DNA from: an uncultured Clostridia bacterium
Lineage (GTDB): Bacteria; Bacillota; Clostridia; Oscillospirales; Ruminococcaceae
DNA: 64,000 bases
Assembly: GCA_947624675.1 (NCBI GenBank)
Contig: CANQLI010000007.1
Location: 3,090-67,089, forward strand
Reading direction: 5' to 3'
Position numbers and translations under genes: made by a program. Shown here in pieces: positions 1 through 64,000 of this stretch. Numbering within the stretch: position 1 is the stretch's first letter; each line of letters opens with the position of its first letter. Below the pieces are notes generated by a model that was not told where the DNA came from, ran no database searches, and saw only the letters and a list, made by a program, of their open reading frames with translations.

Positions 1-235
1 CTTAAAACTTCAAATAATAGTGTTTAGACTTACGATCTGTCCGATTATTCTTACTTAAGAATTTTTTAAAAAGCGGTTGGTATCATTAACTTTTTCTAAA
101 AACCGGTAACCGATATATAAATTGATATTATCTATTTTAGAAAAAGTTTAAAAAGCAGTAGATTTTTCTTTGAAAGTTTTGTATAATTGTATTATGTTAT
201 AATGTTAACAACAAAAGTATATCGGAGGGAAGATT

Positions 236-1507
236 TTGAGAAAATATACAAACAAACGCTATAATACGATAGCCGCGTATGTTCTGGCTGTGATCGCAAT
301 ATCAATGCTTATGGTCATATGTATTTTCAAGTTTACTGCTATCTGGTCTATCATATCAAAAGCCATAAGCGTTATGTCACCTGTTATATGGGGCTTTGCT
401 ATCGCATTTATATTAAACCCGGTGATGAAGTTTTCGGATAAATTCATATCGACAAAGGTCTTTAAAAAAAGATCCCGACCCCGTATCACAAGGGCAATAT
501 CGGTCTCTTTTGTGCTTTTGATATTACTTGTATTTATCTGTGGAACTATTGCGCTTATACTTCCGAGCCTTTTCTCATCGTTATACGAGATATTTAAAAG
601 CGCCCCCGAATATATAAACAGGATACAGGAGTTTTTAAATGACGCTTTTAAAGACAATAAGGAGATACTGAACGCATTAACCGACAAGCTGACGGAATTT
701 GCTCAGGACACATCCGCACTCTGGGAGCGTGTTGAGCCTGTGCTTACAAATCTTATGTCAAGCATCTGGTCGGTGGTGACATTCTTAAAAAATTTCCTTC
801 TCGGAATAATCATTTCCGTGTATCTGCTGTACAGCAAGGAAAAGCTTATTGCACAGTGTAAAAAAATACTGCTTGCCTTTTCAAAAAAGAGAAACTTCGA
901 CTCCGCAATTTCAATTTTAAACAGAGCAAACAAAACATTTTCCGGCTTTATTTCGGGAAAGATTTTAGACTCTCTTATAATAGGAGTTTTGTGCGGAATC
1001 ATTCTGGCGCTCTTTAAATTCCCTTACCCACTTATGATATCAGTCTTTATCGGAATCACAAATGTTATCCCGTTTTTCGGTCCGTTTATCGGAGCTATCC
1101 CTTCGGCAATTCTTATATTGCTTGTAGAACCCGGTATGGTTATCTGGTTTATTTTGGTAATAGTTCTGCTTCAGCAGTTTGACGGAAACATTTTAGGACC
1201 TAAGATACTTGGAGATTCAACAGGACTTCCTGCGATATGGGTGCTGGTGTCGATCCTTATAGGCGGCGGTCTGTTCGGCTTTATAGGAATGATCCTTTCC
1301 GTTCCGGCGTTCGCTCTAATATATGATATTTTCAGAGTCTACATCTCCAACAAGCTTAGGAAGAAGCACCTCCCGACCGACACAGAATATTATAAGAACC
1401 GGCTTGATACAGTAGTAAAAAAGACCGAACCTATAAAAATACTGTCAAAATCGGATCTTGATAAAATCAAAATCCCTCCGGCAGACGAGGTCAATCAGGC
1501 AAAATAA
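236..1507 (+). CDS. AI-2E family transporter (PerM/UPF0118-like permease)
   Basis: 423-aa polytopic membrane ORF. TTG start lies just after GGAGGGA. Conserved core ITNVIPFFGPFIGAIPSAILILL is typical of AI-2E permeases. Confidence 0.8.
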   Translation: MRKYTNKRYNTIAAYVLAVIAISMLMVICIFKFTAIWSIISKAISVMSPVIWGFAIAFILNPVMKFSDKFISTKVFKKRSRPRITRAISVSFVLLILLVFICGTIALILPSLFSSLYEIFKSAPEYINRIQEFLNDAFKDNKEILNALTDKLTEFAQDTSALWERVEPVLTNLMSSIWSVVTFLKNFLLGIIISVYLLYSKEKLIAQCKKILLAFSKKRNFDSAISILNRANKTFSGFISGKILDSLIIGVLCGIILALFKFPYPLMISVFIGITNVIPFFGPFIGAIPSAILILLVEPGMVIWFILVIVLLQQFDGNILGPKILGDSTGLPAIWVLVSILIGGGLFGFIGMILSVPAFALIYDIFRVYISNKLRKKHLPTDTEYYKNRLDTVVKKTEPIKILSKSDLDKIKIPPADEVNQAK

Positions 1508-1542
1508 CAAGCATTTATCACTATACATCTTACAATAAAACA

Positions 1543-1569
1543 GCCGCTGCGTAGCTTTTACACAGCGGC
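1543..1569. terminator. Bidirectional intrinsic terminator between the permease gene and the clpC-like gene
   Basis: Stem GCCGCTG/CAGCGGC with T-rich flanks on both strands, between two convergent genes. Confidence 0.55.
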
Positions 1570-1578
1570 GTTTAACTT

Positions 1579-3894
1579 TTATGCACTGGCAGTTACCTTT
1601 AACTCGTTGTTGTCAGCGGTAAGGCTTATCTTTTTAGTTTCTATCTTCATCTCATCTATAAGAATGGAAGCTATTTTATCCTCGACCTCCTGACGGATAA
1701 CTCTTCGTATATCTCTTGCTCCAAGCTTTTTATTGTGAGCTTTCTTAGCTATATACTCACAAGCAGCTCTGTCATACTCAAGCTCTATTCCCTTTTCTCC
1801 GAGCGGATCCTTCATTTCATCAAGCATAAGAGCACAGATGTCCGCGTAATTTTCTTCGGTAAGCGGATTAAAAACAACTACCTCGTCTACTCGTCCCAGA
1901 AACTCAGGGCGGAGAAAATCTCTGAGTCCCTTCATAGCTTTTTCCTTTGATATCTCGTTGTCGGTCTTATTAAAGCCGACGCCTGTTTCCTGAGAAGTGC
2001 TGCCTGCGTTAGAGGTCATAACGATAACGGTATTTTCAAAAGACACGCTTCTGCCCTGCGCATCGGTTATCTTTCCCTCGTCTAATATCTGAAGAAGAAC
2101 ATTCATAACATCTGGATGTGCCTTTTCTATCTCGTCAAAAAGTATTACGGAATACGGGCGGCGGCGAACCTTTTCAGTTAGCTGTCCCGCCTCGTCATAT
2201 CCGACATATCCCGGAGGGGAACCGATAAGCTTTGCAACACTGTGACGCTCCATATATTCGCTCATATCGACTCTTATAAGCGGCTCGGTCGCATCAAAAA
2301 GCTCCTCACCCAGGACCTTTACAAGCTCGGTCTTACCCACTCCCGTAGGCCCTACAAATATAAATGACGCAGGTCTGCGGCGTTTTGAAAGTCCGGCTCT
2401 GGTTCTCTTTACCGCCTTTGCTACGGCATCAACAGCCTTATCCTGTCCAATTACTCTGGCGCTGAGTGCCTGCTTGAGATTTCTTATTTTAGAATACTCG
2501 GTTTCTATCACCTTTTGTGCAGGTATTCCCGTCCAGAGTTCAATAACGCTCGACAAGTCCTCTTCGGTTACCCTGACATCGGCTGCCTTTTTTGAAACCT
2601 CCTCGAGTTCTTTTTCGATTTTTAATATTTCAGCTTTTTCCTTAGCGATCGCTTCATAATCCGGATTTTCCATAGACTCATACCCGTCTACTGCCTCATT
2701 ACGGCTCTTCAGTTCATCTGTAAGAGCTTCAAATCTCTCAAGCTCAGGGCTTCTAATTCCGGTTCTTGCACAAGCCTCGTCAAGAAGGTCTATCGCCTTG
2801 TCGGGAAGATACCTGTCGTTTATATACCTCTCGGACAATATCGCGCACATACGAAGCGTCGCATCGTCGATTTTTACCTTGTGATAATCTTCATAATATT
2901 TTCTTATGCCCTCTAAAACCTTTATAGTGTCCGCTAGAGTAGGCTCGGCAACAGTCACAGGCTGAAAGCGCCTTTCGAGAGCTGCGTCCTTTTCTATATA
3001 CTTTCTGTACTCCTTAAAGGTTGTCGCACCGATGACCTGTACCTCACCCCTTGAAAGCGCAGGCTTCAAAATATTTGCGGCGTTCATAGAGCCTTCCGCC
3101 GTATCGCCTGCTCCGACAAGGTTGTGTACCTCATCTATAAACAGGATGACATTTTTTAGGCTTATCACCTCTTCGACAAGACCCTTTACCCTGCTTTCAA
3201 ACTGACCCCTGAACTGTGTTCCTGCAACCATAGCGGTGAGGTCAAGAAGATAGATCTCTTTATTTTTAAGGTGAAACGGAACATCTCCGGAAGCAATTTT
3301 TAAAGCTATACCCTCAGCTATCGCGGTTTTTCCAACACCCGGCTCTCCGATAAGACAGGGATTGTTTTTCTGACGCCTTGAAAGTATCTGAATTACTCGG
3401 TTGATTTCCTTTTCTCTTCCGATTATATTATCGAGCTTTCCGTTCTTCGCGCGCTCAGTAAGGTTGGTCGCGTAATTCTCCAAAAATTTAAGCTTTCTTT
3501 TTTTATCCTTTTTATCCTTACCGAAAAGTCCTTTTTTCTTTTCTTTTGTCTGATCGGCTTCATTAGAGCCGCTGTCCGAAACAGACCCATCAGACGCAAA
3601 ACCTGATTTCTCGTCCGACTGAAATCTTCCCAGCATATTTGAGAAAAATTCAGGCATAGTGGAGTTTCCTCCCAGTTCAAAATCATTTCCGTCATTTATC
3701 TCCATTATCTGATCGGACAAAGCTTCGAGGTCCTCATCTGTTATACCCATAGATTTCATATATTCGTCGACCTGAGAGATGCCGAGTTTTTTTGCACACA
3801 CAAGACATAACCCTTCGTTTTTCTTTTCGTGTCCGTTCATTGCCGTTATAAACACGACAGCCGGACGCTTTTTGCATCTGGTACACATCATCAT
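1579..3894 (-). CDS. clpC: ClpC-like class III AAA+ Clp ATPase with an N-terminal C4 zinc ribbon instead of Clp_N repeats
   Basis: 771 aa. Two AAA+ modules ([20 protein letters not shown]), a coiled-coil middle domain and a VGF ClpP-docking tripeptide. The N-terminus reads CTRC...CLVC followed by an acidic/Lys-rich linker. Confidence 0.88.
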
Positions 3895-3921
3895 TTTTCA
3901 CCACTGTCCCTTCATAAATTT

Positions 3922-4794
3922 CTATTTCACCAAATCATAAAAATACTTAAACACCAATGAATTTTCAATAGTTGATTCCGAAAGTGCGGAATATTGAGAG
4001 GAGAGTAAAGCTGACAGCGCCGAAACTATTATCGCTATTATAATAAGCGCAACCGAACCCTTTATTATTCCCAAAGCTCCTCCGAGAGCCCTGTTCACTC
4101 CTCCGGCAACAGGTATCTTGTTTAAAATTCCCGTTGCTGCTATTATAAGCTTTAAAACAAAGCTTAATACCAAAAACATAAGCAAAAAAATAACATACTT
4201 CAAAAGCAATATGATCAGTTCGTTTACAAAAGCTTCCTCTATTGCGTCAGCCGCCTTTGCGTCGTCCGGATTTACACAAGCCTGAAGGACTTTAGCTACC
4301 GTTTCCGAAGAGCTTTGAGCTGCGCTGAAAACCGCTGATGCAAGAGATGACGGAAGCGCTGATTCTATTGCATTTTTAAGACTATCCGAGCTTAGAAAGC
4401 TTTCTACATTATCTGAAACGCTCTGCTTATCAAGATCAACGCCCTTTGCCTTTGCATAAGCTTCAATGTTGCTTTTAATATCACCATCTGTGCCGATTAT
4501 ACTCTTTACCGTTTTCTCGTCTGCGGTTATGCCGACATTTTTCAACAGATAGTTGTTCACTATATCGGAAACATCCACCTTGCTGATATTGTCTTCAATA
4601 AATGCGGTGACCCGTTCCTTAAAGCACATCTCATAGATTGGCTCTGCGAGCTTTGAAGACGCAAAAAGCGAAACCACCAACGCTACGACAAAGCAAATAA
4701 GTGATAAAATGCTTTTAACGAACCCCTTTTTCACACCGAATACAAAGAAAACAAGAAGTACCAAAACCACCGCTAAATCATAAAGTAAAGCCAT
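3922..4794 (-). CDS. cvpA: CvpA family membrane protein
   Basis: 290 aa. TM helices at both ends, a CvpA-like N-terminus (MALLYDLAVVLVLLVFFVFGVKKG) and an AGGAGG RBS. Confidence 0.7.
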   Translation of the reverse strand: MALLYDLAVVLVLLVFFVFGVKKGFVKSILSLICFVVALVVSLFASSKLAEPIYEMCFKERVTAFIEDNISKVDVSDIVNNYLLKNVGITADEKTVKSIIGTDGDIKSNIEAYAKAKGVDLDKQSVSDNVESFLSSDSLKNAIESALPSSLASAVFSAAQSSSETVAKVLQACVNPDDAKAADAIEEAFVNELIILLLKYVIFLLMFLVLSFVLKLIIAATGILNKIPVAGGVNRALGGALGIIKGSVALIIIAIIVSALSALLSSQYSALSESTIENSLVFKYFYDLVK

Positions 4795-4802
4795 TTTTCC
4801 TC

Positions 4803-5987
4803 CTAATAGCTATATTCTATCTTATTTATCTCCCTGTACCCTAAGAACAAAACCTCATCGTCAATACTTATGAAATCAACATATTCGCTGCTTACCTTTG
4901 CTGTCGCAAGCTTTTTTCCCGAAAAAGAGAACATCTCAATACTGTCGTCCGTAAGCACATATGTGTTTTTCGTATCACACCTTAAGGACTTGACTCTTTT
5001 GTCAATATCCATCTGTATCTCATCGCTGTCACTTCTGATTATAATCAGCTTTGAGTCATTATCACTGCTTATTCCCTCGACAGCTATTGAAACCACCTCT
5101 TCGGTAGCGTCAAAATCTATAATATCAGATTTATACTGAGCGCTGCTCTTGACCTTACCGTTTTTGTCGAGCCTGACAAATCTGTCGTCACAGACAGCAA
5201 CCAGATCGCCGTCAGACAGTCTTACAGTCTTTATAATCGCAGTATTCTGAATATCATCGCTTCTGAACTCGACCTTGTCGGAATCAAAATCAAGCGAGTA
5301 AATGCCTGATACCATACTTCCGCCCTTTATCTCAAAAGCTGAAACATAACATCCGAATCCGCTTGGTTTAAAATCTACCGATGTAAATCTTGTGCCGTTT
5401 GCAAAGCGGTATATTACCTCTCCGTCCTTGTTGTAAACGGTCAGATACGAGGGAAATCCCTCAGCCGTTGTAACTACTGCGATGCTGTCGTTTGAAGCTA
5501 TTTGTGCAAAATATATTTCCTCGTCAAGCTCACGCTCAAATATAACTTCCTTTTCATTCATAACACATATCCGGTTTCCTGCTCTGTCATAAACCAAGAG
5601 CCTGTCATCGCCGATTTTTACGACCGGATCAGAAAGCTTGTGCTGGATAGAATTTATATGCTCTCCGTTTGACTTATAAAAATTTATATATGTGTCTGTT
5701 GCGAGTATAAAATCGTCATCAAATCTGAGAAGCTTTGCGCCGGTCGCCGCCTCGCCCACGGAGATAGGAAAGTTTCCCTTTTCAAGCTCGCCGTCATTTA
5801 CCGTAACCGTCTGAGCCCTGTCGAGTATTCCCTCAAACCAAGGAACCCACAGATTCCTAGTAAAAAACGCTGCGGCGGCTGCCGCCACGATACACAAAAC
5901 TATTGCAAAACGGCGAAGAAATCTCTTTATTTTTTTCTTTTTCCGCTCTCTGCGGATATCAGTCTGAAACGACTTAACCTTTGCCAT
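4803..5987 (-). CDS. Membrane-anchored hypothetical protein (DUF5711-like by recollection)
   Basis: 394 aa. Basic N-terminus, one TM helix (FAIVLCIVAAAAAAFF), then a beta-rich ectodomain of about 330 aa. Coding is confident; function is unknown. Confidence 0.6.
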   Translation of the reverse strand: MAKVKSFQTDIRRERKKKKIKRFLRRFAIVLCIVAAAAAAFFTRNLWVPWFEGILDRAQTVTVNDGELEKGNFPISVGEAATGAKLLRFDDDFILATDTYINFYKSNGEHINSIQHKLSDPVVKIGDDRLLVYDRAGNRICVMNEKEVIFERELDEEIYFAQIASNDSIAVVTTAEGFPSYLTVYNKDGEVIYRFANGTRFTSVDFKPSGFGCYVSAFEIKGGSMVSGIYSLDFDSDKVEFRSDDIQNTAIIKTVRLSDGDLVAVCDDRFVRLDKNGKVKSSAQYKSDIIDFDATEEVVSIAVEGISSDNDSKLIIIRSDSDEIQMDIDKRVKSLRCDTKNTYVLTDDSIEMFSFSGKKLATAKVSSEYVDFISIDDEVLFLGYREINKIEYSY

Positions 5988-6017
5988 CTTTTGTCCTTTC
6001 CGATACAGTCAAAATGG

Positions 6018-6755
6018 TCAGTAAAAAACTTTGTTTAAATAAAGTCCCTGCGGTGCGACTGTTTTTCCCGCCTTTGTTCTGTCCTTAGCATTTATAATGT
6101 CTGTGATACCGTCTTCCGGTATCTTTCCCTCATTGATAAACAAGAGCGTTCCGACCATTATTCTTACCATATTATAAAGAAACCCGTTTCCAGAAACATA
6201 AAACTTAACAAGATCTCCCTCTCTTACGACACGGGCATCAAAAATAGTTCTGACTGTTATCTGCTTGTCACAGGCAGTAGAGCAAAAGCTTTTAAAATCG
6301 TGTTCGCCTATAAACGCCTTTGCTGCCAGATCAAGCTTTTTTTCATCTATCGGCACCCAGTATTTCAGTGCCGTATTTTTATAAAAAGGATTTTTTATCT
6401 CGCTGTTGTGAATAATATATTCATACTCTTTTCCCTTTGCGTCAAACCTTGCGTGAAAATCAAGGGGCGCTTCTTCAGCAGACAAAACCGAAATATCATC
6501 AGGGAGCTTCGGATTGAGCCCGAAAACAATCCCCCTAAGAGTAATAGGGCTCTGGGATTTAAATGAAAAATAAAACTCTCTTGCGTGAACTCCCTTATCG
6601 GTTCTCGAACAGCCGTCGATAGTTATTTTCTCACCGAATAGCTCATATAAAGCGTCCTCTATCTTTTCCTGAACGGTAACGGCATTTTCCTGACGCTGAA
6701 AGCCGTGATAGCACGAGCCGTCGTAAGCTATTTTGACCTTAAAATTTCTCATCAA
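6018..6755 (-). CDS. truA: tRNA pseudouridine(38-40) synthase TruA
   Basis: 245 aa. Motifs YDGSCYHGFQRQ and RTDKGVHA (catalytic Asp). Overlaps ecfT by 4 nt. Confidence 0.92.
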   Translation of the reverse strand: MMRNFKVKIAYDGSCYHGFQRQENAVTVQEKIEDALYELFGEKITIDGCSRTDKGVHAREFYFSFKSQSPITLRGIVFGLNPKLPDDISVLSAEEAPLDFHARFDAKGKEYEYIIHNSEIKNPFYKNTALKYWVPIDEKKLDLAAKAFIGEHDFKSFCSTACDKQITVRTIFDARVVREGDLVKFYVSGNGFLYNMVRIMVGTLLFINEGKIPEDGITDIINAKDRTKAGKTVAPQGLYLNKVFY

Positions 6756-7561
6756 AATATGTTCACCCTGTCAATAATCACAACAAGTACAACAAATGCA
6801 ATACTTATTATCACCGCATAAAGATCTCTCGGTGAATAGTGAAGCTGTTTTAATCTTGTTCTTCCCTCTCCGCCGTGATATAAACGACATTCCATCGCCA
6901 TAGCAAGCTCCTCGGCTCGCCTGAAGGCAGAAACAAAAAGCGGTATCAGTATCGGGATAAGGGCCTTAGCCCTTTTTATAAGCGAGCCGGATTCCATATC
7001 TGCTCCTCTTGCCTTTTGTGCCATAGTTATCTTATCTGTCTCCTCAACAAGCGTCGGTATAAATCTAAGCGCTATCGTCATCATCATAGCTACCTCGTGA
7101 ACGGGAAGCTTTATTTTTTTTAGCGGAGAAAGCACCCTTTCTATCGCATCGGTGAGTGCGATAGGAGAAGTCGTGTATGTCAAAAGTGAGGTTCCTATTA
7201 TAAGGGCTATTATCCTCACTATCATAAACACAGCCGTTTTAATACTGCCAGTAGTTATTCTAAATATCCAGAACTTAAACAGTGTCTCGCCTGTTGAGAT
7301 AAAAAACAGATTCAGTATTCCCGTAAATATAATAAGCGGAATAATTGGCTTTACACTTTTTAAAATCATTTTAAACGGGATCTTCGAGATCATATATGCC
7401 GCTGTCAAAAATACGATCCCTGTTAAAAGACCAAGAAAAGTGTCCGCTATAAACAGCATTATTATATATACTACCGTAAGTAAAAGCTTTATTCTCGGGT
7501 CGAGATTGTGAACTATACTCTGACCCGGGAAAAACTGTCCTATCGTTATATCCTTAATCAT
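6752..7561 (-). CDS. ecfT: Energy-coupling factor transporter transmembrane component EcfT
   Basis: 269-aa CbiQ/EcfT-type membrane protein with the ARGAD coupling motif, in the same array as the two ECF ATPases. Confidence 0.9.
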   Translation of the reverse strand: MIKDITIGQFFPGQSIVHNLDPRIKLLLTVVYIIMLFIADTFLGLLTGIVFLTAAYMISKIPFKMILKSVKPIIPLIIFTGILNLFFISTGETLFKFWIFRITTGSIKTAVFMIVRIIALIIGTSLLTYTTSPIALTDAIERVLSPLKKIKLPVHEVAMMMTIALRFIPTLVEETDKITMAQKARGADMESGSLIKRAKALIPILIPLFVSAFRRAEELAMAMECRLYHGGEGRTRLKQLHYSPRDLYAVIISIAFVVLVVIIDRVNIF

Positions 7562-7591
7562 TTGTTAATGCCTTTCATACTAAAGAGAAAA

Positions 7592-8632
7592 TCAAAGCAT
7601 TGTCTGACCGTCTCTTAAAATACCGAGATGCTTATACGCCAGATCGGTCGCAACTCTTCCTCTCGGAGTTCTTGAAATAAATCCTAGCTGCATAAGATAC
7701 GGCTCACAAACATCTTCAAGTGTAACAGCCTCCTCGCCGATTGCTGACGCAAGCGTCTCAAGACCGACCGGTCCGCCGTTATAGCCGTTTATCATCATCT
7801 TCAGAAATCTTTTGTCAAGAGCGTCAAGTCCCAACGGATCGACCTCCATTCTGTCAAGAGCAACAGTTACTATGTCCTTAGTTATCCTTCCGTCTCCCAT
7901 AACCTCGGCAAAATCTCTTACTCTTCTCAAAAACCTGTTAGCTATTCTCGGTGTTCCCCTGCTTCTTGAAGCAAGCTCATATGCTCCCTCTTTATCACAA
8001 GCTATTCCGAGGATAGACGCCGAACGCATAATAATGTCACAAAGCTCGTCCTTTGAATACAGCTCAAGGCGCTCTATAACACCAAAGCGATCTCTAAGCG
8101 GAGATGTCAGCTGTCCGGCTCTGGTCGTAGCTCCCACAAGAGTAAATCTGTTTAGGTCAAGCCTTATGCTTCTCGCACTCGGTCCTTTTCCTATTATTAT
8201 ATCAAGCGCAAAATCCTCAAGTGCGGGATATAATATCTCCTCTATTGCTCTTGAGAGGCGGTGTATCTCATCGATGAAGAGTACATCTCCCTCCTGAAGA
8301 TTTGTCAAAAGCGCCGCTAAGTCTCCCGGCTTCTCAATAGCAGGACCGCTCGTTACACGGAAGTTTACCCCCATCTCGTGGGCAATTATCCCAGAAAGTG
8401 TGGTTTTTCCAAGTCCCGGAGGTCCGTAAAGCAAAACATGGTCCAGCGGATCTCCTCTTTGCTTTGCCGCCTCGATAAAGATCGAAAGGTTTTCCTTAAC
8501 CTTTTCCTGACCTATATATTCCGTCAGCGATTTCGGTCTGAGAGAATAATCAATATCGTCGTTTTGCTCATCGTTTATCGCTTCCGGCGCAACAATTCTG
8601 TTTTCAAAATCCATATCCGATTTCTCGATCAT
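7592..8632 (-). CDS. ruvB: Holliday junction branch migration helicase RuvB
   Basis: 346 aa. Walker [10 protein letters not shown], Walker B DEIHRL, C-terminal winged-helix region. The start overlaps the ecfA2 stop (ATGA). Confidence 0.96.
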
Positions 8633-9489
8633 TTTTTCATCTCCATAACCTTTTCAACAAGCTTTCTTGCAAAATCGACCGTGTAGACATCGTCTTTAAT
8701 ATCTATACCCTTTTCCTTAAGCCTGTTAAAAACTCTTGTTATCTGAGGAACGGAAAGTCCCATTCCCCTGAGTTCATCGGCTCTCTCAAACACCTTCTCG
8801 GTGTCATCGTAACAAAAAAGCTTTCCGTCATTCATAACCAGAATCTTTTTTGCTATTTTCGCCACATCCTCCATAGAATGCGAAACAAGCATTACAGTGT
8901 TGTGCTTTTCCTTATGATACCGCTTTATCATTTCGAGTATCGTCTCCCGCCCTTTGGGGTCGAGCCCGGCAGTAGGCTCGTCAAGTATCAGGACCTTAGG
9001 CTCCATAGCCATAACTCCGGCGATAGCAACACGCCTTTTTTGTCCTCCCGACAGGTCAAAAGGAGATTTAAAAAGAATGTCCTCGTTTATGCCAACAAGA
9101 TATGCGGTTTCTTTTACCCGTCTGTCTATTTCCTTTTCATCAAGTCCCATATTCTTAGGTCCGAAAGAAATGTCCTTATAAACGGTGTCCTCAAAAAGCT
9201 GATACTCCGGATACTGAAATACAAGTCCGACCTTAAAGCGGATAGCCCTTAATGACTTTTTATCGTCCCAGTTTATTCTTTCCCCGTCAATATACACATT
9301 TCCCGAGGTTGGCTTTAAAAGGGCGTTAAAATGCTCGATAAGAGTTGACTTTCCTGAGCCGGTATGTCCTATTATACCTACAAGCTCGCCATCATCAACA
9401 GAGAGATCGACATTGTCGAGCGCTACCTTTCTGAAAGGAGTACCCTCTCCGTAGACATAGGTTAAGTTTTCCGTTTTGATAACTGCCAT
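8629..9489 (-). CDS. ecfA2: ECF transporter ATPase EcfA2
   Basis: 286-aa ABC ATPase with [17 protein letters not shown] and LILDEPT, plus an ECF-type C-terminal extension. Confidence 0.9.
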
Positions 9490-9502
9490 TTTTATCTGAT
9501 CC

Positions 9503-10363
9503 TCATAAATTACTTTTTAAAAGCTCATAAAGTGCGTCAACACACTCGTCCTCTGTTATTATCTCTGGGTCAAGCCCGTAGCCGTCCTGATTAAGAGAAT
9601 AAACAAGCTCTGTGACCTGTGGGACATCAAGACCTATATCCTTTAGTTTTTTTACCCTTGAAAAAATCTTTTTTGGCTTATCAGACATAACGATTTTCCC
9701 GTTGTCCATAACTACTACTCTGTCCGCCTGAACAGCCTCATCCATATAATGAGTGATAAGAACAATTGTGACGCCGTTGTTTTTGTTTAACTCTTTTATT
9801 GTTTTTAAAACCTCTTGCCTTCCCTTAGGGTCGAGCATTGCCGTTGGCTCATCAAGCAAAATACACTCGGGACTCATAGCGAGAATACCTGCGATAGCCA
9901 CTCTTTGCTTCTGACCTCCCGAAAGCTTATGCGGAGCGTGGAGGCGGTACTTATACATTCCCACCGTCTTAAGAGCGTTATCGACACGCCTTCTTATCTC
10001 GCCCGGCTCAACTCCCATATTTTCAAGGGCAAATGCCACATCCTCCTCGACGACTGTCGCAACTATCTGATTGTCCGGATTTTGAAAAACCATTCCCACA
10101 GACTGACGAATGTCAAGGAGCTTTTCTGGGTCTTTTATGCTCATACCGTTTACAAGAACTTCTCCCGACTGCGGTATGTTTATAGCATTCATACACTTTG
10201 CAAGGGTTGATTTTCCCGAGCCGTTGTGACCTAATACAGCCACAAACTCGCCCTTGTATATATCAAGGGATAAGTTTTCAAACACCGTTGTTTTAACGGG
10301 CGGCTCTTCCATTTCATTGATATAAGAAAACGATATATTTTTAGCCTCAATAAATTTTTCCAT
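9503..10363 (-). CDS. ecfA1: ECF transporter ATPase EcfA1
   Basis: 286-aa ABC ATPase with [17 protein letters not shown] and ILLDEPT, directly upstream of ecfA2. Confidence 0.9.
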
Positions 10364-10381
10364 TTTTCATCCTTAATTCCT

Positions 10382-11248
10382 TTAGTCCGCAGTCCAGATA
10401 GCTGTACTGCCGCAGGGAAGTGAAAATCCCGTGCTTTGTACCCGTAGTCCTATCTCATCAGCCGTGACCTTTCCTGAAAATCCCGGCTTAAGCACATCTC
10501 CCAAGATATACTTCATAACCGATGGTGAAAGCCCTGTTGTATAGCTGTTGAGCATAAAGCAAACAGGTGAATCGCACAAGACCTCCGAACAAAGCTTTAC
10601 GAGATCGTATATACACTCCTCAAGCTTCCATACTTCGCCGCTCGGACCTCTTCCGTAGCTCGGCGGGTCCATTACGACAATGTCGTATTTATTTCCGCGT
10701 CTTATCTCCCTTGACACAAACTTTTCACAGTCGTCAACAATCCACCTTACAGGCTTATCCGAAAGACCGCTTACTTTTGCGTTTTCCCGAGCCCACTGTA
10801 CCATTCCTTTGGAAGCGTCGATATGGGTCACCGACGCTCCCGCCGAAGCGCACGCAAGAGTTGCTCCACCGGTGTAAGCAAAGAGATTCAACACCTTTAC
10901 AGGACGCTTTACCGTCCTTATGACATTGCTTAAAAAGTCCCAGTTTACCGCCTGTTCCGGAAAAAGTCCGGTGTGTTTAAAGCCTGTCGGGCGTATTATA
11001 AACCTAAGCCCGCCGTATGAAATGATCCAGCTTTCCTTAAGCTTTTTACGGTATTCCCATTCACCGCCGCCCTTGCTTGAGCGGTGGTAGTGGGCGTCGG
11101 CGCTTTCCCAAAGCTCCTTTTGTCTGTCGGACTTCCATATTATCTGCGGATCAGGACGAATAAGCTTTACCCCGCCCCAGCTTTCCAGCTTTTCACCGCT
11201 GCTTGCGTCTAAAACTATATAATCCTTCCAATTATCGGCTGTTCTCAT
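10382..11248 (-). CDS. Class I SAM-dependent methyltransferase (RlmI/RlmK-like core, no PUA domain)
   Basis: 288 aa. Motif I FAYTGGATLA and motif IV VVMDPPSYGRG. The substrate cannot be read from the sequence. Confidence 0.72.
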   Translation of the reverse strand: MRTADNWKDYIVLDASSGEKLESWGGVKLIRPDPQIIWKSDRQKELWESADAHYHRSSKGGGEWEYRKKLKESWIISYGGLRFIIRPTGFKHTGLFPEQAVNWDFLSNVIRTVKRPVKVLNLFAYTGGATLACASAGASVTHIDASKGMVQWARENAKVSGLSDKPVRWIVDDCEKFVSREIRRGNKYDIVVMDPPSYGRGPSGEVWKLEECIYDLVKLCSEVLCDSPVCFMLNSYTTGLSPSVMKYILGDVLKPGFSGKVTADEIGLRVQSTGFSLPCGSTAIWTAD

Positions 11249-11293
11249 TTAGCTAATTTCCTCTGTGCTTACAAAAGCTTTATAAAATCAAAG

Positions 11294-12649
11294 CTATTCT
11301 CCGAAGCTTTTTCTTATGGCTTCTGCTATTGTCTTTGAATATTCAGTTATCTTTCCGAGATGCTTTCCCTCAAGCATAACTCTTACAAGCGGTTCTGTTC
11401 CCGACTCTCTTACAAGTATTCGCCCGTCATCTCCGAGCTTTTCCTTATACATCTCTATAAATTCGGAAACGCCCCTGTCAGTCTGCCACTTTCCCTTATA
11501 CTCGCTTTTTATCTTTACATTTTCCAAAACCTGTGGATATACCTCCATAACACTCGAAAGCTCGGAAAGCTTTTTCTTTGTCTTAGCCATTATCTCTAAA
11601 AGCTTTACTCCGGTCATTTCACCGTCTCCGGTATTTGCATAATCCAAAAGAATGATATGCCCCGACTGTTCTCCGCCGAGATTGTAACCGCCTTTTTTCA
11701 TTTCCTCAAGAACATATCTGTCTCCTACGCCCGTCCTCGCAATAACGACATTTTCAGCCTTAGCGTATTTCATAAACCCAAGGTTCGTCATAACAGTTAC
11801 CACACAGGTATTGTGATTGAGCTTTCCGCATTTTTTCATATACTTTGAAAAAATCGCCATAAGCTTATCTCCGTCAACTACCTCTCCGTTTTCGTCAACA
11901 GCAAGACATCTGTCGGCATCTCCGTCAAACGCAAGTCCGGCGTGACACTTATTATCAACAACAAACTTTCTAAGTCCCTCAATATGTGTAGAACCGCAGT
12001 TTAAATTTATATTCGTTCCGTCAGGATCGTTGTTTATAAAGTAGCAGGATGCGCCAAGTCCTTGAAAAAGCTTTACGGCACATTCGCTTGAAGCTCCGTT
12101 AGCACAGTCAATAGCTACCTTTATCCCCCTGAGGTCGCCGTCGATCGCCTTCATAATATGTCGGATATAGTCCCACTGAGCATTTTTCTCGTATACGATC
12201 CTTCCTATATTCACACCGTCCTTAAGCTCTACCTTTTCGGGTGTGTCAAGAATAAGCTTTTCTATCTCATTTTCCACACTGTCGGGAAGCTTAAAGCCCT
12301 CGCTCGAAAACAGCTTTATCCCGTTATATTCTACCGAGTTATGAGATGCCGAGATCATAATTCCCGCATCCGCGTCATAGCTGTTTACCAGAACCGCAAC
12401 AGCGGGAGTTGGTATAACACCGAGAATGTGAGCGTCAGCTCCTACCGAGCATATACCTGCAACAAGCGCCGCCTCCAGGACATCACTTGATATTCTCGTA
12501 TCCTTTCCAACAATGATTTTTGCCTTTTGTCTTTTAGAGTGCTTGGTAAGCACCAAAGCAGCTGCCCTACCTATCTGCATAGCGGTTTCACAGCTAAGCT
12601 CCGTTATGGCGACCCCTCTTGCGCCGTCTGTTCCGAATAATCTACCCAT
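11294..12649 (-). CDS. glmM: Phosphoglucosamine mutase GlmM
   Basis: 451 aa. Phosphoserine loop SASHNSVEYNGIK, Mg site FDGDADR and sugar loop GGEQSGH. Confidence 0.95.
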   Translation of the reverse strand: MGRLFGTDGARGVAITELSCETAMQIGRAAALVLTKHSKRQKAKIIVGKDTRISSDVLEAALVAGICSVGADAHILGVIPTPAVAVLVNSYDADAGIMISASHNSVEYNGIKLFSSEGFKLPDSVENEIEKLILDTPEKVELKDGVNIGRIVYEKNAQWDYIRHIMKAIDGDLRGIKVAIDCANGASSECAVKLFQGLGASCYFINNDPDGTNINLNCGSTHIEGLRKFVVDNKCHAGLAFDGDADRCLAVDENGEVVDGDKLMAIFSKYMKKCGKLNHNTCVVTVMTNLGFMKYAKAENVVIARTGVGDRYVLEEMKKGGYNLGGEQSGHIILLDYANTGDGEMTGVKLLEIMAKTKKKLSELSSVMEVYPQVLENVKIKSEYKGKWQTDRGVSEFIEMYKEKLGDDGRILVRESGTEPLVRVMLEGKHLGKITEYSKTIAEAIRKSFGE

Positions 12650-12706
12650 TTTGTCATTTTCCTTTCTGTGTTCTCTGTTCTTTTATTCGTATATAATTTT
12701 ATTTGT

Positions 12707-13306
12707 TTATCTTCCCGAAAGCACCTTAAGCGCTCCCTTTATAAGCTCAGATACGGACATTGTCTTATCTAACCTTGCAACTGCGCCCATAGCCTCCGAC
12801 CTTGAATATCCAAGCGATGTAAGCGCTAAAACAGCCTCCTCGGTATCAGGCTGTACATCGGCAGGAAAATCGGAATATACTGTATCCGACAAAAGGTCGG
12901 TCTCCTTAGAAACCTTATCCTTAAGCTCAAGTATTATTCTCTGTGCAACCTTTGGACCTACGCCCTTTGCCTTTGTAAAAGCCTTTTGATCTCCTGATGC
13001 AACCGCTACGGCAAAGCTCTGTGGGGTAAGCGCCGATAGTATCGCAAGTCCCGCTTTAGGTCCCACTCCCGAGACAGAGATCAAAAGTTCATATGCCTTA
13101 AGCTCATCATAGCTTGAAAATCCAAAAAGCGAAATATCGTCCTCTCTTACAGAAAGATGAGTATACAGAGTTACCTCATCGTTTTTAACACTTATATCGC
13201 CAATCGTTGTCAGCGTTGTATTAACCATATAACCTATCCCACCGCACTCGATAACGACAAAGTCACCGCCGGTATAGGTTATTTTTCCTCTTATGCTGTA
13301 TATCAT
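12707..13306 (-). CDS. ruvA: Holliday junction DNA helicase subunit RuvA
   Basis: 199 aa. OB-fold N-terminus (MIYSIRGKI), two HhH motifs (GVGPKAGLAILS, GVGPKVAQRIILEL) and a C-terminal domain III. Confidence 0.94.
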   Translation of the reverse strand: MIYSIRGKITYTGGDFVVIECGGIGYMVNTTLTTIGDISVKNDEVTLYTHLSVREDDISLFGFSSYDELKAYELLISVSGVGPKAGLAILSALTPQSFAVAVASGDQKAFTKAKGVGPKVAQRIILELKDKVSKETDLLSDTVYSDFPADVQPDTEEAVLALTSLGYSRSEAMGAVARLDKTMSVSELIKGALKVLSGR

Positions 13307-13803
13307 AAAAACCTCTCCAGATTTTTCAATGTGTTAAAAGAAGAATGTCCGTGTGCGATAGCTATAGCCAGAGCATCGGCGGTATCATCAGGCTTTGGCA
13401 CCTGACTTAGCCCGAGTATCGACCTTGTAAGCTCTTGGACCTGTTTCTTTTCCGCCCTTCCGTAACCGACCACAGCCTGCTTTACCTGAAGCGGAGTATA
13501 TTCACTGACACTTATTCCTCTTTGAGTTGCAGAAAGAAGCGTAACCCCCCTTGCTTGTGCAACATCTATTACGGTCTTTTGGTTAGTGTTAAAAAACAGC
13601 TTTTCTATTGCCATCTCATCCGGCTTATATGTATCAAGAACCTCGCACATATCATCGTATATCGTTTTTATTCTAAGATCAAAGGGAGTGTTTGCGTCTG
13701 TTGTTATAGCACCGAAATCAACGATCTTAAACCTGTTTCTGTCATAGTCGAGTATTCCGAATCCGACAATGGCATATCCGGGATCTACTCCGATTATGCG
13801 CAA
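13303..13803 (-). CDS. ruvC: Crossover junction endodeoxyribonuclease RuvC (start re-called to TTG at 13803)
   Basis: RuvC N-terminus RIIGVDPGYAIVGFG. TTG is preceded by AGAGGGTGG. A TTGATT-17-TATAAT promoter lies inside the longer ORF-track version (to 13887), so the 28 extra codons are unlikely to be real. Confidence 0.88.
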   Translation of the reverse strand: MRIIGVDPGYAIVGFGILDYDRNRFKIVDFGAITTDANTPFDLRIKTIYDDMCEVLDTYKPDEMAIEKLFFNTNQKTVIDVAQARGVTLLSATQRGISVSEYTPLQVKQAVVGYGRAEKKQVQELTRSILGLSQVPKPDDTADALAIAIAHGHSSFNTLKNLERFL

Positions 13804-13843
13804 AATACCACCCTCTTTTCGGCTAACAATACATACATATAGT

Positions 13844-13872
13844 ATTATATCATAATGCTTATAAAAAATCAA
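13844..13872 (-). promoter_or_regulatory. SigA-type promoter of the ruvC-led array
   Basis: On the minus strand, TTGATT (13872-13867), a 17-bp spacer, then TATAAT (13849-13844). Confidence 0.55.
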
Positions 13873-13894
13873 GACACGGGTAGTCACCGATACA

Positions 13895-14052
13895 GTGACT
13901 TTTTTGAAGGTTTAGCATTTTAAAAATCATTTTTTAACCTCCCTCCACTAACAGTGCAAAATCAGGAAAAAATGTACGCAAACGTACATTCTTCAAAAAA
14001 TAAATACAATATATTTACAAATAATTCATAATATTCATAGTTTGTTCATACT
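13895..14052 (+). repeat. Dispersed intergenic repeat, copy A
   Basis: About 95% identical by eye over a core of about 110 bp to 46908-47016, and inverted relative to 26638-26785. Contains the hairpin GAAAAAATGTACG-CAAA-CGTACATTCTTC (13966-13994). Confidence 0.85.
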
Positions 14053-14187
14053 TTCCGTTTTCTTTAATGATCCTATGTCATAAACAGGAAATAAGCTTTG
14101 CATTTCAGGTAAAAGTCAGGTATACGCTTAATGTGTATAAATTATTATGTTCATTAACATCTAATTTCTCCGGCACACCTTTTTTAC

Positions 14188-14216
14188 TTGACATAATCGC
14201 CGTCATTATGTATAAT
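14188..14216 (+). promoter_or_regulatory. SigA-type promoter upstream of ilvB
   Basis: TTGACA (14188-14193), 17-bp spacer, TATAAT (14211-14216). Leaves a leader of about 145 nt. Confidence 0.6.
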
Positions 14217-14366
14217 TTAATAGTATTTGTTTATTGTTATACATATTGTTTTTAATGCTCACACATTTTCAACAAGGAGCGTCAGCAATAAATTGCAGCT
14301 CCCGAAATACTTAAATTCAGCCTTTATCGGCATAAATCAATTTCACTTCTTGAAAGGATGTTTAAA

Positions 14367-16055
14367 ATGAAGCTTACAGGTTCGGATATAATTCTTGAAT
14401 GCTTATTGGAACAAGGCGTCGATACCGTCTTTGGATACCCGGGCGGCGCTGTCTTGAACATTTATGATTCCATTTATAAATACCGCGACAGGATAAAGCA
14501 TATCATCACCGCTCACGAGCAGAATGCCTGTCACGCAGCAGACGGATATTCAAGAACGACCGGAAAAACCGGCGTTGTTATTGCGACTAGCGGCCCGGGA
14601 GCTACAAACCTTACTACCGGTATCGCTACGGCGTATATGGACTCTATCCCGCTTGTTGCGATAACGGGAAATGTTGCTACATCGCTTTTAGGTCTTGATT
14701 CCTTTCAGGAGGTTGATATTTGCGGAATAACTATGCCAATCACAAAGCACAACTTTATTGTAAAAGACATAACAAAGCTTGCTGATACTATCCGTGAAGC
14801 ATTTTATATCGCAAATGTCGGACGAAAGGGTCCTGTGCTTATAGATATTCCGAAAGATATTACAGCCGCTATGTGCGAGTATGAACGCAAAGAACCCAAA
14901 AAGGTCGTTTTTAAAAATCCTGATAATCTCGATGAGCAAATTAAAATTGCCGCAAAGCTAATAAATGATTCTGAGCGTCCGTTTATATATGCGGGCGGTG
15001 GTGTTGTTTCCTGCGATGCTACCGATGAATTTTCTGAGTTTGTTAGAAAAGTCAATGCGCCCGTTTCACTCTCTCTTATGGGACAGTGTGCATTTGATAA
15101 CACAAATGAACTTTATACCGGAATGCTCGGTATGCACGGCACAAAGTCCAGCTCACTAGCTCTTTCGGAGTGTGATCTGTTTATCGTTTTAGGCTCGCGC
15201 TTTTCAGACAGGGTTCTTTGCAACCCGAACACCTTTGCAAAGGGTAAAAAAATAATCCATATTGAGATCGACCCTGCGGAGATCGGAAAAAATGTCACGC
15301 CTACACATACAGTTTGCGGGGACATAAAGTACATACTCAAAATGCTTAACTCGTCTGTTGGACATTTGGATCACTCAAAATGGCTTAATCAGGTATTTGA
15401 GTGGAAAAAGCAATATCCTCTCACAATGTCTTATATAGACAACGAAAACGAGGTTTTGCCCAGCGATGTTATCGAAACTCTTGACAGACTTACAGACGGA
15501 AGCGCTATCATCACTACCGAGGTAGGACAGCATCAGATGTGGGCGGCTCAGTTTTATAACTTTAAAAATAAAAGACAGTTTGCTTCAAGCGGAGGCTTAG
15601 GCACAATGGGATACGGTCTTGGAGCGGCAATGGGCGCAAAGGTCTCTAATCCCGACAAAAAAGTTATAAATATAGCCGGTGACGGAAGCTTTTATATGAA
15701 TATGGCTGAGCTTTCATCTCTGAAAAAACACAACATTCCCGTTGTAGAGCTTGTGTTTTCAAACAGCGTTCTCGGAATGGTAAGACAGTGGCAGAGGCTT
15801 TTTTACAACAAGCACTTTTCTGAAACAAATATTGAACGGCCGACCGATTTTATGATGCTTGCTAAAGCTTTCGGCATAAAAGGCATTACAATATCACAAA
15901 AATGCGATATAGAGCCCGGACTTAAAGAGGCTCTTAGCTGTAACGAGCCTTGCCTTGTCAATGTCGTCATAAACAAGGATCACAATGTGCTACCTATGGT
16001 CCCAGCAGGAGCAGATGTAAGCGATCCGATAATGCAGATAGATATTACAGATTGA
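14367..16055 (+). CDS. ilvB: Acetolactate synthase large subunit / ThDP-dependent enzyme (IlvB-type)
   Basis: ThDP enzyme motifs GYPGGAVL, GLGTMGYGLGAAMGAK and GDGSFYMN. The ATG at 14367 has better RBS spacing (AAAGGA) than the ORF-track start at 14358. No small-subunit gene follows. Confidence 0.85.
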   Translation: MKLTGSDIILECLLEQGVDTVFGYPGGAVLNIYDSIYKYRDRIKHIITAHEQNACHAADGYSRTTGKTGVVIATSGPGATNLTTGIATAYMDSIPLVAITGNVATSLLGLDSFQEVDICGITMPITKHNFIVKDITKLADTIREAFYIANVGRKGPVLIDIPKDITAAMCEYERKEPKKVVFKNPDNLDEQIKIAAKLINDSERPFIYAGGGVVSCDATDEFSEFVRKVNAPVSLSLMGQCAFDNTNELYTGMLGMHGTKSSSLALSECDLFIVLGSRFSDRVLCNPNTFAKGKKIIHIEIDPAEIGKNVTPTHTVCGDIKYILKMLNSSVGHLDHSKWLNQVFEWKKQYPLTMSYIDNENEVLPSDVIETLDRLTDGSAIITTEVGQHQMWAAQFYNFKNKRQFASSGGLGTMGYGLGAAMGAKVSNPDKKVINIAGDGSFYMNMAELSSLKKHNIPVVELVFSNSVLGMVRQWQRLFYNKHFSETNIERPTDFMMLAKAFGIKGITISQKCDIEPGLKEALSCNEPCLVNVVINKDHNVLPMVPAGADVSDPIMQIDITD

Positions 16056-16073
16056 CAACACAGTATAATTTAA

Positions 16074-16102
16074 GCGGCACAAGCAGAATGTGCCGCTTTT
16101 TT
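16074..16102 (+). terminator. Intrinsic terminator after ilvB
   Basis: GCGGCAC-loop-GTGCCGC followed by TTTTTT. Confidence 0.75.
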
Positions 16103-16211
16103 CGACAGTGTTTTTGCTTTTATTCATCTAACGCTTTTTTTCCTTTCACATTTTTTACACAACGCTCCATTATAATTCCGATAGAAAATAATAATCGGCG
16201 GAGGTTTTATA

Positions 16212-18023
16212 ATGACTAAAAACAAAAAAATCATTCTTTTTTCTATGATAGCTGTTGCCGTTATTGTAGCATTATCTATATGTTTATATTTCGTTTTTAA
16301 CAGAGAAACCACAAGTAATTCTAAAGATAAGGCGGTTTTTGCTGAAAAGTCCGATCTCGCCCAAAAGGTTTTAGAGCAAACAGTGAATACAAATACACAA
16401 AACACCATAAGCCTCGGAGATGAAACAAACATAGCCGGCAGCGGTGCAGCGTTTAACAACGGGGTACTGACGATTTCAAACGGCGGAACATATCAGATAA
16501 GCGGCACACTTTCTGACGGATATATAGATGTTACGGCAAAGGACGAGGTAACACTTGTTTTTGATAATGTCAGCATAACAAATCCCGACGGATGCTGTGT
16601 ATATTCCGATGACGCAAAAACGCTCACTTTATACACAAAAAAAGGAACAGAAAACACTTTTACAGACGGCTCCGACTATCTGTCAACAGACGCTAAGGGA
16701 ACGATATTTTCAAATGACGATCTGGTTCTAGACGGAGAAGGAAAGCTCATTGTCAACGCAAACTACAAGCACGCAATAGCCTGTGACGATGAAATAGTAG
16801 TAAACGGAGGAGAATACCTCATTAATGCCGCTTATGACGGAGTACACGCAAACGAAATAATAACTCTCATCTCGCCGAGCATCACCATTTCATCACAGGG
16901 AGACGGGATACAGTCGGATCTATCGTCAGTTTCAATACTAGGCGGTAATATAGACATTACTACCGCAGGTGGAAGTGAGAATGCTCCCGTAAAGCAAAAC
17001 AACGACTTTGGCGGAAGATGGCAGACGGATTATGACGCAAAGTACACAGAGACCGAAGAAAATTCCGATTCTCCCCAAAGCTTTAAGGGCATAAAAGCCG
17101 AGGTCGCCGTTGACATATCCGACGGAAGCTTGACGCTTGACACCTATGACGATGCGATACACTCGGATAATTCAGTGACAATATCCGGCGGAAGTCTAAA
17201 TATAAATGCAGGTGATGATGCTGTTCACGGCGATGTTTATCTAACCGTTTCAGGAGGAGATATATCCGCAAATACCTGCTATGAGGGGCTGGAGGCAGGA
17301 ACGATCGAAATTAAGGACGGAAATATAAATATTAAAGCAACAGATGACGGAATAAATGCGGTCGAAAATGAATCCTCGACCGAGGACGATATGACAAACA
17401 GAGCTCCGTTCGGCGGAGGTCCGGCTATGGAGGGTTACGGCTCACTTATCATCAGCGGCGGAAATGTTGTTATTGACGCAGAAGGAGACGGTCTTGATTC
17501 AAACGCAACAATAGATATTTCTGGCGGGTATACTGTTGTTTACGGACCGGAAAACAGCGGCAACGGACCTCTTGACTACGGAACATCCTGTACAGTTACA
17601 AACGGAACACTTATAGCAGGCGGTTCTTCCGGAATGGCTCAGGCAACTGACGATAACGGTCAGAACGCACTTATGCTATACTTTGACAGCACGCTATCTT
17701 CTTCCGACTCTGTGACCGTAAATGATTCAGACGGTAAAGAGATACTCAAATACCACAGCGAAAAAAGCTATAACTGTATTCTGTTTTCATCACCAGAACT
17801 AAAGGAAAATGATACAGTGACGATCCTTGTGAATGGCTCTGAGAAAGGAGATGTCAAGATCGTCGGCGGAGTTTATTACGCAAATGTATCAGAAAGCGGG
17901 ATAACTGAAGCCCAGGGCGGCTTTGAGCAGCCCGGTATGGGAATGGGGCACGGCGAAATGAACAGAGGTATGGGAAAAGGTGAAATTGATAGAGGTCAGG
18001 GCGATTTTGTCAGACCGTTTTAA
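16212..18023 (+). CDS. Secreted or membrane-anchored beta-helix protein, Cthe_2159-type carbohydrate-binding family (by recollection)
   Basis: 603 aa. N-terminal TM/signal anchor and iterated turns of the form D.I.S...I.GG..I.A.DD..H. Gly/Met-rich tail. Confidence 0.65.
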   Translation: MTKNKKIILFSMIAVAVIVALSICLYFVFNRETTSNSKDKAVFAEKSDLAQKVLEQTVNTNTQNTISLGDETNIAGSGAAFNNGVLTISNGGTYQISGTLSDGYIDVTAKDEVTLVFDNVSITNPDGCCVYSDDAKTLTLYTKKGTENTFTDGSDYLSTDAKGTIFSNDDLVLDGEGKLIVNANYKHAIACDDEIVVNGGEYLINAAYDGVHANEIITLISPSITISSQGDGIQSDLSSVSILGGNIDITTAGGSENAPVKQNNDFGGRWQTDYDAKYTETEENSDSPQSFKGIKAEVAVDISDGSLTLDTYDDAIHSDNSVTISGGSLNINAGDDAVHGDVYLTVSGGDISANTCYEGLEAGTIEIKDGNINIKATDDGINAVENESSTEDDMTNRAPFGGGPAMEGYGSLIISGGNVVIDAEGDGLDSNATIDISGGYTVVYGPENSGNGPLDYGTSCTVTNGTLIAGGSSGMAQATDDNGQNALMLYFDSTLSSSDSVTVNDSDGKEILKYHSEKSYNCILFSSPELKENDTVTILVNGSEKGDVKIVGGVYYANVSESGITEAQGGFEQPGMGMGHGEMNRGMGKGEIDRGQGDFVRPF

Positions 18024-18039
18024 TAGCAAATGTATGTGA

Positions 18040-18077
18040 AAAAGCCGGGCTGCTTTAATTTTAGCAGCCCGGCTTTT
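18040..18077. terminator. Bidirectional terminator between the beta-helix gene and copA
   Basis: AAAAGCCGGGCTGC-loop-GCAGCCCGGCTTTT between convergent genes. Confidence 0.8.
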
Positions 18078-18085
18078 CCCGTCGC

Positions 18086-20590
18086 TCAGCTCATAGAAAT
18101 TACCTTGTATTCCTTATCCTCGACAGCCTTCTTAAGCTCCTGGTCAGAAACCTCTTTGTCAAGCGTTACTACTGCGGTTCCTGCCCTATGGCTTACCTCG
18201 GCACTGCTTACTCCGTCTACCGACTCAAGAGCCTTCTTAACGGTAGCCTCACAGTGCGAGCACATCATTCCTTCGATTACAAGCTTTTTTTCCATCTTTT
18301 TCACCACCTTTTTCTTGATTTTTATTTTTTTGTCTTTTTTGCTGCTGTACATTTTAAAGAAATTTAATCTTAATGCGTTTGTCACAACACAAAAGCTCGA
18401 CAGGCTCATCGCAGCCGCAGCGAACATAGGACTAAGCTTTATTCCCAATACAGCTGTAAATGCTCCGGCAGCAAGAGGAATTCCTATGATATTGTAAATA
18501 AACGCCCAGAAAAGATTTTCACGGATATTTCGCAAAACAGCACGGCTCAATCTTATTGCCGCCGGAACATCAGATAGTCTGCTCTTCATAAGGACTACAT
18601 CTGCGGCATCTATCGCAACATCCGCTCCTGTGCCTATTGCGATTCCTATGTCGGCACGGGTAAGTGCGGGAGCATCGTTTATTCCGTCTCCGACCATAAT
18701 TACTTTTCCCTTTTTTCTAAGGTCTCTTACAACGCTTTCTTTACCGTTTGGCATAACTCCCGCTATCACTTCGTCAACTCCTGCCTGAGCTCCGATAGCT
18801 TTTGCTGTCATTTCATTGTCTCCCGTAAGCATAATCACCTGTAAGCCCATATTCTTCATTTCCGCTACTGCGGTACGGCTTTCGTCTTTTATAGTATCAG
18901 CCACAGCTATTATTCCCAGAAGTTTTTCGTTTCTTACAAAGCACAGAGGTGTTTTTCCATTTTCGCTTAGCCTATCCGCCTGTTCCTTGTTAATGTCCGG
19001 CATTTTTACTATTTCTCCTACATACCTTACGCTTCCGCCGTACAGCCTGTCAGCTCCGACGCTGGCTGTCAGACCGCTTCCGGAAACAGCCTTAAAATCA
19101 GTTACATCATAGCTGTCCACACCGTTTTCCTCAGCATATGTGATAACAGACCTTGCGAGAGGATGCTCGCTTTGCTTTTCAAGTGAATAAGCATTTCTGA
19201 CAAGCTCATCTTCACTGACCCCATCAGAAGGTATAATATCCGTTACCGTAGGCTCGCCCTTGGTTATAGTTCCTGTTTTATCAAGCACAGCTATCTGTGC
19301 CTTACCCGTTTCTTCTAGTGACTGCGCTGTTTTAAAAAGTATACCGTTTTTTGCGCCCATTCCGCTTCCAACCATAATAGCAACAGGTGTGGCAAGTCCT
19401 AAGGCACACGGACAGCTTATAACAAGCACCGCTATACCTCTTACAAGCGAATCTCCTGCCGATCGTCCCAATATAAGCCAGATCAACACGGTGATAAGTG
19501 CTATTCCGATCACAAAAGGAACGAACACGCCCGAAACTTTATCCGCAGTCTTTGCAATAGGCGCTTTTGTAGCTGCGGCATCGCTTACCGTTTTGATTAT
19601 CTGTGACAGCGTCGTGTCCTCTCCTACTCTTTTTGCTTCACACTTCAAAAAGCCGGAGGTGTTTATAGTTCCGGCAAAAACACTGTCGGATACGACCTTG
19701 TCTTTAGGTATACTCTCTCCCGTAAGTGCGGATTCGTTTACTGCGCTCTCACCCTCAATAACTATTCCGTCAACAGGGATACTGCTTCCGGGGCGAACGA
19801 CAAACACATCGCCTTTTTTTACATCATCAACATTTATCTCTGTTTCTATGCCGTCTCTAATCACCATAGCAGTTTTAGGTGAAAGCCTTATAAGACCCTT
19901 TAGAGCATCTGTTGTCTTACCTTTAGATCTGGCTTCAAGCATTTTTCCCACTGTTATGAGCGCAAGTATCATAGCCGCAGATTCATAATAAAATTCGTGC
20001 ATATAGCTCATAACTAGGCTATGGTCGTTGTTTAGCTGAGCTGTCGTCATCGCCAAGAGCGCATATGTGCTGTAAACAAAAGCGGCAGTTGAGCCAAGCG
20101 CTACAAGAGTATCCATATTAGGTGAACGCTTTAAAAACGCTTTGAATCCACTTACAAAAAAGCGCTGATTTATTATCATTACTACCGCCGAAAGTATAAG
20201 CTCAGATAGCCCTATCGCGATATAGTTCCCGTCAAGAAAACCGGGCACCCACCATTCCCACATACAGTGCCCCATTGAAATATACATAAGCACCGCTAAA
20301 AAAACGACCGACCATATAAGACGCTTTTTAAGCTTCGGCGTTTCGGTATCCTTAAGCGGATCATCTGAGTTCTGTTTGCCTACTGCCGCCGGTTTATCAG
20401 TATAGGCATCATATCCTGCCGCCCTGACAGCATTTATAATGCTCTTATCATCGGCGTCTCCTTCAACCCCCATTGAATTTGTGAGCAGGCTCACAGAGCA
20501 TGACTTTACTCCATTGACCTTTAAGACTGCCTTCTCTACCCTGGCAACACAAGCGGCACAGCTCATTCCCGTCACAGTAAATTTTTTCAT
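18086..20590 (-). CDS. copA: Copper-translocating P1B-type ATPase with N-terminal and C-terminal HMA domains
   Basis: 834 aa with GMSCAACV, TGES, SCPCALGLATP, DKTGT and GDGINDAP. A Lys-rich linker is followed by an extra C-terminal HMA (GMMCSHCE). Confidence 0.95.
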   Translation of the reverse strand: MKKFTVTGMSCAACVARVEKAVLKVNGVKSCSVSLLTNSMGVEGDADDKSIINAVRAAGYDAYTDKPAAVGKQNSDDPLKDTETPKLKKRLIWSVVFLAVLMYISMGHCMWEWWVPGFLDGNYIAIGLSELILSAVVMIINQRFFVSGFKAFLKRSPNMDTLVALGSTAAFVYSTYALLAMTTAQLNNDHSLVMSYMHEFYYESAAMILALITVGKMLEARSKGKTTDALKGLIRLSPKTAMVIRDGIETEINVDDVKKGDVFVVRPGSSIPVDGIVIEGESAVNESALTGESIPKDKVVSDSVFAGTINTSGFLKCEAKRVGEDTTLSQIIKTVSDAAATKAPIAKTADKVSGVFVPFVIGIALITVLIWLILGRSAGDSLVRGIAVLVISCPCALGLATPVAIMVGSGMGAKNGILFKTAQSLEETGKAQIAVLDKTGTITKGEPTVTDIIPSDGVSEDELVRNAYSLEKQSEHPLARSVITYAEENGVDSYDVTDFKAVSGSGLTASVGADRLYGGSVRYVGEIVKMPDINKEQADRLSENGKTPLCFVRNEKLLGIIAVADTIKDESRTAVAEMKNMGLQVIMLTGDNEMTAKAIGAQAGVDEVIAGVMPNGKESVVRDLRKKGKVIMVGDGINDAPALTRADIGIAIGTGADVAIDAADVVLMKSRLSDVPAAIRLSRAVLRNIRENLFWAFIYNIIGIPLAAGAFTAVLGIKLSPMFAAAAMSLSSFCVVTNALRLNFFKMYSSKKDKKIKIKKKVVKKMEKKLVIEGMMCSHCEATVKKALESVDGVSSAEVSHRAGTAVVTLDKEVSDQELKKAVEDKEYKVISMS

Positions 20591-20604
20591 TTCACACCTC
20601 TTTG

Positions 20605-20907
20605 CTACTTCATAAGCTTTTGAATAAGCACCGTTAATTCATCAACTATCTGAGTATTTCCATCTTGTATATCACGCACTACGCACGAATGAATGTGGTT
20701 TGACAAAAGCTCTTTATTAAAGGAATTCATAGCCGCCGTTACCGCAGCGGATTGAGTTAAAATATCTGCACAGTACGCGTTGTTTTCCACCATTTTTCTT
20801 ATTCCCCGTATTTGACCCTCTATTCTGTTTAATCGGTTCACAAGACTTTTATATTCATTTTCCGGGCGGTCTGTCGTCCTTTTTATCTCACAACATCTTC
20901 TATCCAT
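20605..20907 (-). CDS. csoR: CsoR-family copper-sensing repressor
   Basis: CsoR signature LNRIEGQIRGI with the Cys...His-x3-Cys ligand set (YCADIL...HIHSC). The start at 20907 has a GGGGGA RBS; the ORF-track start at 20925 has none. Confidence 0.9.
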   Translation of the reverse strand: MDRRCCEIKRTTDRPENEYKSLVNRLNRIEGQIRGIRKMVENNAYCADILTQSAAVTAAMNSFNKELLSNHIHSCVVRDIQDGNTQIVDELTVLIQKLMK

Positions 20908-20931
20908 AATTATCCCCCTTTTCATAAATAT

Positions 20932-20960
20932 ATTATATACCCCTAGGGGGTATTTGTCAA
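20932..20960 (-). promoter_or_regulatory. csoR-copA promoter
   Basis: On the minus strand, TTGACA (20960-20955), a 17-bp spacer, then TATAAT (20937-20932). Confidence 0.7.
20937..20953. promoter_or_regulatory. CsoR operator (GC-rich pseudo-palindrome) filling the promoter spacer
   Basis: ATACCCCTAGGGGGTAT sits exactly between the -35 and -10 boxes and matches the TACCC-N-GGGGTA style of CsoR boxes. Confidence 0.75.
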
Positions 20961-21051
20961 ATATATGTTTACCTGCGGTAACAAAAACCGTGCTTGCTTA
21001 TCGCACTAAAAGATGGTACAATGTATCTACAAATGCTTTGGGAGAATGAAA

Positions 21052-22395
21052 ATGAGTACATACACTAAAAATATGACCGAGGGAAGCGAGCTATCACACA
21101 TACTTCGCTTTGCGCTTCCGCTACTTATCGGGAATCTTTTTCAACAGGTATATAATATAGTCGACTCTGTGATCGTGGGTAAGTTTTTAGGAAAGGACTC
21201 CCTCGCCGCAGTCGGTGCGACCAGCTCTATAACCTTTTTGTTTTACACGCTTTGTATAGGTCTTTCAATAGGTGCGGGAGTTTTGATTTCTCAAAGCTTC
21301 GGTGCGGGAAAATATAATGAAGTAAAGTCACTTATTTCAAACTCGGCGTATGTTTTGATCTCATTCGGACTTCTGTTAAGCGTTGTTTCGGCGATAAGCG
21401 CAAACGGACTTCTCAGACTTCTCGGAACTCCTTACGGTATAATTTCCGAAGCAACTGGCTATATGCGTATCGCCTGTGCGGGAACGGTAGGAGTTGCTGC
21501 CTACAACTGGATAAACTCGGTAATGCGCTCGCTCGGAGATTCAAAAACTCCTCTTGTATTTTTAATAATCGCAAGTCTTCTAAACGCAGCGTTGGATCTG
21601 TTGTTTGTTGTGGTATTTAAGCTCGGTGTTTCGGGCGCTGCCTATGCGACTATCGCCGCGCAAGCTCTTTCAGCGATAGGGTGTTTTATATTTGCACTTA
21701 TTAAAAACAGCTTCTTTAGGCTTTCAAAAAATGATGTTAAGCCAAACAGTCAACTTATGTTAAAGTGTATTTCGACGGGTATTCCGATTGCTTTGCAAAA
21801 TGCACTCATATCCTTTTCGATGGTGTTTTTACAAAGGGCTGCCAACACCTTCGGAGAAACTGTAATGGCAGCATACACTGTAACGATGCGGATCGAACAG
21901 CTTATCCAACAGCCGTTTCAGTCGCTAAATGCAGCGATATCCACCTTTACGGGTCAGAACACAGGAGCCGACAAGCCCCTAAGAGTCATCAACGGCTACC
22001 GTCAAAGCCTTAAAGCAGCTGCTGTTTTTGCCGTTATGATGCTTATAACATTTATGCTGTTTTCAAAGCTTATAGTTAAACTCTTTGTAGACGATCCAGA
22101 GGTTATAAGGATCGGAGCATTAGCACTGACGGTTTCAGCCTGCTTTTATGTTTTTCTTGGGATAATCCACACAACAAGAGGTCTTTTAAACGGTGCGGGA
22201 GATGTAGGATATGCCCTTGTAAACGGAATTGCCGAATTTATAGGCAGAGTAGGCTTTTCAACAATTCTTTTAAATATTCCTTTTGTCGGAATATGGGCGG
22301 TATGGGGAACGACCTGTTTAACATGGGTACTTACCGCAATAATGAGCGTTGTCCGTTACTTCTCAGGAAAGTGGAAGGAAAAGAGACTTATATAA
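21052..22395 (+). CDS. MATE family efflux transporter
   Basis: 12-TM protein with a MATE N-terminal signature (LPLLIGNLFQQVYNIVDSVIVGKFLG). The ATG at 21052 follows GGGAGA. Confidence 0.88.
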   Translation: MSTYTKNMTEGSELSHILRFALPLLIGNLFQQVYNIVDSVIVGKFLGKDSLAAVGATSSITFLFYTLCIGLSIGAGVLISQSFGAGKYNEVKSLISNSAYVLISFGLLLSVVSAISANGLLRLLGTPYGIISEATGYMRIACAGTVGVAAYNWINSVMRSLGDSKTPLVFLIIASLLNAALDLLFVVVFKLGVSGAAYATIAAQALSAIGCFIFALIKNSFFRLSKNDVKPNSQLMLKCISTGIPIALQNALISFSMVFLQRAANTFGETVMAAYTVTMRIEQLIQQPFQSLNAAISTFTGQNTGADKPLRVINGYRQSLKAAAVFAVMMLITFMLFSKLIVKLFVDDPEVIRIGALALTVSACFYVFLGIIHTTRGLLNGAGDVGYALVNGIAEFIGRVGFSTILLNIPFVGIWAVWGTTCLTWVLTAIMSVVRYFSGKWKEKRLI

Positions 22396-22440
22396 TAAAT
22401 AAAAGGCACTCATTCTGATAAGAATATCATTTACATAAAA

Positions 22441-22476
22441 AACAAGTCCTGAGACTAAACAGTCCCGGGACTTGTT
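22441..22476. terminator. Hairpin between the convergent MATE and AEC genes
   Basis: AACAAGTCC...GGACTTGTT. The loop GAGACTAAACAGTCCC resembles the island palindrome. Confidence 0.5.
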
Positions 22477-22492
22477 CATATATCCTTAAGCT

Positions 22493-23422
22493 CTAAAACA
22501 GACTGTTTACAGCCGTATAAAGACCTATGATCAGCGGAAGAGATATTACAGAAAGTATTGTTGTAACTCCGAATATCTGAGCAGAATATCCTGAGCTTTT
22601 GTTAAAGCGTATAGCAAACATTGTTGCTATCGTTGCTGACGGACAGCTTAAACACATAAGCGCCGTAGTAACCGCTGTGTTATTTATATCCGGCACAAAG
22701 GCAAATAACACCGCCAGAAGTGCCGGAACTATAATGAGCTTTAATGCACATACTATATATATTCTTGCACTTAAAAAAGCTTTTAAAATATTGTTCTGAG
22801 CAATGGTAACTCCCGCTACCACCATAGCAAGAGGGGTTACGACCGATGAAAGATAATTGCAAGGTGTGAATATGATCTCAGGTATCTTTATCCTTAGTGC
22901 AAAAAGCACAAAGCCAAGAATCGTAGCTATTATTGTAGGATTTGTAACTATCTTTTTTACGCTTATGAAGCTTTTATCTTTAGTGACCGAATACACTCCG
23001 AATGTCCAGATTATTATGTTAAACGCCGTATTTACAGCAGTTACATAAAAAACTCCCTCTGTGCCGAAAAGTGCAAGTGCAAGAGGTATGCCCATAAATC
23101 CGCAGTTAGAATAAGTTGCATTGAGCCGCTCAATGACGGCATCGCTGCCTTTTCTTATGAATATGCGTGCAAATAAACCGAATATCCCGAATCCGGCAGC
23201 CGAGAGAACGAAAGTAATTCCAAGACCCTTTAAAAGATAATATGAAAAGTCCTGCTGATACGAAGTTATTATGAGCATTGGATTTGCAACATACAAAATC
23301 AGATTTGTCAAAGACTTGTTTCCCTCTTTTGATATCAGCTTCACCTTATAACAAATAGCGCCTATTCCTACAAGAATAAGCATTATCACTACCTGTTTTA
23401 AAAGTATCAACGATAGCTCCAT
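22493..23422 (-). CDS. AEC (auxin efflux carrier) family transporter
   Basis: Polytopic membrane protein of about 309 aa. The start at 23422 (MELSLILLKQ) follows GGAGAG. Confidence 0.82.
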   Translation of the reverse strand: MELSLILLKQVVIMLILVGIGAICYKVKLISKEGNKSLTNLILYVANPMLIITSYQQDFSYYLLKGLGITFVLSAAGFGIFGLFARIFIRKGSDAVIERLNATYSNCGFMGIPLALALFGTEGVFYVTAVNTAFNIIIWTFGVYSVTKDKSFISVKKIVTNPTIIATILGFVLFALRIKIPEIIFTPCNYLSSVVTPLAMVVAGVTIAQNNILKAFLSARIYIVCALKLIIVPALLAVLFAFVPDINNTAVTTALMCLSCPSATIATMFAIRFNKSSGYSAQIFGVTTILSVISLPLIIGLYTAVNSLF

Positions 23423-23491
23423 AACCGCTCTCTCCAAAACTGTTTTTAATAAAATACAAGGCGACAAAACTGCCGCCTCGTCTGTCTTTTT

Positions 23492-24079
23492 TTAATTTTC
23501 AACTGTGACCTGCTTACCTTTTCCGATAGAAATTATCTTTACGATAACCGAGCTTAAAACAATGTTCACAGCCATTTCTATAAGGAAGTTGACTCCTACC
23601 AAACCGAGGATCATATAAGCGCCTGCGTTTGCATAACCTGCTGCTTGTGACCATGCGTTTATCGTATCCATAAAGAAAATCATACATCCAAGAAGAAAAA
23701 CTCCGGTATTTACTATCGGACAAACGATTGCCGACACAAAAACCGCCAATATACGATTTTTCTTTTCAATAGCCGAATAAACCAGCCCTGAAACAAGTCC
23801 TGCAAGCGCTCCTTTTAAAATACATGTAACTACCGTTCCCGGAACATTTACAGCCAGAAAAGCCGAAGCGTCTGTAATAAGTACCACCACACCGAATACA
23901 AAACCGAGCCAAGCTCCTGCTTTATATCCGTACATAGCCGCACCGACTACAATCGGAACAAGCACCAGCGAGATGTTGAAAACTCCCGACGGTCTGATGA
24001 CTACCGCAAGCACCTGTAACACGACTACAATAGCCGTAAACAGACCGAGTCCTACGATTTTTTTTGTTGTGTTTGACAT
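23492..24079 (-). CDS. ECF transporter S component (substrate probably pantothenate, inferred from coaX adjacency)
   Basis: 195 aa, 6-TM small hydrophobic protein typical of ECF S components, immediately downstream of coaX. Confidence 0.7.
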   Translation of the reverse strand: MSNTTKKIVGLGLFTAIVVVLQVLAVVIRPSGVFNISLVLVPIVVGAAMYGYKAGAWLGFVFGVVVLITDASAFLAVNVPGTVVTCILKGALAGLVSGLVYSAIEKKNRILAVFVSAIVCPIVNTGVFLLGCMIFFMDTINAWSQAAGYANAGAYMILGLVGVNFLIEMAVNIVLSSVIVKIISIGKGKQVTVEN

Positions 24080-24179
24080 AAAAATTACTCCTTACTGCCG
24101 TTTGAGCTAAACTCAATACAGCGCAAATTTTTAGCAGCATAATGTTTATGCAACACTATTCAGTTTTAAAGCACAAGCA

Positions 24180-24950
24180 CTATTTATTTTTGAAATAAAT
24201 TGCTAACGCTCCTTCAGATACCAGATCCCTTTCTATGATAACATTCTCTTCACAGTGCTTTACAACCGTTTCCGCGAGACCTCCCGTCGCTATAACCGCT
24301 GTGTCATTCCCCAACACTCTCTTAAAGCGTTTTATCATTCCCTCGATCATAGAAGCGTTTCCGAGAATGATACCCGTTTTCATACAATCTATCGTATTAG
24401 TTCCGATGACCATATCACTTTTAAGCTCCGTGTTGATATGAGGAAGCTGCGCTGCTCGGCTTGACAAAGCATCCAGAGAAATTTTTATGCCGGGCATAAT
24501 AGCTCCGCCTATAAACGCTCCGGATTTGTCGATCGCCGTTATGGTAGTCGCAGTTCCAAGGTCAAATATTATCATCGGCGGTTTGTACTTTTCAAGCGCT
24601 CCTACCGCCGCACAGACAAGGTCGGCTCCCGCTATCGAGGTGTCGTCTATTTTTATGTTAAGACCTGTTTTTATTCCGGGTCCAACCACTAAAGGACTTA
24701 TCCCCGTGAGCTTTTTTATAGCTTCCTTGCACGCTGTCACAAGAGGAGGAACAACACTTGATATTATAGCTCCGTCCACGACCTTAAGAGCAACTCCGTT
24801 TATATCCGCTGCCGACTTAAAGAGTATAGCCGTCTGGTCATCTGTCATAGTAGAATCTGTCGCAAAACGAGATGAAAATACCGGCTTTTTATCTTTTGTG
24901 TACACGGACAAAACAGTATTGGTGTTACCGATGTCGACTGTTAGTATCAT
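24180..24950 (-). CDS. coaX: Type III pantothenate kinase CoaX
   Basis: 256 aa. MILTVDIGNTNT phosphate-1 motif, ASKHA-fold layout, and the GTATT and GGLA motifs. Confidence 0.92.
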   Translation of the reverse strand: MILTVDIGNTNTVLSVYTKDKKPVFSSRFATDSTMTDDQTAILFKSAADINGVALKVVDGAIISSVVPPLVTACKEAIKKLTGISPLVVGPGIKTGLNIKIDDTSIAGADLVCAAVGALEKYKPPMIIFDLGTATTITAIDKSGAFIGGAIMPGIKISLDALSSRAAQLPHINTELKSDMVIGTNTIDCMKTGIILGNASMIEGMIKRFKRVLGNDTAVIATGGLAETVVKHCEENVIIERDLVSEGALAIYFKNK

Positions 24951-25105
24951 AATGACCCCTCCTCAAATGAAGTACATTTGCTGCTAAAAGAGATTATACT
25001 ACTTTTTAATAAAAAAAGCAAGTGTCTATCCAAATTATTCTTTTTGTACAGAATTTTTCCCTAAATAGGTCAAAGATTCACCGTTTTGTTATCTCATTCG
25101 ATATG

Positions 25106-25127
25106 ATTGTAACAATTTTGTTACAAT
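25106..25127. promoter_or_regulatory. Inverted repeat with perfect 10-bp arms, candidate operator
   Basis: ATTGTAACAA-tt-TTGTTACAAT, 18 bp upstream of the -35 box at 25145. A third GTAACA copy follows at 25130. Confidence 0.45.
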
Positions 25128-25144
25128 TCGTAACAGCTTTGTTG

Positions 25145-25173
25145 TTGAAAATTGTGTTTAAAAACCTTATAAT
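25145..25173 (+). promoter_or_regulatory. Consensus-like SigA promoter with no downstream plus-strand CDS
   Basis: TTGAAA (25145-25150), 17-bp spacer, TATAAT (25168-25173). Confidence 0.55.
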
Positions 25174-25179
25174 TTAATT

Positions 25180-25315
25180 ACAGTAATTCTTTGAACGGTA
25201 GTTTTAAGAATGATTGCGAATTGAATTGAATACCCAAGTGTATTCAGCTCATTTCATCCTCTCCAAAATTTTTACATTGATTTAATTTCGAGCAGCATTC
25301 AGCTGCTCTTTTTTT
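25180..25315 (+). ncRNA. Candidate small RNA of about 135 nt
   Basis: Bounded by the promoter above and an intrinsic terminator (25290-25315). Internal hairpin at 25226-25247, single-stranded CU-rich box UCCUCUCC (25257-25264), and no ORF longer than 5 codons. Confidence 0.35.
25290..25315 (+). terminator. Intrinsic terminator, plus strand only
   Basis: GAGCAGC-attca-GCTGCTC followed by seven T residues. Confidence 0.75.
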
Positions 25316-25325
25316 ACATAAAAAT

Positions 25326-25351
25326 AAAAGCTGCTAAATGATACAGCTTTT
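25326..25351 (-). terminator. Terminator of the XRE gene
   Basis: On the minus strand, AAAAGCTG-loop-CAGCTTTT then ATTTT, 9 nt after the stop codon. Confidence 0.6.
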
Positions 25352-25359
25352 ACAGTTTT

Positions 25360-25680
25360 TTACTGAAGATCGATCAATGTCCTTATCCTTTCGATGATCC
25401 TAAGCTTATTTTCATCGTCAAGCTGACCGTAAAGCATTTTAAGAAGCTTAAGATCATCAGTTTTTTCGAAAACGAAATCCCGTCCCAAAATATAATCGAC
25501 GCTTACATTACAAGCATTTGCAAGGTCTATAATATAATTTATAGGTGCTTTTATTTCTCCGCTTTCATATCTGCTTATCTCTTGTTGAGTTATGCCAATT
25601 TGCTTTGCCAGCTCTGCCTGAGTCATTTTATTTTTTCTTACACTTACAAGATTTGGATAAAGGTATAAGTTATTACGCAC
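25360..25680 (-). CDS. XRE-family helix-turn-helix transcriptional regulator
   Basis: 106 aa. HTH_3 core MTQAELAKQIGITQQEISRYESGE. GTG start after GGGGGAG. Confidence 0.85.
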   Translation of the reverse strand: MRNNLYLYPNLVSVRKNKMTQAELAKQIGITQQEISRYESGEIKAPINYIIDLANACNVSVDYILGRDFVFEKTDDLKLLKMLYGQLDDENKLRIIERIRTLIDLQ

Positions 25681-26022
25681 GATACTCCCCCGGTTATTTA
25701 TCTTTCTACTTTAATTATACAGCATATCTGTAGTATCATCAAACAACTTATTTGTCAATATATAATACTTATTACATCATATTTTATGTATTACTATGAT
25801 TACTATTAAAACAATTATTATTCATATGTTAAATAATCAAATATTTTAATAGTTTTTTGTTTTTGCAAACAATTACATTATTTTTCAAAATATAGGCAAT
25901 AAATATATTTTACTAAAAATTTGATAAATAAAATCTCAAAATCATCTTGACAAAAAGAAAAAAAGGTGATATATTGACTTGTATAACATCATTTGTGTTG
26001 TACGATATGGAGGGAATCTACT

Positions 26023-26466
26023 ATGATAAACAGTAAGTTACTTGAAATATACTTACCTGATACTGTATTTGAAAATAAAGATGGAAGATTAAGCATCGAC
26101 TCCGTTAAAAATATTGTACTAAAGAGGGCTGAAACAAATGGTCTGTCATTATCAGCCAGAACGGATACTTTAAAGTCTCGTGGCTTTATTTTATCACACA
26201 GCGATCCCTGTGTGATATTTTTTCAGAAAAACCGCTATGAATCAAGCATTAAAATGATAATAAAGGTTTCTATAAATGGTGAAACAGCTACTGTTTCGGC
26301 AGGAGTAGTTGGTGAAAATATGTCTATTGTAAATAGGCTGAGGCACAAAATTTTTAGAAACTCATACATAAAAGAAAACTATTTTAAGGAAGCTATAAAT
26401 GAAAAATACACTGACTTTTTTGATGAAACCGTAAATGACCTGTTTAGTGTAAAGCCCGTGGTCTGA
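26023..26466 (+). CDS. Hypothetical protein (147 aa)
   Basis: The ATG at 26023 lies 8 nt after GGAGGG, with a TTGACA-17-TATATT promoter upstream. I recognise no motifs. Confidence 0.6.
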   Translation: MINSKLLEIYLPDTVFENKDGRLSIDSVKNIVLKRAETNGLSLSARTDTLKSRGFILSHSDPCVIFFQKNRYESSIKMIIKVSINGETATVSAGVVGENMSIVNRLRHKIFRNSYIKENYFKEAINEKYTDFFDETVNDLFSVKPVV

Positions 26467-26500
26467 CTGCGGATATTGTGCTGAATATATAGTTAAATTA

Positions 26501-26540
26501 AAAAGCCCTTAGGCGATTATAAATTCGTCCAAGGGCTTTT
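26501..26540. terminator. Bidirectional terminator
   Basis: AAAAGCCCTT-loop-AAGGGCTTTT. Confidence 0.7.
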
Positions 26541-26637
26541 ACTGTTATTTAAATATGAGTGCTTGCTCATCGCCGATTTCATCTTGTGATTTTTCCTCAA
26601 AACCTCTTTGATGATTTATGTATTTAGGCGGATATTT

Positions 26638-26785
26638 TATGAACAAATTATGAATATTGTAAACATTTTGTTACAAAACATAAGTTATTTTATGAAGAAT
26701 GTACGTTTGCGTACATTTTTTCGAGATTTTGCGCTATTAGTGAGGGGGTAAAAAATTTAAAGCTAAATCCGCTGATGAATATAAC
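26638..26785 (-). repeat. Dispersed intergenic repeat, copy B (inverted)
   Basis: The reverse complement aligns with copies A and C at both ends. Hairpin GAAGAATGTACG-TTTG-CGTACATTTTTTC at 26694-26722. Confidence 0.75.
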
Positions 26786-26792
26786 GCTAAAT

Positions 26793-28055
26793 TTACAGCT
26801 GACTGTTTATGTCCTCAGCGTATGTATCAAAACCTCCTCTTGTATAAAAAAGCTCTCTTATGGCGAGTGCACATCCTGAAAGGAATCTGTGTTTTTCCTC
26901 AATTATGCTTAAGGATATTTTTTTAGTTACTTGTTCTCCCGCAATTTTCAACAATGACTTTCTTAGACCTTCATACAATCTGGCAGTGATGTCAAAGCAT
27001 TGGATAACAATTTTCTGAGGATTAGTAGCATAATACAGGTTATTCAGGAGAACCGCATACAGATCGCATATCTCGTCAAAGACCTGAGCGAACTCTTCAC
27101 TATCGCCCTCCATATTTGCACGCTTTATCGCCTCTATGCCGATATTATCGGGATTTCCGCCTGTAATTCGGTATAAGGTAGGGGTTTTTTCCTCGGAATA
27201 TATGTCACGAATTTTTTTGATTATAGCCGGAATTGAGATCTCGTTTCTTACACAGCCTTTCTTGCCGCACTTAGGACAAATCTCAGTCGCATTTGTTTTA
27301 ACTATCATTCTGTCTACAAAGTCTGTCCTGTTATCATACGAATAAACAGGATCACTCAGATTAGTTACAACAAAATGAAGACTTTTTCCGACCTGTAAAA
27401 ATGCGATATTCTGACGGTTCTCGTCCTTATCCGGCTGAAAATCGATATTTGCCATCGCCGTACCTTTTACAGAGTTATCAAATATAAGCGGCACAGGAAA
27501 TTGTGAATAAATATCGTTTGCAAGCTTTATAAAGTTAGGCTCTCCGTTTTCAATCGTCACTCTTAATCTCTGATACATCGACGGAAAAATTCCGAATCCT
27601 ATTCCGAGAATATCCTTAGTGGTTAGACAATTATCCACAAGAATACCCTTAAGAGATGTTTTTATAAAGTCTGTTATCTCGAGATATTCAGTTTTTTTGT
27701 AAATAGTTTTGTTCCGCTTATCAAGCACAGCACCCACAAGTGTAGACAGACCAACGCTTACAATGTTTTCCTCAATACAAACGCCAAGAACAAATTTGTA
27801 GTTCTGGTTTATGTCTATAAGTATCTTTTTTCTTCCTCTTGGCGCCTTTTCATCAGTATGCTTAAACTCTCCGATCTCAACGATTATTCCCTGCTCCATC
27901 ATCTCATTTGTGATAATAGTTACCGCCGCTCTGGTAAGTTTTAGCATATTAGCGATGTCGATCCTTGAAGTAGGACCGCGCCTTTTTAAAATTTTCAAGA
28001 CCTGCATCCTATTTTGCCTTTTAAGGTCAAGCTTGCTGATACCGTGCTGTTGCAT
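26793..28055 (-). CDS. ROK-family transcriptional regulator
   Basis: 420 aa. N-terminal winged HTH (LKILKRRGPTSRIDIANMLKLTRAAVT), a ROK sugar-kinase-like body with zinc motif CPKCGKKGC, and no DxGxT ATP motif. Confidence 0.85.
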   Translation of the reverse strand: MQQHGISKLDLKRQNRMQVLKILKRRGPTSRIDIANMLKLTRAAVTIITNEMMEQGIIVEIGEFKHTDEKAPRGRKKILIDINQNYKFVLGVCIEENIVSVGLSTLVGAVLDKRNKTIYKKTEYLEITDFIKTSLKGILVDNCLTTKDILGIGFGIFPSMYQRLRVTIENGEPNFIKLANDIYSQFPVPLIFDNSVKGTAMANIDFQPDKDENRQNIAFLQVGKSLHFVVTNLSDPVYSYDNRTDFVDRMIVKTNATEICPKCGKKGCVRNEISIPAIIKKIRDIYSEEKTPTLYRITGGNPDNIGIEAIKRANMEGDSEEFAQVFDEICDLYAVLLNNLYYATNPQKIVIQCFDITARLYEGLRKSLLKIAGEQVTKKISLSIIEEKHRFLSGCALAIRELFYTRGGFDTYAEDINSQL

Positions 28056-28261
28056 AGAATACGCCCCCTAGATGTTTTATGTCTTCAGATCTATACTCTA
28101 TTTAATAAGAATCTGCTCTAACATTTTTCTTTAAAACAGATTCAATTTGAATAATTACAGCGTCTGTTAAGGTAATAATTTTATTAAATTATAACAAATA
28201 ATTATGAATAAACTTTTAAAAAAATTATAAGATTAAATTAAATTACAGTGGTAAACTGCGG

Positions 28262-29110
28262 TCAAACTTCACTGTTTATATCATTTGAATACTCTTTAAG
28301 TTCTCTGCCCTCTTTTAAAAGCTTACAAAGCTCTTTCGCATTTCCCGAGTCTATGGCATTTCTATATTCGGTAAGGTGCTTTATTATAAGGTCTATTTCG
28401 TTTGTGAGAAAATTTCTGTTCATCAAAAACAGGGTTGTCCACATATGTTCGTTCAGTTTTGCGACCCTCGTAAGGTCTTTAAAGCTTCCGGCAGAAAATC
28501 CAAACTGCTTTTTAAGACCGGGACTTTTCACATATGCGGAAGAAACAATATGTGCGAGCTGAGATGTAAACGCAATCACCTCATCGTGTTCCGCCGGTGT
28601 TGCTCTTGTACATCTTAAAAATCCTATCTCTTTTGCAAAATCAGTCACAAAGCTTATTACACTTTCAGGAGTATTCTCCGTAGGCGTATATATAAAGCTT
28701 GCCTTATCAAAAAGATTGTCAAGTGAATAGTCAAATCCGGAATACTCTCTTCCTGCCATAGGATGGCAGCCCAGATACTCAACACCGTTGTCATTTAAGA
28801 CTTTTTCACAGGCTGAAACGACCGTCTGTTTCACTCCGCAGGTGTCAATAACTATCGCACCCTTCATAAAATCCTTTGCGTGCTTGTTCACAAAATCAAT
28901 AGTCACATCAGGGTAAAGACCAAGTATCACAAGGTCAAAGGTATCAAGCTCACTCAATTCAAACCCGCCGTCGATAGCCTCCTGTTGCAGTGCTGAGGAT
29001 ATTGCGGATTTTTCAATATCATAAGCGTATACCGGATGATCGGTGTTCTTTTTTATCGCCTTTGCCATTGATCCGCCTATAAGTCCAAGACCGATTATAG
29101 CTATTTTCAT
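28262..29110 (-). CDS. tyrA: Prephenate/arogenate dehydrogenase
   Basis: 282 aa. Rossmann motif IIGLGLIGGS, the HPMAG motif and a C-terminal dimerisation domain. Confidence 0.88.
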   Translation of the reverse strand: MKIAIIGLGLIGGSMAKAIKKNTDHPVYAYDIEKSAISSALQQEAIDGGFELSELDTFDLVILGLYPDVTIDFVNKHAKDFMKGAIVIDTCGVKQTVVSACEKVLNDNGVEYLGCHPMAGREYSGFDYSLDNLFDKASFIYTPTENTPESVISFVTDFAKEIGFLRCTRATPAEHDEVIAFTSQLAHIVSSAYVKSPGLKKQFGFSAGSFKDLTRVAKLNEHMWTTLFLMNRNFLTNEIDLIIKHLTEYRNAIDSGNAKELCKLLKEGRELKEYSNDINSEV

Positions 29111-29130
29111 TTAACTTACCCTCCGTTAGT

Positions 29131-30522
29131 TTATCTGCAAATATTATAGATTGCCCGTGCATAGATTTTTGAGATCGCTTTGAGAGTATCAATACTTATC
29201 TGCTCATTTGCGCCATGCATATTAGTTATTTCTCCCGGCATTTCAGCACCGAATGCCACTCCTCCATTTACGGTATGAAGATAAGTTGCTCCACCTTCGG
29301 AAAGGCAAGTTCCCTCATTCCCCGTAACCTCGGTGTAAGCCGAAAGAAGCGTCTTTATGAACGGCTCATTATCATCGACAATGTGGCCCTCAAGAGCGTG
29401 AGTATAGCTTATCTGAAGTCCTATAGGCAAAAGTCTGCTGGATACAGTTTTCTTTATTTCACAAAGAGGGACTGTCGCCGGAAATCGTATGTCTATTCCT
29501 CCTGAGATCATCTCATCATCAGCATTCAAAAGACTTAAAACCATAGTAAGCGGACCACTTTTGTTGTCGCTGATTTTCAGTCCGAAATGCTCCCCATTAC
29601 CCTCATTATACGGAAAAAGCTCGTAGAGTCCCGTAAGGATTTTTGCTATTTTTCCATCAAGTCTTAGTTCAGTTAATACTTTTACCAGTCCTGTGAGCGC
29701 ATTGTCACCAAGCTCGGGTGTAGACGCATGAGCAGACTTTCCTTCCGCTTTTATCAAAACTCCTCCGCTTATATCGCTAACGCTTATTTTTAATGTAGTA
29801 TTTTCTCCCGTAATAAGCTTATCCGCCTCTTGTTTTGATACGCCAATCACCTCGGCAGACGCATTATCCGGCACTGCGTTTACAACGCTTCCCGACTTAA
29901 AGCTCTTTATATATCTCTGATAAGTTTCTTTAGTAATATCGCCTGAAAACTCTATCTGACAAAGTCCTTTCTCAACATTTATGACCGGAAAGGCTGCATC
30001 AGGCGAAAGCATTATAGGAGGAAATCCTACCTTTTCTCTGTAATACTCAAGGTCCTCCATACCTGTTTCCTCGGCAGCGCCTAAAAGTATACGCACATTT
30101 TTTGAAAGCTTAACCTTGTTTTCCGCTAAAGCCTTTACAGCATACAGTACCGCCTCAGCAGGGCCCTTGTCATCAATAGTGCCTCTGCCGATAGCCTTAT
30201 TCCCCACAACACTAAGCTTAAAAGGCTCATATGTCCAGCCGTTTCCCTCGGGTACAACATCAAGATGCGCTATTAATCCGAGTGCAGTATCACTGTCATT
30301 GTAATTACATTCTAGCATATAATTTTCGTGGTTTATTGTTTTAAGCCCGATCTTCTCAGCCTGCTCCTGCGCTTTTTTAATTACTTCGGCACAGTCTTTT
30401 CCAAAAGGCATATCGTCACACGGCTCACCACGCTTACTTGGGATCTCGATAAGCTCTCCCAAGTCCTTAAGCATCAAATCAATATTGTCGTCAATATACC
30501 TGTCTATACTTAAAAAATCCAT
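29131..30522 (-). CDS. pepV: M20-family dipeptidase (PepV/Sapep-type)
   Basis: About 463 aa with HLDVVPEG..W..PF and GRGTIDDKGP. The ATG at 30522 has better spacing to GGGAG than the one at 30528. Confidence 0.85.
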   Translation of the reverse strand: MDFLSIDRYIDDNIDLMLKDLGELIEIPSKRGEPCDDMPFGKDCAEVIKKAQEQAEKIGLKTINHENYMLECNYNDSDTALGLIAHLDVVPEGNGWTYEPFKLSVVGNKAIGRGTIDDKGPAEAVLYAVKALAENKVKLSKNVRILLGAAEETGMEDLEYYREKVGFPPIMLSPDAAFPVINVEKGLCQIEFSGDITKETYQRYIKSFKSGSVVNAVPDNASAEVIGVSKQEADKLITGENTTLKISVSDISGGVLIKAEGKSAHASTPELGDNALTGLVKVLTELRLDGKIAKILTGLYELFPYNEGNGEHFGLKISDNKSGPLTMVLSLLNADDEMISGGIDIRFPATVPLCEIKKTVSSRLLPIGLQISYTHALEGHIVDDNEPFIKTLLSAYTEVTGNEGTCLSEGGATYLHTVNGGVAFGAEMPGEITNMHGANEQISIDTLKAISKIYARAIYNICR

Positions 30523-30540
30523 AAACATACTCCCAAAAAA

Positions 30541-31620
30541 TCAGTCTAACAAGGTAAGCTCTTTAGTAAAGCTATTGAGGACCTCTACTCCGCTTTCGGT
30601 AACCATAACAAGGTCCTCTATTCGAACTCCGACATCCCCCTCTAAATATATGCCGGGCTCGATAGAAAATATCATTCCCGGTTTTGCCCGGCTTTCATTC
30701 TTTACCGAAACATCGCCGAACTCGTGACATTCTATTCCGATAAAGTGTCCTAAACGGTGAGTAAATTTTTCGCCGTAGCCCGCTTGTGTTATTATATCCC
30801 TTGCAGTCCTGTCTATATCACAAAATCTGACTCCCGGCTTTATCATATTTATTGCTGCCTGCTGAGCTTTTTTTACAATTTCATATACCTTGCGATGCTC
30901 ATCAGTGACGGATTTATAGAAAAATGTCCTTGTCATATCAGAACAATATCCGTCTTTAACGCATCCGACATCTATCAGTACGCAGTCACCCTCCTTTAGC
31001 TTTCTGGCTCCGCCTTCGTAGTGACCTATCGCCGCTGATTCTCCGAAGCCTACAAGAGGTTCAAACGAATAGCCTTCCGCCCCGAAAGATTTATATATAT
31101 CCATCATCTGTGACGATATTTCTTCTTCTGTAACGCCTGAGGATATTCTCTTTATTATTTCAGACATTGCAAGGTCGTTTATTTTACTTGCTGCGCGCAT
31201 AAACTCTACTTCCTCTGCGTCCTTTTGCTGTCTTACCGTATCAACACACTCAGAAGCGTTTACATAGCCGCTTGCACAGTTTAACTCCATAAGCCTTAGC
31301 AAAAATCTCGCTTCAAACTTTTTATCTATACCTAAAGGCTTGCTTTTGTCGGTATACTCAGACAAAAGCTCAGCTGCATCGGTATTGTCATCAAACCAGA
31401 CCTTTTCAACACCAAGATCTTCATTTACCGTAAAAAGCTCATTTATAAATATGCGATCTCTGGTCCTGTCCTTATTTATGTACAAAGCCAGCATTCTTTC
31501 CCCAGGTTTTATCATTGTGCCGGTAAGATAAAAGACCGAGCATGGGTCACATATGACCATCTGCTCGAGTCCTTTTTCCAACAGGCGATTTATGATTTTA
31601 TCAAGTCTTTGTGTTTTCAT
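30541..31620 (-). CDS. M24B Xaa-Pro peptidase (aminopeptidase P / prolidase type)
   Basis: 359 aa. Pita-bread metal ligands in DVGCVKDGYCSDMTRT, HRLGHFIGIECHE and EPGIY...RIED. Confidence 0.88.
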   Translation of the reverse strand: MKTQRLDKIINRLLEKGLEQMVICDPCSVFYLTGTMIKPGERMLALYINKDRTRDRIFINELFTVNEDLGVEKVWFDDNTDAAELLSEYTDKSKPLGIDKKFEARFLLRLMELNCASGYVNASECVDTVRQQKDAEEVEFMRAASKINDLAMSEIIKRISSGVTEEEISSQMMDIYKSFGAEGYSFEPLVGFGESAAIGHYEGGARKLKEGDCVLIDVGCVKDGYCSDMTRTFFYKSVTDEHRKVYEIVKKAQQAAINMIKPGVRFCDIDRTARDIITQAGYGEKFTHRLGHFIGIECHEFGDVSVKNESRAKPGMIFSIEPGIYLEGDVGVRIEDLVMVTESGVEVLNSFTKELTLLD

Positions 31621-31641
31621 AAAATCCGCCTCTTTAAATAT

Positions 31642-32619
31642 TTATTTTTCAAACAACTTGCAGGCTACATAATGCCCATTGCCTATATCCTTAAGTGTTG
31701 TTTCATAGCTTTCACAGCCGTTTGTTTTCATAAAGCACCTTGAACAGAAGCGGCATCCGTCCGGTGGATCAATAGGCGTCGGAACATCGCCCTCAAGAAT
31801 TATTCTTTCGGCTTTGTTTTCAACATCAACTGACGGGATAGCCGATAAAAGTGCCTTTGTGTACGGGTTCAGCGGATTCTCATAAAGCTCGTTTTTATCA
31901 GCAAGCTCCATTATTTTTCCGAGATACATAACTCCTACTCTGTCACTTATATGCTTTACAACATTCAGTCCGTGCGCTATAAAAAGATATGTAAGTCCAA
32001 ACTCATCCTTTAAATCGTCCAAAAGATTTAACACCTGTGCTTGTATCGAAACATCGAGAGCTGATACCGGCTCATCGCAAACTATAAGCTTTGGATTTAC
32101 CGCAAGCGCCCTTGCAATTCCTACGCGCTGGCGCTGACCGCCTGAAAATTCGTGAGCATATCTGTTGCGCTGATGGTTTGCAAGTCCAACACAGTTAAGC
32201 AGGTAGTTTACTCTGTTTTCGACCTCGTTTCTTGGCAGAAGCTTATTTACTATAATAGGCTCTGCGATAATATCACCTATCGTCATTCTCGGATTCAATG
32301 ATGAGTACGGATCCTGAAAGATAAGCTGAATATCCTTACAGTACTCTCTTCTCTGTCGCGGTTTAAGCGAAGTGAGCTCAACACCGTTATATATGATTTC
32401 TCCGCTTGTGGGAGTATAGAGGTTTACAAGCATTTTTCCGATAGTTGATTTTCCGCAGCCGGATTCTCCTACAAGTCCCAATGCTTCTCCCTTGTATATC
32501 TTAAAGGATACATTATCGACCGCCTTTAAAACCGACAATGGCTTACCGAAAAAGCTTCTGTCAACGACAAAGTGTTTAGTAAGATTCTTTACTTCAAGTA
32601 AAACTTCTTTTTCTGCCAT
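31642..32619 (-). CDS. oppF: Oligopeptide ABC transporter ATPase OppF
   Basis: 325 aa with GESGCGKST, FSGGQRQR and IVCDEPVSALD, plus a C-terminal oligopeptide-type extension containing Cys residues. Confidence 0.9.
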   Translation of the reverse strand: MAEKEVLLEVKNLTKHFVVDRSFFGKPLSVLKAVDNVSFKIYKGEALGLVGESGCGKSTIGKMLVNLYTPTSGEIIYNGVELTSLKPRQRREYCKDIQLIFQDPYSSLNPRMTIGDIIAEPIIVNKLLPRNEVENRVNYLLNCVGLANHQRNRYAHEFSGGQRQRVGIARALAVNPKLIVCDEPVSALDVSIQAQVLNLLDDLKDEFGLTYLFIAHGLNVVKHISDRVGVMYLGKIMELADKNELYENPLNPYTKALLSAIPSVDVENKAERIILEGDVPTPIDPPDGCRFCSRCFMKTNGCESYETTLKDIGNGHYVACKLFEK

Positions 32620-33602
32620 TATACATCACTCTCCACTTCTTCGGAATATAAAAAGCATCTGACCTTTCTTCCATTGCCGCCCGGCAACTCCTTGAGCGCA
32701 GGCATCGCTTCCCTGCACTTTTCCATACAGTGCTCACATCTGTCAGCAAACGCACAGCCTGCAGGAAGACTGGTAGGATCAGGAACCATACCCTTTATCA
32801 TAAACAGCCTGTCCTTATCCTCATTAAGCCTCGGAATAGACTCAATAAGTCCGCTTGTATACGGATGTTTCGGGCTTTTAAACAGATCCTTGACCTCCGC
32901 CTGTTCAACTACCCTTCCGCAATACATAACCACTACCTTATCCGCTGTTTCAGCAACAACTCCCAAATCGTGAGTTATAAGCATTACCGCCATACCTATA
33001 TCTTTTCTTAGCTTTTTAATAAGATCGAGTATCTGCGCCTGTATCGTAACATCAAGAGCGGTCGTCGGCTCATCTGCTATCAAAAGCTCCGGATTGCAGC
33101 ACAGCGCCATTGCAATCATCACCCTCTGACGCATACCTCCCGACATCTGGTGAGGATAATCCCTTACTCTCTGCTCAGGCGAAGGTATACCAACCAGCCT
33201 TAACATTTCAACAGCGTGTTCAAGAGCCTCTTTTTTCGTCATATCAGTATGTGTGAGGATAGACTCACAAAGCTGATCTCCTATTCTCTGAACGGGATTG
33301 AGAGATGTCATAGGCTCCTGGAAAATCATTGAGATTTTATCTCCTCTTATCTCTCTCATCTGTTTAGGGGTCTTTTTACTCAAATCATCGCCGTTAAAGA
33401 GTATCCTTCCTCCAGCGACCTTACCCGGAGCACGGATAAGCCCCATTATCGAAAGGCTTGTTACACTTTTTCCGCTTCCCGACTCACCTACAATAGCGAG
33501 TATCTCTCCCTTATCAACATCAAAGCTTACATTATTTACAGCCTTTACAGTACCCCTTTTTACTTTAAATTCAGTGTTAAGGTTTGAAACTTTAAGCAGC
33601 AT
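32619..33602 (-). CDS. oppD: Oligopeptide ABC transporter ATPase OppD
   Basis: 327 aa with [16 protein letters not shown] and [11 protein letters not shown]. Confidence 0.9.
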
Positions 33603-33617
33603 AATTTACAAACCTCC

Positions 33618-34517
33618 TTAGCTTCTTGATTTTGGGTCGAGGGCATCTCTTAATCCGTCTCCGAAGAGATTAAATGCCAAAACCGCAAGCGATATTACAA
33701 TTCCGGGGAAAATGATCATATGCGGCAGGGACATAATATAGCTTTTGGCATCTCCCAGCATCGTACCCCACTCCGGTGTCGGCGGCTTAACGCCAAGCCC
33801 AAGAAATCCTAGAGCCGCTATATCAAGTATTGCCGTAGAAATTCCAAGAGTTGCTCTTACAACTATCGAAGATACAACATTCGGAAGTATATGCCTGAAA
33901 ATTATCCTTCCACTTGAGTTGCCCAAAACCTTGGCTGCGGCAACATAGTCGTTTTCCTTTGCGGACATAATTGAACTTCGCACTATCCTCGCAAACTCAG
34001 GTATAGACACGACTCCTATCGCGATAATCGCCTTGTCAAGTCCCTGTCCGAAGGCAGCCATAAGCGTTATAGCAAGAAGAATAGAAGGTATAGCAAGCAT
34101 CATATCCATAATTCTCATTATCACGGCATCAAGCTTTCCGCCGAAATAACCGGCAACAGAGCCTAGAATCGTTCCTATTATAAGCGAAAATGCAACAGCA
34201 GCGATACCGATAAGCAAAGAATACTTTGTTCCCGAAAGTATTCTTGAGAAAATGTCTCTTCCCTGAACATCAGTTCCAAACCAATGCTCAGCGCTCATAC
34301 CCTGTTTTGCATCCGCCATATTCGTTTCTGTCGCTCCATATGGTGCGATAAGATCTCCGAACAAGGCGATAAACACGAGTATTAAAATTACGATAAGTCC
34401 GAACAGCGCCGCTTTGTTTTTCTTAAGCGCATCCCACATAATTTTTATCTGAGACTCCGGCTTTTCTATCTTTACATTTTCTTCCGTCAAAACCTTAGTT
34501 TCATTTGCCACACTCAT
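33618..34517 (-). CDS. oppC: Oligopeptide ABC transporter permease OppC
   Basis: 299 aa, BPD_transp_1-type permease with an OppC-style N-terminal extension. Confidence 0.9.
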   Translation of the reverse strand: MSVANETKVLTEENVKIEKPESQIKIMWDALKKNKAALFGLIVILILVFIALFGDLIAPYGATETNMADAKQGMSAEHWFGTDVQGRDIFSRILSGTKYSLLIGIAAVAFSLIIGTILGSVAGYFGGKLDAVIMRIMDMMLAIPSILLAITLMAAFGQGLDKAIIAIGVVSIPEFARIVRSSIMSAKENDYVAAAKVLGNSSGRIIFRHILPNVVSSIVVRATLGISTAILDIAALGFLGLGVKPPTPEWGTMLGDAKSYIMSLPHMIIFPGIVISLAVLAFNLFGDGLRDALDPKSRS

Positions 34518-34519
34518 AA

Positions 34520-35536
34520 TTATGCCTCCTTCCTTCCGTACTTGATCCTCGGATCCAAGAACGCATACAACAAATCAACCAGAAGATTTAACACAACGAA
34601 TATAACAGCTATAAGAAGCACTGCCGACTGAACCACAGGGAAATCTGACTTCTGAACACATTCAACAAGATATTTTCCCATTCCCGGCCAGCCGTAAACC
34701 GTTTCGGTAAGCACAGCTCCTCCAAGAAGCGAGCCGAACTGAAGACCGATAACAGTAACTATCGGCATAAGAGCGTTTCTTAACGCGTGTCGTCTTATAA
34801 CTCTTCCCTCAGCAAGACCCTTTGCACGAGCCGTTCTTATGTAATCCTGATTTAAGGTGTCAAGCATACTTGAGCGGGTCATTCTCGAAACTATCGCCAT
34901 TGTATAAAATGCAAGCGTACAAGCTGGAAGTATCATATGCCACAAGACATTTGCAAAATTAGACATATCCCCCGATATAAGAGAGTCAATAAAATACGAT
35001 CCTGTGACCTTATCGAAAAGCACATCGGCATCGCTTGCTCCCTGAACCGGCAACCAGCCCAGCATTTTTCCGAACAGTATCTGCATCATAACTCCGAGCC
35101 AGAATATCGGAACGGAAATACCGATAAGAGATATGAACATACCAAGATTATCAACAATAGTGTTTTTCTTTACCGCAGTTATTACTCCTATCACGATTCC
35201 CAGTACCGAGGCGATTATTATCGCAACTATCGCAAGCTCGATAGTCGCAGGAAATCTTGCCATTATCTCATCAAAGACAGGTGTCTGCGTGTAATAAGAT
35301 TCGCCAAAGTCCCCCGTTACAGCTCCGGTAACAAAATCCCAGTACTGCTCAATAATAGGATCGTTTAAGCCCTGTTCCTCTCTCCAAGCGTCCATTGCCG
35401 CAGCGTCAGCGTGCTCACCCAGAACCACCGGTGCAGGGTCTGCCGCAAATACTCTTAACAGCACAAACACTATAATAGAAACTCCAATAAGAACGGGAAT
35501 GAGCATCAGAAGTCTTTTTACAATATACTTTAGCAT
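34520..35536 (-). CDS. oppB: Oligopeptide ABC transporter permease OppB
   Basis: 338 aa. MLKYIVKRLL start and the EAA loop region RTARAKGL. Confidence 0.9.
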   Translation of the reverse strand: MLKYIVKRLLMLIPVLIGVSIIVFVLLRVFAADPAPVVLGEHADAAAMDAWREEQGLNDPIIEQYWDFVTGAVTGDFGESYYTQTPVFDEIMARFPATIELAIVAIIIASVLGIVIGVITAVKKNTIVDNLGMFISLIGISVPIFWLGVMMQILFGKMLGWLPVQGASDADVLFDKVTGSYFIDSLISGDMSNFANVLWHMILPACTLAFYTMAIVSRMTRSSMLDTLNQDYIRTARAKGLAEGRVIRRHALRNALMPIVTVIGLQFGSLLGGAVLTETVYGWPGMGKYLVECVQKSDFPVVQSAVLLIAVIFVVLNLLVDLLYAFLDPRIKYGRKEA

Positions 35537-35654
35537 AACTCAACCTCTTTTCAGTCTTACTTTTTTATCTCATATCCTTGTACTAATCGTCACAACGAAA
35601 GCACCTGACGCCTAGTACAAAAATATGAAAATCCCTTTACCTAAAAACAACAAC

Positions 35655-35685
35655 TGCAAACACAGGACAAACGCCTGTGTTTGCA
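35655..35685 (-). terminator. Intra-operon terminator/attenuator after oppA
   Basis: On the minus strand, TGCAAACACAGG-loop-CCTGTGTTTGCA followed by GTTGTTGTTTTT, 22 nt after the oppA stop. Confidence 0.65.
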
Positions 35686-35706
35686 ATGCTGTCATTACTT
35701 TAATTA

Positions 35707-37269
35707 TTAGTTCTTTTCAACATTAGCAAGGTAAACCGTTGCTGTCGGATGATACTTAAATCCCTTGATATTGCTTCTGTTCGCTGTGATATTCTGCTGG
35801 TGAGAGATCGGGAGCCATGCTGCCTCATCAGCAACATACTGCTCAGCCTCAGCATAGATAGCGTTTCTCTCTTCTCCTGCGGCAGTAGCTATACCTGTTG
35901 AAATATACTCGTTAAACTTTTCATCGTTAAATCTTGCAACATTCATAGACGGGTCATCGTCAGAAAGAAGATTTAAGAAGTTATCCGGGTCTCCGTTATC
36001 TCCGTTCCATCCATAGAAGCATACATCGTAATCGCCTGCTATGATCTTATCCTTATAAGTTGTCCAGTCGAATGTAGATACATCAGCCTTTACGCCTACC
36101 TTCTCAAAGTATCCGATAATAGCCTCAGCAAGAGTCTTACCTGTTGCCGTATTATAAGGACGGTCATTTGAATATGTAATAACCTTTACCTCAGTAACGC
36201 CCTTCTTAGCAAGAGTCTCCTTAGATGTATCAGGGTCATAAGCGACCTGAGTTACCTTGTCACTGTATCCCGGAAGGAATGAAGGAAGTATAGTTGTTGC
36301 CTTTGAAGCATAGCCGTCATAAAGTGATTTAACAAGCTCATCAACATTTACCGCCTGTGAAAGAGCAACTCTTGTTTCCTTGTCAAGTCTTGTGGTGTTA
36401 TATGCCATATAGTTGATGTTCATACCGTCTGTAAGATCAACATTGATGTTGGAATCAGCATTTAACTGTTCAACCATTGTTGTATCAATTCCGTCGATAA
36501 CATCAACCTCTCCGGTAGTGAGCGCATTGATCTTTGCGGAAGCGTCAGGGATAGTCTTGATAATGATCTGGTCACACTTACCCTTTTCGCCCCAGTAATC
36601 GTCATATCTCTCGAGAACAACTCTGTCGTCCTTGCTCCAAGAAACAAACTTATAAGGACCTGTTCCAACAGGATTTTCGAGAAGGCTTCCGCCGTTCTTC
36701 TTACAAGCTGTCGGGCTTACGATAGGCGCACCGAAGCACATAGCCATATTTGCCAAGAACGCGGTGTTCTTCTGCTTCAGCACGATCTCAACTGTGTAAT
36801 CGTCAACTACATTACACTCTGCAACTGTTCCGAAAACGAAGTCAGCGTAAGGCATATCTTCGGTCTTATTAACAGTCTGACGGTCAACATTGAACTTTAC
36901 AGCTTCAGCGTTAAAGTCTGTACCGTCGTGGAACTTTACTCCCTGGCGAAGCTTAAATGTATATGTAAGTCCGTCCTCGGAAATATCCCAGCTCTCAGCA
37001 AGACAAGGCTCAACCTCCGTTGAATCCTCCTTGTACTTGAGAAGGCACTCATAAATCTGCATCGTAGCCTTTGCAGACTCGTTGTCATCAACAAGCGCCG
37101 TATCAAGTCCTCTCGGATCAGCTCCCGAACCGTAAACAAGACTTGTCACTTTAGCTTCCGAGCTTCCGCCCGACTCAGTCTTGCTGCTTGAATCGTTTGA
37201 GCCGCCGCATCCTGCCATCATGCTTATCGCCATAGCAGCAGCGACTGCACCGCACAAAATCTTCTTCAT
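35707..37269 (-). CDS. oppA: Peptide ABC transporter substrate-binding lipoprotein (family 5, OppA-type)
   Basis: 520 aa. Lipobox MMAGC, a Ser-rich tether and an SBP_bac_5-like body. Confidence 0.9.
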   Translation of the reverse strand: MKKILCGAVAAAMAISMMAGCGGSNDSSSKTESGGSSEAKVTSLVYGSGADPRGLDTALVDDNESAKATMQIYECLLKYKEDSTEVEPCLAESWDISEDGLTYTFKLRQGVKFHDGTDFNAEAVKFNVDRQTVNKTEDMPYADFVFGTVAECNVVDDYTVEIVLKQKNTAFLANMAMCFGAPIVSPTACKKNGGSLLENPVGTGPYKFVSWSKDDRVVLERYDDYWGEKGKCDQIIIKTIPDASAKINALTTGEVDVIDGIDTTMVEQLNADSNINVDLTDGMNINYMAYNTTRLDKETRVALSQAVNVDELVKSLYDGYASKATTILPSFLPGYSDKVTQVAYDPDTSKETLAKKGVTEVKVITYSNDRPYNTATGKTLAEAIIGYFEKVGVKADVSTFDWTTYKDKIIAGDYDVCFYGWNGDNGDPDNFLNLLSDDDPSMNVARFNDEKFNEYISTGIATAAGEERNAIYAEAEQYVADEAAWLPISHQQNITANRSNIKGFKYHPTATVYLANVEKN

Positions 37270-37535
37270 AATAAACCTCTTCCTTTCTTTACGCTCAAGA
37301 GTAAAACACTCAAGCGCATATTAACAAAAAAAGACGCCACCTTTACCAAATTATAATTTCGGCACTTCTTAACTGTGGCATCTTTGCCTGTTATTTCATT
37401 ATAACCTTACAATAAGAACTATAACAATTTATATTATACTATATTTTGTCCATAATGACAATAGTTATTTTATACAAAAAATCATCTGTATCTCTATTAA
37501 ATGTGTAGAATTTATTATGCTAAAGCGTTAATTTG

Positions 37536-38354
37536 TTAAACTTTTTTCCCACATTGTCCGCAAAATGAAGCGTTTGGCTTTATCAATGAGCCGCAATTCG
37601 GACAATATCTGACTATCTGTTCCGGCGGCATATCCTCCATATGCGGGGTTATCTCACTCATAGTTATTGCCATATGTTTTTTTCTTTTTGAGCTTGATTT
37701 ATCGGTTTTTTGTTTCTCTTTTTTTCTTTTAATTATCTCGCTTGCCTGTATGCTTCCCTCAAAAAGCTCATCGTCTATAAGCTTCTTCCTCGGTGCACCC
37801 TCCGCACCGCTTACAAGAAGAGAAATAATCGAAGCAACTATACCCCATATCATAAGCACAAGGCAGGAAATAATAATCACAGCGCAAAACGATCTGAGCC
37901 TAACTTCATTGTTTTTTGCAAAATCCTCAAAATAATAGGAAATAACCGGCTGTGAAAACAATGCGACAATTATCATTATAAGTCCCATAAAAATTGTGAT
38001 CCTCGAATAAATCCCGATCGCCTTTGACACATAATATGATATAAACCTGTAATACAAGCACCACAACACAAGCAAAACCAGTATCGCTGCAAGAATTATT
38101 ACAACCGACTTCCACGTTGCAAGCATTTCAAAAGCCTTACTTTTAAAAGTAAACGCAGATGAAACATCTACTCCGTCGACCTTAAGCCCCTTTAATATGC
38201 GCTGTGTATCGGAAGCATTCTGATACGAGAGAAAAAACGCAAACGAAGCTGTGAGCAAAAGGTTGAGCACACACATCGCTACACCGAGTAAAGCAGTCAA
38301 TAACACACCTGAAAAATCAAGTCGTGTTCTTTTCTGTTCATACTTCTGCTCCAT
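37536..38354 (-). CDS. Multi-TM membrane protein with a C-terminal zinc ribbon
   Basis: 272 aa. Several TM helices, a Lys-rich linker, then YCPNCGSLIKPNASFCGQCG. Confidence 0.6.
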   Translation of the reverse strand: MEQKYEQKRTRLDFSGVLLTALLGVAMCVLNLLLTASFAFFLSYQNASDTQRILKGLKVDGVDVSSAFTFKSKAFEMLATWKSVVIILAAILVLLVLWCLYYRFISYYVSKAIGIYSRITIFMGLIMIIVALFSQPVISYYFEDFAKNNEVRLRSFCAVIIISCLVLMIWGIVASIISLLVSGAEGAPRKKLIDDELFEGSIQASEIIKRKKEKQKTDKSSSKRKKHMAITMSEITPHMEDMPPEQIVRYCPNCGSLIKPNASFCGQCGKKV

Positions 38355-38498
38355 CGTTTCACTCCCCTTAATAATCAGATTTTAACCTATGAGTTTAATT
38401 ATACATTATTTTTACTGTTTTTGTCAAATATAACTGCTTATAAGCCAAAACATCTGATATAAAAAACCGCCACGAACTTATCCTGTCCGTGACGGAAA

Positions 38499-38575
38499 TG
38501 GCACGCCGGAAGGGATTCGAACCCCCGACCTTTTGGTTCGTAGCCAAACACTCTATCCAGCTGAGCTACCGGCGC
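38499..38575 (-). tRNA. tRNA-Arg (anticodon ACG)
   Basis: The reverse complement is GCGCCGGTAGCTCAGCTGGATAGAGTGTTTGGCTACGAACCAAAAGGTCGGGGGTTCGAATCCCTTCCGGCGTGCCA. Cloverleaf arms pair, the anticodon loop is CTACGAA and the CCA end is encoded. Confidence 0.95.
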
Positions 38576-38719
38576 AAAACTTTATTCAAAAATCAACTGC
38601 GGGTATCATTTTACCACAACAAGTAATAAAAGTCAAGCGTTTTTAATAAAAATCACAAAGCACGGGTGCTGAGAAACTTATCATCAGACCCGTGCGTGTG
38701 ATTAAAGACCTAAACTATT

Positions 38720-40378
38720 TTATGCTGCCGGAGCTTTAACCTTTGAGTTTATAATTCCCACATCCGCAGTAGTTATAATACCGTCATTGTTTGCGTCAGC
38801 AACAGTAAAATCGTAGTCCTCAAGTGTCATTTTTCCCTTTGCGCAGGCATTTATGATACCTACATCTGAGGTCGTTCTTTTTCCGTTAGCGTCTACATCT
38901 CCCAAAATGTGAAGCTCAAAATCAAAGGTTATAGGTTCGTCGGTAACAGTGAAATAATAATCCCTCTCTACACAGTCGTTTGCCGAGACAGTAGCACAGT
39001 ACTCGCCCTCTTCAAGCTCAACCGTCCACAAATCAGTAGCATATAATATACATAGTATCTCATCAGTATCAATTTTGCTAATAGTAATCGAAACCTCAGC
39101 CGCATCAGTACCCGGTATACTTACAGTTCCGCCAACAGTAACATTGTCAGGCTCAGTATATATCGGAGGCTTTGGGGCTGTTTCAGGATCAAACTCGTTG
39201 TCCTTGAACACCTTAGCCATCTTCTCGTCCGTTACCTTTAATTCTCTTCTTATATACCACTCGCTGCAGTCCCAGGACATCGGACAGAGATTATACTCCT
39301 CACAGAACTTGAGAACATAGTCATACCATTCGTAACAGCCCTCTTTCACCTGACCGTTCGGACCGTGAAAAGCTCCGCACTCTCCAATGATAACTCCGTA
39401 TCCGCGTTCGGTATACTGGTTCATCTTCGCAAGCTGATTTTTCATATATTCAATATCCGATTGAGTTCCCCATGTGTCAGAATAACCCCAAGAGTTATTT
39501 GGATCAGATACCAGGCAGTAAGGGGCAGGATCGTAATAGTGAACAGAAATCATAAGGTGGTTTTTCAAAATGTCCTTAGGCATTTCGAAACGCTCATCTA
39601 TAGTTTTATCAATGTTTGTATTATATCCGGCAATCAGCAAGAACCTGTCGGCATTTTTGCTTCCCTGTGAACGGATAATATCTACAAACTTCTGATTTAT
39701 CTCTGTGATAAGTTTATATTTCTGAACTTCTCTCAAGGAGTTCCAATTCGTTCCAAGCTCCTCGTTAGCCGACTCGAAGATCAGCTTATGAGAATAATCC
39801 TTAAAGCGTTCGCCAACCTGTGTCCAGATAGCCTCATATCTTTTCCAAGCCTCATTTTTCAGTGTTTCGTCCTTACTGGAAAAGTCTGTCCACCAGACGT
39901 GGTCGCTGCCGTCATCGTTTTTGCCATCACTTCCTCCGTCCCAGTGCTCATTTACAACAGCGTACATATCAGCTTCAAGGACCCATTTTACTATCTGCTC
40001 AACTCTGTCAAGATAAGCCGGATCTATCGTGTAATCGTCCTTTGACATCATATTAGACCATGCCACCGGAATTCTTACCGAGTCAAAGCCCGCTTCCTTC
40101 ATTCCTTCTATTATTTCCTTTGTTGTTTCAGGCTGTCCCCAGGCTGTCTCATAGCCCTTCGGGGTCTTGTTGGTTATCCAATCCCCACAAGACTCCATAG
40201 TATTGCCGAGATTTATACCGTTTCCCATATCCCATACGACCTCGACCGATGTATCCGGAACATCCGAATCATTTGTGTAAACATCGTCAAGCGCAAAAAC
40301 ATAAGATGAGCTGAAAACCGACATTCCGATAGCAGCCGCTGCAGCAAGACTTAAGACTGATTTTTTTAATGTCTTCAT
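38720..40378 (-). CDS. Glycoside hydrolase family 5 enzyme with a C-terminal Ig-like module and dockerin
   Basis: 552 aa with a signal peptide. GH5 acid/base FESANEE and nucleophile IIGECG. Dockerin repeats DVDANGKRTTSDVGIINACAKG and DANNDGIITTADVGIINSKV. Confidence 0.9.
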   Translation of the reverse strand: MKTLKKSVLSLAAAAAIGMSVFSSSYVFALDDVYTNDSDVPDTSVEVVWDMGNGINLGNTMESCGDWITNKTPKGYETAWGQPETTKEIIEGMKEAGFDSVRIPVAWSNMMSKDDYTIDPAYLDRVEQIVKWVLEADMYAVVNEHWDGGSDGKNDDGSDHVWWTDFSSKDETLKNEAWKRYEAIWTQVGERFKDYSHKLIFESANEELGTNWNSLREVQKYKLITEINQKFVDIIRSQGSKNADRFLLIAGYNTNIDKTIDERFEMPKDILKNHLMISVHYYDPAPYCLVSDPNNSWGYSDTWGTQSDIEYMKNQLAKMNQYTERGYGVIIGECGAFHGPNGQVKEGCYEWYDYVLKFCEEYNLCPMSWDCSEWYIRRELKVTDEKMAKVFKDNEFDPETAPKPPIYTEPDNVTVGGTVSIPGTDAAEVSITISKIDTDEILCILYATDLWTVELEEGEYCATVSANDCVERDYYFTVTDEPITFDFELHILGDVDANGKRTTSDVGIINACAKGKMTLEDYDFTVADANNDGIITTADVGIINSKVKAPAA

Positions 40379-40477
40379 TCTATTTACCTCCTAGATTTTA
40401 TCTTTAACTAATTATAGCATATCAAAGTATATTTTTCAACATTTTTTCGCGCCTTTTAATAGCATTTTTTTGACATA

Positions 40478-42259
40478 TCAGACACTTATCTCCTCATGCT
40501 GTGAGGTATAGAGCTTATAGTACTCACCCTTGAGCTTTATAAGATCGTTATGTGTTCCGCACTCAACTATCCCCTTGTTATCTACAAACATTATCCTGTC
40601 GCAGTTTTTTATTGTAGAAAGCCTGTGTGCTATAATAAAGCTCGTTCTTCCCTTCATAAGCCTGAACAAGCCCTCCTGTAACAGTCTTTCCGTCTTTGCA
40701 TCTATTGACGAGGTTGCCTCGTCTAGTATAAGTATCTTCGGATCGGACAGAAGTGTTCTTGCAAATGATATAAGCTGCTTCTGACCGCCGGAAAGCATCG
40801 AGCCTCGCTCATTCACCTCTGTCATATACCCGTTAGGCATATGTTCAATAAACTCATCGGCGCAAACTGTTTTACAAGCGGCTTTTATCTCATCCTCTTC
40901 TGCGTCCAGTCTTCCGTATCTGACATTATCAAATATCGTTCCGCTGAAGATAAAGCTGTCCTGAAGCATTATACCCATCTGCGACCTGAGCGAATGAAGC
41001 GTTACATCAGAAATGCTGTGTCCGTCGATAGTTATCCTTCCGTCTTTTAAATTGTAAAACCTTGAAAGCAAAGATACTATCGTAGATTTTCCGGCGCCGG
41101 TCGGACCTACGAGCGCAATACTTTCTCCGCTCTTTACATCAAACGATACATTTTCTAGCACGGTTTTACCCTCTTCATATGAAAAAGTCACATTTTCAAA
41201 CGATATATCGCCTTTTATCTCGGGAAGCTCATATGCGCCCTCCTTATCGTGTATAGTGACCGGCTCGTCGAGCGTTTCAAATATTCTCTCGAGATAAGCT
41301 ATATTATTTATAAAGTTGTTGAATATATTTGAAAGGTTGATTATCGGCTGCCAGAAGCTCGCGGCATAACTTGTCATAGCGGCTATCGTTCCAAGTGTCA
41401 CTCCCGAAGGCGAGATTATAAGAAGCCCGACAGCGTATATTGCCGCTCGCACAAGCATTGATACATTATCCACAGCAGGCGCTACCATATTTGAATACTT
41501 TACAGCCTTCATCCATGCTCCTCTGTAAGCATTTGAAAGTCCGTCAAATATCTCGGCATTTTCCTCTTCTCTTGTAAAGACCTGAGCTATTCTCGTACCG
41601 GTGATACTCTCCTGAAGATAAGCGTTTAAATTTGAGCTTTTATTTGATACCTGCTGCCAGGCTCTTCTCTGCCGTCTTTTTATAAACATCATTACAGCGG
41701 CGAATATAGGAACTCCCGCCAATACGACAAAGGACAATGTAACATTTACAAAAAACATAAACACCATTATAAAGAACATATTCATTAACTCAAGGACTAT
41801 GTTTACAATGCCGTTTGAAAGCATATCCGACACGGAGTTTACATAATTCACTACTCTTATAAGTATCTTGCCGTGCGGACGATTATCGTAGTATTCAAAA
41901 GGAAGCTCCTGAAGGTGTTTAAACAGATCATTTCTTATTTCAAAGATAATGTCCTGTCCTACTACCGTCATTATCCTTGCACGGATATTTGAAAATACCA
42001 CTGAAATTACTATTGTAATAACCAGCAGCAGTACAAGGAAAAGAAGTCCCCACATATCCCCTTCTGGTATAGTCTTATCGAGAGCGTGCTGAGTTATGAT
42101 CGGTCCGAGAAGTCCTGACACAGCGGCAAAAACACTGAGAATCAAAGCGACGATCATCTTTTTGGCGTGGCGTTTTATGTACTTAAACGACCTTTTAAAA
42201 TGCCTTATATCAAAGGGTGTCTCTAGTACCTCGTCAATGTTGTATTTATTTCTCGCCAT
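40478..42259 (-). CDS. ABC exporter half-transporter (canonical nucleotide-binding site)
   Basis: 593 aa, 6 TM plus an NBD with GPTGAGKST, LSGGQKQ and ILILDEATSSID. Its start overlaps the upstream stop (TGATG). Confidence 0.9.
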   Translation of the reverse strand: MARNKYNIDEVLETPFDIRHFKRSFKYIKRHAKKMIVALILSVFAAVSGLLGPIITQHALDKTIPEGDMWGLLFLVLLLVITIVISVVFSNIRARIMTVVGQDIIFEIRNDLFKHLQELPFEYYDNRPHGKILIRVVNYVNSVSDMLSNGIVNIVLELMNMFFIMVFMFFVNVTLSFVVLAGVPIFAAVMMFIKRRQRRAWQQVSNKSSNLNAYLQESITGTRIAQVFTREEENAEIFDGLSNAYRGAWMKAVKYSNMVAPAVDNVSMLVRAAIYAVGLLIISPSGVTLGTIAAMTSYAASFWQPIINLSNIFNNFINNIAYLERIFETLDEPVTIHDKEGAYELPEIKGDISFENVTFSYEEGKTVLENVSFDVKSGESIALVGPTGAGKSTIVSLLSRFYNLKDGRITIDGHSISDVTLHSLRSQMGIMLQDSFIFSGTIFDNVRYGRLDAEEDEIKAACKTVCADEFIEHMPNGYMTEVNERGSMLSGGQKQLISFARTLLSDPKILILDEATSSIDAKTERLLQEGLFRLMKGRTSFIIAHRLSTIKNCDRIMFVDNKGIVECGTHNDLIKLKGEYYKLYTSQHEEISV

Positions 42260-44019
42260 CAGACCTCACTCCTTTCAAAGCCCTCGTTCTGAAGCATAAA
42301 CACATCATAGTAGTAGCCTTTATTTTTAAGAAGCTCGGAATGAGTTCCCATCTCTGCAATCTTTCCATCATCAAGAATTATTATCTTATCAGCGTCCTTG
42401 GTTGAAGATATTCTCTGTGCAATAATTATCTTTGTGCATAAAAAGTCAAGGTTTTTAAGACTGTCTTGAATATGCTTTTCCATCTCGAGATCGACCGCAG
42501 AGGTCGTGTCGTCAAGTATAAGTATCTTCGGCTTGACAGCGATCGCACGGGCAAGTGAGATCCTCTGCTTTTGTCCGCCGGAAAGTCCGACCCCGCGTTC
42601 TCCGATTATAGTGTCATATCCCTCAGGCATTTTGTCAACAAACTCGCTTACACCGGCAAGCTCAGCGCATTTATATACTTCCTCTTCCGGCATACTGGAA
42701 TTTCCGTAGGCAATATTTCCGTCGATAGTATCCGAATATAACAAGACATCCTGCGTCGCCATAGAGATATTTTTTCTAAGGCTCTTTAAAGAATACTCTG
42801 TTACATTTACCCCGTCTACAAGAACTTCTCCGTCCAGAACATCATAAAACCGAGGTATAAGATTTATAAGCGTAGTTTTTCCGCTTCCCGTTTCGCCCAT
42901 TATCGCAACAGTTTCACCGGCTTTTATCTTAAAAGAAATGTTTTTGAGGACCTTATTTCCTGAATATCCGAAAGATACATTTTTAAACTCTATATCGCCC
43001 TTTATCTCATCAGGAGCGTATGCGTTTTCGGGGTCCTTAATGGTAGGCTTTTTGTAAAATATCTCCATTATCTTCATAGCTGACGCCATAAAACGCTGTG
43101 TATCGTTTACATACATTCCGAGACTTCTCATAGGGTTTGACACTGCCCAGATAAGCCCCGATATTGCTATATACTCTCCCATTGTAATACTTTTTGTGAT
43201 AAGAAAAATTCCTCCGGATAAAAGCATTACAGCAGAAAGACTTACAGCGATCCCTTCAAGATACGGAGAATATGTAAGCCACTTTAGCGAAGCCGCCTTG
43301 TTTGCGGCGGAATACTCTTTGTTGATACTGTCAAATTTATTTATTTCATACTGCTCCCTAGCAAACGCCTTTACCACTCTGTTTCCGGAAATATTTTCCT
43401 GTGCCGCCGTATTCATTGCGGCGAGCTTTTCCCTTAGCTTCATATGAACAGGTGCTACTACCCTTTTAAGTCTTAGAGAAATAAGAAAAATGAGCGGCGT
43501 AAGAGACAGTATACATATCGCCATTTTCCAATCTACAATAAAGAAATACACCACAGATGCCATAAGCAGAGTTATTGATTCTATAAGACCTCTGAATACA
43601 AACGCAAGCATATGCCGAATCATATCGAGGTCACCCGTAAGCCTCGTCATAAGATCTCCTGTACGATACTCGTCGTAAAAGGTTAGATCCTGATTTTCAA
43701 CTATTCTGAAAAGCTTTGTTCTAAGTGAAAAAATAGCCCCTTGAGATGATCTCTCATAAGACATATTGCATATGTACTGTAAGCCGGATTTTACCGCTGT
43801 AAACGCAATAAGCCCCAATATCAGTAATAATAGGACATCTTTTTTATTTTCTATATTATATAGCGCATCTTTACCCGTTATATAGTTATCGACGATCAAT
43901 GCCGACAAAACAGGGGTGGCGAGTATCAGTATATTACATACTACCGAAAGCGTAAGCGCAAAAATATATCTGGCTCTGTATCCCTTAAGATTTTCCCATA
44001 TCCATTTTAATTGAAACAT
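42259..44019 (-). CDS. ABC exporter half-transporter (degenerate Walker B, Asp in place of the catalytic Glu)
   Basis: About 586 aa with [17 protein letters not shown] and ILILDDTTSAVD. The ATG at 44019 follows GGAGAGAGGAAC; the ORF-track GTG at 44046 has no RBS. Confidence 0.88.
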   Translation of the reverse strand: MFQLKWIWENLKGYRARYIFALTLSVVCNILILATPVLSALIVDNYITGKDALYNIENKKDVLLLLILGLIAFTAVKSGLQYICNMSYERSSQGAIFSLRTKLFRIVENQDLTFYDEYRTGDLMTRLTGDLDMIRHMLAFVFRGLIESITLLMASVVYFFIVDWKMAICILSLTPLIFLISLRLKRVVAPVHMKLREKLAAMNTAAQENISGNRVVKAFAREQYEINKFDSINKEYSAANKAASLKWLTYSPYLEGIAVSLSAVMLLSGGIFLITKSITMGEYIAISGLIWAVSNPMRSLGMYVNDTQRFMASAMKIMEIFYKKPTIKDPENAYAPDEIKGDIEFKNVSFGYSGNKVLKNISFKIKAGETVAIMGETGSGKTTLINLIPRFYDVLDGEVLVDGVNVTEYSLKSLRKNISMATQDVLLYSDTIDGNIAYGNSSMPEEEVYKCAELAGVSEFVDKMPEGYDTIIGERGVGLSGGQKQRISLARAIAVKPKILILDDTTSAVDLEMEKHIQDSLKNLDFLCTKIIIAQRISSTKDADKIIILDDGKIAEMGTHSELLKNKGYYYDVFMLQNEGFERSEV

Positions 44020-44077
44020 TTTTTGTTCCTCTCTCCAATGTCTCACTGTGTCTTAATTTAGTTATAAGTCTCTTATG

Positions 44078-44106
44078 ATTATATATGCAAATATTTATAT
44101 AGTCAA
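44078..44106 (-). promoter_or_regulatory. Promoter of the ABC exporter pair
   Basis: On the minus strand, TTGACT (44106-44101), a 17-bp spacer, then TATAAT (44083-44078). Confidence 0.55.
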
Positions 44107-44127
44107 GAGGTTTTAATAAAAAAGCTT

Positions 44128-44173
44128 TCGTCATTTTGACGAAATAAATCCTATTTTTTCGGCATTTTGACGA
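44128..44173. promoter_or_regulatory. Two 15-bp palindromic boxes upstream of the exporter promoter
   Basis: TCGTCAtttTGACGA (44128-44142) and TCGGCAtttTGACGA (44159-44173), with centres 31 bp apart. Confidence 0.45.
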
Positions 44174-44391
44174 TATTCTTAAGAAATTTATACAAGTTAA
44201 ATATTTTGCCTTTGAATTTATAGCTCAAGTTAATATTCTTAAATAATTGACAAATATGCTTTACCATATTCAAATAAGCGAAAAAGAATCAAACAAATGC
44301 TGCAGCGTTTTCTTTTAAAGCGTATATGAGTAAAGCGACCGAAAAGCTTAACTAAGATATAAAAAACCGACCAAACGATCTGTTCAGTCGG

Positions 44392-45111
44392 TCATAGTTC
44401 AATAATATCGTATGTTTCCATATCCTTTAAAATGCGATTTCCGCTTTCCTCTATTTCAACAACTCTCTCGGGACCCAGCTTCTTTTCGATTACCTCGTAA
44501 GCCATTTTGATCGGAACGCCTCTGTCCTCGTGGTGCATATCGCTTCCTATCACCTGTGCAAAGCCATTATTTAACAGCTTTAAGCACATTTTTCTTGTTT
44601 TTCTTTCAAGAAACGAGTTAGCGTTTAATTGTCCCAAAACATCAAGCGACATAAGCTCTTCGAGATCGGCATAATCGGTAAAATTAAGATACCTTTCGAT
44701 ATGTGCTACAATAACCTTTACTCTACCACTGTCAACAAGCTCCGAAACACTGTCGATTATCTGCTTTGAAAGTCTTAAATACGGCATCTCCAAAAGAAGG
44801 TAATTTGTCCCTTCTATACACAGCTTTTCGAGGTCGTCCAATTTAATAAGCTTACTTGAATAAAGCACCTCAGAGCCCAACAATATCTTCGGGTGCTCAG
44901 GCTTTAAGTGAGGCTTAAGCTGCTCATATGAATTCTGCCTTGCTTCAAGAAAACTGTGTATATCTATCTCGTGGCAGTAAAAATGCGGAGAACAAATCAA
45001 AGTATCCGTTCCGTTCTGAGCCATTATATCCAAGAGCCGTATTGATTCTTCTATTGACTCGGAACCGTCGTCAAGATAAGGTAATATATGTGAATGAAAA
45101 TCTATCGTCAT
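44392..45111 (-). CDS. PHP-family protein-tyrosine phosphatase (CpsB/Wzh/YwqE type)
   Basis: 239 aa. The N-terminal metal motif IDFHSHILPYLDDGS is typical of CpsB. Confidence 0.88.
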   Translation of the reverse strand: MTIDFHSHILPYLDDGSESIEESIRLLDIMAQNGTDTLICSPHFYCHEIDIHSFLEARQNSYEQLKPHLKPEHPKILLGSEVLYSSKLIKLDDLEKLCIEGTNYLLLEMPYLRLSKQIIDSVSELVDSGRVKVIVAHIERYLNFTDYADLEELMSLDVLGQLNANSFLERKTRKMCLKLLNNGFAQVIGSDMHHEDRGVPIKMAYEVIEKKLGPERVVEIEESGNRILKDMETYDIIEL

Positions 45112-45138
45112 ATATACCTCCCCTGCCGCTGTATTTGC

Positions 45139-45933
45139 TTAATTATCTGCCTTTGCCGAATCGGATGCCGGCTCTGAATATGAATAATTGTAATGATAGT
45201 AACTCTTTTTATAATATCCCGAGCTTCCGGAAACCTGACAAGCGGTCTTCATAAAGCCAAGAACCTTACCGTTCGCAAGCTTTATCTGAGAAAGTGCGCG
45301 CTGTAAGTCGGTGTGTTTAGTATAGCCGTCACGGATTATAAACACGATACCCGAAATGTAGTCGTTAAGAAGCTGAGAATCTGAAACTACATTTACAGGA
45401 GGAGTGTCTATCAGTATATAATCGTAATGAGCCTGTAAAACCTCTATAAGCTTTCCCGTATTCGGCGAAGACAAAAGCTCAGCCGGGTTTGGCGGGATAG
45501 GTCCGGACGGAACAAGGTCAAGATTAGGTCTTACATCCTTAACAATAGCCTCGGAAACGGTACACATTCCGCTTAAAAGAGTGCTAGCGCCACGGGCTCT
45601 TGTTACCTTTAACAGTGAGTGCTGTACCGGCTTTCTTAAGTCAAGATCCAAAAGTATTACCTTAGCTCCCGTCGAAGCCAAAGTGATCGCCATATTAAGA
45701 CAGTTTGTGCTTTTTCCCTCAGCAGGACTTGCCGAAGTGAACACAACTACCTTTTTCGGTGACTGAGAAAGCGAGAACATAAGGTTTGTCCTTGCGGTAT
45801 TATAGCCTTCTGAGATTATAAACTTCGTTCCCTCATTAAGAATATATTTTCTTGATGTCGATTTAGAACGCCTTAATTCGTTTCTGTGCCCGGATGATTT
45901 TGATTTTTTAGACATTCCTGTACTCATAATCAT
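45139..45933 (-). CDS. Bacterial tyrosine kinase catalytic subunit (CpsD/Wze/CapB type)
   Basis: 264 aa. Walker A SPAEGKST, Walker A' LLDLDLRKP, Walker B ILIDTPP and a C-terminal Tyr cluster YYKKSYYHYNYSY. Confidence 0.9.
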   Translation of the reverse strand: MIMSTGMSKKSKSSGHRNELRRSKSTSRKYILNEGTKFIISEGYNTARTNLMFSLSQSPKKVVVFTSASPAEGKSTNCLNMAITLASTGAKVILLDLDLRKPVQHSLLKVTRARGASTLLSGMCTVSEAIVKDVRPNLDLVPSGPIPPNPAELLSSPNTGKLIEVLQAHYDYILIDTPPVNVVSDSQLLNDYISGIVFIIRDGYTKHTDLQRALSQIKLANGKVLGFMKTACQVSGSSGYYKKSYYHYNYSYSEPASDSAKADN

Positions 45934-46660
45934 AACCTCCCTTTACATTAGCCTCAAAGTCAACGATCTCAGCAAATACCGGTATACCGTAAAGTGCTAG
46001 AAGGTCGTCCGAAGGCTTGATCTTGGTATCAACCATCTCAATAACTATGGAAATTATACATCCAAGTACAAGTCCGATTATCAATCCTATAGCCGTATCT
46101 CTCTGAACATTAGGAGAAGACGGCTTGTCCGGTACCGAAGCAGGAACTACCTCTTTTACTATACCTGCATCCACAACCGATGAATAAACACTGTGTGCAT
46201 TTAAATCTATACTCTGTGCAACTGCCGCTGAAAGATCAGGATCAGTCGTTTCAACACTGACAGTCAAAATAGCTGTGTTTTCAGGAGCGGTAACGGTTAT
46301 CCATTCCGATATATCTTCACTTGTATAATTTGTTATTCCGTAATCGTTTTTTAGATCTTCAAGTATATAGTTTATCATCTTTTCACTTGTGAACAAAATC
46401 TGACAGGTGCCCGCAAGTTTTTCAGCCGCCTGAATATCCTGATAACCTATTTCCTGTTGCTGAACTGTGCCAGACACTTCATTAGACTGAACATACAACA
46501 TTATAGAGGATGTGTATTTTTTAGGAACGATCACAGTAAAAATTATCAATGCACCCAACGCGAAAATAACCGTAAGCGCAATGATAAGCTTTATGTGCTT
46601 TATTATCATAAAATACAAGCTCTTAATGTCTATTGTCTTCTCGGTATTGTCCATTAACAT
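45908..46660 (-). CDS. Wzz/CpsC-type chain-length determinant / BY-kinase transmembrane activator
   Basis: 250 aa. Two TM helices flank an extracellular domain of about 150 aa. Overlaps the kinase gene. Confidence 0.85.
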   Translation of the reverse strand: MLMDNTEKTIDIKSLYFMIIKHIKLIIALTVIFALGALIIFTVIVPKKYTSSIMLYVQSNEVSGTVQQQEIGYQDIQAAEKLAGTCQILFTSEKMINYILEDLKNDYGITNYTSEDISEWITVTAPENTAILTVSVETTDPDLSAAVAQSIDLNAHSVYSSVVDAGIVKEVVPASVPDKPSSPNVQRDTAIGLIIGLVLGCIISIVIEMVDTKIKPSDDLLALYGIPVFAEIVDFEANVKGGYDYEYRNV

Positions 46661-46865
46661 TTCTCCTTTTTAGCTACACATATTTTTATTTTATATGTTA
46701 TCTGCTTTCACGAATATTATAATAACATATTTGCTTTTTAATGTCAACATAAATACAGATAAAATTTTTATATATGTAAGATATGCACTATTTTTGTAGT
46801 TTATCGGCGTTTTTTTCGTTTAAATATTTTACTTTACAAAAGTAAGTATATAAATCGTATAAAAA

Positions 46866-47018
46866 GTCAGATTTATAGGTTCAGTACTATAAAAATTTTT
46901 TAATTACCTCTACTAACAGCGCAAAATCAGGAAAAAATGTACACAAACGTACATTCTTCATAAAATAAATACAATATATTTACAAATAATTCATAATATT
47001 CATAATTTGTTCATATTA
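46866..47018 (+). repeat. Dispersed intergenic repeat, copy C
   Basis: Same orientation as copy A. Hairpin at 46931-46959 with one arm mismatch. Lies upstream of wzz. Confidence 0.85.
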
Positions 47019-47208
47019 TCTCCCTGTATACTATTATAATACAGATAGGCAATAACAATGTATTTAACTGCTTTAGCGATACATAAGCTTACAGCCATAA
47101 AGGCTTGCCATATGATAAAGCTGAAATAACTATTAAATAAGGTATATTTGTATTGACATTTACCACTATTTTTCTTTGATAATAAAACCGCCCGAATATT
47201 TCGGACGG

Positions 47209-47451
47209 CTATTTTACTTCCTGATCTAGTACGTAAAAGCATTCATTATTAAAAAAATCAGCCAGCGTTATCTCTAATCCATCGCATATTTTTTTTACTG
47301 TAGAAACAGTTGGTTTGTTATTTTCCCTTGTAAAGATGTTGTTTAGTGTTGACTGTGTGATACCGCATATCGTCGAAAGCTTGTTGATAGTAATGCCTCG
47401 CTCATCACAAAGCTGTTTGATCCTTCTGCGAATTGCGTTCGTCAGCGTCAT
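47209..47451 (-). CDS. XRE-family HTH regulator (80 aa)
   Basis: MTLTNAIRRRIKQLCDERGITINKLSTICGITQSTLNNIF. The ATG at 47451 follows GGAGGATG. The 194-aa ORF-track version runs antisense into the neighbouring gene. Confidence 0.8.
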   Translation of the reverse strand: MTLTNAIRRRIKQLCDERGITINKLSTICGITQSTLNNIFTRENNKPTVSTVKKICDGLEITLADFFNNECFYVLDQEVK

Positions 47452-47509
47452 AAGACATCCTCCAATATAGTTACTATCTATATTGTATGCGATTAACTCT
47501 TTAAAGTTT

Positions 47510-47523
47510 AACTCTCTAGAGTT
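47510..47523. promoter_or_regulatory. Candidate operator overlapping the -35 box of the lipoprotein promoter
   Basis: AACTCT-ct-AGAGTT, plus a direct repeat of TTAACTCT at 47492 and 47508. Confidence 0.4.
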
Positions 47524-47550
47524 GACAAATGTAAAAATTTGTAGTATAAT
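47522..47550 (+). promoter_or_regulatory. Consensus SigA promoter of the lipoprotein gene
   Basis: TTGACA, 17-bp spacer, TATAAT. Confidence 0.65.
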
Positions 47551-47581
47551 AGGACTATATTTTATTAGGAGTGAAACATTT

Positions 47582-48586
47582 ATGAAAAAACAAATCATTT
47601 CGATTCTGACAGCTGCGGTCTGTGCTTCTACTGCGCTGTTAGGCTGCTCAAGCGGCAAAGAAAGCTCTAAGGGTGGTAAAACGGAATCAGTCACTACCAC
47701 CAGCAAAACAACCACAACAACTACAACTGCGACCACGACCACTACAACGACCGCTCCGCCAAAGGTAGAAAAGTATTTTATACCTAAGCACATTGAACAT
47801 ACCGACGCTAAGGGACTATCCTCATCTGTTGATATTACCCTTGATACTACGGGAAATAAGTATATTATTGACTGGAAATATAATGATACACAAACAGGTG
47901 AACAATCCGGACAGGATACAATAGAATATGAGCTAACAGACGGTAAAATTACAAAGGCTAAAGGACCCCAAGGATATGAAACATATACTTACAACGATAA
48001 AGGTTGGTTAATTGAAGCCGACAAAATATCAAACATTGGTGAGGCAGCTAATGTCACACAAAAATATGAATATGATGAAAAAGGAAACATTACTTTCAAC
48101 AGTAGTCATAGCTATTTTTCAGATTCCACTTCCACCTATGAATATAACGAGAACGACAGAATAACTACAGCCAAATATAGCTCTAATTATAATGGTGAAT
48201 CTTATAACCACATTGATAATTATAAATATCCTGATAATAATACATACATTGTAACTACAACTAATGCCGACGGTACGGTAGACGAAACAACATATAAATA
48301 TAATGAACAGTATAAACAATATATTGATATTTCTCGAAGCGATGAATATAAAAATGATAAATACGATCGCTATGATAATTTAATTTTCAGAAAAAATGAT
48401 AATGGCGAAATATCAGCAGAATATCAGGAAGTATCAAAAGAAGATTATTATCGATATAGTATTATTAGCTACTATTCTGCTCAAAGCTGTTCTAGTTTCC
48501 CATATGTGTTTGATACAATATTTTATATTATTTCAGTGTATAGTAGTACTTATAACTACAACAAAGCCGTTAACTACGAATGGTAA
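47582..48586 (+). CDS. Lipoprotein with a poly-Thr linker and YD-like repeats
   Basis: Lipobox LLGCSS, linker TTTSKTTTTTTTATTTTTTTAPP, and repeated units of the form Y.Y[DN]....I. Visibly AT-rich codon usage. The true start is the internal ATG after AGGAG. Confidence 0.7.
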   Translation: MKKQIISILTAAVCASTALLGCSSGKESSKGGKTESVTTTSKTTTTTTTATTTTTTTAPPKVEKYFIPKHIEHTDAKGLSSSVDITLDTTGNKYIIDWKYNDTQTGEQSGQDTIEYELTDGKITKAKGPQGYETYTYNDKGWLIEADKISNIGEAANVTQKYEYDEKGNITFNSSHSYFSDSTSTYEYNENDRITTAKYSSNYNGESYNHIDNYKYPDNNTYIVTTTNADGTVDETTYKYNEQYKQYIDISRSDEYKNDKYDRYDNLIFRKNDNGEISAEYQEVSKEDYYRYSIISYYSAQSCSSFPYVFDTIFYIISVYSSTYNYNKAVNYEW

Positions 48587-48593
48587 ATTCGCC

Positions 48594-48619
48594 AAAGCCG
48601 CAGAGACCTCTGCGGCTTT
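48594..48619 (+). terminator. Terminator after the lipoprotein gene
   Basis: AAAGCCGCAGAG...CTCTGCGGCTTT. Confidence 0.6.
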
Positions 48620-48913
48620 ATTATGTGCAATAAACTAAATCACTTAAGTTCATCTGTAATATCAAACGGAACAAAACCGAGATAGTCAGCGGGTATGAGC
48701 CTGAAATCTATTCCGTTAACAATGCCGTCATAGCATATTTTTTTATAAAATTACAACCTCATCCTATCTTATTGATTATAATGCAACTCACGATGTTAAA
48801 CTACCATATTATCCAGAAGATAAAACAATAACCCCAGAAGTGACAAAAGCCATTTTAAATGGTGGTCCAAAACATTTAACAAAAAGTAAGTATATTGACA
48901 GATAATATGGTGA

Positions 48914-48979
48914 AGCATAAACAATAAGTTGAAGAATTGCTGCGAAAACGACCTTGGCAATTATTTGGCGGTAAGTTGA
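48914..48979 (+). pseudogene. Integrase 3'-end remnant (last 22 codons)
   Basis: SINNKLKNCCENDLGNYLAVS* against the intact integrase C-terminus SINNKLKNCYENDLGNSLAVS*. Weaker HD...H...Y-like decay can be traced back to about 48800. No upstream ORF or start codon. Confidence 0.6.
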
Positions 48980-48983
48980 GCCG

Positions 48984-49004
48984 AGTGGGACTAAAAGTCC
49001 CACT
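48984..49004. repeat. Island palindrome, copy 1
   Basis: aGTGGGACT-AAA-AGTCCCACt. Confidence 0.9.
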
Positions 49005-49050
49005 TCTTTTCTCTGCGTAAAAATTTGTACTAAAATCTTTGAAATATCCC

Positions 49051-49079
49051 TTGACAAGTCGTAAGTATTGTGTTAAAAT
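49051..49079 (+). promoter_or_regulatory. Promoter of tRNA-Ser
   Basis: TTGACA, 17-bp spacer, TAAAAT preceded by TGT (extended -10), about 50 nt upstream of the tRNA. Confidence 0.6.
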
Positions 49080-49128
49080 AGCTAAGGGTCATGTGTCCCG
49101 TAGTTATTGACAATCTTAAGAATATAAT

Positions 49129-49217
<89 letters not shown>

Positions 49218-49224
49218 CAGCAAT

Positions 49225-49271
49225 AGCTGTGTCAGGTTTTGTTAATTGCCTGACGCAGCTATTTTTCTTTT
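49225..49271 (+). terminator. Terminator after tRNA-Ser
   Basis: AGCTGTGTCAGG-loop-CCTGACGCAGCT followed by ATTTTTCTTTT. Confidence 0.7.
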
Positions 49272-49665
49272 GGATGTTTCTAGATATATCCGGTCAAATA
49301 GCGGTCAACGCAGTTTGACAATAGAATAACAGACTAAAACCGGAGGACTTCTGAGCGTTTCAAAAGCTCTGACTAACAGAACCCATTGGATAACTGTTTG
49401 CTGTATAATTTAATCTTTAATCAACTAAAACCGGCAAGGCAACCGTGATTGAGCGAGTCATCTTTTGAGAACTTACGAGAGTATATACACCCACGAAGGA
49501 CGGCAACCCGTGGACGAGAATACCTGCAAGCAGTCTTGCAAACACAGCGGCCAAAAGAAGTCAACAACTCCCCTGTTACCACAGATGTCACTACAACATT
49601 TAAAGTTGCATACACGCAGGCATAACATAGTTTTGGTCTATAAACAAATACAAGTAATCATAAAT

Positions 49666-49684
49666 GTGGGACTTTTAGTCCCAT
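49666..49684. repeat. Island palindrome, copy 2
   Basis: GTGGGACT-TTT-AGTCCCAT, with one terminal mismatch. Confidence 0.85.
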
Positions 49685-49693
49685 ATCATTTTA

Positions 49694-49723
49694 CTCTCCC
49701 GTGTATGAAAATACATGGGAGAG
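49694..49723 (+). other. Hairpin with a 13-bp stem and GAAA tetraloop, upstream of the int promoter
   Basis: CTCTCCCGTGTAT-GAAA-ATACATGGGAGAG, with one G-T wobble and no U-tract. Confidence 0.6.
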
Positions 49724-49769
49724 ATTTATCAGACAAATGACTTAATATGTCAAATGTCTGTCCATTTAG

Positions 49770-49799
49770 TTGCAATTAGTAAAAAAATGTGTGTATAAT
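49770..49799 (+). promoter_or_regulatory. Candidate int promoter
   Basis: TTGCAA, 18-bp spacer, TATAAT preceded by GTG. Confidence 0.5.
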
Positions 49800-49842
49800 A
49801 AATATTACCCTCTGCCGTTATTGACATAAGGAGGTAATAATT

Positions 49843-50934
49843 ATGATGGACACAAAATCAGTTGAATACTACAAAGATATGTGTATTCAACTTGCATCAG
49901 AAAACTTAAAATTAAGGCAAGAATTAGAAAAACACAAAGGTAAAACACCGATTATTGAATTTTTAGACGATTGGTTAAGTATAATTAAGACTAAGGTAAA
50001 GCCCACAACATTCAGTGGGTATGAAATTCAGATAAAGAAACACTTTAAGCCGTATTTTAAAGGTTATTTTTTAGAGACAACAACAAGTAGTGATATTGAA
50101 AAATACTTTGCATTTAAACTGGAGCAAGGTCTTTCTGCGCAAACTGTTAAGTCTCACCGTTCAACCTTAAGAGCGGCTTTTTCTTATGCGTATAAACACG
50201 ATTTAATTGATGAGAACATTATTAAAAAAACAGATTCCATCAAACCTGACAAATTTGAATATCATATTTTATCATTCAACGAAATATCAAGACTTTTGAT
50301 AATTACCAGAGATATGAATGACTATCCGGCTATTTTACTGTCGGCTCTGTTAGGACTTAGACGCTCAGAAGCTTTGGGGTTAAAGTGGAGCAATATTGAT
50401 TTTAAAAAAAAGATAGCAAGTATAAATTCAACTTGTCTTCGTGTGTATAATTCTAATGAACACACATACGAAACAATTTTGTTGAAGTCAACAAAAAACA
50501 AAACATCTAGCAGACAAATTCCTCTTTCTGAGTTTATGATATTTGAGCTTAAGCGAATCAGAGCATCACAACTAGATAGAGCAAAATCACCGAGATACCA
50601 AAAAGAATATATGGATTATGTTTGCTTAGGAAAAAACGGAGCCCTGTTAAATCCACAGAATGTTTCCCGACATTTCAAAAAGATTCTGGCAGATAACGGA
50701 TTTGACACTAATGTAAGATTTCACGATCTCAGACACTCCTGTGCAACTTATTTGCACAATGAATTGGGCTTTGACATAAAAGATATATCAGTCTATCTCG
50801 GACATTCAAACATCCAAACGACAGGTAATATTTATATGCACGAAAGTGTTAATACAAACATTGCAACAAGCATAAACAATAAGTTGAAGAATTGCTACGA
50901 AAACGACCTTGGCAATTCTTTGGCGGTAAGTTGA
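49843..50934 (+). CDS. int: Tyrosine-type site-specific recombinase/integrase
   Basis: 363 aa. SAM-like N-domain, catalytic residues in GLRRSEALGL, FHDLRHSCATYL and LGHSNIQTTGNIYMH. AAGGAGG RBS. Confidence 0.93.
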   Translation: MMDTKSVEYYKDMCIQLASENLKLRQELEKHKGKTPIIEFLDDWLSIIKTKVKPTTFSGYEIQIKKHFKPYFKGYFLETTTSSDIEKYFAFKLEQGLSAQTVKSHRSTLRAAFSYAYKHDLIDENIIKKTDSIKPDKFEYHILSFNEISRLLIITRDMNDYPAILLSALLGLRRSEALGLKWSNIDFKKKIASINSTCLRVYNSNEHTYETILLKSTKNKTSSRQIPLSEFMIFELKRIRASQLDRAKSPRYQKEYMDYVCLGKNGALLNPQNVSRHFKKILADNGFDTNVRFHDLRHSCATYLHNELGFDIKDISVYLGHSNIQTTGNIYMHESVNTNIATSINNKLKNCYENDLGNSLAVS

Positions 50935-50963
50935 TCCGAGTGGGACTTTTAGTCCCACTCTTT
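50869..50963 (+). repeat. Direct repeat, right copy (about 95 bp)
   Basis: The 3' end of int plus palindrome copy 3. Matches 48914-49008. Confidence 0.85.
50940..50958. repeat. Island palindrome, copy 3
   Basis: GTGGGACT-TTT-AGTCCCAC followed by TCTTTTTTATTTT, then directly the parA RBS. Confidence 0.9.
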
Positions 50964-50985
50964 TTTATTTTAAGGAGGTTTTCAA

Positions 50986-51819
50986 ATGAAAAAAACAAAA
51001 ACAATTGCTGTAGTCAGCGAAAAGGGCGGTGTTGGTAAGACCGCCACACTCTTAAATCTTGCCGGTTCACTCGTAATCAATCAAAGAAAAAAAGTCCTCG
51101 TGGTAGACTTAAATCCACAGCAGGATCTATCAACAAACCTCGGCTATGTACCGCCTACGGTCAAGTCAAAAACAATAAGCGAATACATATACGATCAGTT
51201 GGAAGGTGTGGACTTTCCGATCGTTGCTGAAAGTGACAAAGCCGGATTCATTAAACATACTGATTATGGTCTCGACTATATGCCGGCAAACAGAAACACT
51301 CTTGAGATTTTACCTAGAAACCTTTCGGATTCTGAGGAAGATAATATGTGTATAGCAAATGTGCTTAAAGACAAAATGTTTGCAGACTATGACTATGTGT
51401 TTATTGACTGTAAGGACAGTTTGGTGGCACATCTGGTTCCGCAGGTTTTGATAGCTGCGGATTATGCTATGCCAATAACCGAAGTAGGAATTAACAGCCT
51501 GTTTGATGTTTCTGAGGTTATCAAGAAAATATCTCACAGATACCCGGTGTCAATTATAGGTGTAGTGCTCAACAAGGTGACAGAACAATCGAACATTACC
51601 AAAAATCTTCTGTCAGCCGCAAGAGAGGAATACGGCGAATATCTTTTTAAAACACAGATACCTGACAGAAAAGCACAGATCGAACAGGCAAACGATCTTC
51701 ATCTCCCCTGCGTTATAGCACGGAACAAACACAGAAAGCAAAACACCCTTGCCGGATACTATACAGACTTGGCAACCGAATTTCTTGAAAAGGTAAAGGA
51801 AATGGAGGAGTCAATATGA
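50986..51819 (+). CDS. parA: ParA/Soj-family partition ATPase
   Basis: 277 aa. Deviant Walker A SEKGGVGKT, then VVDLNPQ and IDCKDS. Confidence 0.9.
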   Translation: MKKTKTIAVVSEKGGVGKTATLLNLAGSLVINQRKKVLVVDLNPQQDLSTNLGYVPPTVKSKTISEYIYDQLEGVDFPIVAESDKAGFIKHTDYGLDYMPANRNTLEILPRNLSDSEEDNMCIANVLKDKMFADYDYVFIDCKDSLVAHLVPQVLIAADYAMPITEVGINSLFDVSEVIKKISHRYPVSIIGVVLNKVTEQSNITKNLLSAAREEYGEYLFKTQIPDRKAQIEQANDLHLPCVIARNKHRKQNTLAGYYTDLATEFLEKVKEMEESI

Positions 51820-52751
51820 GTATTATAGAAGCTATGAGAGCAACAAGACAAGCTGAAGATATACAAGATTTTGACTTACCTGCAATAAAGACCAAAACAC
51901 ATAAAGATAAAATTATTGAAATCCCGGTAGGTAATATTTCACCGTACATTGACGAGGATGGAGAAAATCAACCGTTTGATATTGACGGTGAGGATTTAAA
52001 TAGACTTGTGATGTCAATTTCTTCTAACGGTCAGCTAGAACCTATCAAAGTAAAGCAAATATCAGCCGATAAATATATGGTGCTATCTGGTCACAGGCGG
52101 CTTGAAGCCATCAAAAAGCTTAAAAAGCCTACTATAAAAGCTGAGATAGTAAATATACCAACAGAAAAAGAGTTTGAATATGTTTGTAACAGTAATATAT
52201 ACAGGCTGAAAAAATCGCCCTCTTCCCTAGCCAAAATTCTTTTTGGATTTAAAAAGCGAGGAAAGAATGTAACCGACATAGCTGAGATGTTTGGGGTAAA
52301 CAGAAAAACTTGTCATAGGTACCTTAATATAGTAAATTGCATTACTGACCTTCAAGAACTTGGTGATAAAGGCATAATCACAGTTGAAGCTTTTACGGCT
52401 TTACAAAACCTATTGCCTGATGATCAGATCACATTTTCGAGATTTCTTAAAAATACAACTCAGACTGCAAAGCTGACAATAAACCTAAAAAACGCAGATA
52501 TGGTTGAAGATTGTGCATTTACCTGTAGTGAAAAAGGTATTCCGTTTACCGAAGACACCTTATTTGACCTGTTTTTCCCTCAGAAAGTTGATGAGGATAA
52601 CAAAGACGAGGGCGAGGACAAAGACGAAGAGATAAATATAACCATTGAACAACTTATAGCAATTATCCGTGACAAAAACAAAAAGCTATGTGAGATTTCA
52701 GCTATGGATATAATTGAAAAGATTATTGACGCTGCTGAAAGCTTTAAATAG
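51816..52751 (+). CDS. ParB N-terminal-domain protein with an HTH
   Basis: 311 aa. ParB/Srx box LSGHRRLEA, HTH VTDIAEMFGVNRKTCHRYLNIV and an acidic tail. ATGA overlap with parA. Confidence 0.8.
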   Translation: MSIIEAMRATRQAEDIQDFDLPAIKTKTHKDKIIEIPVGNISPYIDEDGENQPFDIDGEDLNRLVMSISSNGQLEPIKVKQISADKYMVLSGHRRLEAIKKLKKPTIKAEIVNIPTEKEFEYVCNSNIYRLKKSPSSLAKILFGFKKRGKNVTDIAEMFGVNRKTCHRYLNIVNCITDLQELGDKGIITVEAFTALQNLLPDDQITFSRFLKNTTQTAKLTINLKNADMVEDCAFTCSEKGIPFTEDTLFDLFFPQKVDEDNKDEGEDKDEEINITIEQLIAIIRDKNKKLCEISAMDIIEKIIDAAESFK

Positions 52752-52759
52752 TATCTTGT

Positions 52760-52778
52760 GTGGGACTTTTAGTCCCAC
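52760..52778. repeat. Island palindrome, copy 4
   Basis: GTGGGACT-TTT-AGTCCCAC, 9 nt after the parB-like stop. Confidence 0.9.
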
Positions 52779-52785
52779 ATTAAAT

Positions 52786-53034
52786 GGGTGCGAGAGCATC
52801 AAGGTTTTTGTTTTTTCCTTTTGCGGTGCAACTCCGCAAGCACCCAACCTCCTAGAAAGTACCGGGCTAAATGCCCGGATATGAAGCGAATAGATACAAA
52901 TGAGGTGCAAATCCTCGCCGCTTCACCAGAGCGGAAACGCTCACAGACATATCTGACTTTCAGATGTTTTTCTTTCCTTTATGTGCGGATGGTGAATATC
53001 ATCTGCACAACGCAAGATAAGCCAGTAGTTGGCT
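52786..53034 (+). other. ORF-free, hairpin-dense, GC-enriched patch (candidate oriT, single-strand promoter or ncRNA)
   Basis: At least 7 hairpins. These include GCGG-TGCAACT-CCGC (52823-52837) and GAGG-TGCAAAT-CCTC (52902-52916) with near-identical loops, CCGGGC-taaat-GCCCGG (52862-52878), CCGCT-tcaccag-AGCGG (52918-52934), and a GGGTGC...GCACCC closing helix. Confidence 0.5.
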
Positions 53035-53073
53035 TAAAAATATATGATTAAATTTAAAGGAGGTTATAATAGT

Positions 53074-53316
53074 ATGAGTTCGCAATCAACGACAAAAAGA
53101 AAACATAAAAAGTCTTTTTTGTCACTGTCTTCCAAAGATCAGCTTATGGAAATAAGGATATTACATACCGGACTTCTTACTTCCGAAGAAATAAGTAAGA
53201 AACTAGGTATAAGCGTTGATTTAGTAAATGCAATTCTAACAACCCATAATTTAAGACCAAATCGTCAGCTTGAACCCGAAGATGACGGATACAAGGTAAA
53301 TGTCTCTGTTTTGTAA
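53074..53316 (+). CDS. Small basic HTH-like protein (80 aa)
   Basis: The ATG at 53074 follows AAAGGAGG. Basic N-terminus and a putative HTH TSEEISKKLGISVDLVNAIL. Function unknown. Confidence 0.55.
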   Translation: MSSQSTTKRKHKKSFLSLSSKDQLMEIRILHTGLLTSEEISKKLGISVDLVNAILTTHNLRPNRQLEPEDDGYKVNVSVL

Positions 53317-53375
53317 TTATTATATTCAACCGTACAAATTCCCGTACAGTTGAATACCCACTACAAGAAAGACAC

Positions 53376-53404
53376 TTGCAATTTTTTTCTTATAGTGGTA
53401 TAAT
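53376..53404 (+). promoter_or_regulatory. Promoter of the 1004-aa dockerin protein gene
   Basis: TTGCAA, 17-bp spacer, TATAAT. The 5' UTR of about 150 nt begins with palindrome copy 5. Confidence 0.6.
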
Positions 53405-53415
53405 TTAGGTGGAAA

Positions 53416-53434
53416 GTGAGACTAAAAGTCCCAC
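53416..53434. repeat. Island palindrome, copy 5
   Basis: GTGAGACT-AAA-AGTCCCAC, with one arm mismatch. Confidence 0.85.
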
Positions 53435-53560
53435 TTACATAAAATCGAGCAGCATATATGGTGAAGACTCAGCCGATATGTAAGATGAAAATGGAAGGTT
53501 GTACTAATACGGGAACGCTGCTTCATACACAATATTTTATTACTTGAAGGAGGTTCTATT

Positions 53561-56500
53561 ATGAACAAAAAAACAAAATTTAAAAATCAAATTATTGGCT
53601 TTCTGACTGCAATTACTATGATTGTCGGTCTGGTTGGTGTAATGCCTGTATCTGCTGAAGACACAGCTAAAGAATTTCGTGCTTGGCTGATGTTTTCAAG
53701 CGGAGATTTTTCAATATTCAGATACCGTCCCGATGAGGTTACTGCAAACGGTGATCCAATCAATATTGATACTGTCGATGACGCTACGATTACAGGGGAC
53801 GGAACGTATACGGTAGGATTAAGTCTCAAACAACTTGAAGGTGGGTACGCAAACGGCGCATCGGTTTTTTGTGTAGAGGTTGACGGTCTTGCCGATACAC
53901 TCGGAATAGGTACAAAAGATCTGGGTATTAAAACTTCAGCTGAAAAGATGGCGTTAGCAAGAGCAAAAGGACTTATCGTTAAGGATGTAAAAGCCGATGG
54001 TTCTTTGGTTGATAATAATCAACTCCTTTATGGAGATCTTGAAGGAACCGGGAATCTGAGAATAGAGATTTACAACCAATATGGAGAAACAGGTAAAACA
54101 TATTCGAAATTTAGTGACAGGGAGTATGATGATTACATTTCGGTAACCTTTACCATTGAGGGAATGAACGCCATAATAAATGGTGATAAACCAACTGATC
54201 CAACTGAAGAACCAACCACAGAACCTACAATAGATCCTACCACCGAGGCGACTAAAGAGCCGACTACGGCAAAGCCGGAGCCAACCACAGGACCTACCAC
54301 AGAGGTGACTACCGAGCTAATCACCGAGCCTGTCTTAGAAGGTGTTTCAATCACCGGAACAATAAAAGCTGTCGGCGCTGAAAATTCCCCTGTCGATGTT
54401 GTAGTTGTCCAGAAAGACAACGGCTATATCGCATACGAAGGTAAGGCGGAAAACGGTGAGATATGTGTTCCGAAGATTTCAGACGGAGAGTACACCGTGA
54501 TGATTGGCAAGACATACTTTGCTTCAAAGTCGTATGATGTTACAGTCGGAGCTGAAACAGTAGAGATTAATGATGAGATCAGCCGTTACGGAGATCTGAA
54601 CTCAGACGGCAAGATAACAACTGTTGATGTTGGAATTGTCAATGCCAACGCAAAGGGTGTATCCTCTCTGAATGTGGATGAATACAAGTTTAAACTTGGA
54701 GATGTCAATCTTGATGACAAGATAACGACTGTTGATGTCGGAATGGTCAATGCACACGCAAAGGGTATTAAAAATCTCAGCACTATTGATCCTAACGAAA
54801 TACTTCCGACAGAACCAACGGAAGAACCGACTGATGAACCCACATCAGAGCCTACATCTGATGAAACATCAGAACCAACGGAAGAACCTACTACAGAGCC
54901 GACAACGGCAAAACCGGGTACTGTGCCAACTCAGCGACCGAATGTAGGAATAATCAAACTTGAAAGCGTAAAGAAAAACAACACTACAGCTACTATAGAT
55001 TACGAAAATGCAAAGAACGGCTATGGCGCTAAGATATGGATTGGTGAAGCATACGGCAATGGAAATAATCCCGCAGGTTCCGGTAAAGTTCCTGTTCCGG
55101 TAAAGGTACAAGGATTTGATGTTTTAACTGCCAAAAACGAAAAAATTGACGATACTTCTTTCAGCCTGACCGGGCTAAGACCTAACAAAACATATTATTA
55201 TGTAATCCAGCCATTTGCCAGATATTATGCTGCGTACTGTTCTAATTGTGAAAAAGAACTTGATTATGGAGCAACAGCTTGTCAATATTGTGGTCTAGAC
55301 ATATTTGAAAAGTGTGAATGGAGAGATCACCCAACTGCATGGATCGAAAATGGTGTTACAAAATATTCTGATCTAAGAATTGTAGTATCATGGGGAACTA
55401 GATACTATGATATGTTTACTACAACTGATAACGGTACAATTAAAATCGAAAAGACAATGAAAGAAAAGTATCAAGCTATAACCGATGAAGCATTACCAAA
55501 GCTTAAGCTTTGGAAGAGCAAGTATCCGAAGACAGAATCCGAACTGTTTAAGGAAGTGACGATCGACGGCGAAGAAATACGTTATTACCCGAGTATTCCT
55601 TTTAACTTATCTGATAATAATTCTATCGAAAAGTATATCAATAAATATGAAAACAGAGATTCAATTGCATTTTCAAGCAATGTAGCATCTGGTGGCGTTT
55701 CGTGGAAAGATGAAGAAGCTGCTTTGCTTTCTGTATCAGATTTGCAAGGAATTTATAGTAATCAGCAGTTGGGTGATTGCTTCAATGATGACGGAACATT
55801 AAAAACATATCTTGACGCTTATACTGATCCCATTGCTTACACCGGAGATATAATGGTTAATGGCGGTAGTAGACTTCAGTGTGATTTTGTTGGAGATGTA
55901 GGAGCTATCGGAAAAAAATGGATAAACCAAAATATCACTTCCGATATGACTACTCAGCAAAAGATAGAAAAAATTAACGAGTATACTATTGAGCTAATGA
56001 ATCAACCGGAGAACGACAATTATTACGGTGATAAAGACTTCACACAACTACCGTTTGTTCCAGGCTCATATAGTAGATGGCATCTATATTGTTGGTCAGG
56101 AGGTGGAATCGATGGCGCTGCAGACCTTTGTTCATCTGTTTTCACACACGAGTCATCGATTACTCAAAGTTATAGTTACGATCTGATCTTTAGATCATTA
56201 TGTTACGCCGCAAATATTGACATATATCACTCCGGGGCTGAAACATTCTTTATTATAGAGAACGGCGAGAGGTACTATACTTGTCCATTGTTAAATGCAC
56301 ACTATAAACTGGGATTGTTTGGTGTTAGTGACATAAATCAGTTTACTAATGTTGCCGGAGCAGATATAGATCGTCTCAATGACGCTATTGATCTTTTAAA
56401 TGAACACTACAAGCCCCTATGGGTGGCTAGAGATGGTGAATACTTAAGCGAGAAAGTGTTGTTTAATTCTAATTGGGAAACAATAGCAAAAATTGATATG

Positions 56501-56575
56501 TACGGAATTACCGGATGTGTTGTAGATATAATTGACAGCAATACCGAGTGTGTAGATTGTTATTTGGGCTGTTGA
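53561..56575 (+). CDS. Secreted multidomain protein: unknown N-domain, PT linkers, Ig-like module, dockerin, Fn3-like module, zinc ribbon and a C-terminal domain of about 430 aa
   Basis: 1004 aa with a signal peptide. Dockerin repeats GDLNSDGKITTVDVGIVNANAKG and GDVNLDDKITTVDVGMVNAHAKG. Zinc ribbon CSNCEKELDYGATACQYCG. Pro/Thr/Glu linkers. Confidence 0.85.
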   Translation: MNKKTKFKNQIIGFLTAITMIVGLVGVMPVSAEDTAKEFRAWLMFSSGDFSIFRYRPDEVTANGDPINIDTVDDATITGDGTYTVGLSLKQLEGGYANGASVFCVEVDGLADTLGIGTKDLGIKTSAEKMALARAKGLIVKDVKADGSLVDNNQLLYGDLEGTGNLRIEIYNQYGETGKTYSKFSDREYDDYISVTFTIEGMNAIINGDKPTDPTEEPTTEPTIDPTTEATKEPTTAKPEPTTGPTTEVTTELITEPVLEGVSITGTIKAVGAENSPVDVVVVQKDNGYIAYEGKAENGEICVPKISDGEYTVMIGKTYFASKSYDVTVGAETVEINDEISRYGDLNSDGKITTVDVGIVNANAKGVSSLNVDEYKFKLGDVNLDDKITTVDVGMVNAHAKGIKNLSTIDPNEILPTEPTEEPTDEPTSEPTSDETSEPTEEPTTEPTTAKPGTVPTQRPNVGIIKLESVKKNNTTATIDYENAKNGYGAKIWIGEAYGNGNNPAGSGKVPVPVKVQGFDVLTAKNEKIDDTSFSLTGLRPNKTYYYVIQPFARYYAAYCSNCEKELDYGATACQYCGLDIFEKCEWRDHPTAWIENGVTKYSDLRIVVSWGTRYYDMFTTTDNGTIKIEKTMKEKYQAITDEALPKLKLWKSKYPKTESELFKEVTIDGEEIRYYPSIPFNLSDNNSIEKYINKYENRDSIAFSSNVASGGVSWKDEEAALLSVSDLQGIYSNQQLGDCFNDDGTLKTYLDAYTDPIAYTGDIMVNGGSRLQCDFVGDVGAIGKKWINQNITSDMTTQQKIEKINEYTIELMNQPENDNYYGDKDFTQLPFVPGSYSRWHLYCWSGGGIDGAADLCSSVFTHESSITQSYSYDLIFRSLCYAANIDIYHSGAETFFIIENGERYYTCPLLNAHYKLGLFGVSDINQFTNVAGADIDRLNDAIDLLNEHYKPLWVARDGEYLSEKVLFNSNWETIAKIDMYGITGCVVDIIDSNTECVDCYLGC

Positions 56576-56660
56576 GTGAAGGTGATAATCAATGTATTGT
56601 CCAAAATGCGGAAGTCAAATATATTGGCTTCCGCCACAGACTAAAATATAAATATAAAAA

Positions 56661-56692
56661 GCCGACTGGTGTAAAAACCGGTCGGCTTTTTT
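56661..56692 (+). terminator. Terminator hairpin, copy 1 of an identical pair
   Basis: GCCGACTGGT-gtaaaa-ACCGGTCGGC followed by T6. A 31-nt stretch is identical to 57457-57487. Confidence 0.8.
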
Positions 56693-56709
56693 GTTTGACA
56701 TAAGATAAA

Positions 56710-56739
56710 TTGACAAAAAATGCAATATTATGTTATAAT
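56710..56739 (+). promoter_or_regulatory. Promoter upstream of the 230-aa membrane/coiled-coil gene
   Basis: TTGACA, 18-bp spacer, TGtTATAAT (extended -10). Confidence 0.6.
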
Positions 56740-56752
56740 AGGAGGTAAAGGA

Positions 56753-57445
56753 ATGGACAAGGATATTAAAATAGCACTTGTAACTGGCGGTGTTGGTGCG
56801 ACTCTGTGTTTTATTACAACAACGATAATCAATGGAGGATTTAACAGTCTTATGGAAGTATTTTTAAACAATATTTTGCCTGCAATTATTGCTGGAGTTA
56901 TAAGTTTAATAAGTGGTTTATTACTTGCAAGACATTCGCAAATAAAGAAAAATACTGCCGCCATTGGGGAATTGTCAAGACAGCTTGGTGACTTTAGTGA
57001 GAGAAGTCTGAGTAATAGGATCGGTAATGCCGACAAGCTTTCGTTGAGCGATCAATACTCTGATATAATGGAATCAATGAAAAATGCAACAGGTGTTGAC
57101 AAGGATAGGCCCTCCTTATCAAAGCAACACGAAAACCTCAGTGAACTCTTAGAAAAAGAGATTGACATAGTTGAAAAAAGATATGATGAAGAAAACAAAA
57201 AAATACAATCCTTTTCTTTTCAAGAAAAAGATATATACGACAAAATTGAGAACTTAAAAACCTTGATGCAATCGTGGTTAGAGTTGACTGAGGACACAAA
57301 ACAAATGCAAATAAAAATTCATAAGCTTGAAGCTGATCTTAAGAATTCACGAACAGAAGTAAACCGATTGAAAGAAGAAAATTCTGTGCTTTATGAACAA
57401 CTTAATCCACATCGGGATAATCAATATCCTACTATTTCTCGATAA
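56753..57445 (+). CDS. Membrane protein with a long cytoplasmic coiled coil (230 aa)
   Basis: The ATG at 56753 lies 7 nt after AGGAGG. Two TM helices, then heptad-rich EKEIDIVEKRYDEENKKIQ...LEADLKNSRTEVNRLKEEN. Confidence 0.6.
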   Translation: MDKDIKIALVTGGVGATLCFITTTIINGGFNSLMEVFLNNILPAIIAGVISLISGLLLARHSQIKKNTAAIGELSRQLGDFSERSLSNRIGNADKLSLSDQYSDIMESMKNATGVDKDRPSLSKQHENLSELLEKEIDIVEKRYDEENKKIQSFSFQEKDIYDKIENLKTLMQSWLELTEDTKQMQIKIHKLEADLKNSRTEVNRLKEENSVLYEQLNPHRDNQYPTISR

Positions 57446-57456
57446 TTGATACTTAA

Positions 57457-57492
57457 CTGCCGACTGGTGTAAAAACCGGTCGGCTTTTTGTT
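57457..57492 (+). terminator. Terminator hairpin, copy 2
   Basis: Same 31 nt as copy 1. It ends about 5 nt before the RBS of the next gene, leaving no room for a promoter. Confidence 0.75.
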
Positions 57493-57510
57493 TTAAGGAG
57501 GTAAAAAAAT

Positions 57511-57840
57511 ATGCAATCAGATGTGTTTTTAACATTGTTAATGTACATATGTACAATTATAGTTGGTATAATTGTTGCTTTTTTTGTAATGATTATTGGA
57601 ATTTATTTCTTGCTATCTATAATATGTCGACATATACGAAAACAAGAAGAGAATGAAGCCGCATTAAGAGAAACTCATGCAAAATGGACATGGAAAGACA
57701 GTAATCCTGATAATTACGATTGCATTTGCAGTAATTGTGGCGCAGAAGAGGAACATTTATATCCCTATTGTCCTAACTGTGGTGCAAAAATGGATTTAAT
57801 AAATAATTTGGAGTTTAAGAAAGAGGAGATAAATAGTTGA
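57511..57840 (+). CDS. Single-pass membrane protein with a cytoplasmic zinc ribbon (109 aa)
   Basis: Hydrophobic N-terminus, then CSNCGAEEEHLYPYCPNCG. Its stop overlaps the start of the cytosine methyltransferase gene. Confidence 0.6.
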   Translation: MQSDVFLTLLMYICTIIVGIIVAFFVMIIGIYFLLSIICRHIRKQEENEAALRETHAKWTWKDSNPDNYDCICSNCGAEEEHLYPYCPNCGAKMDLINNLEFKKEEINS

Positions 57841-59567
57841 AAGAGTTAATAGTTGACAATTTCGCTGGGGGCGGTGGAGCAAGCACAGGGATTGAGCTTG
57901 CTACAGGCCGCCCGGTAGATATAGCTATAAATCACGATCCGGACGCTATTGCCATGCACAAAGCTAATCACCCGACGTCAAAGCATTACTGCGAGGATGT
58001 TTGGCAGGTGGATCCCGTAGAAGCCTGTGAGGGACATCCGGTAGCACTGGCGTGGTTTTCGCCTGACTGTAAACACTTCTCCCGCGCAAAGGGCGGAAAG
58101 CCGGTGGACAAAAATATCCGTGGGCTTGCATGGGTGGCGATTCGATGGGCATACACGGTGCGCCCTCGGTGCATTATGCTAGAAAACGTGCCAGAGATAC
58201 AGACATGGGGTCCGTTGGGCAAAGATAACAAGCCTATCAAGGAGCGGAGCGGAGAAACATTTACGGGATTTATTCTTGCACTTACAAACGGAATACCGAA
58301 ATATCATCCGGCATTCAACGAGATGTGCAATGCGCTCAATATTTCCCCTTCATCACATATTGCTTACACCCTATCACAGGGATTGGGATACAAAGTCGAG
58401 TACAGGACGCTAAAATCTTGCGATTACGGTGCACCTACCACACGGAAGCGTTTTTATTTAATCGCCCGTTGCGACGGTAAGCCCATTATCTGGCCGGAAC
58501 CGACACACGGACCGAAAGACAGCGCAGCGGTCAAGTCCGGAAAGCTGCTGCCGTACCACACAGCCGCAGAATGTATCGACTGGAGTATCCCGGCGAAAAG
58601 TATTTTTGAACGAGACAAGCCTTTAGCAGAAAAGACGCTTCGCAGGATAGCGAGAGGTATTAAGAAGTTTGTGATTGATAATCCTGAGCCGTTCATTGTG
58701 AACTATAAGTACGAAAATGAACCGGAAAGTATTGAAAAGCCTCTTTCAACAATCACAACTGTCGGGAGTCATTATGTCGTTACACCTACGATTATGTGTA
58801 ACAACGAGAACAATGTCGGTGCAAGTGTGGAATCGCCGGTGCCTACCGTTACGACAGGAAATCGAAACTATCTTGTGGCTCCTACACTTATCCAGTATCA
58901 CGATGAGCAGGGACAGGACGAGGTTCGTGGTCAAGGAATTGACGAGCCAGTCAGAACGGTCGATACATCTAACCGATATGCGTTGTCTTGTGCGCACATT
59001 ATGAAAAATTACGCAGGCGGATATACGGGAGCCGGAAGCTCTGCGGATAAGCCATTAGATACTGTAACGGCGAAAGACCATAACAGCCTTGTCACAGTTC
59101 ATATTATGACGATGCGGAATAACATGGACGGGCAAAAGGCGGACGAACCTCTGACGACCATATCATGCAGCGGAGCGCACCACGCGGAGGTGCAGGCGTT
59201 TCTGGTCAAGTATTTTTCAACCGGCACAGCAAAGCCGGTCGACGAGCCACTGGATACCATAACAACAAAGGATCGATTCGCTGTAATCACTGTGCATGGA
59301 CAGGAATACATAATCACGGACATCCGCATTAGAATGTTACAACCGAGAGAACTGTTCAATGCGCAAGGATTTCCACAAGACTACATCATTGATACAGACG
59401 CTAACGGAAAACCATATCCGAAATCAAAGCAGGTCGCCCGTTGTGGAAACGCCGTCACACCGCCTGTTCCTACCGCACTTGTGAAAGCAAATCTTCCGGA
59501 GCTGTGTGAAAGGAGAACTAAAGAAGTAGAGAGACAGCAAACACCCCTGAGAGCGAACGGAGATTAA
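57837..59567 (+). CDS. DNA (cytosine-5)-methyltransferase, orphan
   Basis: 576 aa. Motif I DNFAGGGGAS, motif IV FSPDCKHFS (catalytic Cys), motif VI IMLENV, then QGFPQDY and CGNAV, with a long variable region. TTG start. Confidence 0.9.
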   Translation: MKELIVDNFAGGGGASTGIELATGRPVDIAINHDPDAIAMHKANHPTSKHYCEDVWQVDPVEACEGHPVALAWFSPDCKHFSRAKGGKPVDKNIRGLAWVAIRWAYTVRPRCIMLENVPEIQTWGPLGKDNKPIKERSGETFTGFILALTNGIPKYHPAFNEMCNALNISPSSHIAYTLSQGLGYKVEYRTLKSCDYGAPTTRKRFYLIARCDGKPIIWPEPTHGPKDSAAVKSGKLLPYHTAAECIDWSIPAKSIFERDKPLAEKTLRRIARGIKKFVIDNPEPFIVNYKYENEPESIEKPLSTITTVGSHYVVTPTIMCNNENNVGASVESPVPTVTTGNRNYLVAPTLIQYHDEQGQDEVRGQGIDEPVRTVDTSNRYALSCAHIMKNYAGGYTGAGSSADKPLDTVTAKDHNSLVTVHIMTMRNNMDGQKADEPLTTISCSGAHHAEVQAFLVKYFSTGTAKPVDEPLDTITTKDRFAVITVHGQEYIITDIRIRMLQPRELFNAQGFPQDYIIDTDANGKPYPKSKQVARCGNAVTPPVPTALVKANLPELCERRTKEVERQQTPLRANGD

Positions 59568-59568
59568 A

Positions 59569-60354
59569 ATGACAATTAAATTATTAAAAGGCGATTGTTT
59601 AGAAATAATGAATGTTATACCTGATAAAAGCATTGATATGATTCTTTGTGATTTACCATATGGCGTTACCGCTAAAAATAAATGGGACACAATTATTCCA
59701 TTTGAAAAGTTGTGGGGATGTTATGATAGGGTCACAAAAGAAAATTGCGCAATAATCTTATTCGGACAAGATAAATTTACAGTTGAATGCATTATGTCAA
59801 ATAAAAAAATACATAGGTATAACTTAATTTGGGACAAAGTATTACCGTCTGGATTTCTAAACGCTAATAGAATGCCACTAAGAGAACATGAGGATATAAT
59901 GGTGTTTTATAAAAAACTACCCACATATAATCCACAAAAAATTAAAGGAGTGCCATGTCATAAAAAAGGAAAGTCTGTTGGCAAAATGAATGACTCAATA
60001 CTTCAAAATAATAATTATGGGAATTCTAGATGTGTCGAAACAAAGGGCGATATGAAATTTCCGACTTCTATATTGAAGTTCCAAAAACCGCATCCAAGTA
60101 AAAGTGTTCATCCTACGCAAAAACCAATTGAATTGCTTGAATACTTGATTAAAACTTATACAAATGAAGGAGATACCGTATTAGACAATTGTATGGGAAG
60201 TGGCAGCACCGGCATTGCCTGTGTGAACACCAACAGAAATTTTATAGGAATAGAGTTAGATAGCAATTATTTTGAGACTGCAAGAAAAAGAATTGAAGAA
60301 TCGGAGAGACAGCAAATGAGGTCAAAACAGGATTCAGCTATTAAGGGCTCATAA
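59569..60354 (+). CDS. Beta-class N6-adenine/N4-cytosine DNA methyltransferase, orphan
   Basis: 261 aa. Motif IV variant CDLPYG precedes motif I DNCMGSGSTGIA (N6_N4_Mtase order). No endonuclease gene is adjacent. Confidence 0.87.
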   Translation: MTIKLLKGDCLEIMNVIPDKSIDMILCDLPYGVTAKNKWDTIIPFEKLWGCYDRVTKENCAIILFGQDKFTVECIMSNKKIHRYNLIWDKVLPSGFLNANRMPLREHEDIMVFYKKLPTYNPQKIKGVPCHKKGKSVGKMNDSILQNNNYGNSRCVETKGDMKFPTSILKFQKPHPSKSVHPTQKPIELLEYLIKTYTNEGDTVLDNCMGSGSTGIACVNTNRNFIGIELDSNYFETARKRIEESERQQMRSKQDSAIKGS

Positions 60355-60373
60355 CTCTTGATATAAAAATCAA

Positions 60374-60398
60374 GTGGGACTGGGACTAAAAGTCCCAC
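60374..60398. repeat. Island palindrome, copy 6 (with a partial arm duplication)
   Basis: GTGGGAC-TGGGACT-AAA-AGTCCCAC. Confidence 0.85.
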
Positions 60399-60486
60399 AG
60401 GAAAGGAGTAGGAAGATGTTTAATGATACATCTTAAGAAAATCAAAGTTTAACCTAAAACACAATACTATCGAAAGGAGTTTAAAA

Positions 60487-63400
60487 ATGCAAAAAAGGAA
60501 ATTATTATCATTATTTACAAGTATTGTTATGACAATATCTATGCTGTCGATCGTTCCTGCGTCAGAAGCAATGGCTGCGACAACACCGTCTGTTCCAAAG
60601 ATAACAAGCTACAGTTCTACTGACAGCACGATACGAGTGCATTTTGTTGATCGTACAGATATTACCGGATTTAAGTTAGAGTTGTATAGCAATTCAAGCT
60701 ATAGCACTGTTTCAAGGTCAACACAAGCCACAACAGCACAGGCAAAGCTAAACGGTTTAGGGTTTAGCAGTTTAAGTAGCAATACTCTGTATTATCTCAA
60801 AGCCTATACCTATAACGGCAGTGGAACATCACAACCGCTTAATCTCGCCATAAGAACCAAAGCTACCGGATATCCGAACTTTGTAGCATCACCAACTATG
60901 GCAGAACAAAAAACAAAAGCTTTGGTTGACAGAAACCTGCAAAACAGTTTAAACTTGCTCGGCAATTTCGGAACATTCAGAGATGACACATTTGGTTATT
61001 CCAAACTTACAGGGCCGTCATCGACAAACGGTACAGTAAGTGGTTCTGGATTTACTGTCAATGCCGGCGGAGAAAACGCATCAGACAGAGATAGCAAATC
61101 GTATGATAACAATATAAAATTCTATATGTCCGCACCGTACCTGGAAGATTCCTTCACTTATACGGTGAGCCGTTCAGGTAAAAATTACACATTCAATCAA
61201 GCCAATAACTGGGGCTGGGGCAACCCTGAAACAGGCACAGGAGGAATACGGTACATACCTTCCTCTAAACACGATTCATATTATGGTAATTACACATTTA
61301 ATGCATGGGAAGTAGATACCAAAACATTGTCAGGATTGCACAGAACAAGCTATACAAATGACGGAAAGTCATATAGTCTTTTAACATATAATGACCTTAC
61401 AAGTGCTACAAGTCCGTTAATTGACAGAGATGCTCAACATACCGGAATTACAGGAAATTTGTGGATAAATGCTGACAAAATAGGACTTACATATGCATAT
61501 CTTAGTGACACATCAAACAACAGTAAGCCAACAACCGGTGTTGCAGGATTCAAAGAAGGTAATTATCTTAACTGGGCACTTAGGCGTATAAAGTATTATC
61601 ATGACAATCAACCAAATGATACTAAAATTAAATATGGTGAGATTCCACTTGATCCACAAGCAATATTAAACGATGAAAATTGGAAACAAGTTCCATATGA
61701 TAGAGCTGATACTTTATCACCAACTCTTTACGAAATTGCGGAAGAAGCCATAAAGAATGAAAGGCAGTCCGGCTGGGCAATAGCATTAAATGACGCTGAC
61801 AAAGGGACTCTTTCTTGTACATATGACAAGGTCGGAAATTTCAAAGGAAAATCCGTCAGTGTAAAATTGACTGTTGTAGACTGGCAAGCGTCAGATGATT
61901 GGCGTCATAACGCATTTCGTCAATACAAAGATACTGACAATTTTAAAACAGGAGATTGGTTTTTAACAGCTATTTCTGAGACAGCAGTTGGAAACTGGAA
62001 TACAAGAAAAACTCCGGGTACTAATGTCTCACAAGCTAGTAATGGAAGCTTTGCTACGGGCAGTCCATACGGCGGTGGCAACGAGAAAGAGACTTGTCCT
62101 CTAATATCATTTGCCTCCGACGGAATTGGAATAAATGTTTCTTTTTTAGACTGGATCAAGGTTGATTACACATTCTTTGATGAGGATGGGAACGAAATAA
62201 CCGATCCCGATTTTAAAGGTCGTGGAACCTGGAAAGACATAGACTATTCTCAATCTGTTTCTTTTTTGCCGGCTGCACAAAATAACGGTAAAGGCTTTAC
62301 AGGCATATATGACTATGATGGATATGTATGGTGGAGTGGCCCGACATCAGCATCAAAAGCAAATCAGGCATACAATATAAACATTACAAAAGATACAAAA
62401 TACGATTCTCTGTTATATAAATCTTGGGATTATATAAATGTGGACGGAAGCACCGACAGATATTGGGGCGTTTTTGACTGGGTAGGTACAGAAGGAGAGG
62501 ACGATGATAAAACCAACTGGGTTTATGGTGAGTTTAACGGTCCGTTTTCAATAATCTATGGTGCAGGCGGTCACGGAGATATGGCATATGCGGGAGTTAA
62601 AGGTGAATATAACAAAGATACCATACAAACCGTTTACCAAAACACTGGTGATGCCCGTACATCTAACAAGCGTCTTGCAACATCTCCGGTTACTTCTCCG
62701 GCTTCATTGAATAGTGGTTCACGAGAAATTGAAGTGCCGAGTATCCAAGTTATGCGAAGTCAACCTGACGCACATAATATAGCTGATTTGACAGGTACAT
62801 CATATTACGGCGAGGTAAATATCACAAAATACCTCGAACAGAAAAATGGAAACTATGTTAAAGCTTCCGGTGCTGATTGGTCAGACAAAAATAATGTGTT
62901 TTTTGCAATAAGAGACGGTAATGGAAAATATCTTGCGTTTGATCTTGATGCATCCGATACAGTTAATGATAAATATGTAATTGATCCAACAATCACATAT
63001 GACAACTATGACGGATCAAGGCAATCCAAACGAGTTACACACTTTTCATTAAACTCTAGTGGTGAGCTGCATATTACAAATATACCTGCCGGTACGTATT
63101 TCATAGAAGAAATACTGAGTGGTACGACTGTTCGACCACAGTACAGCGGTGAATCAACAATTAAGTATAGCATTATTACAGGACAGACTCCATCAAATCC
63201 TGTTGTATCTGAAGATGGTATGTTTGAAGTGTTTGATAAAGAGAGTCAAAATAAGTCTACACAACTGCTTATATATAATGATCTCGCTGAGACTGGTACA
63301 GTTACATTCACCAAAAAAGCTAAAACATCAAATAATCCTGCTCAACTATCAATAGATAATAATGTTGCCAACGATTTGGAGTTTGTTCTGCTTTTAGACG

Positions 63401-64000
63401 GTGAAACGGTTGATTCTCCTAATGCGGATTATTTTGTGACAGTTAATCAAATAAGTAGTGGTAAATACAGTTTTGACAAGCTATCTTGGCCGTTACAATA
63501 TTCCTCCGCACCACCAAGCAATGCAATTCTAAAGCTTGATAGCTACAATCAACTTGTTATAAACGACCTTCCGGTCGGAGATTATTATTTGCGTGAAATA
63601 ACCGGAAACGATATATATTTTGACGGTACTATGGATGATGTCCATTTTACTGTAACAGCAAATTCAAAAATAGCAGTTACAGGTCTGAACATTTTGAAAA
63701 CAGGCAACATAACTATAAACAAATCGTTTGAGGGTAGTTCAACACCTATTAACGGGGCAAAATTCTCATTAACTGGTACATCTGATGCCGGAACTCCCGT
63801 CAACATGACGGCAACGGTTATGTATGGTACAACAAGATTCAGTAATGTCCCATATGGTACATATACGCTTTCTGAGACATTCGTACCAACAGGCTATGAT
63901 GCAGTTGCTGATAGAAAAGTAACGGTTTCAAGTGCAAATTCAGATGTAACAGTAAATCTGACCGATCCATTGACAAAGGGATTTTTAAAGATCATAAAAG
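60487..64000 (+). CDS. Giant secreted surface protein, 5' partial (more than 1171 codons, open to the window edge): Fn3-like N-module plus Cna-B/SpaA-like repeats
   Basis: Not on the ORF track. I read every codon in frame 1 from the ATG at 60487 (RBS AAAGGAG) to 64000 and found no stop. Signal peptide MQKRKLLSLFTSIVMTISMLSIVPASEAMA. Distal repeats with G.Y.L.E...P.GY signatures (PYGTYTLSETFVPTGYD). Confidence 0.85.
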   Translation, partial: MQKRKLLSLFTSIVMTISMLSIVPASEAMAATTPSVPKITSYSSTDSTIRVHFVDRTDITGFKLELYSNSSYSTVSRSTQATTAQAKLNGLGFSSLSSNTLYYLKAYTYNGSGTSQPLNLAIRTKATGYPNFVASPTMAEQKTKALVDRNLQNSLNLLGNFGTFRDDTFGYSKLTGPSSTNGTVSGSGFTVNAGGENASDRDSKSYDNNIKFYMSAPYLEDSFTYTVSRSGKNYTFNQANNWGWGNPETGTGGIRYIPSSKHDSYYGNYTFNAWEVDTKTLSGLHRTSYTNDGKSYSLLTYNDLTSATSPLIDRDAQHTGITGNLWINADKIGLTYAYLSDTSNNSKPTTGVAGFKEGNYLNWALRRIKYYHDNQPNDTKIKYGEIPLDPQAILNDENWKQVPYDRADTLSPTLYEIAEEAIKNERQSGWAIALNDADKGTLSCTYDKVGNFKGKSVSVKLTVVDWQASDDWRHNAFRQYKDTDNFKTGDWFLTAISETAVGNWNTRKTPGTNVSQASNGSFATGSPYGGGNEKETCPLISFASDGIGINVSFLDWIKVDYTFFDEDGNEITDPDFKGRGTWKDIDYSQSVSFLPAAQNNGKGFTGIYDYDGYVWWSGPTSASKANQAYNINITKDTKYDSLLYKSWDYINVDGSTDRYWGVFDWVGTEGEDDDKTNWVYGEFNGPFSIIYGAGGHGDMAYAGVKGEYNKDTIQTVYQNTGDARTSNKRLATSPVTSPASLNSGSREIEVPSIQVMRSQPDAHNIADLTGTSYYGEVNITKYLEQKNGNYVKASGADWSDKNNVFFAIRDGNGKYLAFDLDASDTVNDKYVIDPTITYDNYDGSRQSKRVTHFSLNSSGELHITNIPAGTYFIEEILSGTTVRPQYSGESTIKYSIITGQTPSNPVVSEDGMFEVFDKESQNKSTQLLIYNDLAETGTVTFTKKAKTSNNPAQLSIDNNVANDLEFVLLLDGETVDSPNADYFVTVNQISSGKYSFDKLSWPLQYSSAPPSNAILKLDSYNQLVINDLPVGDYYLREITGNDIYFDGTMDDVHFTVTANSKIAVTGLNILKTGNITINKSFEGSSTPINGAKFSLTGTSDAGTPVNMTATVMYGTTRFSNVPYGTYTLSETFVPTGYDAVADRKVTVSSANSDVTVNLTDPLTKGFLKIIK

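Follow-up and report, generated by a model that had tools for sequence, protein, structure and literature searches.

The island at tRNA-Ser

The window, that is, the whole stretch of 64,000 nucleotides analysed here, from a Clostridia bacterium that degrades fibre in the gut, carries a gene for a secreted protein of 1004 aa with an internal two-repeat dockerin (hereafter the target), together with the genes and sites collected in Table 1. As had been claimed from the letters alone, this gene resides on a mobile element: the tyrosine integrase, ParA and ParB at tRNA-Ser confirm an integrative element, the integrase beginning 626 nt past the tRNA. The junction within the tRNA was obtained by comparing L022 with the window and with L006, in which the same backbone sits at tRNA-Ser within an unrelated flank. 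L022, a strain of the same species, also carries the element, and in the sister species synteny is broken, the genes being different ones from 44175 on. An attR repeat was found neither within 66.5 kb nor in L006, L009 and L021, and no empty tRNA-Ser site was recovered, the look-ups with left-flank genes yielding nothing beyond short same-strain contigs.

Table 1. Features of the window around the target gene, with positions counted from the first letter of the window
Feature	Position	Strand	Evidence or remark
GH5 cellulase with C-terminal beta-sandwich and dockerin tail (approx. 38723-39151)	38720..40378	-	Pfam Cellulase, 6e-44
98-bp relic left of the tRNA	48913..49010	.	93% identical to integrase 3' end plus palindrome (50868-50964)
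tRNA-Ser(UGA), integration target	49129..49217	+	crossover ~49187/49188; 3' ~30 nt from the element
Tyrosine integrase	49843..50934	+	Phage_integrase, 2.9e-28
ParA (50986-51819) and ParB (51816-52751) partition genes	50986..52751	+	
Small conserved ORF, 90 aa, between parB and target	53044..53316	+	no Pfam match
Promoter-like site TTGCAA-17-TATAAT with TG, then one copy of the element palindrome, upstream of target	53376..53435	+	
Complete target ORF, 1004-aa secreted dockerin protein, stop codon included	53561..56575	+	sequence
Signal peptide, aa 1-32 (...PVSA/ED)	53561..53656	+	read from sequence
Window-specific cassette: signal-peptide h-region, N-terminal module aa 33-207, Pro/Thr linker	53593..54337	+	
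Beta-sandwich (Ig-like / CarboxypepD_reg-like), aa 258-341, abutting the dockerin	54332..54583	+	homologous to GH5 tail
Two-repeat dockerin, aa 342-404 (repeats 344-366, 380-402)	54584..54772	+	
Fn3-like module, aa 461-620, split by the zinc-ribbon-like insertion	54941..55420	+	
CxxC-x12-CxxC zinc-ribbon-like insertion, aa 558-596	55232..55348	+	window protein, P0001 and P0002 only
Middle region, aa 621-768	55421..55864	+	common to P0001-3, partly to P0022/P0023
Conserved family-defining core domain, aa 769-950	55865..56410	+	
Two small membrane proteins: coiled-coil (56720-57445), TM with zinc ribbon (57511-57840)	56720..57840	+	
Variable accessory region: C5 cytosine methylase and N6/N4 DNA methylase	57837..60354	+	no nuclease partner seen
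Start of 1402-aa secreted SpaA-domain giant protein	60487..64000	+	runs off the window; completed from L011

Every relative of the target that we found sits on the same type of element, directly after parB wherever the upstream DNA was available, and the layout is the same in every recovered locus, which bears out the proposal that homologues always travel with this element family; the scan of genome representatives contributed one locus and that of metagenomes one. Between elements the backbone, along which a conserved intergenic palindrome is spread, is 90-98% identical as far as the initial ~18-30 nt of the target ORF (in the window, to 53578-53592), and homology then breaks, the target gene diverging more than anything else in a backbone that is conserved elsewhere. 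Further downstream, the segment 56697-57459 has no blastn match in L001, L002 and L022 and an 86% alignment with L005, relatives have other genes in place of the methylase region, and the giant SpaA-domain protein carries no LPXTG motif. Where contigs reach far enough, the relatives likewise encode giant SpaA-domain secreted proteins, together with a SipW/BsaA (TasA-like) matrix-fibre operon: L006 and L021 score 102.7 and 77.7 bits for SipW (TIGR02228, cut-off 51.85) and 84.8 and 89.9 bits for the BsaA family (TIGR04090, cut-off 60), and an S26 peptidase occurs in L007 and L010 as well. The element of the window itself was followed to about 66.5 kb, and the extension ends in a 68-nt match just upstream of the bsaA-like gene of L006; from this match and from the relatives we tentatively infer that it, too, may have a sipW/bsaA module.

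One contig, L021 (26.9 kb), possibly spans a whole relative element of about 27 kb. In the 24.4 kb of it that were read, no virion or structural genes were seen, and neither there nor in the other loci did we find a relaxase, a coupling protein or a VirB4-type ATPase. Some accessory genes are phage-like (YopX, DUF5131), and whole-protein and core alignment scans of IMG/VR returned no relatives. The megaplasmid of R. albus 7, which holds the closest annotated ParB (34% identity), was considered as a related element and rejected, its ParB being part of the plasmid's own partition locus.

Modules of the target and the dockerin of the chromosomal cellulase

The sequence-only reading had described a secreted protein with an Ig-like module and a two-repeat dockerin, and this description proved sound: the ORF, a Sec-type signal peptide (cleavage after VSA32) and both calcium loops are intact, and the identical 1004-aa protein is encoded on four independent contigs, among them an NCBI contig of 132 kb. 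A pN/pS of 0.18 against the nearest relative indicates purifying selection on the core of the protein. The beta-sandwich/dockerin segment gives 0.38, a value inflated by the inclusion of a non-homologous junction, and positive selection was rejected, pN/pS being below 1 in every segment of the gene.

The front of the protein is strikingly variable. In strains L001 and L022, 67 bp replace the whole window-specific cassette, whose N-terminal module (aa 33-207) is found in the unannotated proteins P0006, P0007, P0009, P0010 and P0013-19 and on the faecal contig MT835960, sometimes in tandem in other secreted proteins. As for the beta-sandwich, PF13620 is listed for P0004 and P0005 and matches P0011 weakly (E = 0.0045, 17.7 bits against a cut-off of 32.3 bits). 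The Fn3-like module of the target stays below the Pfam threshold, with Pur_ac_phosph_N (E = 0.022) as the only match; the homologous region of P0003-5 is assigned to PF00041 in precomputed Pfam lists, and P0023 matches fn3 at 6e-37. The C4 zinc ribbon reported earlier is indeed there as a motif at 560-578 (C560-C563...C575-C578; Pfam E = 0.003, below the cut-off), but it forms a ~40-aa insertion present in three of the ten family sequences examined (the window protein, P0001-P0005 and P0020-P0023), and we regard it as a lineage-specific insertion and not a family feature. In P0004 and P0005, moreover, a second Fn3 stands in place of the middle region. The claim that the protein has no recognisable glycoside hydrolase domain agrees with our searches of Pfam and NCBIfam, which found none; no carbohydrate-binding or adhesin family was detected with these two collections and with core scans of each member, and NCBIfam gave no match for the target.

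Both dockerin repeats keep the D/N positions of the calcium loop (D345, N347, D349 and D356; D381, N383, D385 and D392) and are near-identical to each other at helix positions. As a single sequence the dockerin scores 19.3 bits for Pfam Dockerin_1 (cut-off 22.9), the profile of its subtype, A5, matches solved dockerins at E = 3e-6 to 1e-3, and the Pfam cut-off is passed by P0022 (32.2 bits), P0011 (27.3) and P0012 (31.5), the last two belonging to the same subtype. By these measures we take the target dockerin to be genuine and of the host's own subtype. A search with a 157-aa query of beta-sandwich plus dockerin missed even known near-identical proteins, reflecting a word-index limit and not biology.

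The resemblance to the GH5 cellulase on the opposite strand, from which the idea of docking had sprung, is real. The two proteins share the Ig-like-plus-dockerin arrangement, and their beta-sandwich and dockerin pairs are 31% identical over 143 aa (BLASTP, E = 1e-19) and their dockerins alone 46%, values at which a match denotes the same subtype and not a recent copy. The dockerins agree at T10, N17, A/S18, K21 and G/A22, and at loop position 11, one specificity position in the type I dockerins of C. thermocellum, the target has V versus S/A in the GH5. Just these two ORFs of the window match the dockerin calcium-loop motif. The GH5 is kept in the sister species, which is without the element at the syntenic place, and its description as chromosomal stands; it is a core gene. 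A second chromosomal gene with the same dockerin subtype, P0012, was found in a related MAG.

What the dockerin might bind is a separate matter. No cohesin was detected in ten large ORFs of the window, in the secreted proteins of the element or around P0012, which carries the closest dockerin outside the family and lies in a housekeeping neighbourhood. Such absences, like the single-sequence score below the Pfam cut-off, would suit a dockerin that binds no cohesin here and serves only for calcium-dependent folding or spacing, or meets some other partner, the protein being released or held otherwise; genomes without recognisable cohesins can also carry dockerins. We consider this improbable in view of the intact loops, of the near-identity of the repeats, and of the retention of the same pair across species on a chromosomal cellulase, which is a classical cohesin-dockerin setting. 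Docking of the target to host cohesins is plausible, and, since target and host cellulase carry one type of docking module, the island probably displays its own cargo via the host surface scaffold.

The C-terminal core

The C-terminal domain of about 430 aa, to which attention had been drawn before and which had been called unknown, consists of two parts, a middle region (621-768) and a core (769-950) that is conserved. The core, of ~180 aa and marked by the motifs G..G..W, EKI..INEY and YY.CP.LN..Y..G.YG..N..TN, was found in just six representatives among 1.84 billion; it has no match in Pfam, NCBIfam or PDB, its profile against PDB sequences and the Pfam scans of each member yielding noise, and none of 50,697 phage records contains the domain. 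Ahead of it the modules vary by lineage, from beta-sandwich plus dockerin to dockerin alone, Fn3 arrays and the extra N-terminal module. Judged from these comparisons of sequence, the core is a previously undescribed and very rare domain, it is the core and not the dockerin that defines the family, and the dockerin is one of several interchangeable front ends. The earlier reading had passed over this core as the defining conserved part, as well as the SpaA proteins and the SipW/BsaA operon of the relatives.

Could this domain be an enzyme? A transglutaminase or cysteine protease had been suggested on account of a C...H pattern, and both residues, C857 and H890, do occur in the sequence, but they vary even among close relatives, the C857 column reading C,C,Y,Q,A,W,Y,-,- and the H890 column H,N,C,S,S,S,S,G,T over nine sequences. 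In the same nine sequences the invariant residues of the core are G, W, N, Y, L and T only, with no invariant Cys, His, Asp, Ser or Glu; C881 and C908 are absent from P0022 and P0023, and the start of the helix, where a nucleophile would sit, is Y or L. The structure model of the 409-aa C-terminal region (mean pLDDT 49) was too poor for use. That of the core is of moderate confidence (pTM 0.71, mean pLDDT 63) and shows a helix followed by three strands; it retrieved nothing significant from PDB with Foldseek (best E = 2.2, probability <= 0.23) and nothing from BFVD. Three of the top PDB matches, all non-significant, are nevertheless transglutaminase-/papain-like, namely menin, S. pyogenes TglA and UCHL1, and it is on these matches, on the order of helix and strands and on the isopeptide bonds of BsaA polymers (PMC11580942) that the case for a cysteine protease or cross-linker of the transglutaminase or papain type, perhaps acting on fibre proteins, would have to be built. 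The abstract of that paper, however, has the bonds modelled within the donor-strand-exchange step and proposes no separate cross-linker. With all fold matches at E >= 2 and no catalytic residue conserved, the idea was not borne out: we hold an enzyme to be very improbable and, on the conservation data, already largely refuted. "Non-catalytic", as used below, is founded on nine sequences and a moderate-confidence model.

Possible role and likeness to known systems

The reading that we tentatively put first, and to which we would grant close to an even chance, sees in the target a non-catalytic protein that is exported through Sec and displayed at the surface; encoded by a constant gene of a compact tRNA-Ser island family, it would serve as a dockerin-tethered binding or adaptor protein. 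Upon export, the dockerin would tether the protein, in a calcium-dependent manner, to a cohesin of a scaffoldin on the surface of the host cell, while the Pro/Thr linkers and Fn3 would keep the C-terminal domain at a distance from the cell, and this domain would act as a binding module, not as an enzyme. With lower confidence, and by analogy, we suggest that its specific role may be that of an adaptor coupling the secreted fibre and adhesin cargo of the island to the host surface, following a logic like that of TapA or BsaC in SipW-dependent fibre systems, and that the island, with a front end that can be exchanged, would fit whichever anchoring system a host offers.

The link between target and fibre is one of co-occurrence only, since 5-10 kb separate the gene from the fibre genes downstream of it, and it has a promoter-like site of its own. 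This same independence would be natural for a cargo adhesin or substrate binder that docks on the host scaffold and grips an outside ligand, for instance plant fibre, mucus or other cells, with its C-terminal (and here also its N-terminal) module, with no connection to the fibre genes; the recurrence of the extra N-terminal module in other secreted proteins, sometimes in tandem, and the divergence of the gene, as expected of a ligand-facing surface protein, point the same way. Yet the gene is strictly retained in one slot across very divergent elements, all with SpaA-type proteins, and lacks any detected carbohydrate-binding or adhesin family, and we regard such an independent adhesin as possible, if on the unlikely side. 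Alternatively, the target may serve the element itself, either by occupying a cohesin or scaffoldin used as a receptor by a competing element or phage, or by promoting cell-cell contact for transfer. No transfer machinery was seen in the 24.4 kb read of L021 and the literature searched links scaffoldins to neither phage nor element entry, and we think this role quite improbable, in spite of the position of the gene directly behind the maintenance genes, its universality in the family and a variable front end that tracks host anchoring systems.

Returning to the surface-display adaptor, one may carry it further and imagine the island as a transferable surface kit, in which the novel C-terminal domain of a universal adaptor grips the island's own fibre or adhesin and the front end is swapped by cassette recombination to fit the anchoring of the host, here a cohesin-dockerin scaffold; this extension we hold to be rather unlikely. 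Bolder still, a divergent cohesin might lie hidden among the ~1000 residues of the neighbouring giant protein that carry no annotation, in which case the island would bring its own cohesin-dockerin pair.

Cohesin-dockerin systems have usually been studied as chromosomal machines for assembling carbohydrate-active enzymes, and here a dockerin of the host's subtype is found on the one gene that an island family never loses, near genes for matrix fibres and giant surface proteins. If docking is true, a mobile element can fit surface structures of foreign origin onto a scaffold of the cellulosome type, by an anchoring module exchangeable between hosts. If the surface-kit extension is true as well, dockerins would serve a mobile element as a module for host range or host adaptation, and it would hijack cellulosome scaffolds for non-cellulolytic, horizontally acquired structures. 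All of this would bear on how fibre-degrading gut bacteria gain adhesion and biofilm traits, on how scaffoldin occupancy is shared by enzymes and other cargo, and on the engineering of modular display systems. What is new, besides, is a very rare, undescribed protein domain and an island family that is compact and has a palindrome conserved between its genes.

A search of the literature on TglA, on dockerins on mobile elements and on dockerins with SipW/TasA found nothing relevant, and the comparison with known systems has to be made part by part. The dockerin resembles type I dockerins (C. thermocellum Cel9/CelD/Xyn10B; Ruminococcus bromii Amy16) in its two ~22-residue segments, each with a calcium loop (D/N at 1, 3, 5 and 12) and a helix, and differs from them in its signature T-T-x-D-V-G-x-x-N-x-x-x-K-G, in its internal instead of C-terminal position, and in being part of a non-catalytic protein that an integrative island encodes. 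X-module-dockerin pairs, such as XDocII of C. thermocellum CipA and the XDoc of R. flavefaciens ScaB/CttA that binds ScaE, anchor scaffoldins to the cell surface; in target and GH5, similarly, the dockerin is directly preceded by a beta-sandwich and the two are conserved as a pair, but the pair occurs here on an ordinary enzyme also and not on scaffoldins alone. Like B. subtilis TapA and C. perfringens BsaC, accessory proteins of SipW-dependent matrix fibres (PMC7395162, PMC11580942, PMC10151520), the target is large, secreted and not a fibre subunit, and in the relatives it shares a genetic unit with a SipW peptidase and TasA/BsaA-family proteins; unlike them, it has no sequence similarity to either, lies outside the sipW operon, 5-10 kb upstream behind parB, and has a predicted dockerin tether. 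The core model recalls the transglutaminase-/papain-like fold in its helix followed by a three-stranded sheet and in its non-significant matches, and departs from it in that Cys-His-Asp are not conserved and neither structure nor sequence gave a significant match. Finally, the island resembles other tRNA-integrating islands with tyrosine integrase and ParAB, with its integrase adjoining tRNA-Ser, a crossover in the 3' part of the tRNA and variable methylase genes; it stands apart from them, besides the fact that no relaxase, T4SS or virion genes were seen in the 24.4 kb read of L021, through a cargo made up almost wholly of secreted surface proteins and a conserved palindrome repeated along its backbone.

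The dockerin protein and the chromosomal GH5

The ORF at 53561-56575 (+) is genuine, and its 1004-aa product is not an assembly artefact, because the identical protein was present on four contigs, including one of 132 kb that is also in NCBI. Its modules were mapped on the basis of the sequence, Pfam and the alignment of its family, and are collected in the table together with the main features of the element that carries it.

Features of the dockerin protein and of its element (nucleotide positions refer to the window unless a contig is named)
Feature	Position	Remarks
Sec signal peptide	aa 1-32 (...PVSA/ED)	N-terminus of the dockerin protein
Unknown N-terminal module	aa 33-207	
Pro/Thr linker (first)	aa 208-257	
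Beta-sandwich	aa 258-341	
Dockerin	aa 342-404	repeats 344-366 and 380-402
Pro/Thr linker (second)	aa 405-460	
Fn3-like module	aa 461-620	interrupted by CxxC-x12-CxxC insertion at 558-596
Middle region	aa 621-768	
Conserved core	aa 769-950	
Tail	aa 951-1004	
tRNA-Ser(UGA)	49129-49217	integration target
Palindrome copies	48986-49004, 49665-49683, 50939-50957, 52759-52777, ~53417-53435, 60381-60399	
Secreted SpaA-domain giant protein	60487-64000 + L011 3028-7236	1402 aa

As a single sequence, the dockerin scored 19.3 bits in Pfam against a curated cut-off of 22.9. We nonetheless regard it as a true dockerin and assign it to a distinct subtype, because the calcium loops are canonical in both repeats, a profile of the subtype matches solved dockerins (E = 3e-6 to 1e-3), and the cut-off is passed by the dockerins of the family member P0022 and of P0011 and P0012, two proteins whose dockerins belong to the same subtype.

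The sequence-only reading had pointed to an Ig-like-plus-dockerin arrangement shared with a chromosomal GH5, and both parts of this claim were borne out. ORF 38720-40378 (-) encodes a GH5 cellulase (Pfam, 6e-44) ending in a beta-sandwich and a dockerin; the paired modules of the two proteins are 31% identical over 143 aa (BLASTP, E = 1e-19), the dockerins alone 46%, and no other ORF of the window matches the dockerin calcium-loop motif. The sister species keeps the ABC-ABC-GH5-tRNA-Arg block at 81-84% DNA identity, with 75% identity over the whole GH5 protein and a catalytic domain far better conserved than the faster-diverging tail, which marks the GH5, by synteny, as a chromosomal core gene. 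In C. thermocellum type I dockerins, specificity is set at positions 10, 11, 17, 18 and 22 of the loop and helix. Residues T10, N17, A/S18, K21 and G/A22 are common to all four repeats of the dockerin protein and the GH5, while position 11 is V in the former and S or A in the latter. The two dockerins are thus of one subtype, the element's version being no recent copy of that of the GH5.

A dockerin without any cohesin partner is one rival reading, and it would agree with two negative cohesin searches, one of the secreted proteins encoded by the element (E <= 1) and one of ten large ORFs of the window; the subtype held in common with a cellulase of the host chromosome speaks instead for docking to a putative host cohesin, which would be the key step of the role proposed below.

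In the sister species (L016), a different mobile element with an rve-type integrase and a Rep_trans replication protein lies between the GH5 and tRNA-Arg at 13730-19461, equivalent to window ~38355-38720, and the window's tRNA-Arg (38499-38575) stands beside the equivalent insertion point; therefore, both tRNA genes bounding the chromosomal segment adjoin a mobile element in at least one lineage. The window also encodes, at 16212-18023, a 603-aa carbohydrate-binding beta-helix protein (3.5e-64) of the Cthe_2159 family, originally described in C. thermocellum, which is consistent with a fibre-degrading host; the dockerin calcium-loop motif has no match in this protein.

The C4 zinc ribbon reported earlier is there as a motif, but the family alignment restricts it to an insertion within the Fn3-like module of the dockerin protein and its relatives P0001 and P0002. 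Its predicted extracellular position in an exported protein is unusual. Membrane proteins at 37536-38354 and 57511-57840 bear resembling terminal CxxC...CxxC zinc ribbons, a motif frequent among membrane proteins of the host genome.

The integrative element and its cargo

In the element, downstream of tRNA-Ser(UGA), come the genes for a tyrosine integrase and for ParA and ParB and, after a small ORF, that of the dockerin protein. Two small membrane proteins follow, then a C5 and an N6/N4 methylase, and then a secreted SpaA-domain giant protein that continues past the window end. The left junction was resolved by comparison with L022, a contig of a same-species strain, whose flank is 98.2% identical to the window as far as the first ~59 nt of tRNA-Ser; there (L022 ~5557-5650, corresponding to the whole tRNA gene of the window) the 3' ~30 nt are swapped for unrelated sequence, and ARAGORN found no tRNA. 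Both the window and L006 keep the 3' end, their elements restoring a complete tRNA; L006, a rabbit-gut Clostridia MAG, has its backbone, 90.6% identical, likewise beside tRNA-Ser, with an unrelated upstream flank. Because of this loss in L022 and the intact ends in the other two, the sequences place the crossover at about 49187/49188, inside tRNA-Ser. In the sequence within reach, neither attR nor an empty integration site was found. To the left of tRNA-Ser, and in L022 as well, lies a 98-bp segment (48913-49010) with 93% identity to 50868-50964, which comprises the integrase 3' end and the palindrome; an earlier or tandem copy of the element probably left it behind. Gene order agrees with that of the sister species as far as 44175. 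Beyond this point, at 44176-49128, the window encodes regulators of capsule type (CpsB, a CpsD-like tyrosine kinase and Wzz), an XRE regulator and an RHS-like-repeat lipoprotein, in whose place L022 has a different 194-aa ORF, and the sister species continues with a 1069-aa protein, PPIase, BipA and PEPCK.

Along the backbone, a perfect 19-nt palindrome, GTGGGACT-TTT-AGTCCCAC, recurs in six copies, all intergenic and with none elsewhere in 66.5 kb. Its half-sites are kept at the same positions in the related loci L001-L006 and also, with an altered centre, in the distant L008/L009, and the copy at 53420 comes right after a -10 box of promoter-like sequence that precedes the dockerin protein gene. 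It looks like a candidate protein-binding site, either an operator or a parS recognised by ParB of the element.

The giant protein is completed by L011, a contig 100% identical to the window right end. It carries a signal peptide, lacks an LPXTG motif, starts with an Fn3-like region and confines its SpaA (prealbumin-like) domains to near the C-terminus, about 1000 aa having no family match. More of the cargo was seen in a related element, L021 (26.9 kb, 24.4 kb read, starting 390 nt before the integrase), with ParA, ParB, the family protein, two SpaA-type giants, a 340-aa protein, an S26 peptidase and small secreted proteins. The peptidase is of SipW/archaeal type (NCBIfam TIGR02228; 102.7 bits in L006 and 77.7 in L021, cut-off 51.85), and the 340-345-aa proteins belong to the BsaA family of SipW-dependent biofilm-matrix proteins (TIGR04090; 84.8 and 89.9 bits, cut-off 60). 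PMC7395162 and PMC11580942 describe BsaA of C. perfringens as a TasA-like, SipW-dependent extracellular polymer whose operon also codes for large secreted accessory proteins. The window extension ends in 68 nt that are matched in L006 immediately upstream of its bsaA-like gene, and the window's element therefore probably continues into the same SipW/BsaA module.

Three related elements, those of P0052, P0054 and P0056 with L021 among them, occur on contigs of 26.9, 26.3 and 26.3 kb; these similar lengths, and the start of L021 just before the integrase, suggest that the element measures about 27 kb and that assemblies either break at its att/tRNA repeats or capture an excised form. The accessory region between the dockerin protein and SpaA genes varies among near-identical elements: C5 and N6/N4 methylases in the window (57837-60354); YopX, DUF5131, NS_2 endonuclease, Dam and N6/N4 methylase in L001 (6854-13537); and C5 methylase, DUF3850, YopX, an AAA protein and DUF5131 in L022 (12475-17574). 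As no partner nuclease was seen in these three regions, the methylases may be orphan methylases against restriction.

Family, slot and C-terminal core

The family is very small. Five real homologues were recovered by a word-indexed search of 5.8 billion clusters, six matches to the C-terminal profile by an exhaustive HMMER search of 1.84 billion representatives, and one locus each among 185,579 species genomes and 241 million metagenome records; IMG/VR yielded none. The question whether homologues always travel with this element family can be answered in the affirmative, every recovered locus having the identical layout of integrase, ParA, ParB, small ORF, family protein, variable small genes and at least one SpaA-type giant. 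The front ends differ: beta-sandwich plus dockerin in the window protein, P0001-P0005 and P0020, an N-terminal dockerin without beta-sandwich in P0022, and Fn3 arrays without dockerin in P0021 and P0023. The dockerin is a variable part of the family, not its constant one. The N-terminal module is itself a 745-bp cassette (53593-54337), at whose position two near-identical elements have 67 bp, L001 and, in the same host species and site, L022. It matched no known family; similar modules occur in secreted proteins that lack annotation (P0007 has four copies), and it is 36% identical to part of MT835960, an unannotated human-faecal 'Bacteriophage sp.' contig.

Elements share 90-98% identity along the backbone, and the match extends ~18-30 nt into the ORF before homology is abruptly lost, so that the gene occupies a variable slot within a conserved backbone. 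Against the nearest relative, the core has a pN/pS of 0.18 (int, parA and parB, 0.10-0.21), which indicates a functional gene under purifying selection, and pS is uneven from segment to segment, pointing to mosaic recombination.

Across nine diverse sequences, the only invariant residues of the core are G, W, N, Y, L and T, in the motifs G..G..W, N, Y, Y, LN, G and N..TN. The transglutaminase/cysteine-protease C...H pattern suspected earlier did not hold, C857 and H890 varying even between close relatives; C881 and C908 are absent in P0022 and P0023. No match was found among Pfam, NCBIfam and PDB sequences. An AlphaFold2 model from the core alignment (pTM 0.71; conserved segments at pLDDT 70-96) gave no significant Foldseek match in PDB or BFVD. 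That the C-terminal domain is an enzyme could be argued from three of the weak top PDB matches (menin, TglA and UCHL1), which are transglutaminase- or papain-like, and from the compatible helix-then-three-strands order of the model. We reject this reading, which is now largely refuted, because the matches have E >= 2 and catalytic residues are absent; the model allows at most a degenerate, non-catalytic fold of this kind.

Proposed role and comparison with known systems

All evidence on the protein and its island is in silico. We are dealing with a secreted protein that combines a dockerin pair of the host subtype with a novel, conserved, non-catalytic C-terminal domain, encoded by a gene universally kept in one island slot with interchangeable front ends. 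Most likely, it would act as an adaptor linking the island's own fibre or adhesin cargo to the host surface, the dockerin providing a calcium-dependent tether to a putative host cohesin and the C-terminal domain being displayed as a predicted binding module. A rival reading, somewhat less likely, is an independent adhesin; the co-occurrence of the family protein with SpaA-type proteins and SipW/BsaA fibres argues for the adaptor. An exclusion or transfer function, a less likely rival still, would suit a gene so constant on a mobile island; against it, the 24.4 kb read of L021 contains no relaxase, T4SS or virion genes.

In the literature searched, we found no link of dockerins to integrative elements, prophages or SipW/TasA systems in such a manner. 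Dockerin-bearing non-enzymatic proteins are already known from ruminococci; what is new here is a dockerin protein as a constant gene of a mobile island, the core domain of its family, the exchange of its front-end modules, and its association with a SipW/BsaA fibre system.
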